DNA from: Mobula hypostoma
Lineage: Eukaryota
DNA: 64,000 nucleotides
NCBI RefSeq assembly: GCF_963921235.1
Contig: NC_086097.1
Location: forward strand, 159,900,001-159,964,000
Direction of reading: 5' to 3'
Position numbers and translations under genes: made by a program. Shown in pieces: positions 1-64,000 of the stretch. The notes below the pieces were generated by a model. It saw nothing but the letters and a program-made list of their open reading frames with translations. It was not told the DNA's origin and did no database searches. How positions within the stretch are numbered: position 1 is the stretch's first letter; each line of letters starts with the position of its first letter.

Positions 1-690
1 CTTCCCTGACAAATCTGTTGGAATTCTCTGAAGAAATAACAAGTAGAATAGACAAAGGAGAATTGGTGAATGTTGTGTACTTTGATTTTCAGAAGACCTC
101 TTCTTTTTCCATTTATGTCATTGATGGAATTGATAGCTTTGTGGCCAAGTTTGCAGATAATACAAAGATAGGTGGAGGGGCAAGTGGTGTTGAAGAAGCA
201 GGGAGACTGCAGAGGAATTAGACAGGTTAGATGAATGGGCAAAGAAGCAGCACATGGAACACAGTGCCGGGAAGTGTATGATCATGCACTTGGAAGAAGG
301 AATAAAAGTGTAGACTATTTTCTGAGCGGGGAGAAAATTAAAAAATCCAAGGTGCAGAGGGACTTGGGAGATCACGTCATGTGCAGATTTCCCTAAAGGT
401 TAACTTACAAGTTGAGTCAGTGGTGAGGAAGGGAAATGCAATGTTACCATTCATTTCAAGAGGACTAGAGAATTTCTTTAGCCAGAGAGTGATGAATCTG
501 TGGAATTTGTTGCCACCGGAGACTGTACAGGCCAGTTATTGGACATATTTAAGCTGGAGGTTGATAGATTCTTGATAATTCATGGTGTGAAAGGTTATGG
601 GCAGAGGGCAGGAGATTTGATTTGAGAAGGAAATGGAGGAGCATTCGATGGGCCGAATGGGCTAATTCTGCTCCTACGTCTTATAGTCTA
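1..690 (+). mobile_element. Old, internally deleted CR1 LINE 3' fragment
   Basis: Translates to CR1 RT remnants (VNVVYFDFQK, KFADNTKIGG, NFFSQRVMNLWN) and ends in a CR1-type 3' UTR (gggccgaatgg...ctgctcct). Confidence 0.85.
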
Positions 691-1457
691 ACTTAGAATT
701 TGAAATACCCCTACACTTTCTGCTTACACTAGGACTTCTAACAGAATCTGTTGGACAATTTGCATTACCAATCCATCAAAATAGAGAGCTGGAGCTAAAC
801 TTAGGGTTGTTGTTGTTTAACATACTGTATCTTCAGGTTCCCATTTACAGAACATTATTACAGCTTGCCTTATAAGAAATATCATTTTTAGTTCTTATCC
901 TAATAGCATAAAAATCAAAAGTGTTTAGATAAACTTAACAGAGTGTCATAGTTGAAATTTGTAAGGTATTACGATTAGAACTCTCTGAAAAGAATTGTGT
1001 AAATCAAGCATGTTTTCTAATATCAAATCACAATGTATTAATGAAGATAGGATTTTCTTTTAATTTAAATATCTGCACTTCTAGAAGCATCAGTTATTGT
1101 TTTTCCTGTGGAGAACCCAGATCTGTGATTTACATCTTGATTGACATACACAGGGGGCTCTTGATGGATGTAGTCAGCGAGCAGACTAATATTAAGAAAA
1201 TGTACAGCACAATCAGAGCATCTGGGCTGTCTACAGGCATGCCTCAAGTTTATCATCTATGTAGTAAAGTCCCATAAATATATTGCATTATATTGTGAAA
1301 GTGGGATTCAATAGACATCTTTAAGTTACATCTTGCAATTCTGTTTTTAAATTTTAATATAAAGATCCATCCTGTCACTAAAGCCTTTAACTTGCTCTTC
1401 CTCTCTTACAAATACCCAAACTTCTTATTGCAAGTTATAAAATAAAACACTTTTATG

Positions 1458-1518
1458 CACTCAGTGGCCACTTTATTTGGTATAAGAAGTACTTGCCTAA
1501 TAAAGTGGATACTAGTTG
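1458..1518. mobile_element. Tiny Tc1/mariner-type MITE (about 60 bp)
   Basis: Imperfect terminal inverted repeats cactcagtggccactttatt ... aataaagtggatactagttg, followed by TA. Confidence 0.6.
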
Positions 1519-2424
1519 TATAATACCACTATTGTAGAAAGAAGTGTGTCTAAGCAATTAATATTCTGGCCATGTTGATTGAATCATTTTGACCTTAGGT
1601 GCTGTCTTTGTGGAATTTACGTGTTTTTCCTAGAACCATGTGGTTTCATGTTTTCTTATGAATAGTTGTGTTTTATTTTTCTGAAGTTAATCGTGACTTC
1701 TTCCAAAATAATATCCATGGAAGCCCTGCTGTTAGAATTACACATCAACTTCACAGAAACCATTAGGTTATTGTTAAAGTTAATCATGAATGCGTTCAGT
1801 TGGGTAATGCTGGAACAGATGCCTTTCAGCTATCAAGGAGGAAGATGTCCACTCAGTAAAGCCACTTGTTCCCCTCTTCAGATCCTCAATGAAGAATTAC
1901 GGATACTCTTTATTGTTCATGCTTGGATACTGGCACATATGCTTGCTGGCAGGGTCAATGTTCATTTCTGCAGATCATCATATTCAGCATGACTCAGTAA
2001 ACTGTCCTATCATGCCGAATTATCTATGGCTAACCTTACTAGGAGCTTGCATTGTAGAAAGTCCCAACTTTGGTTCCTGTAAAATAGATGCTGTCATTTC
2101 AAAGTTCAAAAAGTTCGAAGTAAATTTATTATCAAAGGATGTATATGTCACCATATACTACCCTAAGATTCATTTTTGCAGGCATTCACTATAGGACAAA
2201 GAACTACAATTGAATCAATGAAAAAATATACACAAAGACTGACAAGCAACCAGTGCAAAAAAGGAATATTTTGCAAATACCAAAACACAAATTCTCATAA
2301 TAAATAAATAATATTAAGAACATTAGTTGTAGAGTCCTTGAAAGTGAGTTCTTAGGTTTTAGCAACACACATCAAAGTTGCTGGTGAACGCAGCAGGCCA
2401 GGCAGCATCTGTAGGAAGAGGTGC

Positions 2425-2460
2425 AGTCGACGTTTCAGGCCGAGACCCTTCGTCAGGACT
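2425..2460 (-). ncRNA. Minimal type I hammerhead ribozyme (Penelope-associated)
   Basis: Minus strand reads AGUC CUGACGA A GGGU-CUCG-GCCU GAAA CG UC GACU: core boxes CUGANGA and GAAA, stem I AGUC/GACU, stem II, palindromic ACGU stem III, GUC cleavage triplet. Confidence 0.85.
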
Positions 2461-2758
2461 AACTGAAGGAAGAGTGAGTAAGGGATTTGAAAGTTGGAGG
2501 GGGAGGGGGAAATCCAAAATGATAGGAGAAGACAGGAGGGGGAGGGATAGAGCCAAGAGCTGGACAAGTGATGGGCAAAAGGGGATACGAGAGGATCATG
2601 GGACAGGAGGTCCGGGAAGAAAGACAAGTTGGGGGGGGGGAACCCAGAGGATGGGCAAGAGGTATATTCAGAGGGACAGAGGGAGAAAAAGGAGAGTGAG
2701 AGAAAGAATGTGTGCATAAAAATGAGTAACGGATGGGGTACAAGGGGGAGGTGGGGCC

Positions 2759-4160
2759 TTAGCAGAAGTTAGAGAAGTTGATGTTCATGCCATCAGGTTG
2801 GAGGCTACCCAGACGGAATACAAGGTGTTGTTCCTCCAACCTGAGTGTGGCTTCATCTTTACAGTAGAGGAGGCCGTGGATAGACATGTCAGAATGGGAA
2901 TAGGATGTGGAATTAAAATGTGTGGCCACTGGGAGATCCTGCTTTCTCTGGCGGACAGAGCGTAGATGTTCAGCAAAGCGGTCTCCCAGTCTGCGTCGGG
3001 TCTCGCCAATATATAAAAGGCCACATCGGGAGCACCGGATGCAGTATATCACCCCAGTCGACTCACAGGTGAAGTGTTACCTCACCTGGAAGGACTGTTT
3101 GGGGCCCTGAATGGTGGTATGGGAGGAAGTGTAAGGGCATGTGTAGCACTTGTTCCGCTTACACGGATAAGTGCCAGGAGGGAGATCAGTGGGGAGGGAT
3201 GGGGGGGACGAATGGACAAGGGAGTTGTGTAGGGAGCAATCCCTGCGGAATGCAGGGGGGGGGGGAGGGAAAGATGTGCTTAGTGGTGGGATCCCGTTGG
3301 AGGTGGCGGAAGTTACGGAGAATAATATGTTTGACCCGGAGGCTGGTGGGATGGTAGGTGAGGACCAGGGGAACCCTATTCCTAGTGGGGTGGCGGGAGG
3401 ATGGAGTGAGAGCAGATGTACGTGAAATGGGGGAGATGCGTTTAAGGGCAGAGTTGATAGTAGAGGAAGGGAAGCCCCTTTCTTTAAAAAAGGAAGACAT
3501 CTCCCTCGTCCTAGAATGAAAAGCCTCATCCTGAGAGCAGATGCGGCGGAGACGGAGGAATTGCGAGAAGGGGATGGCGTTTTTGCAAGAGACAGGGTGA
3601 GAAGAGGAATAGTCCAGATAGCTGTGAGAGTCAGTAGGCTTATAGTAGACATCAGTGGATAAGCTGTCTCCAGAGACAGAGGCAGAAAGATCTAGAAAGG
3701 GGAGGGAGGTGTCGGAAATGGACCAGGTAAACTTGAGGGCAGGGTGAAAGTTGAAGGCAAAGTTAATAAAGTCAACGAGTTCTGCATGCGTGCAGGAAGC
3801 AGCGCCAATGCAGTTGTCGATGTAGCGAAGGAAAAGTGGGAGACAGATACCAGAATAGGCACGGAACATAGATTGTTCCACAAACCCAACAAAAAGGCAG
3901 GCATAGCTAGGACCCATACGGGTGCCCATAGCTACCCCTTTAGTTTGGAGGAAGTGGGAGGAGCCAAAGGAGAAATTATTAAGAGTAAGGACTAATTCCG
4001 CTAGACGGAGCAGAGTGGTGGTAGAGGGGAACTGATTAGGTCTGGAATCCAAAAAGAAGCATAGAGCTTTGAGACCTTCCTGATGGGGGATGGAAGTATA
4101 CAAGGACTGGACATCCATGGTGAAAATAAAGCGGTGGGGGCCAGGGAACTTAAAATCATC
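2759..4160 (-). pseudogene. Penelope RT + GIY-YIG endonuclease ORF, disrupted
   Basis: Frameshift at the G-run near 3255-3270, in-frame stop at 3077-3079, catalytic YIDD changed to YIDN; ORF-track pieces 3186-4184, 3077-3652 and 2759-3052. Confidence 0.9.
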
Positions 4161-5479
4161 TGTGATAAGCTGGGCTGTATCCATTACTTTTAGTGGACTT
4201 TTCTATTCTCAGATATTGTTTTTTTTCCATACCAGGCTGTGATGCAACCAGACAAGATAATCTCCATTGTGCATCTATAAAAAAATTGTCAAAGTTTTAG
4301 TTGACATGTCAAATCTGTGCAAACTTCTGAGAAAGTGGAAGTGCTGCTGTGTCTTCTTTGTAAAAGCATTTGTATGTGTCATTTTCAATGAGAAGCTGAA
4401 AATCTGAAATGAAATTAGGAACCAATTTGTGGTTTTAGTCATTCCTAGCTTGTGTTTTGTCTAGAGACGTACGAGCACAGCAGAAATGAAGTATAATCAC
4501 TACTGAATAAACATCATAGCCTTGTATGAAACATTTTAAGATTTTGATGCAGTCAACAGAAGTAATTGGAATTATTTTGAAGGTATTATTCATCACTTCG
4601 TTGTTAGTAAGGTCTTGAGGCCGCACTGGTCCTTTGAAATAAACTTCATCATAGATTACAGCTAAAGTAAAATAACCAAAAATGTGTGAGAATCTGACCC
4701 TAATTGTTTCACTGAAATTGCCTTGAATGCAGAATCCTACTGTGCCTGCAAAATATTCAATCCGTCCATATCCCATCCCTTGATGAGTCATTAATGAAGC
4801 CATTAGACTCACCCACATTCCTTTACAATGTTACCTTTCAACATAATACAGTCTAAACTAAAACATCAATAACCTGGTAATTGCTGTAGTGTTGATTTGT
4901 AACTATAGCAGTAAAGCTTTTATGTACATTTGATTTTGCTGAGCATCACGATTAACTTAAGGAAAAGAAAACACAACTATTCATTAGCTGTTGGGTACTT
5001 CAAGGTAGCTAACTAAACTAATAGCTCTCTATATATAAATCTGACTGTAAATACAAATCTGAAAACAGTTACATAAAGAAAGCAAAGGCTTCTGATTTGT
5101 TAATGGAAAATTTGCTTCTTTAATTTTCATCCTTTTTCTGCTGCTCATATTCTTGGTATTATTTTTCTCCAACCCAGGGTTACTGGTCCTAAATTCTCTT
5201 CTCTGACCATAATGTTAAGTGAAGGCTTTGATTACAAGAACTGAACTTGCAAAACCAAAACCACATGTGGCAGCACTGACAACTACCATTTGCACAGATT
5301 GATTCAGATCAAGATGTTCTGTAGTTTATTCGATGTCACCTTTCCTGAATATCAACCCTGCTATCTTTCTATTATAGCATCCAGCTATTAATAAAAGGAA
5401 GTGCCTGGTTGAAACTGTTTCCTTTTGTAATATTATTGATCTTTAGTACTTGTAAAAAGGTATTTTCTGATCTTGCTGT

Positions 5480-6096
5480 CGTCGTGGCTATCCCTTGAGG
5501 TCGAGGATGATGGTCCATTGATCTGTTTATGGGCTCTCAAGTGGCTTATGATCTAATCTTGGCTTTGAAGGTTCTTCCGCATTCAGGACAAGTAGTTCCA
5601 GATGGCAGATTGGGCTTTGGTTGTTGCTGCCTCCCTTTCCATTTTCTTCTCTTTTCTTCTAATTCTGCACATCTGTTGGCTTTGAAAGATGCTGCTCCTT
5701 CTTGGATGATGGCTTGCCAGAGTTTCCTGTCCTTGGCATTGGACCCACAGAATGAAGACGCCTGTGCATGTATTTGTTTAGCATGTACTTGATGTTGCAC
5801 TCCAAGAAGCACACGATTCCAACTGATCAACCAACTGATTCCAATGGAATGGAAACCACAACGATTGGAGCTGATGGATTTGTTGCAGCCTTCATCCACC
5901 TTCACAGCCTTTGAGATCGAAGTGACTTCATCCGCCTGTTCCACCGTTAAGGTCTTGGTTGGATTATTCTTTGTCAGGGACCTCACCCTCGACCTTTCCG
6001 CCATGGGTGACCCTACCAAGAGCATAGCTCCAGACAGCATCGCACAAGCTTCTCCACCACGACAAGGTGACAATCCATGCAGAAGGGGAGGTTTAC
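5480..6096 (-). mobile_element. Bipartite non-autonomous RTE-clade element (5' UTR fused to 3' end)
   Basis: 10-bp TSD atcttgctgt (5470-5479, 6097-6106). The 3' part encodes an RTE C-terminus (DRKLWQAIIQEG...CPECGRTF, then LISHLRAH after a frameshift). The 5' part resembles RTE/Bov-B 5' UTRs (ccttgtcgtggtggag...gagctatg...agggtcaccc...ctgacaaa). Confidence 0.8.
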
Positions 6097-7330
6097 ATCT
6101 TGCTGTAAATCTCCGCTGAATCTCTATATTTCTATTTTGGAAGTATGTCTTAAAATAATATTCCTGTCTTACTTTTTTCTGTCTCTCCAAGATTCCTTCT
6201 GGGATATCCTATTTTGTGGTTTTACCCTTTTTCATTATATCATTCCCCATAGATTTTCTTCATGAACGTGAAGATGGTTTAGCTGGCCTCTGTCTCCCAC
6301 TGGAGTCCTATCTAGTCATTTACACAGAGCAAATAAGTGCCCAAATCCTTCTCAATGGGACCATGAACAAATTCAATATAATTTGCTTGACCCAGTTTTC
6401 ATTTAGAAGCAAGTCTTTTTGAGTAAGGTGCTCAAGTTTTTCTTGCATCTAGTATATTTAATCCTCACCTCTTCAGTTGACACTAATCTGATTAATTGCT
6501 GCATCTGAAAACATTGTGGTGGTACTGCTATCCAATCTCTTGGCTGAGCTAAGCTGAGCACACAGCTTCAGGCTGTTCAAGAGATATTACGGTTATAGAC
6601 TAAGCTTCTGCTTATAGACTTCTTCAGCAGAGGAGAGGGAGGGTCATTCATGGGAAAGGGCAAATATGAGAAACAAAGAGGCAAAATATTTCAATAGTCT
6701 TGGATCCTTCAGTGCAGTAAAATAAATCTACTCAAGCAAATAGTTATGTAGTAGCAAAGATTGGACAAGCTCCCATAGCCTCTGTAAATGCATGACTGAC
6801 TCCTACAACGCTTGCCTGTCTCTGCAAGCTTTTGTCCCTCTCCATATGAGGGCTTCTGGAAGTGAGTTAAGTGGCCTAAAGTACAACTAGAATTATCATG
6901 GGAAGTAATATACTATTCAACAAACTAAAATGTTTGAATAAAGTAGTGCATATGGGCTTTATTTTGTTTCCGCTTCATACCTCTTGGTTGACGCAGACAT
7001 TTTACACACTTTTATCTCTGGACAATCAGTTGCCCCAGAGTTAAAATAGACAATGCAACCAATTCAGTTTAATCTTGTAAATTCTTCATCTAGCAGTTGA
7101 GTACTGATGGGAACTGACCAAAGTAAATGTTCAAAAATCAAGGATCAGTGACCAACACTATTCGCCATATACATTTACATGTATTGGGAATTTATCTTGG
7201 TGTTGGTCAGGCTGTGACATGCATCAGAAAAACTACAACATTCAACAATTATTAAGAATGAAGAATTGTATAAAAAACAAAGATAGAGTTAAAGCACAGA
7301 CATGGAATGAAATGTGCATAAATACCAGCA

Positions 7331-8396
7331 TGTCATAGAGGGGTCACTGGGAGCAGACCCAAATGCAAGACACAGAGGTACTAGGAACAGGACACAGACT
7401 AGGAGCTGGGACAGGAACACAGACCTGGGCTATGACTTTGGATAGGAAAGTGGGACCAGGACAAGGAACTGGGAACTTGGAGCCTGGGCTTGGACTCCTA
7501 GCCAAAGACTGAACAGGGACCCAGAACCTGGGTCTTGACTTGGGCTTGGACTCCAGAACTAGGCAAAGACATGACATGACTACAGGGCTGGACAAGGCTT
7601 GGATTCTTCAAGGCTGTCCTGGGCAGGACAAGGTACTCCTGGGCTGGGCGAGAACACGAAGCCTTGACTTGGTCTTGGGAGAACAGGAAATCGGAGACTT
7701 GGTCTTGGCAGAACAGGAACTCAGAGACTTGGACGAGGACTGGACACTCGGAGCCTTGGACTTGAGAGACAAGAACATGGAACACAGAGCCGGGACCCCT
7801 CCTTGGGAACATGATGATAGGGCCAGGACTCATACACAGAATGCTGAACACAACAAGACAGTTCGTAACACAAGGTAGCGGCAAACAGCCAGACCTATCT
7901 AGCAAAGGCATGAACACAGAGATGATTCCCAACACAAAGTAGCAGCAAATGGCCAGACCTAGGTGTGGACACAGAGATGGTTCCCAACACAAGGTAGTGA
8001 CAAACAGCTGGACCTACCCAGCAAAGGCATAGACACAGAGACAGTTCCCAGCATAAGGTAGCAACAAATGGCAGAACTTACCAAGCCAAGGTGTGAACAA
8101 TGACAGTTCCAAACAACAATAGACAGTTCATTATCTAGACAGAGCAAGGCTCCAGTCTTGCTCCGGCAGTTGAACTTGACAGCAATGCAGGCAAAGACTT
8201 CCAAAGAAAGGGAAGGGAACAGTCCAGCCAATGAAGCTGAACCCAGGAGCTATTTATGTAGCCAGCCCAAAATGAGAATCAGGTGCCTCAATTAGAGCAC
8301 CCAAGAGAACAAGGGAAAACCGGAAAACCTGGAATAAGGAACAGTGGACCAGAACATGAACCGGAATACAGACTTCATGGACTGGACCATGTCACA
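7331..8396 (-). mobile_element. Probable solo LTR inserted in an old LINE tail
   Basis: TG...CA termini (tgtcat...atgtcaca), short gca(t) duplication with contiguous flanks, internal tandem repeats, TATA-like ataaata on the minus strand near 8251-8257. Confidence 0.55.
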
Positions 8397-8864
8397 GCAT
8401 GTACTTACAAATTAAACAGCATAAATAAAAAGTGGTTTAAAAGTGTTTAGTGTAGTATAGTGATGGGGGTAATAGCTCGAGGGGGTGGGGAGAAGTTAAC
8501 TAGAATGGTTGATCAGATAAGATGGCTGGTGAAATAAACTTTTAAGATGGTGTGAAATTATTGTTTCAATAGCCTCTACTGCTTTCGTAATGGAGATTTT
8601 GGAAAAGGCTGTTTGCATCTGATAAATGTTATCATGTTTTTAAAGTTAAATAGCATCTTCATAATAAGCATTGGCAAAGTTACTAAAATGAATGAAATGC
8701 AGTGTATACCAGGAAGGATGGCCCGATGGGAAGATGAGTGAGAGTGATAGTGATCCTACAAAGTAGATAAATAATATAACATAGATATATTTAACTGATA
8801 AAACCACCAGAAGAACATTAGAAACAAAATTTAATCTACTCTATAAATGCCTTAAAGCAGGCAT

Positions 8865-9010
8865 CTTCTCCCTTTCTCTCCAGTCCTGAAGATGGGTCTC
8901 GGCCTGAAATGTCCACAGTTTATTCATTTCCATAGACCTGTTGAGTTCCTCCAACATTTTATGTGTGTTGTTCTGGATTTGCAGCACCTGCAGTATCCCT
9001 TGTGTTTAGG
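8865..9010 (+). mobile_element. Degenerate Penelope terminal fragment with decayed hammerhead
   Basis: cagtcctgaagatgggtctcggcctgaaatgtc... followed by the same downstream motif as other Penelope ends in the window. Confidence 0.75.
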
Positions 9011-9433
9011 TGTCAACATATGTTAGGATCATGTTTAATTCTATACTTCAAGTCCACACCAGCTTGATCTTCATATCCTAATTCAATTTAGGTTCCAAAA
9101 ATCTGTCAGTCTCAGTCTTGAATATATTCCACATCAGAGTATCCACTTTCATCCGAGAAGGAGAATTGAAAAGATTTATAACGCTGCAAAGATAAATTTT
9201 GTTTCTTTCAAATTCCCTCAGTCTGAACCATTAAGCTATTCTATGCCCCTGTTTTTTGAAAGACAGAAAATAAACTGCAGTTCCACCAAGCAATGAAAAA
9301 GGCAAATTTTAAACTGCCCTTCATGACAAGGAAAATTGGAATATGAGAGTGTTGCTGAAATTGTACACTGCTATTTATGGGGCCCTTACATGGATTCCAA
9401 GTCAAATTACGAGCTAACTGAAGAAAAAAGTTA

Positions 9434-9910
9434 CGAGGTGTGATTGATAAGTTTGTGGCCTAAGGTAGGAGGAGTCATTTTTAGAATACCTAGCACATTT
9501 ATTTTTCAACACAGTTCCCTCCTACATTTACACACTTAGTCCAGTGGTTGTGGAGCATACGAATCTTGGACCTCCAGAAAGTGTCCACAGCAGAGATGAT
9601 TGATAAGTTCGTGACCTAAGGTAGAAGGAAATAAGTTATACAGCTCTTGTTACATGCACATGCAGTTCAACTCTTTGAGTGATTATGAAGAAAGTTTTAA
9701 GTTAAAACCTCATCTCCTTCTACTTTAGGCCACAAACTTATCAATCACCCCTGCTGTGGACACTTTCTGGAGGTCCAAGATCCGTATGCTCCACGACCAC
9801 TGGACTAAGTGTGTAAATGTAGGAGGGGACTATGTTGAAAAATAAATGTGCTAGGTTTTCTAAAATTGACTCCTTCTACCTTAGGCCACGAACTTATCAA
9901 TCACCCCTCG
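9434..9910. mobile_element. Mariner-derived fold-back MITE with long TIRs
   Basis: TA target duplication (9432-9433, 9911-9912), termini cgagg(t/g)gtgattgataag, about 195-bp inverted arms; 9780-9845 encodes a mariner transposase C-terminus IRMLHDHWTKCVNVGGDYVEK*. Confidence 0.9.
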
Positions 9911-10689
9911 TAGATGAATAGATGCTGTTGGATTTAAAAAATAGGAAAATCTCATGTTGCAAAATATAATACATCACTGAAACATTGTACAAAGTTGATC
10001 AGAATGACATAGACATAAAATAATGACTGTTGAGGCAAAATGTGTTAAGTATTACACCAATTAGAAGTGCCACAGAGAATTATCAATGAATAAAAATGAC
10101 TTGATGAGGGCAAACCGGTAAATACTCGATAATGATTTTCTCAAAGTACTGTTCTCACTCCGGTAGAAAACTGAACATTCAGAGCTGGATAAATATGAGA
10201 TGCAGATCTTAAATAAACTTAAAGTGCTTCATGTCAAACCCTCCAAGCCAGAAAGCAAACAATGTGCCAATGGACTCAAATGTGAAAGTTTGTACGTTGG
10301 CAACAGTAAGTATGAAAAGAGTCAGTGGTCATAAGACCTGTTACAAGTCTTTGGAAATAAGTCCTTATCCAAACCAAATCAACACTTGGAACTCTGGAGC
10401 TCATAGTTTTAAAAGTAGAATTTATTTCTGAGATCAAGCTAAAAGGAGCTCTGTGAAACAGCCTAATAAGCGGCAGCTAACTTTAACTGAGGACGATCCA
10501 ACTTATTTAATTTTGCTGAGGAAATGACAGTCCAAGTCAATAGTGATAAACACAATAACAGTTTTAGTTAGGTCTGGCATGGAGAGTGTTTTGACTGGTT
10601 GCATCACCATCTGGTATGGAGGCTCCAATGCACAGGATTGAAAGAACCTCTAGACAGTTATAGACTCAGCCAGCTACATCATGAGCGCT

Positions 10690-12720
10690 AATTCAGAAAT
10701 CAGAGGAAGAAAGGGATGTGGGCATCAGCATGCAGGATTCCTTAAAGGTTAACTTGCTGTTTGATTCAATGGTAAGGAAGGTAAATACGATGCTAGCATT
10801 CATTTTAAGAGGACTAGAATATAAAAACAAGGATATTATGCTGAGGCTATATAAGGCATTGGTTAGACTATATCAAGTCAAGTCAAGTCACTTTTTATTG
10901 TCATTTTGACCATAACTGCTGGTACAGTACACAGTAAAAATGAGACAACCTTTTTTAGGACCATGGTGCTACATGAAACAATACAAAAACTACACTGAAC
11001 TACGTAAAAGCAACACAAAAACAACACTAGACTACAGACCTATCCAGGACTGCATCAAGTGCACAAAACAGTGCAGGCATTACAATAAATGATAAACAAG
11101 ACAATAGGCACAGTAGAGGGCAGTAGGTTGGTGTCAGTCCAGGCTCTGGGTATTGAGGAGTCTGATGGCTTGGGGGAAGAAACTGTTACATAGTCTGGTC
11201 GTGAGAGGCCAAATGCTTTGGTGTCTTTTGCCAGATGGCAGGAGGGAGAAGAGTTTGTATGAGGAGTGTGTGGGGTCCTTCATAATGCTATTTGCTTTAT
11301 GGATGCAGCGTGTGGTGTAAATGTCTGTAATGGCGGGAAGAGAGACCCTGATGATCTTCTCAGCTGACCTCACTATCTGCTGCAGGATCTTGTGATCCAA
11401 GATGGTGCAATTCCCGAACCAGGCAGTGATGCAGCTGCTCAGGATGCTCTCAATACAACCTCTGTAGAATGTGGTGAGGATGAGGGGTGGGAGATGGATT
11501 TTTCTCAGCCCTCGCAGAAAGTAGAGATGCTGCTGGGCTTTCTTTGCTGGTGTTGAGGGACCAGGTGAGATTCTCCGCCAGGAGAACACCAAGAAATTTG
11601 GTGCTCTTAACGATCTCTAAGGAGGAGTCGTCGATGTTCAGTGGAGAGTGGTCGCCCCGTGTCCTCCTGAAGTCAACAACCCTCTCTTTTGTTTTGTTCA
11701 CATTCAGAGACAGGTTGTTGGCTCTGCACCAGTCCATTAGCCGCTGCATCTCCTCTCTGTATGCTGACTCATCATTCTTGCTGGTGAGACCCACAATGGT
11801 CGTGTCATTGGCGAACTTGATGATGTGGTTTGAGCTGTGTGTTGCAGCACAGTCGTGGGTCAGCAGAGTGAACAGCAGTGGACTGAGCACACAGCCCTGG
11901 GGGGCCCCCGTGCTTAGTGTGATGGTGTTGGAGATGCTGCTTCCAATCTGGACTGACTGAGATCTCCCAGTCAAGAAGTCTAGGATCCAGTTACAGAGGG
12001 AGGTATTCAGGCCCAGTAGGCTCAGCTTTCCAATCAGCTTCTGAGGACTGATTGTGTTGAACGCTGAACTGATGTCTATGAACAGCGTTCGAACGTACGT
12101 GTCTTTTTTGTCCAGGTGGGTTAGGGCCAGGCAGAGGGTGATGGCAATGGCGTCATCTGTTGAATGGTTGGGATGGTACACAAACTGCAAGGGTCCAGTG
12201 AGGGGGGCAGCAGGGTCTTGATGTGCCTCATGTAAGGCACTTGGAGTATTGTGAGCAGTTTTGGACACTTTATTGAAGAAAAAATGCATTGGCATTGGAG
12301 AGGGTCCAGAGGAATTTCGCGAGAATAATCCTGGGAATGAAATGAGTGTTTGATGTCTCTGGGCCTGTTCTCACTGGAGTTCAGAAGAATGAGGGGGTGG
12401 ATGTGAAGAGGTGTTTCCTATAACGAGGGAGTCTAGGACCAGAAGGCACAGCCTCAGAATAGAGTGACACCCTTTAGAACAAAGATGAAGAGGAATTTCT
12501 TCAGCCAGAGGGTGCAGAATCTGTGGAATTCATTGCTGCAGACAGCTGTACAGACGGAGTCATTTGCGTATATTTAAAGTGAAAATTGATAGGTTCTTGA
12601 CTAGTCAGGGCATCAAAGGAGAATGCAGTTGAGAGGGATAAAAAATCAGCTATGATCAAATGGCGAGAAAGACTCGATGGACCAAATGGCCTAATTCTGC
12701 TCCTATGTCTTATGGTCTTA
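10690..12720 (+). mobile_element. Old CR1 3' fragment (10690-10872 and about 12235-12720), split by a Rex1-like insertion
   Basis: MLAFILRGLEYKNKDIMLRLYKALVR stops at 10872 and the element resumes as cacttggagtattgtg (HLEYC) near 12238, running to a CR1 3' UTR. Confidence 0.8.
10873..12228 (-). mobile_element. 5'-truncated Rex1/Babar-like LINE (RT, frameshifted)
   Basis: [69 protein letters not shown]; (TGACT)n tail at 10873-10890. Confidence 0.9.
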
Positions 12721-13591
12721 TTGTAAATTGTAGTATTTTTATGTATCACATTGTACAGCTGCCATAAAGGAACAACTTTCACAATGTATGTGAGTGATAA
12801 AAAACCTGATTCTAATTCTGTTCTCCAAGAGACATTTTATGATACTCCACTTGAGTAGTCTCCATCGAAACCTGGAGCTACAAGGATTCAGAGAAAAATT
12901 CAGATGTAGACTAGAAATTGGCAAAAAGTCTGGAGGAGAGGAAAGGTTGTTGTGCAGTGTGGGGGAAAATACAACGTGAGCTCCCCCAAAACCTCATTAC
13001 TTGTGGCCACAACTGCTAATTTACATCAGTGACTTAGATCTTGAAACACATTGCAAATTGCGTCAATTTACTGATGATTATAAAGAAGCCATGGAACTGA
13101 GAGAGGCAGCAGAGAAGCTAAAGAAAACATTTGAGTTTTCAGAACAATTACAGATGAAGTTATAGGTCTTGATGAAAGGTCATTAACTGAAAATTTGTTT
13201 TGTTTTCTCTTTACAAATGCCTCATTGTTTCAGTCCAGCATATTTTTTTTGTATTTTAAATTTCTATCAAACACAATATCTTGATTAAATGAATTTTCTG
13301 CAGAAATGTGTAAAGGGCAGCATATAGAATTTTAAAAAGCAATAGGCAATATGGAAAAATAATGATTTCTGCTGAGAAGATTTTGGAGCATTTAATAAGG
13401 AAAGGGAATCAAAAAAATAGAGAGCATAGGCTTAAGGTGAGAGGAAAGATTTAAAAGGGACTTTTGGACAGCTGTAGGCATAGGGAAGGTGTAGAAAGAT
13501 ATAAGCCAAAGATTTGGCAAATGTAACTAGCATAGATTGGCATCTTGGTTGTCATGGCTGAGCTGGATCAAAGGGCTTATTTCCATGATGT

Positions 13592-13810
13592 TGTGCTGAC
13601 CCACTTTCTACACAAGCGAACCAGCTCACAAAATAGCCCGCACGCGGGGAGAGACTTTTGTAATGCACCTCTGACGTCATTTCCGCCTGGAGAGGGCTGG
13701 AAGGGAACTGCTTAAAAGCCAGTGCCGCGAAGTTTGAATAAATGAGTCTCGAGTGCGACTTACAGACTACGTGTCGTTATTTCTAGCTCTGTGTGTAGCA
13801 CATCGCTACA
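13592..13810 (+). repeat. 5' LTR of the CsRn1-like element
   Basis: Direct repeat of 17479-17697 with about 14 mismatches counted by eye; contains AATAAA and a TGACGTCA motif. Confidence 0.95.
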
Positions 13811-13811
13811 T

Positions 13812-13823
13812 TGGTGACCCTGG
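13812..13823 (+). promoter_or_regulatory. Primer-binding site, tRNA-Trp-like
   Basis: TGGTGACCC immediately after the 5' LTR is complementary to the tRNA-Trp 3' end (GGGUCACCA). Confidence 0.8.
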
Positions 13824-13849
13824 CGGTCCAAACAGGATTTGGACCAAAG

Positions 13850-14537
13850 ATGATCGACTCTTCATCTGTTCATGCAGTTTCGCTAAAACTGCCAACTTTC
13901 TGGATGCTGTGACCACGCATGTGGTTTGACCAAGCAGAAGCCCAGTTCCAGATTCGGCAGATATCTTCAGATTCCACACGTTACTATTACATGGTGAGCT
14001 CCCTTGACCAGGAGACAGCCGAACAGGTTGGGGATTTCATACAGTCACCCCCCCGAAGAAGGCAAATATGCAGCATTCAACCTTTGGCCTCTCACGGCAT
14101 GAGCGAGGTGCCCGTTGCTGCACCTGGACAATTTGGGAGACAGACCGCCGTCAGCATTAATGAATGAGATGCTGGCCCTGGCTGAAGGACACAAACCCTG
14201 CCCCATGTTTGAGCAGGCGTTCCTAGAACAACTGCTCGAGGACATACATCTGCTGCTGGCCGACGCAGATTTCACTGACCCCCAGAAGGTGGCGGCCCGG
14301 GCAGTCGTGCTGTGGAAAGCTAAGAGGGAGAGCGGGGTGTCCGTCGGACAGATTACCAAGCCATGCGCCCAACAGCAGGCCAGACCAGGCCCAGCAATGG
14401 AGCGCACACAACCCAGAGGCAGGAGTGAGAAGGCCAATGAACAGTGGTGTTTCTACCACCAGCAGTGGGGCACAGAAGCCCGCCGTTGTCGCCCGCCCTG
14501 CAAGTTCCCGGGAAACGCCAGGGCCAGCCGCCACTAA
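13850..14537 (+). pseudogene. gag: Gag of the CsRn1-like element (stop plus frameshift)
   Basis: AVSLKLPTFW...WFDQAEAQF, LGDRPPSALMNEM and the CHCC motif CFYHQQWGTEARRCRPPC; TGA at codon 21. Confidence 0.85.
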
Positions 14538-14555
14538 TGGCTACGGCCGCTGGCC
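14510..14555 (+). promoter_or_regulatory. -1 programmed ribosomal frameshift signal
   Basis: G GGA AAC in the gag frame (14510-14516), 5-nt spacer, stem GGCCAGC (14522-14528) / GCTGGCC (14549-14555); the protease ORF is in the -1 frame. Confidence 0.85.
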
Positions 14556-17400
14556 ACCAGGACAGCCTCTTGTACGTCTGCGTCAAACAGTCGGGACGCC
14601 GCTTTTTGGTCGACACCGGAGCGGAGATCAGCGTCTTACCCTTGACGGGGTATGACACCCGCAACAAGGAGACGGGACTCACCCCGAGGGCTGCAAACGG
14701 CAGCACGATTCGGACCTACGGCACCCGCATGGTGCAGCTACAGTTCGGCGCCAGCCGGTTCACGTGGGACTTCACACTGGCCACTGTGGCCCAACCACTC
14801 CTGGGGGCAGACTTCTTGTGAGCTCACAGCCTGCTGGTCGATTTGCAAGGGAAAAGACTGGTCCATGCCAAGACTTTCCAGATGTTCTCCCTGGGTGAAG
14901 CCAAGTTGCTGGCCCCACACCTGGACTCCATCACGCTGTCTGACAACGAATTCACCAGAATCCTGGTGGACTTTCCATTGGTTTTGGCACCGCAGTTCAC
15001 GGCAGCCATGCCCAGACACAGAGTACGGCACCACATTCCGACCCAGGGACCACCCCTCCATGCCCGCGCACGAAGGCTCCCCCTGGACAAGCTCCGCCTG
15101 GCAAAGGAGGAGTTCAAGAGGATGGAGGAATTGGGGATCATATGGCAGTCTGACAGCCCATGGGCCTCCCCCTTGCACATGGTGCCCAAAGCAGCCGGGG
15201 GGCTGGAGAGCATGCGGTGACTACCGCAGACTGAACGAGGCTACAACTCCAGACCACTACCCCATGCCGCACATACAGGACTTTGCAGCAAACCTGCATG
15301 GAGCAAGCATCTTTTCCAAAGTAGACCTCATCCAGGGGTACCATCAAATCCCGGTACACCCTGAAGACATCCCCAAAACAGCACTCATCACCCCGCTCGG
15401 CCTGTTCAAATTCCTCCGAATGCCATTCGGCCTGAAGAATGCAGCACAGACGTTCCAGTGACTAATGGATGCGGTGGGACGCAACCTGGACTTTGCATTC
15501 ATCTATTTGGACGACATCCTCATAGCCAGCAGTAGTCATCAGGAGAATCTGTCCCACCTCTGCCAGCTCTACTCCCGCCTGAGTGATTTCGGCCTCATGA
15601 TCAACCCAGCCAAACGTCAGTTCGGACTCAACACCATCGACTTCCTGGGCAACAGGATTACCAAAGACGGGGCAATACCTCTGCCCGCCAAGGTAGACAT
15701 GATCTGCCACTTCGCCCAGCCCAACACAGTCAAAAGCCTGCAGGAGTTCGTTGGTATGGTGAACTTCTACCACCGCTTCCTCCCCTCAGCAGCCCGTATC
15801 ATGTGCCTTTTTTTCACCCTGATGTCGGGTAAAGGCAAGGACATTACTTGGGATGAAGAGGCCACGGCCACTTTCGTTAAAGCCAAGGAAGCCTTGGCAG
15901 ATGCCGCGATGCTGGTGCACCCCAGAATGGATGTTCCAACCATCCTCACAGTGGACGCATCCAACACAGCAGTCGGTGGGGTGCTGGAGCAACTCATCGA
16001 GGAGCGCTGGCAACCCCTGGCATTCTTCAGCAGGCACTTACGGCCACCCGAACTCAAGTACAGTGCCTTCAACCGGGAGCCGTTGGCACTATATCTGGCA
16101 ATCCGGCATTTCAGGGACTTGTTAGAAGGCAGGCCATTCACCGCATTCACGGACCGTAAACCGTTGACCTTCACGATCACGAAGGTGTCTGATCCCTGGT
16201 CGGCCCGCCAGCAGCAACATCTGTCCTACATCTCCTAGTACACGACGGACATCCAGCATGTCTCGGGAAAGGACAACGTCATGGCGGACGCACTCTCCAG
16301 ACCAGCTATCCAGGCGCTGTCCCAGGGGGTGGACTATGCAGCACTGGCAGAGGCGCAGCAGGCAGACGACGAGATGCCCAGCTACAGGACCGCAGTCTCG
16401 GGTTTGCAGCTGCAAGACTTCCTCGTAGGCCCAAGTGAGAGGACCCTCCTGTGTGACGTGGCTACTGGCCAACCTCGCCCCATCATCCTGGCAGCCTGGT
16501 GGCGGCGAGTTTTCGACTCCATACACGGCTTGGTGCAGCCATCTATCAGGACAACCATCCGGTTGGCCTCTAGCAAGTTCGTGTGGCACAGACTTCGCAA
16601 ACAGGTCAGCGAATGGGCCAAAACGTGCACACAGTGCCAAACAGCCAAGGTGCAGTGGCATACTAAGGCTCCGCCGCAGCAGTTCGAACCCACCCGCCGG
16701 AGGTTCGACCACATTCATGTGGATATTGTGTGGCCCCCGCCAGGGTCGCGAGGAGCGCAGTACCTCCTAACTATGGTAGACCAGTTCACGAGATGGCCAG
16801 AGGTGGTCCCGCTCAACAACACCACCACCTGTTGGGAACACAATTACACCACACAACTGCCTACCACCCACAGTCGAACGGACTAGTGGAACGCTTCCAC
16901 TGTCACTTAAAGTCGGCTCTCATGGCCTGCCTGAAAGGGCCTAACTGGGTGGACGAGCTTCCCTGGGTCCTGCTTGGAATCCGCACGGCACACAAGGAGG
17001 ATCTGCACACCTCGTCAGCTGAGCTGGGGTACAGCACACCCCTGGTCGTCCCAGGAGAGTTCATACCAGCCTCAAGGGGGCAAGAGGAAGAACCCGCAGC
17101 AGTCGTGGACAGACTACGTGAGAGGCTCGGTAACCTGGCCCCTGTACCGAATTCACAGCACGGACAGAGCCTGACCTGCGTACTCAAAGACCTGCAGAAC
17201 TGTAAGTTTCTTTTTGTACGATGGGGCAGACACCAGGCACTGCTACAGTGGCCGTATGGGGGGCCGTTCAAGGTGATCAGTAACAATGGGTCCACGTACA
17301 TTCTGGACATTGGGGGAAAGAGGAGGTTTTCACGGTGGACCGACTCAAACCGGCCCATGTGGACTTGGCGTAGCTGGTCAAGGTTCAGGCACCGCGGCAC
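14510..17400 (+). pseudogene. pol: Pol (protease, RT, RNase H, integrase) of the CsRn1-like element, multiply disrupted
   Basis: FLVDTGAEISV, CGDYRRLN, MPFGLKNA, IYLDDIL, TVDASNTAVGGVL, CTQCQ, HIHVDIV, AYHPQSNGLVERFH; stops at 14819, 15459 and 16236, a frameshift near 15200 and a deletion in the integrase core near 16830. Confidence 0.92.
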
Positions 17401-17465
17401 AGAGGCAGACCGCCCAAACAGAGGCCAATCCAGACTGTGGACATTGGGGGTGTATCGCTGGTTCT

Positions 17466-17475
17466 GGGGGTGGGG
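17466..17475 (+). promoter_or_regulatory. Polypurine tract
   Basis: gggggtgggg lying 3 nt before the 3' LTR. Confidence 0.7.
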
Positions 17476-17478
17476 TTA

Positions 17479-17697
17479 TGTGGCGACCCACTCTGTACAC
17501 AAGTGAACCAGCTCACCAAATAGCCCGCACACGGGGAGAGACTTTTGTAATGCACCTCTGACGTCATTTCCGCCCGGAGAGGGCTGGAAGGGAACTGCTT
17601 AAAAGTCAGTGCCATGAAGTTTGAATAAACGAGTCTCGAGTGCGACTTACAGACTGCGTGTCGTTATTTCTAGCTCTGTGTGTAGCACATCACTACA
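17479..17697 (+). repeat. 3' LTR of the CsRn1-like element
   Basis: Direct repeat of 13592-13810, followed by TSD ATGT. Confidence 0.95.
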
Positions 17698-20017
17698 ATG
17701 TACTATATTACTCCATGGTTCTACTGTATGACTCCATGTTCTAGTGAAATGGTCTCTTCAAGAAATGCTGGGTGCTTGGTGCTAGTTGATAGAATATGGC
17801 TAGGGTATCCTTAAGAGAAGCCGATGAAAAGGGAGGCCAAATTTTCCTCTTGTCTTTCCTCCAGTGGCAGAGATTTGTGTTATTTTTTAAATGTAAACCA
17901 CCCACATGCCAGCCCACTAGAGGTTTATTTACCCTGAATGAGAGCATAATTTCTTCCTAAAACTCCATGCTCTAAAATTTTAGTCAGATCATGAAGATAT
18001 GACAAGCAACTCTCCAAAATACAACTCAAATAATTAGTTGGCAGAGCAAGAGGAACGGGAGGCCGTTGACATTTCCCACTAGAGAGCCAACTGCAGTCAT
18101 TCTCACTCCCAAGCACAGCTACAAGCAGAAAGGTCGATTGTACAGTTATAACAGAAACTACAATATAGCATAAGACTGGCTAAAATAACGTAGCACCTCT
18201 AAATGAAACAGGCACTTTAGAACAATATTACCAATTGAAGTTTAAAACAAGCCTCAAAAAAATAATCCAGGAAACTTGGGGGTATGTTTCAAGGAGGGTT
18301 GCAATGGAGAGGTCTTGTGAGTGAATTCCAGATCTTACAGCCTGTGTAATTTGAGGTGGAGGTGTAGTGAGGGAGGTAGGGAGTGAACATGAGCCATTCC
18401 TATACAGAATCACATAGGCCTGTGACTTTACCATTAATGGCTTGTTGGTTTCACAGAGATATTACACAGCATAGCGACAGGCAATGAAATGTTGCAGAGC
18501 ATGTAAATAGACAATTTGTTTCTCAAACATAGTTTGTATGAAGATATTGCCCTTTAAGACCCTGTTTCTAAGTTTACAGCTAGCGTGTTGATGCTTTGTG
18601 ACTAATGGCTGTGACCTATTTGCTTGAGTGAAAGGTAGTAAATATAGTTCTGCATAATTTCTACTGAAATAGTTCCTACTGAACAGCGAGGAATCATTTT
18701 GGTGCTGGTAAGTGCATGCAAATAACAGCACCGATCTGTGTCATACATGGTGAAGTTAGCTGCTGCTCTTTACTCCAGCCACTGTCAACATCCATAAATG
18801 TCAGTGAAAGTGTCTCTAATTTGATTAAATTAGACAGCCTCAGATTCTCTAGACAAGATTAGCTGCAACAGTGTTAACAGCACCTACTTTAAGAGAAACG
18901 TGATGGAATTGGTGTTTGTACTTCGTACAACAAGGTAATGGGGCAGGTCTAAGAAACTAATCCCATTATGTGACTGTAAATCTGAAAAGGATGGAACACT
19001 GTATTGATTGCACTTGAGGGAACAAAACCCTCAACAAAATAAGGAAAAAATAGAGCAATCTTTTCAGCTTTACACCAGTTGCCTGCCTCTTACTTCTCTC
19101 TAAATCCTCTAGACTGACCACTCATACCCCACCAACTTAGACCACTGTTCCTCCTTCTTCACCACCCCAGACTTTTAAAAAAACATCTGCTCAGGTTGAA
19201 ATCAGCTTTGCCTGGAACCTGGCATACATTACTACCCTCCACTGGTCCCCCCTCAGCAATGAGCCTCCCCATCACTTTCTGTGGAAGGACTTCCTGTGAT
19301 GACTGAGGTTAACTGGAGCAAGCAATGCAGCGATTCAGAGCTGAGGTGAGGGCTGTTTCGATGAGTGTGGCCATTGCTGGGGTCTGGCAACAATTGCTCC
19401 ATTGTGCTGGCAGACCACTTGACCATATGTTCTCCCTCATCACCTTCTGTTAGATGTGATGGAAGCTGCCTTCTACCTGTCACTTTATTTGACTGCACAG
19501 CTCTCCACTGTCCAGGGATTTCTCAATAGTGACAAGCAAACAGACTCTTGGCATGGCAGAATATTGCGGTAAAGTGGGCAGGGATTTGAGCCAGATTCCT
19601 GGCATGGAGGTGATATCAGTATCTCCCTCTATATAATTCAGTAATCGTGCTTTTAGCACTGATCCATTAGCCATGCCAAGGCTCCAGTGCATTAAAAGAA
19701 CACCAAAGGCATTACCTTTGAGAAGTTACGCTTTTACTCACTTTGTCCGAAGCAAATCAGGGAGATGCATAGAATGATTGAGTTGAACTAAAAGATCAGC
19801 TATTACCCTACTGACGGGCAGATCACTGAAAAAGCCAAATGGCTTCTATTCCAGCCTTTATTTCTTACGTTGTTACATCTGTGAGGTTATCTAGAATATA
19901 TATTACTGCAGGATATGGAGCTGAGCATCTTCCAGTGCACTTGATACATTAGAACCTACTGCAAACTCAGAAATGTTGGAAATTGTGAGAATTGTGTGCT
20001 AATGTGTATGCACACAT

Positions 20018-20020
<3 letters not shown>

Positions 20021-20076
<56 letters not shown>

Positions 20077-20096
20077 TGTCTGTCTGTCTGTCTGTC
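20021..20096. repeat. (TG)n(TCTG)n microsatellite
   Basis: Directly visible. Confidence 0.98.
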
Positions 20097-21402
20097 AGGA
20101 GGACTTTGTAGCTATGAGGTTGGGTTACATCGGTGCTGGGGAAGGTGGTGATGGTGTTGGTGCAGAATCTTGCCAGCTGTGTTCCTATAGGAGAGAGAGT
20201 GGTGGCAAAGCCTCAGTGTGCGTGACCTAGCCATGCATGTGTATATTATTATGTTGCTAATCTAGCTGTGTTGGTGAGAGTAATGGCTTATCAAAGATCT
20301 TAATGAATGTGGATTAGCAATATGCTTCCTCAGTCAGATGAATTTCAGAAATGAAGTAATGAATGAGTCTCACTTTAGATTAAAAAAGGAATAAAAAGGC
20401 AAGGGTGAGGAAAAGAGTTCGCATTTTAAAAAAGAAAATAAAAAAGTAGAGAAGTAATTCACTTTCAATGCTGTTAAGTATTTTTAAACCTTCAGGAAAA
20501 GGCCAGAATAGAAAAGAACAGAAGAAGAAATAACAAGATAAATCCAAGTAAAGATATTTAAATCTGAATAATATAGTTAGAAAGAAGATGGAAGGAGATA
20601 AAAGAGTAAAATTTTTAACACACTGTTATGCTACAGATTTATTGCTTGCTTTTTCCTTCTTCATTCCCTGTTATTATTAGTCCATCTTGTTATCTAAATT
20701 ACTTGGGAAATTATCTTTATCCTTGAGAAACTCTAGGTCTATCCATATACTGAGTAATCGACAGAGATTCAGTCTTCTCTGTGAGGAGTGAGCTCCTCTC
20801 CATCCTATCTATTTGCTAAAAAGAATCTAGTGGGAAATATTGGGCTGCAAGATGAAATATAGGCAGCAGAAAAGAAGGTTGGAAGATCAAACTTCTCAGA
20901 AAGGCTTTTCAGAGAAGTTTGGTTTTCTAATTGGTTGTGCAATTTTGGAGTCAGGTTATTAGCTTCTCTGTCATTTGAAAATGAATTGTGCAGATATTGG
21001 GAGAGACAGGAGACAATGAAGAAAAATATCCTTGAATCGATCATGGTTCAGCAGCAAGCAAGTCTTTCCTTAAAACTGGCATTGTGATCAGTTATAGGAG
21101 AAACTTCTTGCTCCATTTCAACACAGTCAGGTTAGAGGAACTTGGATATACAAAGTCAACTTCAAATTAGCTTCTCTTGACATCAGCAACATTGAATATG
21201 ATGCTAAACTTGAAGACATCAATATGCCACATTGCAGTACCCTAGCATGTTCTCAATTTGCTATACTGAATCTAATTATTAATAGAAATCTAGATCACTG
21301 AATTTAATCAACTGAATCTAGTTAATAAACTAGCAAATAATAGACTAGAGAGGAGAAATGTTACTTGCACATCCAAGTATGGTGAAGGACATCATATCCT
21401 GA

Positions 21403-21537
21403 ACAACAGGAATTCTGCAGATGCTGGAAATTCAAGCAACACACATCAAAGTTGCTGGTGAACGCAGCAGGCCAAGCAGCATCTATAGGAAGAGGCGCAG
21501 TCGACGTTTCAGGCCAAGACCCTTCGTCAGGACTTCG
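21403..21537 (-). mobile_element. 135-bp Penelope terminal insert carrying a hammerhead
   Basis: Near-identical to 2361-2460; flanked by an 11-bp duplication tcatatcctga (21392-21402, 21538-21548). Confidence 0.88.
21499..21534 (-). ncRNA. Minimal hammerhead ribozyme, core intact
   Basis: AGUC CUGACGA A GGGU-CUUG-GCCU GAAA CG UC GACU. Confidence 0.82.
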
Positions 21538-21584
21538 TCATATCCTGATGTAGTTTTTCCAAACTACAAACAGTAAAAATTCAC

Positions 21585-23240
21585 CTGCATGGGCCCCAGC
21601 TATGCTGCATTTTCGTTGGCTGCGCAGAACAGTCCATGTTCCCAGCCTTCCCCGGTAAAGCTCCACAACTCTTCCTGAGCTACATTGATGACTGCATTGG
21701 TGCTGCTTGGGGCACCCATGTTGAGCTTATCAACTTCATCAACTTTGCCTCCAACTTCCACCCTGCCCTTAAATTTACTCAGTCCATTTCTGACACCTCC
21801 CTCCCCTTTCTCAATCTCTCTGCCTCTATCTCTGGAGACACTTATATCTGGCTACTGACACTTTTTATAAACCTATCAATTCTCACGGATATCTTGACTA
21901 AACCTCTTCCCACCCTGTCTCCTGTAAAAATGCTTTTCCTTTCTCTCAGTTCCTTTGTCTCTGCTGCATCTGTTCCCAGGATGAGGCTTTTCTTTCCAGG
22001 ACATCAGAGGTCTTCCTTCTTCAAAGAATGGGGTTTCTCTTCCTCCACCATTGATGCTGTCCGCACCCATATCTCCTCCATTTCCCAGATATCCACCCTC
22101 ACCCCATCTTCCCGCCACCTTAACAGTGATAGAGTTTATCTTGTCCTTAACTAACACCCCATGAGCCTTCACATCCAACACATCATTCCCTACAACCTCT
22201 ACCATCTCCAAAGGGATCCGAATACCAGACATATTTTAACCTCCCCCCTTTTCTGATTTCTACTAGGATTACTCCCATTATGATTTCCTTGCCTATTTCT
22301 GTCTTCCCACTAATCTCCCTCCCAGCACTTATCCCAGCAAGTGGTCAAAGTGATTCATTCACTTCCTCTCTCACCTCCAAAAAGTCCTTCCAGGTGAGGA
22401 ATTACTTCACCTATGAATTTGCTGGGGTCATCTATTTACGTCTGGTACTTCCAGTGTGGTTTCCTCTACATTGGTTAGACCTATCATAAATTGGGGGACT
22501 GCTTCATGAAGCAACTCCACTCCAGCCACCAAATGTGGAACATCCCAGTGGCCAAACATTTTAATTCCGATTTCCATTCACGTTCTGACATGTTGGTCCA
22601 TGGCTTCCTTATGTGCCACAAAGAGACCATCCTCAGGGTGGAGGAGCAACACCTTATATTCTGTCTGGGTAAGCTCCAACCTGATGGCATGAATTAAAAA
22701 AATCCTCCCATTCTGGCCTCTTACCTCTACTCACTTGGCCATCACCTTCCCTTGGGAACACTCACAACACGCTGGAGGAACTCAGCAGGTCGGGCAGCAT
22801 CTGTGGAAATGATCAGTCAACGTTTCAGGCCAGAACCCATCGTCAGGACCGAAAGGGTTCCAGCCTGAAACGTTGACATTGTTTCCACGGATGCTGCCCG
22901 ACCTGCTGAGTTCCTTCAGCGTGTTGTGAGTGTTGCTTTGACCCCAGCGTCCGCGGAGTATTTTGTGTTTACCTTCCCTTGGGTCCTCTCCTCCTTCCCT
23001 ACCTCTTATCAGATTCTCCATGCTCTGTTCCTACCAGATTCCTTTCTCTCCAGCTTTTACCTTTCCTACCTACATAGCTTCACCAATCACCTTCCAGCTA
23101 TCCTCCTTCCCCTTCCCCCTCCACCTTCTCTTCCTTTACAGCCCTGAAGAAGGGTCTCAGCTTGAAACACCAACTGCTTATTCATTTACATAGATGCTGC
23201 CTGACCTGCTGAATTTCTCCAGCATTTTCTGTGTGTGATT
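21585..23240 (+). mobile_element. Older 5'-truncated Penelope-like element
   Basis: LSYIDDCIG, FHPALKFT, GIY-YIG remnant (PVAKHFNS...EEQHLIFCLG...QPDGMN), decayed hammerhead near 23139-23176; multiple frameshifts. Confidence 0.9.
22757..22970. mobile_element. Inverted pair of Penelope termini nested in another Penelope
   Basis: 13-bp TSD accttcccttggg (22744-22756, 22971-22983); about 85-bp inverted arms; hammerhead on the minus strand at 22816-22849 (GUC CUGACGA U GGGU-UCUG-GCCU GAAA CG UU GAC). Confidence 0.88.
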
Positions 23241-23270
23241 TTGATACAGTATGCGCATATCCATTTACAC

Positions 23271-24050
23271 TGTGACGCAGTGGCACAGCTGCTAGAGCCT
23301 TTAGCTCACAATTCCTATATGCAGGTTCAATCCTGACCCTGACGCTCTCTGTGGGTGATATTTGCATAGTCTCCCTGTGACTGCAAGGTTTTGTTTTCCC
23401 AGGTGTCTGATTTCCTCCCACATCTATATGATTGCGGGTCATTGGGATATAAGATATAGGACAAGAATGAAGCTCTTAGGCCCTTCAAATCAGCTCCATC
23501 ATTCAATCATGCCTGACCTTTTTCCACCCTGTTCTTCCGTCTCCACCCCTCAACTCTTAAAGCCCTATCAATCCCTACTCAAAGTACCCCAGTGGCTTTG
23601 GCACAGCCCTCTGGCAACAAATTCCACAGGGGTACCACCTTCTGACTGAAAAAAAATCGTCATCTTAGTTTTGAAAGAAAGTCTTTTTGTTCTAAGGCTG
23701 TGACCTCTGAACCTAGATTCTCCCACTAACAGAAGCTCACCATGTCCATTCTATTGAGGCCTTTCAGTATCTGGTCGGTTTTGATGGTATCTCTCCATAT
23801 CCTTCTAAACTCCTTCAAGTACAAGCCCAGAGACTCTAAATGTTCCACATAGGTTTAGCCTTTTGCTCCTGGGATCATTCTTCTGAACCTCCTCTGGATG
23901 TTTTCCAGGGCCAGCATATTATACCACTGTAAATTTTACCAAATGTGTGGGAATCTTGGGAGGAGTTGCTGGTAATGTAGGATTAGTGTAAATGGGTTGT
24001 TAATTATCGGCATGGACTGAACAGCCCTTGCTATAACTCTGTATGACTCT
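23271..24050 (+). mobile_element. HE1/V-SINE-like tRNA-derived SINE, split by a minus-strand CR1 tail (about 23450-23920)
   Basis: A/B-box-like tggcacagctg...ggttcaatcc, V-domain-like tttgcat..tctccctgtgactgc...tttcctcccaca, and a CR1-type tail ending ctgtatgactct. Confidence 0.7.
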
Positions 24051-24067
24051 CTCACTCTAAGGCTACA

Positions 24068-26339
24068 TCTTCATTAATATGGAGAGTGACATAGTTAATT
24101 CAGAAACAAAGGTTCTGAACTTAAAGAGGGGTAACTTTGAAGGTATGTGAATTAGCTAAGATAGACTGGCAAATGACACTTAAAGGATTGACGGTGGATA
24201 TGCAATGGCAAGCATTTAAAGGTTTCATGGATGAACTACAACAATTGTTCATCCCAGTTTGGCAAAAGAATAAATCAAGGAAGGTAGTGCACCCATGGCT
24301 GACAAGAGAAATTAGGGATAGTATCAATTCCAAAGAAGTAGCATACAAATTAGCCAGAGAAAGTGGCTCACCTGAGGACTGGGAGAAATTCAGAGTTCAG
24401 CAGAGGAGGACAAAGGGCTTAATTAGGAAGGGGAAAAAAGATTATGAGAGAAAACTGGCGGGGAACATAAAAACGGACTGTAAAAGCTTTTATAGATATG
24501 TAAAAAGGACAAGACTGGTAAAGACAAATGTAGGTCCCCTGCAGACAGAAACAGGTGAATTGATTATGGGGAGCAAGGACATGGCAGACCAATTGAATAA
24601 TTACTTTGGTTCTGTCTTCACTAAGGAGGACATAAATAATCTTCCTGAAATAGTAAGGGACAGAGGGTCCAGTGAGATGGAGGAACTGAGTGAAATACAT
24701 GTTAGTAGGGAAGTGGTGTTAGGTAAATTGAAGGGATTGAAGGCAGATAAATCCCCAGGGCCAGATGGTCTGCATCCTAGAGTGCTTAAGGAAGTAGCCC
24801 AAGAAATAGTGGATGCATTAGTGATAATTTTTCAAAACTCGTTAGATTCTGGACTAGTTCCTGAGGATTGGAGGGTGGCTAATGTAACCCCACTTTTTAA
24901 AAAAGGAGGGAGAGAGAAACCGGGGAATTATAGACCGGTTAGCCTAACGTCGGTGGTGGGGAAACTGCTGGAGTCAGTTATCAAGGATGTGATAACAGCA
25001 CATTTGGAAAGCGGTGAAATGATCGGACAAAGTCAGCATGGATTTGTGAAAGGAAAATCATGTCTGACGAATCTCATAGAATTTTTTGAGGATGTAACTA
25101 GTAGAGTGGATAGGGGAGAACCAGTGGATGTGGTATATTTGGATTTTCAAAAGGCTTTTGACAAGGTCCCACACAGGAGATTAGTGTGCAAACTTAAAGC
25201 ACACGGTATTGGGGGTAAGGTATTGGTGTGGGTGGAGAATTGGTTAGCAGACAGGAAGCAAGGAGTGGGAATAAACGGGACCTTTTCAGAATGGCAGGCG
25301 GTGACTAGTGGGGTACTGCAAGGCTCAGTGCTGGGACCCCAGTTGTTTACAATATATATTAATGACTTGGATGAGGGAATTAAATGCAGCATCTCCAAGT
25401 TTGCGGATGACACGAAGCTGGGCGGCAGTGTTAGCAGTGAGGAGGATGCTAAGAGGATGCAGGGTGACTTGGATAGGTTGGGTGAGTGGGCAAACTCATG
25501 GCAGATGCAATTTAATGTGGATAAATGTGAAGTTATCCACTTTGGTGGCAAAAATAGGAAAACAGATTATTATCTGAATGGTGGCCGATTAGGAAAAGGG
25601 GAGGTGCAACGAGACCTGGGTGTCATTATACACCAGTCATTGAAAGTGGGCATGCAGGTACAGCAGGCGGTGAAAAAGGCGAATGGTATGCTGGCAGTTA
25701 TAGCGAGAGGATTCGAGTACAGGAGCAGGGAGGTACTACTGCAGTTGTACAAGGCCTTGGTGAGACCACACCTGGAGTATTGTGTGCAGTTTTGGTCCCC
25801 TAATCTGAGGAAAGACATCTTTGCCATAGAGGGAGTACAAAGAAGGTTCACCAGATTGATTCCTGGGATGGCAGGACTTTCATATGAAGAAAGACTGGAT
25901 GAACTGGGCTTGTACTCGTTGGAATTTAGAAGATTGAGGGGGGATCTGATTGAAACGTATAAGATCCTAAAGGGATTGGACAGGCTAGATGCAGGAAGAT
26001 TGTTCCCGATGTTGGGGAAGTCCAGAACGAGGGGTCACAGTTTGAGGATAGAGGGGAAGCCTTTTAGGACTGAGATTAGGAAAAACTTCTTCACACAGAG
26101 AGTGGTGAATCTGTGGAATTCTCTGCCACAGCAAACTGTTGAGGCCAGTTCATTGGCTATGTTTAAGAGGGAGTTAGATATGGCCCTTGTGGCTACAGGG
26201 GTCAGGGGGTATGGAGGGAAGGCTGGGGCGGGGTTCTGAGTTGGATGATCAGCCATGATCATAATAAATGGTGGTGCAGGCTCGAAGGGCCGAATGGCCT
26301 ACTCCTGCACCTATTTTCTATGTTTCTATGTTTCTATGT
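24068..26339 (+). mobile_element. Young 5'-truncated CR1 LINE
   Basis: Open 700-aa RT frame, 3' stem-loop ggtgcagg...cctgcacc (26273-26311) and (TTCTATGT)n tail. Confidence 0.97.
24137..26239 (+). CDS. CR1 ORF2 reverse transcriptase portion (endonuclease lost by 5' truncation)
   Basis: KSPGPDG, NYRPVSLTS, YLDFQKAFDKV, QGSVLGP, KFADDTKL, YKALVRPHLEY, FFTQRVVNLWN. Frame is open but the start is not the natural one. Confidence 0.9.
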   Translation: MKVCELAKIDWQMTLKGLTVDMQWQAFKGFMDELQQLFIPVWQKNKSRKVVHPWLTREIRDSINSKEVAYKLARESGSPEDWEKFRVQQRRTKGLIRKGKKDYERKLAGNIKTDCKSFYRYVKRTRLVKTNVGPLQTETGELIMGSKDMADQLNNYFGSVFTKEDINNLPEIVRDRGSSEMEELSEIHVSREVVLGKLKGLKADKSPGPDGLHPRVLKEVAQEIVDALVIIFQNSLDSGLVPEDWRVANVTPLFKKGGREKPGNYRPVSLTSVVGKLLESVIKDVITAHLESGEMIGQSQHGFVKGKSCLTNLIEFFEDVTSRVDRGEPVDVVYLDFQKAFDKVPHRRLVCKLKAHGIGGKVLVWVENWLADRKQGVGINGTFSEWQAVTSGVLQGSVLGPQLFTIYINDLDEGIKCSISKFADDTKLGGSVSSEEDAKRMQGDLDRLGEWANSWQMQFNVDKCEVIHFGGKNRKTDYYLNGGRLGKGEVQRDLGVIIHQSLKVGMQVQQAVKKANGMLAVIARGFEYRSREVLLQLYKALVRPHLEYCVQFWSPNLRKDIFAIEGVQRRFTRLIPGMAGLSYEERLDELGLYSLEFRRLRGDLIETYKILKGLDRLDAGRLFPMLGKSRTRGHSLRIEGKPFRTEIRKNFFTQRVVNLWNSLPQQTVEASSLAMFKRELDMALVATGVRGYGGKAGAGF

Positions 26340-28649
26340 CCACACTACGCCAGATAATTTTGAAAATGAAGCTTTCTTTCTTCATTTTGACCCTCTGTCC
26401 ACACTAAAGCGACGTTTTCATCCCCTGAAAACGGATATTTTCAGAAATGGTCTCCAGTGAATAAATTTGAAAACACCTAATATCCATTGTAGTGTGTACG
26501 GGGTAAACGGAGAGATTTAAAAATGCTGTCATGACAACACCACAACAACAATGCTTTTTCTGCTTCTGCTTGGTACTGCGCAAGCACTGCCATACGGCTG
26601 TTATAATGCGCAGTCGGTGTGAACGGCGTGAGAGTTAAATTGTAAAGTGAGCTTTTTTGACTATTTAAAAACGCTGTCATGACGTGCTGGAACAGATGGC
26701 CACAGCGCGGCATTTCGTTGTTTTCTTGTACGCAAACCCCCACATAACGTAACAATTTCAGAACAGACGGCAACGAGACTGAAGCCAGAAGAGTTAGAAA
26801 TGTACTCACCAAATACTTTGACCCATAGCTTGCTGAATAAATAAGTCTACTCACTTTGCCCTGTTTTCTGTCCTTGCTTGTATGAAGGTGGTTCACCTAT
26901 TTATGCAAGTACTTCTCTGACAATAGATATGTAACTGCCTAATGTAACAATGTATGGAAATACAAGATAACATTGATGCAGACATGTTTTATACATTTAA
27001 CAAGGTGCTTTATTGATGCAACAGAGTTAGTCAGTTTTTCAATGTTCGTCGTCAGCCGGGTCATAATGTCCGTGAATTCCCTGTCGGTTGCCTCCATACG
27101 CTCCAGTATTTGTTTTTTTTAGTTTTAAGTCTTCCTGCATGAGAGCCAAGATCAATTCCTTTGAAGTTTTTCTACTCTGTAAATGGACAAACGTGCACCA
27201 AGTATATCGTTTCCTCTTCGCTTGTTTTTTGTGTGTCCTGCGCATGCCCAGTAGGAGGAGATTCACCCAAATATCCATCCAATGTGGACAGAGGTATTTT
27301 GAAAAACGCTTAGTGTGGACGCCCATCATTTTTACTCGAAACCGGCATTTTCAAAATTATCCTGCATAGTGTGGACGTAGCCTATGACATACAGTGCATT
27401 GTTACATGCAGCACAGGCAGGGCCAGATTCATTGCAGCATTGATGATCACGTATATTCAGGTTGTACAATAGCAATTGTGACTTAATTACAGTAGGATCT
27501 GAATCAGTACCAGGGACATTAAATTGAAAGGAGAGTAAAAGTACACACAAATCATTTTTTAAACATAAAACAAAATTAAACAAAAATTACTTTTCTATTA
27601 ACCACATCACTACTATCCATCAGTTTATGCAGAGACTTAAAATACTATTGAACAATTACATTATTTATAGAATAAACTTTAATTGTGGAACACCACTTTG
27701 AAGTGGACCAGAGAAACCCAAATTTGCCCATTAAATAATTTACAATGGGGTCTCCTGATGAGATGAAACCAGAGTTAAAAACCATTACTATATAAAAATT
27801 CAATCAGAAGTACATTTAAAGTGACTAATTAATGCAGATTTAGTTAATGGCTGCATTCACGTTAATTAGCAAATAGCTTTGCTGGAGTTTGCATTGCCAC
27901 ATAATAACTTAATGTATTTAGAGGATAAAGATCTCTTCATTTCTGATATCAAAAATAAAGTAAGCGCAATATTAATCTGCAAAACACTATTATAAAATAA
28001 TATCTGCTGAATTTTTCCTTCACAAGGACAATGTGAAAAATCAAAGACATTGTATCCGCATTCTGTTCAGACCTTGAGAATTTGCCTGACTTTAATTAAA
28101 TTGCTTCTTTTAAAAGCCTTGAGCATGTGTAGTCCTTGACTGACAGCATGGCTCACAGTCCAATTCTCACATCTCAGCTGCTCTTCATATACTTTATTTT
28201 CTCTGTGTTATCCAAGGCCCCTTTTTTGTGGAGTGCAGGCAAGGAAATGGTGTAGTGTTTGTGACTGCAGCTTGAATTCCCTTCTCATGCTTACAAAATC
28301 TCCAGAATGTGATAAAAGGAGACCCATATTCAATGAGGTGGTAATGCTAGTGTCAGCTCTGGCTCTTTTCTCTTGTTTTTGCATGAGTGTGAAAGGCTGT
28401 ATGTAGATTCAATTCCACTCTAGAGACTAAGCATATAATTAAGGCTGAGGTGAAGTTGCGTTATCAGAAGAATTATTTTTTGGATGAGACCTTAAAGTGA
28501 AGAATGGCCTTTATCACAGCTAGACCAGAAGTTCTTGCAGTACTGTTTCAGATGGAGCAAGGAGTACCTTCTAAGACAACAAAAGCCAATGTATATCTCT
28601 CATCCTCCAGAACTATGCTGAAAATCTGAACTAAAAGGTGCTGGAAATA

Positions 28650-30370
28650 AGACCCTGAGAAACAGGGACAGGAGTAGATCAGTTGGCCCCTCAAACCTGC
28701 TCCAGCTTTTAATATAATCATATATGTTTCAACCTTGACCTCAGCTCAACTTTCTCATTCCATTCTTATCTTCCTAGACTCTCTAATAGTTCAAGTGCAT
28801 AGCAATCATTGCTTTAAGTACATTCAATGAATCTGCCTCCACACTTGTCTGGGCAGAGAATTCCCAAAAGTCACATTGCCTAGAGCCGATAAATGTATCT
28901 TCATCTCCATCTTAAACAGCTAAGTTGTTGTACTGAAATGACATTCCTCAGTTCCAAATACTTGCACATGGGGATAGTCCTGCCAGCATTTACCTTGTCA
29001 ATCCCTTTCAGAATCTTAGATGTTATCCAGAGCCGGGCAGCATCTGTGGAGAGAAGGGAAATTTTCAGGTTGATAACCTCTCACGAGACTTATCTGCATC
29101 ACTAATGCAGATTCTCAATGTAATTGCTTTATTGCTAGTTCAAATTAGCTGGCTCATTTTCTATGATGTAACCATTCAAAATAATTTAATTGACTTGGGT
29201 TATGAAAGGAAGAAATTTCGAACTAAGATTTTCATTTTTGTTTTTGCTCTACATGAAGAGTAAGCCTCTTACTGTGAATGAATAGAAGTTAAGACATAGA
29301 ATGTAAGAACAGTACAATACAGCACATGTTGTGAACTAATTAAACAAATGATGCCTAATTTAAGCAATTATTTCTCCCTATACATGGCCCATATACTTCC
29401 GGTATCTTCATATTTACTCACCTGTCTTAAGCAGCACTATCGTATCTGCTGTCACACCAGCCCTGACCATTCATTCATGGTACTCATTGCCCTCTCTATT
29501 TAAACAGAAACTTGTCCTGCACATCTCCTTTGAACTTACTCCTTCTCATCTTAAATATATGCACTCTGTATTAGACATTTTGACCCTGGGAAAAAGATAA
29601 TGGCTCTCGATCTATGACTTCCATAATTTTACAAGTTTCTTTCAGATTTCCCCGCAGCCTCTGCCACTCCAGAAAAAAAACAACCCGAGTTTGCTCAACC
29701 TCTCCTTATTGCACTCAATTCCAGCCAGAATCCTGGTAAACCTATTATACTACCTCTCCATAGCTTCCACATCCTTCCTTTAATGGGACAACCAGAATTG
29801 AAATCAATAATCCAGATGTGGCCTGAATAGAATTTTATAAAGCAACATAATGCCATTTCATGTTGAACTCAATTCCTTAACTAGTAAAGGCAAGCACGCC
29901 ATTGGCCTTCTTTACCACCAGATCAGCCTTAAGTCACACTTAAGGAGCTATGTACTTGGATCCCATGACTGAAGGAATTAATGTAAAATACATAAGGTCT
30001 TATTGCAGTTGTATAAGGCTTTATTGTAAGCAACTGTAGAATTGGTCTTGAGATACCAGACGTGCCCACAAAGAGAAACTGAGCAAATTGTCCGTATACT
30101 CTCTTCAATTTGGAAGTCTAAGAAGTGATATCAGTCAGAAGTGACAATCTCTAGCCAAACCTGATTTGATACTCCAGGCTCAGCAGTTTGTTTGATGTTT
30201 CTCTTGGCTTGAGTGCTTAGAACCAGGAGTCCCATTCTCAAAATAAAAGATTTGGCATTCAGAACTGAGAAGGGATGAAATTTCTTCACTGAGAGGGTAG
30301 TTAATCTTGGAACTCTCTACTTAAGGGGCCTGTGGAGCTTCAAAGTACATTCAAGGCAGAGATTCAGCTG
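28650..30370. mobile_element. Cluster of highly decayed CR1 3' fragments
   Basis: Minus-strand CR1 tails near 28650-29020 and 29295-29970; plus-strand remnant near 30000-30365 (ttgcagttgtataaggc, aatttcttcactgagagggt). Confidence 0.6.
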
Positions 30371-31434
30371 TACATTTATTTATCAATCACATGGACATCA
30401 AATCATACAGTGCAATGTGTTGTATGTGTTATCAAACAATACAATCTGATGATGAACCGAGACGCAGATGTCACCACACATTCCAATGCCAACAAAAAAT
30501 GCTCACGATGTTCAGCAGCGCAACATGCAGTCAACATACAACAAGCAACAACATCAAAACTAATGATTTTCCCACCCACAGTCCCCCCTCTCAACCACTT
30601 ATAGAGATAAGCCTCCAAACTCGGAACAGGCCATGGACCCAGACTCGTAGAAATTGGGTCTCCAACCTCCAGACTCACCAACCTAGCGGTTTGATCTTTA
30701 GACTTCAACTTCTGGACTACTGACCATTGGAATTTGAACCTATGGTCTTCAACCTCAAACTATTGACCTCTGAACTTCAACCCTGAAGGTAATCTGACCT
30801 CATGGCCAGCTTTAGATATACATGAATTCAAGAGATATATGATTAGTGTTGAATATTAGCACTAATGTAAACAACCAGTCACTGTTTAATTGAATGGCAA
30901 TAGTCAATTATAGCTCCTTTTTTGTTAGTCCTTCTGCTTCTCTCTCTGCTGTTACATCCTAATGTTGATACTTGCATCAGTTTACTTGAGGTAAGGGGGT
31001 TTATCACTTTCTTGCACTATTATACTTTGCCTTAATTAGAAAAATATATCACCAGAAAGACATCTTAAATACAAATATTAAATTATACATAATTAGAATA
31101 TATATTCCAGTGAATTACAGCAACTGTTCTGCTACAAATGATCAACATTTCATCCTGAACAGACTTTTACCTCAAAGGTTATTATTTAACAGAAGAATCT
31201 TCCAGCCCAGCAAATTAATTTTCAAAAGGAACAGTCAGATTTATTACTAGAGCAGGAAGGTCTTTCTGAGGAATTGTGATGATGAGGTCTTCTTGCTAGA
31301 ACCTAGAGATTTTTTTGGGGGGAAATGATCATTGGAATTGAAGATCTGAGATTACAAGAACTGCACTTCATATTTGTTCCTGGTAGTTCTCCAACTTAAC
31401 AGCAAGAACATCTATTTTTCTATCCTTTAGTAAT

Positions 31435-34269
31435 CATAGAAACATAGAAACATAGAAAATAGGTGCAGGAGTAAGCCATTCGGCCCTTCGAGCCTGCACC
31501 GCCATTTATTATGATCATGGCTGATCATCCAACTCAGAACCCCGCCCCAGCCTTCCCTCCATACCCCCTGACCCCCGTAGCCACAAGGGCCATATCTAAC
31601 TCCCTCTTAAATATAGCCAATGAACTGGCCTCAACTGTTTCCTGTGGCAGAGAATTCCACAGATTCACCACTCTCTATGTGAAGAAGTTTTTCCTAATCT
31701 CGGTCCTAAAAGGCTTCCCCTCTATCCTCAAACTGTGACCCCTCGTTCTGGACTTCCCCAACATCGGGAACAATCTTCCTGCATCTAGCCTGTCCAATCC
31801 CTTTAGGATCTTATACGTTTCAATCAGATCCCCCCTTAATCTTCTAAATTCCAACGAGTACAAGCCCAGTTCATCCAGTCTTTCTTCATATGAAAGTCCT
31901 GCCATCCCAGGAATCAATCTAGTGAACCTTCTTTGTACTCCCTCTATGGCAAAGATGACTTTCCTCAGATTAGGGGACCAAAACTGCACACAATACTCCA
32001 GGTGTGGTCTCACCAAGGCCTTGTACAACTGCAGTAGTACCTCCCTGCTCCTGTACTCAAATCCTCTCGCTATGAATGCCAGCAAACCATTCGCCTTTTT
32101 CACCGCCTGCTGTACCTGCACGCCCACTTTCAATGACTGGTGTATAATGACACCCAGGTCTCGTTGCACCTCCCCTTTTCCTAATCGGCCACCATTCAGA
32201 TAATAATCTGTTTTCCTATTTTTGCCACCAAAGTGGATAACTTCACATTTATCCACATTAAATTGCATCTGCCATGAATTTGCCCACTCACCCAACCTAT
32301 CCAAGTCACCCTGCATCCTCTTAGCATCCTCCTCACTGCTAACACTGCCACCCAGCTTCGTGTCATCTGCAAACTTGGAGATGCTGCATTTAATTCCCTC
32401 ATCCAAGTCATTAATATATATTGTAAACAACTGGGGTCCCAGCACTGAGCCTTGCGGTACCCCACTAGTCACCGCCTGCCATTCTGAAAAGGTCCCGTTT
32501 ATTCCCACTCTTTGCTTCCTGTCTGCTAACCAATTCTCCACCCACACCAATACCTTACCCCCAATACCGTGTGCTTTAAGTTTGCACACTAATCTCCTGT
32601 GTGGGACCTTGTCAAAAGCCTTTTGAAAATCCAAATATACCACATCCACTGGTTCTCTCCTATCCACTCTACTAGTTACATCCTCAAAAAATTCTATGAG
32701 ATTCGTCAGACATGATTTTCCTTTCACAAATCCATGCTGACTTCGTCCGATCATTTCACCGCTTTCCAAATGTGCTGTTATCACATCCTTGATAACTGAC
32801 TCCAGCAGTTTCCCCACCACCGACGTTAGGCTAACCGGTCTATAATTCCCCGGTTTCTCTCTCCTTCCTTTTTTAAAAAGTGGGGTTACATTAGCCACCC
32901 TCCAATCCTCAGGAACTAGTCCAGAATCTAACGAGTTTTGAAAAATTATCACTAATGCATCCACTATTTCTTGGGCTACTTCCTTAAGCACTCTAGGATA
33001 CAGACCATCTGGCCCTGGCGATTTATCTGCCTTCAATCCCTTCAATTTACCTAACACCACTTCCCTACTAACATGTATTTCGCTCAGTTCCTCCATCTCA
33101 CTGGACCCTCTGTCCCTCACTATTTCTGGAAGATTACTTATGTCCTCCTTAGTGAAGACAGAACCAAAGTAATTATTCAATTGGTCTGCCATGTCCTTGC
33201 TCTCCGTAATCAATTCACCTGTTTCTGTCTGCAGGGGACCTAGATTTGTCTTCACCAGTCTTTTCCTTTTTACATATCTATAAAAGCTTTTACAGTCAGT
33301 TTTTATGTTCCCTGCCAGTTTTCTCTCATAATCTTTTTTCCCCTTCATAATTAAGCCCTTTGTCCTCCTCTGCTGAACTCTGAATTTCTCCCAGTCCTCA
33401 GGTGAGCCACTTTCTCTGGCTAATTTGTATGCTTCTTCTTTGGAATTGATACTATCCCTAATTTCTCTTGTCAGCCACGGGTGCACTACCTTCCTTGATT
33501 TATTCTTTTGCCAAACTGGGATGAACAATTGTTGTAGTTCATCCATGCAACCTTTAAATGCTTGCCATTGCATATCCACCGTCAATCCTTTAAGTGTCAT
33601 TTTCCAGTCTATCTTAGCTAATTCACGTCTCATACCTTCAAAGTTACCCCTCTTTAAGTTCAGAACCTTTGTTTCTGAATTAACTATCTCACTCTCCATC
33701 TTAATGAAGAATTCCACCATATTATGGTCACTCTTACCCAAGGGGCCTCTCACGACAAGATCGCTAATGAACCCTTCCTCATTGCTCAAAACCCAGTCCA
33801 GAATAGCCTGCTCTCTAGTTGGTTCCTCGACATGTTGGTTCAAAAAACCATCCCGCATACATTCCAAGAAATCCTCTTCCTCAGCACCTTTACCAATTTG
33901 GTTCACCCAATCTACATGTAGATTGAAGTCACCCATTATAACTGCTGTTCCTTTATTGCACACATTTCTAATTTCCTGTTTAATACCATCTCCGACCTCA
34001 CTACTACTGTTAGGTGGCCTGTACACAACTCCCACCAGCATCTTCTGCCCCTTAGTGTTACGCAGCTCTACCCATATCGATTCCACATCTTCCCGGCTTA
34101 TGTCCTTCCTTTCTATTGCGTTAATCTCTTCTTTAACCAGCAACGCCACCCCACCTCCCCTTCCTTCATGTCTATCACTCCTGAATATTGAATATCCCTG
34201 AACGTTGAGCTCCCATCCCTGGTCACCCTGGAGCCATGTCTCTGTGATCCCAACTATATCATAATCGTT
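31435..34269 (-). mobile_element. Young 5'-truncated CR1 LINE, same family as 24068-26339
   Basis: APE endonuclease (DIVGITETWL, VYRPPN, IMGDFN, SDHN) plus RT, and the same tail. Confidence 0.97.
31675..34269 (-). pseudogene. CR1 ORF2 (APE + RT), near-complete, with a premature C-terminal stop
   Basis: 888-aa ORF whose first ~25 aa come from flanking DNA; CAG-to-TAG at 31675-31677 relative to the sister copies removes the last ~45 residues. Confidence 0.9.
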
Positions 34270-34605
34270 CCCCTCTGTACCCTTTTTTTCCTTATCCCAC
34301 CAGCCCCATTTCCCATCTCCCATCACTAAATCTGCCATCACTCACTCATTCCTCCCTTTGGTTCCCATCAGTATCTCCTACCCTTCAGTCCATTGTCCAC
34401 CATCCTCCCCATCTTCTTCAGCTGTTAGTCACTTCCACCTATCACCTCCGAGCTTCTTGCATCATTCCTATCCTCCCCCCCTCCACGTGCCTATCATACT
34501 TCCTGCTCCTGATCCATCTTTCACTCGCCAACTCTTCTGCGCCCCTTCTTCACACCTTTTTCTCCTCTCTTTCTTTCCAGTCCTGATGAAGGGTCCAGCT
34601 CAGGA
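34270..34605 (+). mobile_element. Old Penelope 3' terminal fragment
   Basis: Pyrimidine-rich tract ending ttctttccagtcctgatgaagggtc (5' half of a hammerhead). Confidence 0.65.
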
Positions 34606-34774
34606 CTTTGCATCACTCATTGGCAAAAAAGGAAGATTTCAAGGTTCATTCTTTCAGCTTTGTATACTCCGAAGCTGCATTACTCCAGACATGTAAACTG
34701 TCAAACTATGGTATTTTGTTGAGCTCTTGCTTGCATTGAATGACCGAGTAAGAATGAAAGGCTTCACTTGGTAG

Positions 34775-35250
34775 AAACATAGAACAGTACAGCACAGGAA
34801 CAGACACTATAGCCCATAATGTTGCACTAAACTAATTGAATTAGTATCAAATGTCCATCTAAACTAATCCCCTCTGTTTGCACAATGTTCTTATTCTTCC
34901 ATTTCCTGCACATTCATATGATTATCTAAGAGCCTCTTGAATGTCTCCACCTCTGGCTGCTCCTTTACCCCTGCTCACCTGAAATAGGTGCCCATGCTTT
35001 GATCCTGGGAAAATGATATTGGCTATCTACACTACCTATGCCTCTCATAATCTTATAAACCTCTGTCAGATCTCCCTCCGCCTCAGCCACTCCAAGATTG
35101 TCCAAGCTCTCCTTATAATGCATGTCCTCAAATCCAGGCAACATTTTTTTGTAAATTTCTTCTGCACCCTCTTCAAACCCACCATGTCCTTCCTATTTCT
35201 GGGGTGACCAGAAGCAAATGCAGTACTCCAGATGCAGTTTTATATAGCTA
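34775..35250 (-). mobile_element. Decayed CR1 3' fragment
   Basis: aacatagaacagtacagcacagg tail and RT C-terminal remnants. Confidence 0.65.
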
Positions 35251-35743
35251 CGTGGTGTCTGCACAACTCCCCTTTTGACCAGATAGTTTTTAGATCACTA
35301 TTGATTTGACCATGCTATCACCAAAATGAGATCCTAACTGCATCTGTTGTACTTAAAGAACAAAGGACACAATTCATAATGATATATTAAATAGAGCAAG
35401 ATGAAATGCCGTAGCTTACCAAACTACTGTAGTTGTGCAAGTTCCTGCAAAGGATACTCTGCGATTCTCAGTAATTGCTTCTTATAAGCAAAGCTCCAAT
35501 TTTATTTTTTCTCTCTGAGATCAAGAACAAATCTACACAACATAATTAAGAAATGACTAATAAATCATTTTTGCACCCGTTTTTTGTCATCTGTCATAAT
35601 CCTTTCTAGAAAGCGTGTAAAATCAAAATTAAAACAGTACTTGCTCTAATTTGAAAGCTTCCATCTATTTGACCAGCAGAGCCATCTGTACATTGCAGAG
35701 ATTTAGCTAATGCTGCCCCCAAAAGAACAAAGAGTGAAATTAC

Positions 35744-35920
35744 AGCAACACACACAAAATGCTGGTGGAACGCAGCTGGCCAGACAGCATCCATAGGAAG
35801 AAGCACAGTCGACATTTCGGGCCGAGACCCTTCGTCAAGAGGCCTGCAGCGTTCCACCAGCATTTTGTGTGTGTTGCTTGAATTTCCAGCATCTGCAGAT
35901 TTCCTCATGTTTGCGTTCTT
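35744..35920. mobile_element. Inverted pair of Penelope termini
   Basis: 15-bp TSD aaagagtgaa(a/g)ttac (35729-35743, 35921-35935); inverted arms agcaacacacacaaaatgctggtggaacgc / gcgttccaccagcattttgtgtgtgttgct; mutated hammerhead at 35807-35840 (minus). Confidence 0.85.
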
Positions 35921-36769
35921 AAAGAGTGAAGTTACGCTTGTTCACACTCGTATCTATGCTCAGGAATCGAGAAATACTGAAATATCTAATATAAAAAGCC
36001 AGGATTTCTTAGGTATAGGAAGAGGGAAAGTGTTGTTTTGTTCTTGTACAATTTAGTACAAATTGTAAAATAATGTTATCTTTAAGATGTTGTTTCCATC
36101 CTGTTATGTTGATCACAATTATGCATGTTATTAAAACACATTGAGATTGTATAACCGATCTACTAACCTTATGATTATATCCACTGAAAAATTTATTCAA
36201 CAATGGGGAAAATAAGGCCCCAGTGCTTGCCTTCTGATGTTCTGTCTGAAATAGGCTTAGGGTAATGATAATGTTACAGCTTTGCATCCTGCTACCTAAG
36301 TGGATACACAATACTTAATCAGAATACATATTAGTATGCACTGTGAATGAATGCAAGCTTAATTTAGGTAAGAAAAAAAGTTAAACTATGGAACTGATAA
36401 AACCCCGGTTAACTACAAAGGAAAGATGGTTTGACTAATTGTATCGGTTATCTCAAGCTCCATAGTTACATTGTTGCAAGTGTAGGCTGAGTTACAATTG
36501 CAAAAGCAGCATTAGTCATTTTCCACTAATAGACTCACCAGTCATTGGCATTATCACATCCAATGTCTTTTCTTCCCACTCTTGCACTGTAACGTTCGGT
36601 CTTCCCTACAGATCCTCTCATGGTCACACTCTATTTGTCATCTGCATTCTTCTTTACAGCATAACTTTTCAGTTGTATGCTGACAACACCCACTCCTGCA
36701 TCCAATTTACCTTTCTCCATCCTCAAACTGACAATTCTACTAAGTAAACACAGGGAATACTACGGAGAG

Positions 36770-37075
36770 AAACAGTATGGAAACAGACTCTTTGGACTTC
36801 CAAGTACACGATGACCATAAACCACCCATTGCATGAATTCTACATTAACCCTAGTTATTAATTCTCCTCACATTCTCATCAGCTACTTTTTGATTCTCCT
36901 ACTCGCTGGGGACAAATTACAGTGGCCAGTTAACCTGCCAATATGCAGACCTTTGTAATGTGGGATTAAACTGCTCCCCCACCCCCGCCGAGGAAACCCA
37001 TAGGTCAGGGGAGAACTTGAAAACAAAAGACTGCCCCTGACCTCAGGATTGAATCTGGGTCTCCATAGCTTTGCT
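36770..37075 (-). mobile_element. HE1/V-SINE-like SINE, decayed
   Basis: The reverse complement shows a B-box (gattcaatcctga), a V-domain-like segment and a CR1-type tail. Confidence 0.55.
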
Positions 37076-37904
37076 AGGGTACCACGTGGAGGTACTGCTC
37101 TCGACCACAAACTACATTGCTCAATCACCAACACCATCACTTTCCCTGCCTAATACTGAAAAAAGCCTGTTCCAACTTTGATGTAACATTTGATTAAACT
37201 ATTTGTATTCACTTCCAGATGAATCCTACGTTCTAACTCCACATAAATTTAAGATATCCCCTTTCCAACTTTATGTCCGAAAACTCAGTGTGGTACAGAA
37301 TTATGCAATCCCTTGATTTTTAAATTCTTGTTTTCAAATATCCTCTAATTCCATAACTATTTTAACAAGAACGTAGGTATTTAGAACAAGAAAAGGCAAT
37401 ATGATCCCTCAGGCCTCCTCCACCATTCAATGATATTCCATTTGGCATTATCTTGATCTTAGCCCTATTGTCTTCCCCAGTTTTCATATCCCATGACTTC
37501 TGTCTAGTCCAAAATCTGTGATTCTTGACCTTAATTATATTCAATGATTTAGCCTTCACAGTTTACTTGGGAACTTAATTCAGAGATTCACAACCTTCCT
37601 ACAGAGGAAATTATGTTCATTCTGAAACTAGCCTTATTCGACATGCTTTACAAAGAGTAACATCATCTTAAAATCCATACTGTGAAGTCTCACCAGAAAA
37701 TGTGTGCTTTAAGATAATTTCTCATTCTTCATAAGTCAACTATATACTCAAGCTACTCACCCTTTCCTTCATCCCGGTGAATCTAGTTTAATGCAAGCAT
37801 TAATCCCATTATGTATAAAACTGCGAGTAGTGCTCAAGGTCTTACAAATCTCTACAGATTTACAGCAAAACTTTCCCTCTTTATATATCCCTTGAAATAC
37901 CTCA

Positions 37905-39360
37905 AAGTTAAAAAGATGTACAAAGTAAATTTATTATCGAAATACATGTATGTCACCATATACAACACTGAAATTCATTTTCTTGCTGGCATACTCAATA
38001 AATTCAATAACCATAATAGAATCAATGAGAGAATGTATGAACAGGGTGGACAACCAGTGTGCAAAATACAACAAACTATGCAAATACAAAAGAATGCAAA
38101 AAATTAATACTAATATCAAATAGATAAGCAATAAATATCAAGAACATGAGAGGAGGAGTCCTTCAAAGTGAGTCTATAGGTTGTGGGAGCAGTTCAGTGA
38201 TCGGGCGAGGGAAGTTGAGTGAAGTTCAGATTCAGAGGCTTGATCATTGAGGAGTAATACCTGTTCCAGAACCTGGTGGTGTGAGTCCTAAGGTTTCTGT
38301 ACCTTCATTCTGATGGCAGCAGTGAGAATAGAGCATGACCTGGATGGTTGGTGTCCCTGATGATGAATGCTGCTTTACTGCAACATTGCTTTGTATAGGT
38401 GCACTCAGTAGAGGGGAGGGCTTTACTCGTGATGGGCTGGGTCATATGCAGTACTTCTGTAGGATTTTTCGTTCAAGGACATTCATGTTTCTATACCAGG
38501 CTGTGATGCAGTCAAAATATGCTCCACCACACATCTACAGAAGTTTATCTAAGTTATAGATGTCATGCTGAATCTTTTCAAACTCCTAAGAAGTAGATGC
38601 TCTGCTGTGCTTTCTTCATAATTGCACTTACGTGCTGAGCCCAGGTCCAATCCTCCAAAATTATAACACTGAGAATTTATGTTGTCGGCCTCATCAACAG
38701 CAATGATGCGTTGGAGTACAGAGAGGAAGTGAAGCAGCTGGTGGACTGCTGTAAGAACAACATTAAGCCTGAATGTGGAAAAGACCGAGAAAATGATTGT
38801 GGACTTCAGGAAGGTGCTGATAAAACATTCCCCCTCTCAGTGTACATGGCTCTGCCATAGAGAGAGTTCAGTGTATTAAGTTCCTGGGAGTTCACATCAC
38901 AGACAACCTCACCTGGTCCCTCAATATCACCTCCCTAAATAAGAAGGCACAGCAGGGCTTCAACTACCTGAGGAGATTGATAATTTGCACTGTACCCTAC
39001 AATACTTAACTTGTGCACTTTACTTTGTTTATCTATGCGCAATTCATTTGTAGATTTAATTCTTACTTTTCTTAAGATATTTTGTACTCTATGTGCATTA
39101 TGTGTACTACCATGCTTTACACCCTTGTCTTGTTTGGTGGGATACATATACATAGTTAATGACATTAAACTTGACTTAAAGTTGCTGACCCTCTCCACCT
39201 CTGATCCTCTGATTGAGGATTGGCTCATGGACCTCTGGTTTCCTCTTCCTGAAGTCAATAATCAGCTGCTTAGTCTTGGTGACATTGAATAAGAGGTTGT
39301 TACTGTGGCACCAGTCAGCCAGAATTTCGATCTCCCTCCTGTATGCTGATTCGGCACCAC
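37905..39360 (-). mobile_element. Rex1-like LINE 3' fragment, split by an opposite-strand Rex1-like fragment
   Basis: ...gagaattta breaks near 38680 and resumes aaagttgctgaccctc near 39178 ([11 protein letters not shown] on the minus strand). Confidence 0.75.
38680..39176 (+). mobile_element. Nested Rex1-like LINE fragment
   Basis: LNVEKTEKMIVDFRK and KFLGVHITDNLTWS remnants; tail cattaaacttgact. Confidence 0.75.
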
Positions 39361-39699
39361 TGCATCTACCTTAGGCTACTTGTAAAACCCTGATCTTAAT
39401 CATAACAACATTGATGATTTTCCCTTCATATGCCAAGTTCCTAAGGTCTTGAATTCAATTCTAAACCTTTTCAACACTTCATCTTATTCCTCCTCCCACA
39501 GAAAGATGTTTCCTACAACTGACCTCTTTCACCATTTTGTTCATTTGCCCTAATAACATTGCAATAGTTCATATAATGTAGTGTTATGTATAATTAAATT
39601 ATATCATTGTTTATTAATAAACAGATGGGGTCGGAAGAGTTGGAATGGTGCCAGAAAAAGCCTAAAGTGGTTTGATTTGCTGATATGACTAATGAAGAG

Positions 39700-40420
39700 T
39701 TGCAGGCTCCTGAACAAACCTGGTGGGAAGAGGCTGAATAAATTTCCCTGGATTACATTAAGGTGGCCAAGGCTGAAACATATCAGGGCACAATAGGGTT
39801 TTACATGAAGACTATTTCAAATACACGCACATTGAAGTTTACCTAAACTGAAATTATTGATAATCTCAATGCTCTACCTTTGTTCTTCAAGCCAAGGTCA
39901 GTCTCTACTGCAAAGAAACCAAAATAGACAGTCCTTCCTGGTGAAAAAATAATTGAATCTGTTTAGTACTCAGCACAGAAGCATTTGTTATGCCATGTGA
40001 AATCAAGGATTTGTGGTGATTGTAAATTGACTATTAATCAAGCCTTGTCCCTATAACAGTATTACATTACTAGAATTGAAGACTCATTTGTAGTTATGGT
40101 TGGAAGGCGACAGACATGGATATGAATCATGCATGTGTTAGAGGACCAGTCTCAGAGGTTTTTGACTGTTAATGCACACAAAGCTTTGCTCATATCTAAC
40201 TGGCTCTCCTTTGAGTTTTGTCTGCACCTGTTCTCTTTCAGAAGACCATGAAAGCAGTGCTGCAGGGCATTCCCAAGGTCACTGTATACTTGAATCATAT
40301 CCTGGTGATGGGAAGCTCAAAGGACGAATATCTGCAAGATCTGACAGAATTGTTGTGCAGTCAGAAAAGGGTAGGTATGCATTTAAAGTGAAATAAGTTT
40401 TTTTTAGTGAAGGAAGCACA
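39700..40420 (+). pseudogene. Ancient Gypsy RT fossil
   Basis: RICGDCKLTINQA near 40006-40045 and, from 40236, FQKTMKAVLQGIPKVTVYLNHILVMGSSKDEYLQDL (YLDD changed to YLNH). Confidence 0.75.
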
Positions 40421-41329
40421 GTATAAGAAACCTCACATGGACGTTAAAGGAAGTGGTGGATGCAGGTTTAATTTCAACCTCTAAGAGAATTATGATCAGT
40501 ACATGGACAGGGTGGTGTATGGAAGGCTATAGTTCAGATGTGGGTCAGTGGAACTGCAAAATAACAGTTACGCATGGACTGTTTCTGTGCCATAGTTCTC
40601 AGTGACTTTATGACTCTATCCCTGCACTCAGTTCCAGAAACCATTATCAATGCTCTAGCCCTAACTAATGTAACTAAGCTGAATATATAGATCATTGCAT
40701 TGTTGCAATAAATTCTTGCCTAGTTTAGCAATGTTTTTAGCTCCATTGTATCACCTTATGTGGAAGAATGAAAAGTAGAGATGGATTGAAGTTTAAAAAC
40801 AGGATTTAGATCTTTCCAATGAATTGCTGCAGATGACTGATACGTTAGTTCACTACTTACCAGGCAGAAGGTTAACTTGTCCTGTGATACATCCCCTTTA
40901 AAATTAATCTTATTAGATGAATGATGTTTGAGGAAAGCTGACAGTCATGTCCATACTACTGTCAGAAGCAGTGAAAAAACACTCCCCGCTAGATAAGGAA
41001 GATTTGACCAGCATGTTTGCTCTATAAGTACACTTCATCATTTATAGAGATCACACACTCCTGATTTACCTGTCCCATGCAATGTAGTCCCTTGTGTTTG
41101 AAGATGGATTGTGACTTTGAGATCATATGGCTATATATCATAGCTTCCAAAGCAGAAAGATACCATGAAAATGCAGAGGCTCTCACAAGTGCCTTCCAAT
41201 GCCTGAGGCAATTACTGACATTGGAACATAGAACCAAGGGTTGATGATTGACACTTTGTAAATACAAACCAAATCTGACAGGAGATGTCAAAAGGGTTCA
41301 GACTTTCTAATGGTATGTATGACATCAGA

Positions 41330-43010
41330 TGCACGGCAACTCTGGCAGCGTCTGCAAGATATTACTTCATACAAAGAGAAACCAATAGCATGAATGGCAG
41401 CGATGCTTTAAGGGAGAACACAACTACAGCTGTGAAGATCTCTGCTGCACCTGATGACCCTGTGATCTCTGTCTCAGAGGCTGATGTTAAGCTGTCTTTA
41501 AAGAGAGTGAACCCTCGCAAGGCGGAAGGTCCTGATGGAGTACCTGGTAAGACTTTGAAAACCTGTGTGAACCAACTAGCGGGAGTATTGAAGGGCATTT
41601 TCAACCTCTCACAGCTATGGGTGGCAGTCCCACTTGCTTCAAAAAGGCAACAATTTTACCAGTGCCTAGGAAGAATAATCTGGGCTGCCTTAATGATTAT
41701 CGCCCAGTAGCACTCACATCGACAGTGATGAAATGCTTTGAGAGGTTGGTCATGACTAGACTGAACTCCTGCCTCAGCAAGGACCTGGACCCATTGCAAT
41801 TTGCCTATTGCAACAATAGGTCAATGGCAGATGCAATCTCAATGGCTCTTCACACGGCTTTGGACCACCTGGACACCACAAACACCTATTTCAACATCAT
41901 TCCTACAATCCTGATTGAGAAGTTGCAGAACCTAGGCCTCTGTGCCTCCTTCTGCAATTGGATCCTCAACTTCCTAACCGGAAGTCCACAATCTGTGCAG
42001 ACTGATGATAACATCTCCTCCTCGCTGATGATAGACAGTGGTGCACCTCAGGGATATGTGCTTAGCCCACTGCTCTACACTCTATACTGTATACCCATAA
42101 CTGTGTGGCTAGGCATAGCTCAAATACCATCAATAAATTTGCTGACGATACAACCGTTGTTAGAATCTCCGGTGGTGACGAGGGCGTTCAGGAGTGAGAT
42201 ATGCCAACTAGTGGAGTGGTACCACAGCAACAACCTGCAACTCAATGTCAGCAAGACGAAAGAGCTGATTGTGGACTTCAGGAAAGATAAGACAAAGGAG
42301 CACATACCAATCCTCATAGAGGGATCAGAAGTGGAGAGAGTAAGCAGTTTCAAGTTCCTGGGTGTCAAGATCTCTGCGGATCTAACCTGGTCCCAACATA
42401 TCAATGTAGTTATAAAGAAAGCAAGACAGCGGCTATACTTCATTAGGAATGTGGAGAGATTTGGCATGTCAACAAATACACTCAAAAACTCCTATGGTTG
42501 TACCGTGGAGAGCATTCTAACAGGCTGCATCACTGTCTGGCATGGGGAGGCTACTGCACAGGACCGAAAGAAGCTGCAGAGGGTTGTAAATCTAGTCAGC
42601 TCCATCTTGGGTACTAGCCTATAAAGTACCCAGGAAGTCTTCAGGGAGCGGTGTCTCAGAAAAGCAGTGTCCATTATTAAGGAACTCCAACACGCAGGGC
42701 ATGTCTTTTTCTCACTGTTGCCAGAAGCCTGAAGGCACACACTCAGCCATTCAAGAACAGCTTCTTCTCCCCTGCCATCCAATTCCTAAATAGGCATTGA
42801 ATCCTTGGCCACAACCTCACTTTTTTAATATACAGTATTTCTGTTCTGTGCACACTTTTTTTAAAAAATCTATTCAATATATGTATACTGTAATTGATTT
42901 ACTTGTTTATTTTTTTTCTCTCTTCTAGATTATGTATGGCATTGATTTGCTGCTGCTAAGTTAACAAATTTCACGTCACATTGTGGTGATAATAAACCTG
43001 ATTCTGATTT
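41330..43010 (+). mobile_element. 5'-truncated Rex1/Babar-like LINE, disrupted
   Basis: [58 protein letters not shown]; tail aataaacctgattctgatt. Confidence 0.92.
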
Positions 43011-44744
43011 TGTTAAATAATGTCGAATTATCATTCCGGAAAAGGGAGAAAGAATGTATAAATACAGTACATATATCATACATTTGAATGTATATAATTG
43101 ATGGTTGTTTTATAATCCAGCAAGAGTCATAGTGCTCATGGGGTTTTATCCTACTGTTTCAATTTTTGGTAGACACCATTTTGGTTGAACTGTATAATGG
43201 TTGCATTTATGGACAGTTCAACTCAACAGCTTTCAAGAGAATAAATAAACATCTTAAGGGACAAAATCCAGCCTCCAGCTGTTTAGCATGTTAACCCTTT
43301 ACATGGATTATTGTCAAAGCTTATTTGAATTTGCATCCATGATGTATATTAGAACATATTCTTATGTCTAATATGCTTTATTGGCACATTATGGTGACTG
43401 CATAAAATAAATCTATTACTATTGATGAATTAGCTGATGTGATTTTTTTTCTGTTGAACCAGTTGGAATTTATTATCCTAACGCTATCACATAGCTATGA
43501 GATCCAGTAAAACAGGTAAAAAAGGAAAGCTTGCAGTTGATTAGACTCTGTCAATCATTCAAGTCTTTTTACAGAACAAAATATCTTCATTTTAGATAAT
43601 TACTTGGATTCATTTTTTCCCTGGTGAATTTGACAAACTGATATCATTTTGTCAAATGTTTAACAAAAGCTATTTTATAATATTAAGTGGCAGTCTGTTC
43701 ATGAGTAGGTGGTGCCAAACTGAAGTAGTTGAGCCTCATGCCTTTTAAAAATATTGTATAATTATTCCCTACCACTTCCACTCCACTAACTTCCAAAGAA
43801 ATGCATCATTTAGTCTTTAATTATTAACCTATCTAAAATAAAGTCAACTTCCTTACTGTTCTTTATTTTTGAATGATACACAAATTGTGATAATTGGTAA
43901 TCACCTTCCTTGGTGCACAAAAGTTTAAAGGGCACAGGTGCAGACTTGCAAGGGGTCATTTTGGGAACCGCAGAATAAATTTGCAAGAAGGAATGTTTAG
44001 ACTAAATTATCAAACCTGTTAAGAGATTACAGATGCCCTAAAAGGACAATGCTACTATTGTGAATCTTGCAAGAAATAATTCCTCTTTATCTCAAACTCT
44101 TGTAAGATTATGTAATATTGAGTATATACCTCTTTAATTGACCAACTGCTCTGAATATACATTGCAATAATACAGAGCCTTCCAAAAATATCCTAGCTAT
44201 TTCAGATATCTAATTAGATGATACAATAATAATTAATTGTGTGTTTATTACCTGAAAGCATTACCCAAAAGCCATTACAGGAAATATGCCTTTGCACAAT
44301 GTAACTCATTTTATGAACAAAGTACTTTTGTCTTTTAATTTGAATTAGAGTTTATCCTGGGTATTTTAGTGAAATGTACCAAGAAAGCCTAATCTTGAAA
44401 ACAGTCTGCAACTAGGTGCTTGCCAAAATGGGTCAGACTTCTCCATGAACTCATCACCTATACTCCTGCGTTAGACTGTTTTAGATGTGAAGGGTATGAT
44501 TTCTTTCCGTATTTAATTGTCTTCTTACAGAGTAGAGCAATCCACAACCTGGGACTCAGTCTCAGGTGGTGAACCCTGATTTCTTGTCCCCAGAAGACTT
44601 CGTGACATTTTGGTGAGGTATCATCAAAAGCCTGTGAATTATTTTGAGAAGTGATTTAAAGATGTTAAAACTAATGAATTCAATTATTCTGAGAAATTAG
44701 TAAAACAAGTTATGATACACCAAAGTAAATTGAAGTCAATTTAC

Positions 44745-46750
44745 CAGGCATAAAGAATGGTAGGGTGAAGAGTGGGTGACAAGTGAGGTGGAAAATCTAG
44801 TCAGGTGGAAGAAGGCAGCATACATGAGGTTTAGGAAGCAAGGATCAGATGGGTCTATTGAGGAATATAGGGAAGCAAGAAAGGAGCTTAATAAGGGGCT
44901 GAGAAGAGCAAGAAGGGGGCATGAGAAGGCCTTGGCGAGTAGGGTAAAGGAAAACCCTAAGGCATTCTTCAATTATGTGAAGAAAAAATAGATGACAGGA
45001 GTGAAGATGGGACTGATTAGAGATAAAGGTGGGAAGATGTGCCTGGAGGCTGTGAAAGTGAGCGAGGTCCTCAATGAATGCTTCTCTTCGGTATTCACCA
45101 ATGAGAGGAAACTTGATGATGGTGAGGACAATATGAGTGAGGTTGATGTTCTGGAGCATGTTGATATTAAGGGAGAGGAGGTGTTGGAGTTGTTAAAATA
45201 TATTAGGATGGGTAAATCCCCGGGGCCTGACGGAATATTCCCCAGGCTGCTCCACGAGGCGAGGGAAGAGATTGCGGAGCCTCTGGCTGGGATCTTTATG
45301 TCCTCGTTGTCCATGGGAATGGTACCGGAGGATTGGAGGGAGGCGAATGTTGTCCCCTTGTTCAAAAAAGGTAGTAGGGATAGTCCAGGTAACTATAAAC
45401 CAGTGAGCCGTACATCTGTGGTGGGAAAGCTGTTAGAAAAGATTCTTAGAGATAGGATCTATGGGCATTTGGAGAATCATGGTCTGATCGGGGACAGTCA
45501 GCATGGCTTTGTGAAGGGTAGATCGTGTCTAACAAGCCTGATAGAGTTCTTTGAGGTGACCAGGGATATAGATAAGGGTAGTGCAGTGGATGTGATCTAT
45601 ATGGATTTTAGCAAGGCATTTGACAAGGTTCCACACGGTAGGCTTATTCAGAAAGTTAGAAGGCATGGGATCCAGGGAAGTTTGGCCAGGTGGATTCAGA
45701 ATTGGCTTGCCCGCAGAAGGCAGTGGGTCGTGGTGGAGGGAGTACATTCAGATTGGAGGATTGTGACTAGTGGTGTCCCACAAGGATCGGTTGTGGGACC
45801 TCTACTTTTCATGATTTTTATTAACGACCTGGATGTAGAAGGGTGGGTTGGCAAGTTTGCAGATGACACAAAGGTTGGTGGTGTTGTAGATAGTGTAGAG
45901 GATTGTCAAAGATTGAAGAGAGACATTGATAAGATGCAGAAGTGGGCTGAGAAGTGGCAGATGGAGTTCAACCCAGAGAAGTGTGAGGTGGTACATTTGG
46001 AAGGACAAACTCCAAGGCAGAGTGCAAAGTAAATGGCAGGATACTTGGTAGTGTGGAGGAGCAGAGTGATCTGGGGGCACATGTCCACAGATTCTTGAAA
46101 GTTACCTCACAGGTAGATAGGGTAGTTAAGAAAGCTTATGGGGTGTTAGGTTTCATAAATTGAGGAATAGAGTTTAAGAGTCACGATGTAATGATGCAGC
46201 TCTATAAAACTCTTGTTAGGCTACACTTGGAGTACTGTGTCCAGTTCTGGGCACCTCACTATAGGAAGAATGTGGAAGCATTGGAAAGGGTACAGAGGAG
46301 ATTTACCAGGATGCTGCCTGGTTTAGAAAGTATGGATTATGATCAGAGATTAAGGGAGCTAGGGCTTTACTCTTTGGAGAGAAGGAGGATGAGAGGAAAC
46401 ATGATAGAGGTGTACAAGATAATAAGAGGAATAGATAGAGTGGATAGCCAGCGCCTCTTCCCCAGGGCACCACTGCTCAATACAAGAGGACATGGCTTTA
46501 AGGTAAGGGGTGGGAAGTTCAAGGGGGATATTAGAGGAAGGTTTTTTACTCAGAGAGTGGTTAGTGCATGGAATGCACTGCCTGAGTCAGTGGTAGAGGC
46601 AAATTCACTAGTGAAGTTTAAGAGACTACTAGACAGGTATATGGAGGCATTTAAGGTGGGCGATTATATGGGAGGCAGGGTTTGAGTGTCAGCACAACAT
46701 TGTGGGCCGAAGGGCCTGTAATGTGCTGTACTATTCTATGTTCTACGTTC
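44745..46750 (+). mobile_element. 5'-truncated CR1 LINE of a second family, disrupted
   Basis: KENPKAFFNYVK*, KSPGPDGIFPRLL, YMDFSKAFDKVPH, KFADDTKVGG, frameshift near 46000, FFTQRVVSAWN; tail ctattctatgttctacgttc. Confidence 0.93.
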
Positions 46751-47059
46751 AGTTACGTGCTTGAATTTAACATTTTATTCAGAATGGCTATCCCATTCAT
46801 ACAACTATTGTAAAGCACGGGGCTAATGTGAGGTGCAGTTGTCTTCTCTGTTGGATAGAACTGTACCCCACTGCTCAACTTGGGAGACGTGCCTTGTGGT
46901 GGAACAGGTGTGAGTGGGACAAATTGATCAGCAACTGACTCCTAACTCGTTTTTGATGTGTGATATGCAGTGGTGGAAGTCAGAGATGAGCTGAATGATC
47001 AGCAGCTGTTATCCAGCCTGGAAGCATTTTAGCTCCTTTCTCTTGTGTTCTAATTTCTG

Positions 47060-48290
47060 TTCAGAATAAGAATCAGAATCAAACTTAATATCACTGACTT
47101 ACATAATGTGAGATTTGTTTATTGGTGGTTGTAGTACAGTACGTAGACATAAAAATTCCATGAATTACAAAAATATATAAATAGTGCAAAAAAAAGGGAA
47201 AATAAGTTAATGTCCTTGGGTTCGTGGATCATTCTGAAATCTGACGGCAGAGGGAAAGAAGCTGTTCCTGAATTATTGAAGTGGATCTTCAGACTCCTAC
47301 ATCTTCTTTTCTGATGGTACTGTAGTTAAGGGCAAAGGTCATATTCTGGACGTGGAGGTCCTTAGTGATGGATATTGTCTTAACAAGCTATTCTGACACT
47401 TTGTTCATTTTTTAAAAATATTCCTGGACATCATTTCAAACCTTTAGTCAGCTTCTAAACTGAGATAATCTGCTAATGTCTTTTTTTCAGTTCCTCCTCA
47501 ATCGGCTTAATGAAAAGTATTGTTTTGTTAAGAATCTGCTGAACTTCTAGACTCAAAATGTTGGAAATGTTCCACAGTCAAGCAGCATCTATGGAAGGAT
47601 AAAAATATTATTGCTTTAGGACACTCACCCTTCATCAGAACTGGAGAAGTAAGGAACAGAGTTGCAGATAAGGAGAGAAGGAGAGGAGTGGATAGAATAA
47701 AAGGAATCAAAGTTCAAAAGTTCAAATTTCAAAGTAAAATTCATTATCAGAGTGCATACATGTCACTACATACAACCCTGAGATTCTTTTCCTGTGGCCA
47801 TACTTAGCAAATCTATAGAACAGTAACTAAACAGGATCAATGTACAATAAACCATGCAAATGCAAATATAAATATACAGCAATTAATAACATGTATGAAA
47901 GATCATGAATTAATAGGATACAGAGTTGTTGAAGTGAGACCATCAGTTGTAGGAACACCAGAAAGAGAATGAGTGTACTTATCTCCCTTGGTTCAAGAAC
48001 CTGATGGTTGAGAGCTAGTCACTGTTCCTGAACCTGGTGATGCGAGTCCTAAAGCACCTGTACCTTCTACCTGATGGCAGCAGCAAGAAAGGAGCATGGC
48101 CAGGATGGTGAGGATCTTTGATGATGGATGCTGCTTTTCTGCATCAACATTTCTAGTAGGGGTGCTCAAAGTTTGGGAGGGCTTTAACGATGATGTACGG
48201 GGTTGAATCGATTACCTTCTATAGGAGTTTCCACTCAAGGACATTAGTGTTCCCATACCAGGCCATTATGCAGCCAGTCAGCACACTTCC
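47060..48290 (-). mobile_element. Two old Rex1-like 3' fragments (about 47060-47385 and 47710-48290) around a decayed Penelope end (about 47530-47705)
   Basis: Similarity by eye to the tails starting at 49436 and 37905; cccttcatcagaactgg is a reverse hammerhead remnant. Confidence 0.6.
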
Positions 48291-48769
48291 GTGTAACCGT
48301 GAAAGAATAGTATCCCAGTGACAAAATGTTTGTTTAATTGATAAGTGATAAAATTTAAAGAGAATGGGAGAAAACACATACTTGGGATATTAGATCCAGA
48401 ACACAGCAGAAGCTGGAAAATAGAACAAAAATGAATACCCAGCAGAACACCATCTTCTATGGAGACAGAAAAATGAATTAAGGTGGATAACCTCAAATCA
48501 GAACTAACCAGTTCTGACATAAAGAAGAAAAGCTGCTTATGGATAATTGTGGAAGTCATTACTGGGTTTACAATATGCCAAGTGGGAAGATAAGGTACTC
48601 TATGTAAACTTATGTTGGGCTTCTTTGAAACATTGCAACAGGCTGCAGACAGACAGACAGTGGTCAGAATTGAAGTAGGATGAAGAATTTAAGTGTCAGG
48701 TAATTGGAAGTTCAGGGTTATCCTTGTGGTTTTAACAGAGTCAAAGAGACAATATTCTTAGTAAGGTAA

Positions 48770-49100
48770 CAGTTAGCACAATTACTTAGCGATGCCAGTG
48801 ATCACTGATCAGGGTTCCATTCCTGCCGCTGTCCATAAAAAGATTGTACATTCTCCCTGACTGCACGGATTTCCACCGAGTGTTCCGGTTTCCTCCCACA
48901 TTCCAAAGGTAAGTGTTTAGGTTTAGTGAGTTGTTGGCACACTATGTTGACACTGGAAGTGTAGCCACACTTATAGGTTGCTGTCAGTACAATTCTCAGA
49001 CTGTGTTGGTCATTGACGCAAAATGATGCATTTCAGTGCATGTTTAGATGTTTTGACGCATGTGTGACGAGCAAAGCTAATCTAAAATTAATCTAATCTA
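48770..49100 (+). mobile_element. V-SINE-like element with a Rex1/L2-type tail
   Basis: gggttccattcc B-box, ttgtacattctccc...ccggtttcctcccacattccaaag V-domain, tail tgtgacgagcaaagctaatct. Confidence 0.7.
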
Positions 49101-49435
49101 TCTTGTTTCTCCTACCCAGGTGCAAGACCAAGAGTTATGACCCTGCAGTATGTGAACCTCACCATCAAACTTGTATCTTTCTGTCAGAATGGATCCGCTT
49201 GAGAAGTTTGGCAATGATCATGCTGACGAAACTCAGAGCAATCTATTTGTCACAAATTCAAGAAGTGAGAAAAAAGCGCCAAATCAATCAGGAACATTAA
49301 ACGTGGTGACCTACAGAGACACTTTCCGCACAAATCATTTCTACCCCTCCACAAGTGCCTGTTGATTTCAAGTGACATATAGTTTTAAATTAAAATGAGG
49401 TGTTCAGGTTAAATATTCATCTTATTCTGAATATT

Positions 49436-52400
49436 TCAGAATCAGAATCAGAATCAGAATCAGAATTAGGTTTAATATCACTGGCATATGTCATGAAATT
49501 TGCTGTTTTGCAGCAGCAGTATTTTGCAATATACAATGATAAAACCATACTTATTATTGTAAATTACAGTATGAAATATATATATGTATATATTATAAAT
49601 TTCAATTAAATAAGTATTACAAAAAGAGAAGAAAAGTTGTGTTCATGAGTTCAATGTCCATTCAGAAATCTTTTGGTAGAGGGGAAGAAGTTGTTCCTGA
49701 ATCACTGAGTGTGTGCATTCAGGCTCCTGTATCTCCTCCCTGATGGTAGCAATGGGAGGAAGACAAGTCCTGGGTGATGGGGGCCCTTAATGATGGATAC
49801 CGCTTTTTTAACGCAATGCTCCTTGAAGCTGTCTTGGAGGCGGGGAAGGCTGGTGTCCATGATGGAGCTGACTGAGATTATAACTTTCTGCAGCTTATTT
49901 CAATCCTGTGCAGTGTCCACCCCACCTCCTAGTTCCTGATGGTGAGGCAGCTAGTTAGAATGCTCTCCACAGTACACCTGCAGAAATTTGTGAGTGTCTT
50001 TGGTGACATACCAAATCTCCTCAAACTCCTGAAAGCTGCCCTGCCTTCTTTGTAACTTCATCAATACATTGGGCCCAGGATAGATCTTCAGAGATGTTGA
50101 CGCTGAGGAACTTGAAATTGCTCACCCTTTCCGCTTCTGACCCCTCAAAGAGGACTGATGTGTGTGCCCTTGTCTTTCCCTTTCTAAAGTCCATAATCAA
50201 ATCTTTGGTCTTACTGATGCTGAGTGCAAGGTTGTTGCTGCACACCACTCAAATAGCTGATCAGTCTTACTCCTGTACTCCTCCTTGTCACCATCTGAAA
50301 TTCTGCTGTTACGTACCCCGTAACTGGGTTGCCAAACCAGCAGAAATGGATCACTCAGTTGGAGTCTGGAGTACTAGAACTAAGAAAGTTTTATTAAAGA
50401 AACAAGCAACACAGTAATCGAAAGGATAATAAATGCAACAATTCAACAATGATAACCACACATGTGCACAGAATTAAGATAACAGCATCAATCAAGCTCT
50501 ATCGTTGTCTAGGGGTAAATGACCAATTTCAAAATGACTCAAAGTTCAGTCCAGTTTGTAGTTCAGTTCGCAGTAATCGTTGCCATGGCGATGGACAAGG
50601 TGGGGGAAGAGAGACAGAATAGGAACAACTGATCATTCAGAACACTGCTTCACTCACAGACCAGCGGGATGGCTCACAAACAGCTTTTGGGCAGGTCCTT
50701 GGTGATGTCACCTGAGGTCACCGACTGTGACCCCTCCTCCAGATGCGGTCGATCCTCTGCAGTGAACCCGGCACCCAGGCAAGGGCGGACACACACCGGG
50801 TTCCCGCTGATCGTACCTTTCCACCCTTGTCGTTGTCTGGGACTTCTCACCCACTCGTGAGAAGCGCACCGCTTCCAGGGTCTCGTTACCTCGGGTGGCG
50901 TGTGTGTCTGTCTTAGCGAACCTGTCCCTTTTTATCCCCCTGCTGGGGTATCGCCTGTCCATCACTTCAAACAGTTCAGGCTTCAAAGGGGGGAGCCGCT
51001 CCAGACAGCTCTTCCTCCCACATCCCTTCATTACACATCTCCAGACGCTGCTCCATTGTTCCTTATCTCTCCTTCCCCTGAGGGCAGGTGGCAGACCAAC
51101 TGCTGATGCCACTGATGCTAGCCCAGGCCAGCAAACATCTTAATTTTATGTGTATTCTCGTAACACTGCGAACAATAGTTATGTCATCAGTAAATTTATA
51201 GATGGTATTTGACTGTGCCTAGCCACACGGTCTTAGGTGTAGAGGGAGTAGAGCAGTGAGCTGAGCACTCATCCTTGACGTGCACCAGTGCTGAATCTCA
51301 GCGAGGTGGAGGTACTATTTCCTATCCACGTGGACTGTGGTCTTCTGATGAGAAAGTCCAGGACCTAGTTGCAGAGGGAGGTGCAGAGGCTCAGGTTTTG
51401 GAATTTTTTGATCAGAACTGTAGGAATGATTGTGTTAAACTCTGAGCTGTAGTCAATAAACAGCAGCCTGATGCATGTATTTGTATTGCCCAGGTGATCC
51501 AAGGCAGCATGAAGAGCTAATGAGATCACATCTGCTGGAGACCTAGTGTGGCAATAGGCAAATTGCAGGAAGGCTACATCCTTGCTTAGTCAGGAATTGA
51601 TCTAGCCATAATCAACCTCTCAAAGCACATTATCACCACAGATGTGGGTGCTACTGGATGTCAGTCATTAAGGCAACTCACTCTTCTCTTCTTGGGAACT
51701 GGAATAATTGTTGCCCTTTTGAAGCAGGTGGGAACTTCTGAGTATAGCAATGAGAGATTGAAAATGTTTTTGAACACATCGTCAGTTGGTTTGCGTAGGT
51801 TTTCAGAGCCCCACCAGGTACACTGTTGCCTTGTCAGGCTTCAACATTTTGAAGGAAGGTTTGATGTCAGCCTTAGAGATGGAGATCACAGGGTGACGGG
51901 ATGCTGCAGGCATCCTCATAGCTGTAGATCTATTCTCCCTTTCAAAGTGAGCATAAAAGGCATTGAGCTTATCTGGGAGTGAAACGCCACTGTCATTCAT
52001 GATGTTAGGTTTCACTTGCAGGAAGCAATGGCCTGCAAACCCTGCCAGAGTTGACATACATTCAATTCCTCCTCTAACCTCAATAGGAGTTGTTCTTTTG
52101 CTATTAAGTTAGTACCCTGTGAGTCATAACTGGCCTGCTTGTATAGTCCTGGATCACCAGCCTTGATCTAGCCCTCAGCAGACAACGAATCTCCTGGTTC
52201 ATCCATGGGCTTTTGATTCCGGTGTATACGGTATGTTCTCAGAGGCACACACTCATCCATACAGGTTATAATGAAATCGGTGACAACTGTGGCATACTCA
52301 TTCAGACTTGAAAATGAATACTGTCCAGCCCAGTGACTCAAAGCAGACCTGTAAGCACTCCTGTGTCTCCCTTGTCCATATTTCCTTCATCCTCACTACT

Positions 52401-52592
52401 GGTGCTGCTATCTTCAGACCTCGCTGTATTGAGTGAGTAGAACTATGGCCTGATGATCAAACTTTCCAAAGTGTGTGCATGAGATGGCACAGTAAGTGCT
52501 CTCGATGGTATTATAACAATGGTCCAGTGCATTGGCTCCTCTGGTTCCACAAGTGATATGTTGGTGATAATTATTTAGAGACTTTTTTAAGC
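49436..52592 (-). mobile_element. Rex1/Babar-like LINE (APE remnant to 3' tail), split by a solo LTR
   Basis: (GAATCA)n tail; NNLALSISKTKDLIMDFRK; LPDKLNAFYAHFE; endonuclease C-terminal remnant HQHITCGTRGANALDHCY near 52515-52570. Confidence 0.88.
50307..51165 (-). mobile_element. Solo LTR of the Gmr1-like family
   Basis: 859 bp, TGTTACG...CGTAACA termini, 4-bp TSD CTGC, highly similar to the LTRs at 54320 and 58398. Confidence 0.95.
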
Positions 52593-52855
52593 TGTGGTAA
52601 TTGATTTATTAATCCTATTACCAAAATAGATGTGATGAGTGCAATTATTCTTTCTGTAGGAATCAGAATTTAATGAACTAATTTATCTAATATCTATGAT
52701 CCTGATTGTGGAAACAGCTGTAAAGTTGTGAAACACTGGAGAATATTAACAGTCTTCAGTCTATTTGAGGCTGATCTCTTGGGTCTAGAAAATAAGTGAG
52801 TGAAATTGAATGAAATGATTATTATTTGGCTAATGTAACATTGCAACAAACACTA

Positions 52856-52858
<3 letters not shown>

Positions 52859-52886
<28 letters not shown>

Positions 52887-52989
52887 TTCTGTCTGTGAGT
52901 CTGTGTCTGTGTGTGTATGTGTGTCCATCTGTGTGTGTGTGTGTGTGTGTGTGTGTTTCTGTCTGTGAGTCTGTGTCTCTGTGTGTCTA

Positions 52990-53026
<37 letters not shown>
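52859..53026. repeat. Compound (TG)n microsatellite
   Basis: TG runs interrupted by a repeated ttctgtctgtgagtctgtgtct unit. Confidence 0.97.
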
Positions 53027-53028
<2 letters not shown>

Positions 53029-53329
53029 ACATGAAGATTCTTATCCTTTGCATCATATTTGTGCTTGCGGGTGAGGTGCATATTTAATCTTCCCTATCTG
53101 ATGTGCAGCAGGTTACATTATGATGTAATCTTATAGATTTTAGATTTAGACCACAACTTCCCACCACACTAAATTTTTCATGTTTTATCCAGCAACTGTG
53201 TTTATACAATTCCCTGTTTTTATACAATTCTCAAGGTGTGAGGGGTCATCCAGTCCTATGACCAGGATGAGAGGAAATATTATGCAAGCAGAATCATGAT
53301 CAAACATACAAAATTAAGCAAGGGAATAG

Positions 53330-53760
53330 ACATTTGCCTAGATGAGATTATACCGAAGAATGTACAGAGGAGATTAACAGGGATACTGCCAGGATTAAGG
53401 CTTCTTAGCATTAAGCATTAATTGAATAAACTTGGATTGTTTTCTTTGGAATGGAGTAGGCTGACAGGAGGTGTGTAAAGTTAGGAAGATCTTAAACAGA
53501 GTGATAAGAAATAAACTTTCATTTTTTCCAGTTGGAGAGTAAAAATCCACTGCAATTGATTTAAAGTAACAGGTGGAAAGATTAGAAGTGAGATGGCAAA
53601 GTAATTTATATTTCCTGAGGCAGATAGAGGTCTGGAAGCATTGCCTAAGATGATAGTGGAGGTAGAATTCCTCCTCACAGTGTTAAGATGTGCAACTGAT
53701 TCGTTGTGATCTGTATGTAATAGATTGGGTAGCTCTCTTTTTGACTGGCATGGATCTGCA
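53330..53760 (+). mobile_element. Very old CR1 3' fragment
   Basis: gtacagaggagattaacagggatactgccagg and cttggattgttttctttggaa remnants. Confidence 0.6.
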
Positions 53761-54319
53761 AGGCTTTTTTATTCGGAATATTTTTTCTTCTATAATTGTA
53801 TTTTGCTCACATACTTGGCTGCAATTAGAAAGATTCCACAGACATCTGACGGACCTTGGAACTGTATAGGTACAATTCAACACTGGTGAACTGTTCTGTA
53901 AATCCTCTGCTTCTTGCACCCCTTCCTCTCACTGTTCAACAGTGAAACTGTTTAGTGGGTAGTGTAGTTGTAGAGTGACTATATTACTAGACAATAATCC
54001 AGAAAATGCTTCTAATAATCTTGTTTAAAAGTCACCATGGCAACAGAGATTTTAAGATGAATTAATTAAACAAATATGCAATTAAATTGTTCATCATTAA
54101 TTGTAACCCAGAAATCACAAGATTGTCATCATATTGCATTTGCTGCAACAGCATCCTTTGGGAAAGGAAATTTGACTCCTGATTTTTTGGGGTTATGATT
54201 CTAAAGCAGGTGATAGATTAAATTCCTTTTCATATTAACCCTAAGTGTCCAGCCTCTTATTTAGAAACCGTGACAACTGCTGTAAGACATCTCAAGAGAA
54301 ACATCAATCCTGCATCTTA

Positions 54320-55198
54320 TGTTACGTACCCCGTAACTGGGTTGCCAAACCAGCAGAAATGGATCACTCAGTTGGAGTCTGGAGTACTAGAACTAAGAAA
54401 GTTTTATTACAGAAACAAGCAACACAGTAATCGAAAGGATAATAAATGCAACAGTTCAGTGATGATAAACACACATGTGCACAGAATTAAGATAACAGCA
54501 TCAATCAAGCTCTATCGTTGTCTAGGGGTAAATGACCAATTTCAAAATGACTCAAAGTTCAGTCCAGTTTAGTAGTTCAGTTCGCAGTAATCGTTGCCAT
54601 GGCGGTGGACAACGTGGGGGAAGAGAGAGATAGAATAGGAACAACTCATCATTCAGAACGGCTTCACTCACAGACCAGCAAGATGGCTCACAGACCAGCG
54701 AGATGGTTCACAAACAGCTTTTGGGCGGGTCCTTGGTGATGTCACCTGAGGTCACCGACTGTGACCCCTCCTCCAGATGCGGTCGACCCTCTGCAGTGAA
54801 CCCGGCACCCAGGCAAGGGCGGACACACACCGGGTTCCCGCTGATCGTACCTTTCCACCCTGTGCGTTGTCCGGTACTTCTCACCACTCGTGAGAGGCGC
54901 ACCGCTTCCAGGGTCTCGTTACCTCGGGTGGCGTGTGTGTCTGTCTTAGCGAACCTGTCCCTTTTTATCCCCCTGCTGGGGTATCGCCTGTCCATCACTT
55001 CAAACAGTTCAGGGTTCAAAGGGGGGAGCCGCTCCAGACAGCTCTCCCTCCCACATCCCTTCATTACACATCTCCAGACGCTGCTCCATTGTTCCTTATC
55101 TCTCCTTCCCCTGAGGGCAGGTGGCAGACCAACTGCTGATGCCACTGATGCTAGCCCAGGCCAGCAAACATCTAAATTTTATGTGTATTCTCGTAACA
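54320..55198 (-). repeat. 3' LTR of the Gmr1-like element
   Basis: Direct repeat of 58398-59276; about 4 differences seen by eye. Confidence 0.96.
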
Positions 55199-55210
55199 CT
55201 TCCCCCCTTT
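55199..55210 (-). promoter_or_regulatory. Polypurine tract
   Basis: Minus strand aaaggggggaag abuts the 3' LTR. Confidence 0.85.
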
Positions 55211-55370
55211 AAGGATTTTTACCGGGAGGTAAAAATTACAAACATGACTACATTATCTGATACATACACAATATACATCTTTAACAGTTATTTAGCTAAT
55301 ACAGAGAATTTGAAGCTGTCAACACCTTGACAGACAGTCATCACATTTTCTGTTCCTTTTACACGTGTTA

Positions 55371-58298
55371 TTAATAATCCCTTAGACCAGGCTCCAACTC
55401 AGCAAACTTCATAGTGGCCAAAAACACTGATGAATTGCGACCAATGTAACCTCTCATTTGGTTTTGTCCCGGACCACAACAACAAGGGTCGTCCCATTCC
55501 GACTCAATTTTCTCTCGCAAGGGCTTAGTAGGAGGGGGACGGGTATTGACCGCAGAGTTATTGCAAAACTTCCTGCAGTACCCCACCATCTCCAAAAGCC
55601 TTCTGAGGGCCCTCTTGTCTGTCGGGGTTGGGAGGTCAGCGATAGCCTGCACTGTCGCTTGCATCGCTGCCAGCTGCCCCTGTGCCACCACAATTCCCAG
55701 GTAAGTGTCCTTCGTGTGGCCGAATTCATTTTTTTCAAGGTTCACTATCAAGCTGGCTTCAGACAGCCGTATGAAATTGCCAATACACACCTCTGTGTTC
55801 ATCAGCCCTTTAGTCACTGAATTACTCAAAAAATATGGGTGTTGTTTACTTGGCTGCCCTATTGTAACAGACATAACCCAACGTCCCAGTTCTTTGCATT
55901 TCCTCGGGACAATCAAACACATGGGTGCGAGTCGTTTAATTACTCCTTCGGGGATTAAGGGAGAGACCGTATCAGTAGACCTGGCCAAAACAATAGCCTT
56001 CTCCCATCTGACCGATCCCATCCTAATCTTTTCAAAATGGTTTTTTCCTCTTATCAAGGGGCCCCTAGCATCATTGATTTCCACGCTAACACCGACTAGG
56101 TTTGTTAGCATATCAAAAGCCGGTGACCGTCTCAGTTCGCGTCGGTCATGATCAATAACATTCTTCCGCCTGGGCAGCCGGTAAATCTCTTTCATGATTC
56201 CACCAACTGTTTCCTCCAGCACCGCAAAATGTCCACCGGGGGGTACCTCGTGGGCCATGTTAAAAACCTCATCCCCATAACTCTTTTGCACCACCCCCCA
56301 CTCCTCATCTGCGGATGCTGTACTTGATTTCCCTTTCTTCCTTAGCACTTCCTCATCCGCACAATAGCTTGTCAAGGCTGTGTCAGAGAGAGCGGTCTCG
56401 GCAAAAACCATCAGCCCCTCGTCTCGCTCCTGCGTCTGCACAAATTCTTTCCTGGCTACTGCTACGTCCGTCCCAGCTCCCTCACTACCTCTTATCTCAC
56501 TACACCCTGTCTCATACAAGGTTGGCAGAAATGTTTCAGCCAAATTCACCATCGCGGGCGGGGCCTCCATGCTGGCAGGCTGACCCGTCAATCTCACGAC
56601 TGGGAACACGATTCCTCCGGCGATGTCATTACCGAGCAAGACTTCCACGTCTTTCATCGGTAATTCGGACCTCACCCCGATCGTGACTAGTCCAGAGACC
56701 AGGTTGCTCTGTAAATGTATCTGGTGCAAAGGGACTGACTCTGTCCCTTCCCCAACACCTTTGACCTCTACCTCCCCAGTCTGGGTCTCTGAGCTAAACT
56801 CTAATACACTCTTCAGTATTAGTGACTGACACGCTCCCGTGTCTCTCCAGATCCGCACTGGAACTGGTTTTAACCTCTCCTTCACTGACACCAGTCCGGC
56901 CGAGATAAACCTCTCGCGCCCTTCCTGGACTTTTTCAGACCTGTCCTTCCCTAGCGGTTCGCTTAACAGCTCAATACAGCCATTCAAAATTTCCGCTTTT
57001 CCTTTCCCCGTCTCCTTCCTTGGGGCAAAGCACCTGGACGCAAAGTGTCCGACTTTCCCACAATTATAACTGACGACTCCAGGAGACTTCCTACCAGACT
57101 GCTCCCGGTCTACCTTATCCTTTTCACTAGTCCCCGGCTTACTTTCTGACTTTTCCGGTGGACTCCCCCCGCCGTCCTGACTACCCTTCTGGTAGCCTTT
57201 ACTCGGGGCAACCTTCATTTTATGCGTCAACGCATACTCATCCGCTAACTTAGCAGTTGCGGCTAACGTGGCTGCCTCTTTCTCATCGAGGTAGGGTCTC
57301 ATACCCTCAGGGACACAACCTTTAAACTGCTCAATCAGAATCAGCTGCAGCAGTCTGTCATAATCCCCCTCTACCCCTTTCGAGGCGCACCAACGCTCAC
57401 AATATGTTTGCATCTCGCGAGCAAACTCCAAATACGTGCGGTCCCACCGCTTCCTCGCATTCCGGAACCTCTGCCGGTATGCCTCCGGGACCAACTCATA
57501 AATCCTGAGGATGGCCTCCTTCACCACCTCATACTTCTGGGCATCTTCCGCGGATAAAGCGGAGTAAGCTTGTTGGGCCTTCCCTTTCAGTACACTCTGA
57601 AGTAAAACAACCCACTTATCCCTCGGCCAGTCCTGACTTATAGCTACTTTTTCGAAGTGGAGAAAGTACCGATCCACATCGGTATCGTCAAATGGGGGAA
57701 CCAGCCTAACCTCCTGGGTCGCCCGGAACCCTCCACCTTGGTTCGGCACGAGCCCCTGCTCGGCCCTTATCTTTAACTTCTCCAGCTCAAATTCCCTTTC
57801 CCTCTGTTTCTCCTCTCTCTCCAACTGCCTGTCCCTCTCTCTCTCTTCTCTCTCCAACTGTCTTTCTCTCTCTTGCCTTTCTACCTCTTTCTCTCTCTCC
57901 CGCCTTTCTAACTCTTTCTCTCTCTCCTGCCTTTCTAACTCTCTCTCTTTCTCCTGCCTTTCTAACTCTCTCTCTTTCTCCTGCCTTTCTAACTCTCTCT
58001 CTTTCTCCTGCCTTTCTAACTGCCGTACCCGGAACTCGTGCTCGAGTCTCAGTTTTTCAAGCTGTACCTGTACCGCGTCTCCAGCAGGTTTTTCAATAGA
58101 CACCTCCCCCAGCTCACCTTGGGGAAACACACCTTTAGATACATAGTGCTCTACAATAGCTCTGTGTATCTCCTCTCTCCTCATTGTCGACTTCACCTTA
58201 GCAAGATTCACCCGTTTTGCCACAGCTATCAATTCCGATTTCCTGGCATCCTCTAATGCCTCCAAGGTCGGCGCCTTTATAAATTCCTCAACCTCCAT
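55371..58298 (-). CDS. 975-aa Gag (coiled coil, capsid/SCAN-like, zinc knuckle)-aspartic protease polyprotein with degenerate IN and RT remnants
   Basis: VPPFDDTDVDRYFLHFEK..WPRDKW; PEAYRQRFR...LILIEQF...LADEY (SCAN-like); SYNCGKVGHFASRC; RDTGACQSLI...LLGNDI; AHEVPPGGH; LIVNLEK...YLGIVV...PTPTDKRALRRLLEMVGYCRKF. Confidence 0.9.
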   Translation of the reverse strand: MEVEEFIKAPTLEALEDARKSELIAVAKRVNLAKVKSTMRREEIHRAIVEHYVSKGVFPQGELGEVSIEKPAGDAVQVQLEKLRLEHEFRVRQLERQEKERELERQEKERELERQEKERELERQEREKELERREREKEVERQERERQLEREERERDRQLEREEKQREREFELEKLKIRAEQGLVPNQGGGFRATQEVRLVPPFDDTDVDRYFLHFEKVAISQDWPRDKWVVLLQSVLKGKAQQAYSALSAEDAQKYEVVKEAILRIYELVPEAYRQRFRNARKRWDRTYLEFAREMQTYCERWCASKGVEGDYDRLLQLILIEQFKGCVPEGMRPYLDEKEAATLAATAKLADEYALTHKMKVAPSKGYQKGSQDGGGSPPEKSESKPGTSEKDKVDREQSGRKSPGVVSYNCGKVGHFASRCFAPRKETGKGKAEILNGCIELLSEPLGKDRSEKVQEGRERFISAGLVSVKERLKPVPVRIWRDTGACQSLILKSVLEFSSETQTGEVEVKGVGEGTESVPLHQIHLQSNLVSGLVTIGVRSELPMKDVEVLLGNDIAGGIVFPVVRLTGQPASMEAPPAMVNLAETFLPTLYETGCSEIRGSEGAGTDVAVARKEFVQTQERDEGLMVFAETALSDTALTSYCADEEVLRKKGKSSTASADEEWGVVQKSYGDEVFNMAHEVPPGGHFAVLEETVGGIMKEIYRLPRRKNVIDHDRRELRRSPAFDMLTNLVGVSVEINDARGPLIRGKNHFEKIRMGSVRWEKAIVLARSTDTVSPLIPEGVIKRLAPMCLIVPRKCKELGRWVMSVTIGQPSKQHPYFLSNSVTKGLMNTEVCIGNFIRLSEASLIVNLEKNEFGHTKDTYLGIVVAQGQLAAMQATVQAIADLPTPTDKRALRRLLEMVGYCRKFCNNSAVNTRPPPTKPLREKIESEWDDPCCCGPGQNQMRGYIGRNSSVFLATMKFAELEPGLRDY
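57800..58021 (-). repeat. 27-bp coding tandem repeat (LERQEKERE)n in gag
   Basis: Repeated ctttctaactctctctctttctcctgc units that decay in one direction. Confidence 0.9.
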
Positions 58299-58372
58299 TT
58301 CTGCTGTTTGTCTTTTCTTTCTTTCGGGAATTTTAACCCAATCAATTTACTCCGTCCCAAATTTAGCGTTCA

Positions 58373-58393
58373 AAATCGCGGACGAGAACCCCA
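58373..58393 (-). promoter_or_regulatory. Primer-binding site, tRNA-Pro-like
   Basis: TGGGGTTCTCGTCCGCGATTT versus the tRNA-Pro complement TGGGGGCTCGTCCGGGATTT, 4 nt inside the 5' LTR. Confidence 0.75.
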
Positions 58394-58397
58394 CTTA

Positions 58398-59276
58398 TGT
58401 TACGTACCCCGTAACTGGGTTGCCAAACCAGCAGAAATGGATCACTCAGTTGGAGTCTGGAGTACTAGAACTAAGAAAGTTTTATTACAGAAACAAGCAA
58501 CACAGTAATCGAAAGGATAATAAATGCAACAGTTCAGTGATGATAAACACACATGTGCACAGAATTAAGATAACAGCATCAATCAAGCTCTATCGTTGTC
58601 TAGGGGTAAGTGACCAATTTCAAAATGACTCAAAGTTCAGTCCAGTTTAGTAGTTCAGTTCGCAGTAATCGTTGCCATGGCGGTGGACAACGTGGGGGAA
58701 GAGAGAGATAGAATAGGAACAACTCATCATTCAGAACGGCTTCACTCACAGACCAGCAAGATGGCTCACAGACCAGCGAGATGGTTCACAAACAGCTTTT
58801 GGGCGGGTCCTTGGTGATGTCACCTGAGGTCACCGACTGTGACCCCTCCTCCAGATGCGGTCGATCCTCTGCAGTGAACCCGGCACCCAGGCAAGGGCGG
58901 ACACACACCGGGTTCCCGCTGATCGTACCTTTCCACCCTGTGCGTTGTCCGGTACTTCTCACCACTCGTGAGAGGCGCACCGCTTCCAGGGTCTCGTTAC
59001 CTCGGGTGGCGTGTGTGTCTGTCTTAGCGAACCTGTCCCTTTTTAACGCCCTGCTGGGGTATCGCCTGTCCATCACTTCAAACAGTTCAGGGTTCAAAGG
59101 GGGGAGCCGCTCCAGACAGCTCTCCCTCCCACATCCCTTCATTACACATCTCCAGACGCTGCTCCATTGTTCCTTATCTCTCCTTCCCCTGAGGGCAGGT
59201 GGCAGACCAACTGCTGATGCCACTGATGCTAGCCCAGGCCAGCAAACATCTAAATTTTATGTGTATTCTCGTAACA
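58398..59276 (-). repeat. 5' LTR of the Gmr1-like element
   Basis: Direct repeat of 54320-55198. Confidence 0.96.
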
Positions 59277-59810
59277 CTATCCTCGAGCTTCCTAAGAATC
59301 TTGTACATTATATACATATTAATTACATCTTCTCATTCTTGTACAGTTGAGAGAGTATAGATCCAGTCTATTTAATGTCTCCATTTACAATAGACCTGTC
59401 ATCCCTGGAATCAGTTAGCTGAAACTTTACTACATATCTTAGTTGCAAAGATGTCCTTCCTCAGACAGGGAGACCTGACCTGTACATGACATTCTAGACG
59501 TGGTCCCATTGATGCCATACATAGTTGGAATCTTACACCTATATTCTCACATCTAATTCCTCTTTCAGGAAAGGCTGACATACAGTGTATTTTCCTAATT
59601 GCTTGCTGGACATATCTATTATCTTTCAGTGATCCATGTGCAGAGGCCCAGCTCCCTCTCAATATCGACACACTTCAATCACTTGTCATTTAAAAAAGTA
59701 TCCCTGAATCAAGAAGTAGGTATCTTTGATCATTCTATCAGTCATACCTTTATCTGATCACTTAACCTGTCTACATACCCCTGAAGCCACCCTGTATCCT
59801 CATCACAACT
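59277..59810 (-). mobile_element. Old CR1 remnant hosting the Gmr1-like insertion
   Basis: The minus strand encodes decayed PRLECHVQVRSPCLRKDI; it continues the flank near 54295-54319. Confidence 0.65.
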
Positions 59811-60339
59811 GACAGGAGGAAAAGCAGAGATCAATATTGAAGATTACTTTTTTAATAGTGTAAATTGTTTACTGCATTACTCTTGTTAAAACTGGCAGAT
59901 TGGAAGTACACTCAGGTTATAGCCTAACTCCAGAAGACATAACCATCACACAAGAGCCTTCCTCACATTGACTGACCTTGACATCAGATGGAATAGAACT
60001 CCAATATGCTTTCAAAAGCAAAGCCCTGAACACCCCAGGAAGTTGAAAACTGGAATGCTTTTTTTTTGTTACATACTCAATTTGTTGAAGTTCATATTGA
60101 TGCTCTTAAACTTTAAGAACAGATCAATTATAGGCAAAGTTTTGATTAGACAAATCTGTCTTTGATAACCAAAGTATGGCTGTGTTTATGGGTCAGCCCA
60201 TTTAACGGTCCAAGGCTAGATGTTTCTTCTGCTACTGATGAGGTGATGGGAGTAGGGGATGAACTACAGATTAAGGGACTGACATTAATACAAAATAGAT
60301 GTTTAAAAGTGAGTACATTGAGCTAAATAATCTTAGTCT

Positions 60340-60970
60340 TTGGCTTATTATTGTCACATAAGTCAAGATACAGCGAAAAGCTTTAATCTGCATGCACTCT
60401 AGGCAGATAATTTAGAACATCTAGGTACTATAAGAGGAAAACAAAGCAGAATGCAGAAGGTAGTGTTACAATTACAGAGAAAACACAGTGCAGATTGATA
60501 AATAAAGTACAAGGACAATGATAAGGTAGATTGAGAATAAAGTGTGTACCTTTACTCTTAAAAGGTCCATTCAAGTGTTTTATAATAATACAGTAGCTGC
60601 TGAGCCCAGTCATACATGTTCTTCTGCTCGATAGAAGGGGGTAAGAAGAGAGCATTACACTGATGGGAGGGGTCTTTGATTTTGCTAGCTGCTTTCCTAA
60701 GGCAGTGAGAAGTGCAGACAGAGTTAATAGAAAGGAGGCTGTTTTTCATGATAGATTTGTTACAGTTATGGGTGGAGAAGTTGCCACACTAAGTGCGATG
60801 CATCAAGAAAAGATATTTTCTATGGTGCAGCTGTAAAAATCGGTGATGGTTATTGAAGACATGATGGATCTGCTTCGCTATCAGAGGAAGTAGGGGGACT
60901 TGCTCATAGTGTTTGGACCAGGATAAATTGTTGGTGATGTTTACACCTAGGAGCTCAAAACCTTTCTACT
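60340..60970 (-). mobile_element. Old Rex1-like 3' fragment
   Basis: CLRKAASKIKDPSH remnant on the minus strand; ttattgtcacata tail. Confidence 0.65.
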
Positions 60971-61826
60971 TCCATGTAGTTTTTTATCCCCAATAAGACT
61001 AAATATACTTATGTATGTTGGTGCTGAATATACAAAGTCCTATAGATCATTTTTTGACCCTTTTTTGTGACTAAAACTTATTCTAAATCAAATAAGAATG
61101 CTTCGAAGCCTATTTTAGATCTACTGTGCTCAATGTAAACTGAAATTCTAGTCTATTAATAGAGGATATTCTGGGATGTGGAAAAGTTCAAGTTTAATTG
61201 TCATTCAACTATATATGAATACCCATGAATACAATCAGTCGAAACAGAGGTCAAGGTGCAAAACACAGTACCAACAGTCATACACAGAGCAAGGCACATA
61301 CAGCAAAAATATGATTGCAGTAATCATACAGACATAAAATAATAATAATAATAATAATAATAGTATAGCCCAAGTGCTTGAGTGTCATGTCCTAAAGTTT
61401 GATGGTGCATGGGATGTTGTTGGCAAGAACAAGCCCGCAACAGTCTGATCATCACATGCTAGTGCAGCCGCAGACAAATGCAATCCAGCTTGTTTTCTAT
61501 CAAACACTGGGTAGGCAGCGCCAAAGGGAGTGGCCAGATCCCAGCCCAGCATGGGCACATGTTGCACCACACTGCCTCTGGCATATCCTCCTCTGGGAGG
61601 CTGCAACAGATGACCTTACATCATGAGCACATGGTCTGTGCAACAACTGAGGCCACTTAGCTGTCCTGCCATTGGTCTCACCAATGAACCAGTGAACCAG
61701 ACTTGCAGTATTCTACATGACCAATATCCAACAAGTTCTTACAATCACAAGAAAAATGTCCAAGAAACATACATCAAAGTTGCTGGTGAACGCAGCAGGC
61801 CAGGCAGCATCTATAGGAAGAGGCAC

Positions 61827-61862
61827 AGTCGACGTTTCAGGCCGAGACCCTTCGTCAGGACT
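61827..61862 (-). ncRNA. Minimal hammerhead ribozyme, core intact
   Basis: Identical 36-mer to 2425-2460. Confidence 0.85.
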
Positions 61863-61998
61863 AACTGAAGGAAGAGTGAGTAAGGGATTTGAAAGCTGGA
61901 GGGGGAGGGGGAGATGCAAAATGATAGGAGAAGACAGGAGGGGGAGGGATAGAGCCGAGAGCTGGACAGGTGATAGGCAAAAGGGGATACGAGAGGAT

Positions 61999-62781
61999 CA
62001 TAGAAACATAGAAACATAGAAACATAGAAAATAGGTGCAGGAGTAGGCCATTCGGCCCTTCGAGCCTGCACCGCCATTTATTATGATCATGGCTGATCAT
62101 CCAACTCAGAACCCAGCCTTCCCTCCATACCCCGTGACCCCTGTAGCCACAAGGGCCATATCTAACTTCCTTTTAAACATAGCTAATGAACTGGCCTCAA
62201 CAGTTTGCTGTGGCAGAGAATTCCACAGATTCACCACTCTCTGTGTGAAGAAGTTTTTCCTAACCTCGGTCCTAAAAGGCTTCCCCTCTATCCTCAAACT
62301 GTGACCCCTCGTTCTAGACCTCCCCAACATCGGGAACAATCTTCCCGCATCTAGCCTGTCCAATCCCTTTAGGATCTTATACGTTTCAATCAGATCCCCC
62401 CTCAATCTTCTAAATTCCAACGAGTACAAGCCCAGTTCATCCAGTCTTTCTTCATATGAAAGACCTGCCATCCCAGGAATCAATCTGGTGAACCTTCTTT
62501 GTACTCCCTCTATGGCAAGGATGTCTTTCCTCAGATTAGGGGACCAAAACTGCACACAATACTCCAGGTGTGGTCTCACCAAGGCCTTGTACAACTGCAG
62601 TAGTACCTCCCTGCTCCTGTACTCGAATCCTCTCGCTATAAATGCCAGCATACCGTTCGCCTTTTTCACCGCCTGCTGTACCTGCATGCCCACTTTCAAT
62701 GACTGGTGTATAATGACACCCAGGTCTCGTTGCACCTCCCCTTTTCCTAATCGGCCACCATTCAGATAATAATCTGTTTCC
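61999..62781 (-). mobile_element. Young short CR1 3' fragment, same family as 24068 and 31435
   Basis: (CATAGAAA)4 tail and an open C-terminal ORF2 frame TDYYLNGG...GYGGKAGF. Confidence 0.95.
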
Positions 62782-64000
62782 CAGGAGGTCCGGGAAGAAA
62801 GACAAGGGGGGGGTGACCCAGAGGACGGGCAAGAGGTATATTCAGAGGGACAGAGGGAGAAAAAGGAGAGTGAGAGAAAGAATGTGTGCATTTTTTGAAG
62901 CTCGCACCACATCTGCACACTACCTCTGATGCCTTCCTGTAGTAGTGGGCAACACGGTAGGGAACAAGTCCAGCTCTACCACAATCGAGATCTGTAGTAC
63001 TTAATATCCAGCACTGTCTTGGGATTGTAAAAAAAATGATGTAAAGGATGGGCAATTACTCCTTAGTTTGGACCCAGGGAGTGATTGAACATATCTCCTT
63101 CTTAACAGACCATTGGAAAAAGCAGTGCTGATAAGTATGTTAAAACAATGCTTTATCTGTACCTGCTCCTGTAGCTGTTATAAAATAACACAGTTTTTTT
63201 TGTGCATTGACAAAGCAGATTAGTTATTCAGTCATTTCATTGTTTATTGATAGGATTTTCCAGATGAAAAAAACAGCTACCTCAATAGCCATTGTATAAG
63301 GTATTAGTAAATTGTGTGTGAAGTGCTTGGGGAGTTTCTGAGAGGTGTGATAATGCACTGCAGAAACACAAGTCTTTCAGTGTTGCTTCCTGACATGGTT
63401 CCAGTTTGATGCTTACTGCCTACTCATAATGCAAAAGCTGCCTGTTCCCTGTAAGTACATTGCATGCTACATTCTAGAGCAAATCCATCCATTAGGGCCT
63501 GCTGATCCCCAGATCCCTATGTTCAAATTCATTTATTAAAAGTTGCATATTAAGCAATTAAATAATCTTCAATAGAAAGTTGTTCCATTTCCCTAAGAAC
63601 AATGTGTTCAGTCAACCCACCTCACCCCCAGCACCCCCAGTGCATCATTGTTTAATGTTGTGTTGTTCCTCCCCCCCACACCCTCTTTTTTTCTGATCTT
63701 TTCACTCAATCATCAGGAAACCGGAAAACTGAATTGCTTCTTCAGCACTTGACCGTTCATCAAAGCATTTAATTAGAGCTGAAGAAAGACGGTCTGGAAC
63801 CATGGATTAAACCATATGTAGTAATTACTTCTTTTTTGTTTAATAAGCTAAAAAGTAAATTTGTCTTTTATTTTGCAGTTTATTTGGAGAGATTACAGTT
63901 TAGATATACAGTCAAAGCCTGTACATATCAGAAAGCAATAGCTTGACTGAATAGTTGTGAAAACAGAATTGTGTGTTTAGCTCTGATAACAGTACGTTTT

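Follow-up and report, generated by a model that had tools for sequence, protein, structure and literature searches.

The minus strand of the stretch of Mobula hypostoma DNA analysed here (64,000 nt, hereafter the window) carries an LTR retroelement whose two terminal repeats, both with TG...CA ends, enclose an interior of 3,199 bp (Table 1). A preliminary description of this DNA had counted about 4 differences over 879 positions between the repeats and had recognised a primer-binding site (PBS), a polypurine tract (PPT) and an interior of about 3.2 kb with one stop-free open reading frame (ORF); comparison of the LTRs bore this out, and the ORF encodes 975 amino acids. The studied copy is without a target-site duplication (TSD), its flanks reading ATAG and TAAG, and the right flank opens with the same four bases that form the spacer between the 5' LTR and the PBS. 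TAAG follows the 3' LTR in three copies that have no matching TSD (window positions 54316 to 54319, and loci L019 and L097), possibly as a result of unprocessed DNA ends that were joined aberrantly. The neighbouring solo LTR of the same family is a separate insertion lying 3.2 kb from the element in the same orientation. Elsewhere in the window are a decayed Gypsy-type LTR element with the order RT-RNase H-integrase and repeats 93% identical (13592 to 17700) and young LINE copies that are 97-98% identical (24125 to 26339, 31432 to 34341 and 62004 to 62975), two of them inverted and 5 kb apart. No tRNA genes were found in the 64,000 nt.

Table 1. Positions in the window of the parts of the element and of the nearby solo LTR.
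Feature	Position	Strand	Remark
Solo LTR, same family, separate insertion	50307..51165	-	4-bp TSD CTGC
3' LTR, 879 bp	54320..55198	-	AATAAA at LTR position 791
Polypurine tract	55199..55210	-	
Single 975-aa ORF, Gag-protease with in-frame Pol-derived tail	55371..58298	-	stop-free from Met
RNase H remnant, end of ORF	55371..55481	-	
Tail part 3: RT palm end and thumb	55482..55826	-	stops at 86-aa connection/RNase H deletion
YxDD position	55776..55787	-	reads CIGN
Tail part 2: IN-RT linker and RT start	55827..56111	-	stops at 128-aa RT deletion
Integrase-core deletion junction	56112..56117	-	end of tail part 1
Tail part 1: PR-IN linker and His half of integrase zinc finger	56112..56555	-	CxxC deleted
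Aspartic protease	56556..56888	-	alignment to full-length relatives
DTGA of protease	56832..56843	-	
Zinc knuckle	57027..57077	-	first Cys is Ser
Capsid, N-terminal part and SCAN domain	57219..57716	-	N-terminal part by homology to Gmr1-like Gag
SCAN domain	57219..57488	-	Pfam SCAN E 1.3e-12 and alignments
Coiled coil from variable 27-nt tandem repeat	57759..58079	-	
Gag N-terminal helix-extended-helix domain, Rho-N/SAP/LEM-like, predicted	58119..58298	-	structure model
Primer-binding site, 19-nt variant of PBS-Pro	58375..58393	-	after 4-nt spacer
TAAG spacer, 4 nt, between 5' LTR and PBS	58394..58397	-	
5' LTR, 879 bp	58398..59276	-	4 differences from 3' LTR

Pfam recognises SCAN and zf-CCHC in the ORF and nothing else; the protease region and the Gag N-terminus have no match. 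The protease motif DTGA is kept in 93 of the 98 copies of the motif tallied, and the replacement of the first cysteine of the zinc knuckle by serine is private to the studied copy, being absent from the rest of the 108 loci scanned. A single-sequence structure model of the whole ORF reaches a pLDDT of only 39.5; the model of the N-terminal domain of Gag reaches 84, and its best fold match is the N-terminus of the Rho RNA-binding domain (Z 6.6, rmsd 1.7, 48 residues aligned), with SAP and LEM structures following at Z 4-5. Gag of the Gmr1 type is thus predicted to begin with a Rho-N/SAP/LEM-like domain, the middling Z scores speaking to the fold only.

Downstream of the protease the frame continues through a tail of 394 Pol-derived codons. 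Here the preliminary description, which held that the catalytic cores of integrase, RT and RNase H were all missing, stood in large part: there is no DDE core, and rve, RVT_1, RNase H and H2C2 find no Pfam match in the 975-aa ORF. The YxDD position is substituted rather than deleted, and about 23 residues from the end of RNase H survive, as does a piece of the linker between integrase and RT. Alignments agree with that description in placing a relic of the integrase zinc-binding domain, with the His half kept and the CxxC partner gone, ahead of a relic of the RT palm end and thumb; the thumb stretch (aa 844-920) is also the sole match in a PDB sequence search of the ORF. The segment that follows the His half was considered a candidate for the beginning of the integrase core, including the first Asp, and this was rejected, as it aligns to the integrase-RT linker of the closest full-length copy, which means that the whole integrase core has been lost. 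An element that has lost the integrase core, the RT catalytic motif and most of RNase H cannot be autonomous.

Gmr1-like Ty3/Gypsy elements have the order SCAN-PR-IN-RT-RH (bioRxiv 10.1101/2025.03.03.638093). The studied element shares with them the SCAN capsid, the protease, the single ORF and integrase remnants upstream of RT remnants, colinear with full-length relatives; it differs in being without the integrase core, the RT fingers, the RT catalytic motif and most of RNase H, although the whole domain order is present in the full-length partners in the same genome. Judged by its SCAN domain and domain order, the element is a Gmr1-like derivative.

The deleted form is abundant. An exact 28-nt motif across the integrase-deletion junction has at least 1,294 matches in the genome, so the junction is common to many loci as the preliminary description had anticipated, and a motif in the thumb relic has 1,868; reversed-pattern controls for both gave 0. 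In a search with the interior, 40 of 40 scored matches were full length at 98-100% identity. The 30 closest copies keep the full ORF in 23 cases and a 4-bp TSD in 26. Among copies sampled by position on one contig (C1), the full ORF is kept in 14 of 40, and LTR pairs, available for 39 of the 40, diverge by a median of 0.34% and a maximum of 2.9%; older subfamily classes reach about 6%. TSDs of 4 bp are present in 39 of 42 scorable position-sampled copies. The nearest named proteins (98-99%) are NCBI models of M. hypostoma, further related proteins coming from Hypanus, Hemitrygon and Pristis. Contigs of sequencing runs from organism codes B and D span the RNase H deletion junction, and hence the deleted form is not limited to one organism code. 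Contigs of four runs (RNA guessed or type unrecorded) cover 30 of 30 bins of the element, repeats of a control stretch being covered too, and list no joints suggestive of splicing at the big deletions. The family does not have the features of a domesticated single-copy Gag gene (one orthologous locus, no young LTRs). One near-identical ORF (P0002) bears the NCBI name 'metastasis-associated in colon cancer protein 1 isoform X1', apparently a misannotation through insertion in that gene model. Two aberrant copies may be mentioned: L079 is a mosaic with most of Gag-protease deleted, a partner-type integrase and a deleted-type 3' half, and L107 is without any Gag.

With more than 1,000 copies sharing the junction, and with Gag and protease under purifying selection (below), the suggestion that the deleted form amplifies as a lineage of its own holds. 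None of the observations that the preliminary description named as incompatible with it was made, be it deletions unique to this locus, stops accumulating at a neutral rate, or intact rve and RVT cores. That description also called for an autonomous partner with the same LTR family and PBS, and such full-length copies exist in the genome. They were sought with a stingray integrase core as the query (the best 150 of 15,321 candidates scored, 20 fetched), and 3 of the 20 fetched loci, one of them a tandem pair, carry an uninterrupted Gag-Pol frame of 1,551-1,580 aa with the same N-terminus. Young full-length copies have LTRs 91-96% identical to those of the element and carry the same PBS variant, and several have LTR pairs within 1%; the partner thus shares LTR, PBS and PPT with the deleted form and has been active at the same time. 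The integrase-core motif of this helper family has at least 155 matches in the genome, so that deleted copies outnumber integrase-bearing ones by about 8:1, both counts being exact-match lower bounds. L065 and L066 (G000:C80:24.467-24.483 Mb) are full-length elements in a tandem array with a shared LTR and nearly identical units.

Reverse transcription should restore the tRNA sequence at the PBS. Among loci L001-L170 the mismatched 19-nt variant nevertheless outnumbers canonical PBS-Pro, by 55 to 18 in deleted copies and by 8 to 2 in full-length ones. The canonical 18-mer of the 18 sister copies is the PBS-Pro described for MLV (PMC4587795), which in mice is bound by ZFP809 (PMC4587795). The variant might be explained by priming from a different tRNA, or else by evasion of tRNA fragments or of a repressor that binds the PBS.

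The relationship between the two forms differs along their length. Gag of the element is 97-99% identical to that of full-length single-ORF relatives, and in a DNA comparison with one full-length copy identity falls from 97-99% over Gag to 86-88% over the protease region and 63-85% over the tail; the third-position distance between the studied copy and young full-length copies rises in parallel from 0-5% in Gag to 17-18% in the protease and 27-40% in the tail. In a tree of the tail (L071 and L076, which are incomplete, were excluded from both trees) the deleted copies form one clade with a 0.21 stem and ladder-like subfamilies, whereas in the Gag tree deleted and full-length copies are interleaved at every age level. 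With rows for 20 deleted and 13 full-length copies, monophyly of the deleted ones has a support of 100 in the tail and is rejected in Gag (p-AU 2.9e-6), which argues that Gag has been exchanged repeatedly. The notion that the deleted element supplies its own capsid and protease therefore needs amending: both are under purifying selection, but Gag is held in common with the partner. Transfer from the deleted pool to the partner would fit two observations, namely that divergence among six young full-length copies is 2.0% for Gag and 0.7% for protease and Pol pieces, and that the nearest Gag neighbour of 8 of 11 full-length copies is a deleted copy, a count biased by the greater number of deleted rows. 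The reverse direction is represented by L118, L145 and L147, in which a deleted body carries the linker of the partner. These exchanges are probably due to template switching in co-packaged RNA.

Two full-length outside proteins served as outgroups for polarising the deletions of the tail. Losses on the deleted lineage comprise 5 aa upstream of the integrase zinc finger, 17 aa with the CxxC among them, about 280 aa spanning the integrase core and C-terminus, 128 aa within RT, 18 aa beyond the YxDD position and 86 aa from the connection and RNase H; three single residues were gained. At least nine indels of between 1 and about 280 aa are thus assigned to this lineage, and the frame is intact after each, although some junctions may be compensated pairs of small frameshifts. 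Shrinkage has continued, as in-frame deletions of 27, 21, 18 and 12 nt segregate among subfamilies in many combinations and have swept through the youngest ones. Just one frameshift has been fixed, through the loss of 14 nt at a point 13 codons short of the stop. From there on the ORF has left the parental frame, and it terminates 52 nt upstream of the parental stop.

Selection on the tail was assessed from parsimony counts, uncorrected for multiple hits and with a fixed transition/transversion weight of 3, taking changes on the path to the studied copy at codons where a young and an older full-length copy agree. In 260 such codons there were 127 nonsynonymous and 54 synonymous changes, a dN/dS of 0.91 that does not differ from neutrality (p 0.56); in full-length relatives the same codons give 0.29 (Fisher p 1e-5 against the deleted lineage). 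The regional comparison of dN/dS that the preliminary description had proposed thus sets the tail apart from Gag, with 0.19 between old and young deleted subfamilies, and from the protease, with 0.27-0.36 (p 0.007 for 0.27). The ratio computed from shared variants of the 30 youngest copies is 0.17 for Gag and protease, compared with 0.75 for the tail (p 0.0007). The lowest segments within the tail are the thumb (0.63) and the integrase His half (0.62), and in young copies the last segment has a pN/pS of 1.0-1.9.

The reading frame itself behaves otherwise. No nonsense change has been fixed in the 260 tail codons, where about 6.5 are expected (P ~0.0015). In a survey of indels and stops in 108 copies, in which the poorly aligned L107, L149 and L151 were left out of the clustering test, in-frame indels cluster by nearest neighbour within age classes (P 0.002-0.05), as heritable variants would, and recurrent stops and frameshifts do not (P 0.47-1.0); the recurrent stops are mostly at CGA, CAG or TGG codons, and what look like clustered frameshifts at codons 590-600 add up to multiples of three. 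Of the 66 singleton indels in the tail, 16 are in-frame and 50 frameshifting; beyond the stop, those that are common and heritable measure +4, -1, +/-1, -2 and, in one case, +3, so that most are out of frame. A neutral tail without fixed stops, in which the heritable indels are in-frame, leads to the conclusion that selection acts on the frame and not on the amino acids of the tail. Of the two targets offered by the preliminary description, the frame or the C-terminal tail, the first was thus upheld and the second was not. A -2 frameshift at codon 872, about 100 codons before the end, is found in 18 copies, against 1,868 matches to the thumb motif. As it is common to P0004 and P0006, a truncated subfamily was considered and rejected: the copies belong to several haplotypes, are scattered in the tail tree and do not cluster (P 0.49). 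The change looks recurrent, though it could be a brief lineage. The literature searched (subscription papers, supplements and Repbase/Dfam being outside its scope) held no report of frame-only selection on a Pol relic, nor of any non-autonomous family in the Gmr1 group; repeat databases may already list the present one.

The reading favoured here, to which we would assign a probability of roughly 0.55, is that of a long-lived enzyme-less Gmr1-like lineage which keeps its frame to escape nonsense-mediated decay (NMD) and draws its enzymes from a rarer full-length partner. The open frame would take ribosomes almost to the 3' LTR, and the RNA would thereby escape NMD; the partner's reverse transcriptase and integrase would be supplied in trans; deleted and full-length RNAs would be co-packaged and recombine by template switching; and surplus Gag from the deleted element might help a partner whose single ORF yields Gag and Pol 1:1. 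The recombination seen in the trees speaks indirectly for co-packaging. As the reason for the frame, NMD escape is the likeliest, being favoured by the tolerance of disruption only at the very end, by shrinkage through deletions rather than stops, and by the precedent of Rous sarcoma virus, which requires a dedicated element for NMD escape after its first ORF (PMC5031192). Judging by where the AATAAA lies, the 3' UTR would measure about 1 kb in spite of the open frame, and one has to assume that NMD is sensitive to an additional 0.3-1.2 kb. Non-autonomous wheat Angela elements are reported to spread despite many stops (PMC9744471), which counts against NMD escape since an open frame is then not generally needed. 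The 18-copy frameshift, if it is a short-lived lineage, counts against it too, as does a frameshift about 136 codons before the end that is shared by three copies of a second family described below.

The main rival is co-translational packaging, in which the 400 or so extra codons would tether nascent Gag, with its Rho-N-like head, coiled coil and zinc knuckle, to its own RNA and so permit capture in cis. It predicts the same signature of a frame kept without its sequence, with tolerance solely near the end of the ORF, and could draw on the nucleic-acid-binding type of fold predicted at the Gag N-terminus and on the IAP 1-delta-1 fusion, which is reported to facilitate 'retrotransposition in cis' (PMC7411935). 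However, that fold match is middling, the tail is still shrinking through the deletions that swept the youngest subfamilies, and a minimum tether length would permit stops deep in the tail, of which none has been fixed; we therefore regard a tether as unlikely, if the strongest competitor of NMD escape. It is less probable again that the tail polypeptide has a sequence-tolerant role, as a spacer or cleavable handle for Gag-Pol co-assembly, or that a short piece such as the RT thumb is used. The thumb and the His half do have the lowest dN/dS of the tail, thumb DNA is 85% identical to the partner, and the second ray family has a conserved RT/RNase H end; yet neither segment can be distinguished from neutrality (p 0.16 each), the last segment evolves freely among young copies, and the catalytic and metal-binding residues are lost. 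That the open frame is a product of chance or an artefact, with dead copies that stem from a single deleted master or from segmental duplication and are under no selection, is very improbable in spite of the modest share of intact ORFs among position-sampled copies and the missing TSD and knuckle substitution of the studied copy, as each locus has a distinct TSD, the subfamilies form a ladder on a 0.21 stem, purifying selection acts on Gag and protease, and the statistics of stops and indels contradict it.

Non-autonomous LTR elements that retain Gag have several precedents. The MaLR elements of mammals are Gag-like single-ORF non-autonomous LTR elements dependent on ERV-L; they belong to a different clade from the Gmr1-like elements and are not known to contain a Pol relic. 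The closest parallels are in wheat, where RLG_Sabrina_SA is described as a semi-autonomous GAG-Pro element (PMC9744471), and where RLG_Quinta has been proposed to provide extra Gag for the autonomous RLG_Cereba (PMC11302176). As in these systems, an abundant Gag or Gag-protease partner without RT and integrase has its LTR ends, PBS and PPT in common with an autonomous family, and Gag recombines; the ray family likewise combines an intact Gag-protease ORF with a multi-copy population bearing LTR pairs and TSDs. It differs in its vertebrate host and Gmr1 clade, in that Gag is exchanged with the autonomous partner itself, and in its traceable neutral Pol relic in frame, the available text on the wheat pair reporting no such test and giving the origin of Quinta DUF1 as unknown (PMC11302176). 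Mouse IAP 1-delta-1 is comparable as a deleted and highly active vertebrate LTR element that requires a full-length helper and in which an in-frame Gag-Pol fusion matters in cis; it is described as having one deletion and a defective Gag (PMC7411935), compared with an intact Gag-protease and more than 15 in-frame indels here. Plant TR-GAG elements resemble the ray element in an interior of less than 4 kb, a single ORF and, probably, mobilisation in trans, but they are defined by the lack of protease similarity, and for TR-GAG1 the source reports no full-length partner (PMC4350172); the protease and Pol relics place the present element outside that class (Gag only, without protease, IN, RT or RH similarity). 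A lifestyle based on Gag or Gag-protease alone is therefore already known, and what sets the ray family apart is the measured selection on the frame alone and the exchange of Gag with the partner.

A second, older LTR family (L197 and 19 relatives; loci L197-L200, L204-L206 and L207-L226) encodes up to 1,090 aa in an ORF whose Gag, protease and integrase regions have degenerated. This degenerate part has shared-variant dN/dS values of 1.21 and 0.94 and no shared stop, and the ORF holds eight shared in-frame indels and one compensated pair; outside the ORF, 9 of 9 indels are of frameshift size. The RT/RNase H end of this family is conserved (dN/dS 0.25-0.29), and together with the late frameshift shared by three copies this means that it is not a clean replicate. 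L205 combines a degenerate Gag with the start of an integrase that looks intact, and may represent a Pol-only stage, and L201 is a short derivative of the second family, old and sparse. Eight stingray-type proteins (P0009, P0012, P0013, P0014, P0015, P0017, P0019 and P0020, from two stingrays and one further source) have an intact Gag-protease followed in frame, in place of Pol, by a degenerate second copy of SCAN-NC-protease, which is the degenerate body of the second family. In an unrelated Gypsy element (L252:3170-4399, minus strand) the protease is fused in frame to an acidic, host-like coiled-coil segment.

Tentatively, and at somewhat longer odds than the reading of the studied family itself, one may propose that enzyme-less LTR elements of rays are under a general selection for translation to the 3' LTR, and that the deleted majority serves as a reservoir of Gag and LTRs. 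If the first part of this proposal is true, the Pol slot would be filled with in-frame junk, which is collapsed Pol here and a degenerate Gag-protease body in the stingray proteins, and in-frame captures of host cDNA are possibly the same phenomenon; such captures may be explained by selection on the frame. If the second part is true, rare full-length elements would be re-headed from the reservoir, and the two forms would be better seen as a two-part element than as host and parasite. Selection for translation is here separable from selection on the protein, in more than 1,000 dated natural copies, so that RNA data would suffice to test whether LTR-element genomes are shaped by mRNA surveillance or by co-translational packaging. 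A long open frame in a repeat, of the kind annotated in this genome as a host protein, need not encode a function, and the repeated exchange of Gag between an enzyme-less element and its partner is documented in a vertebrate.
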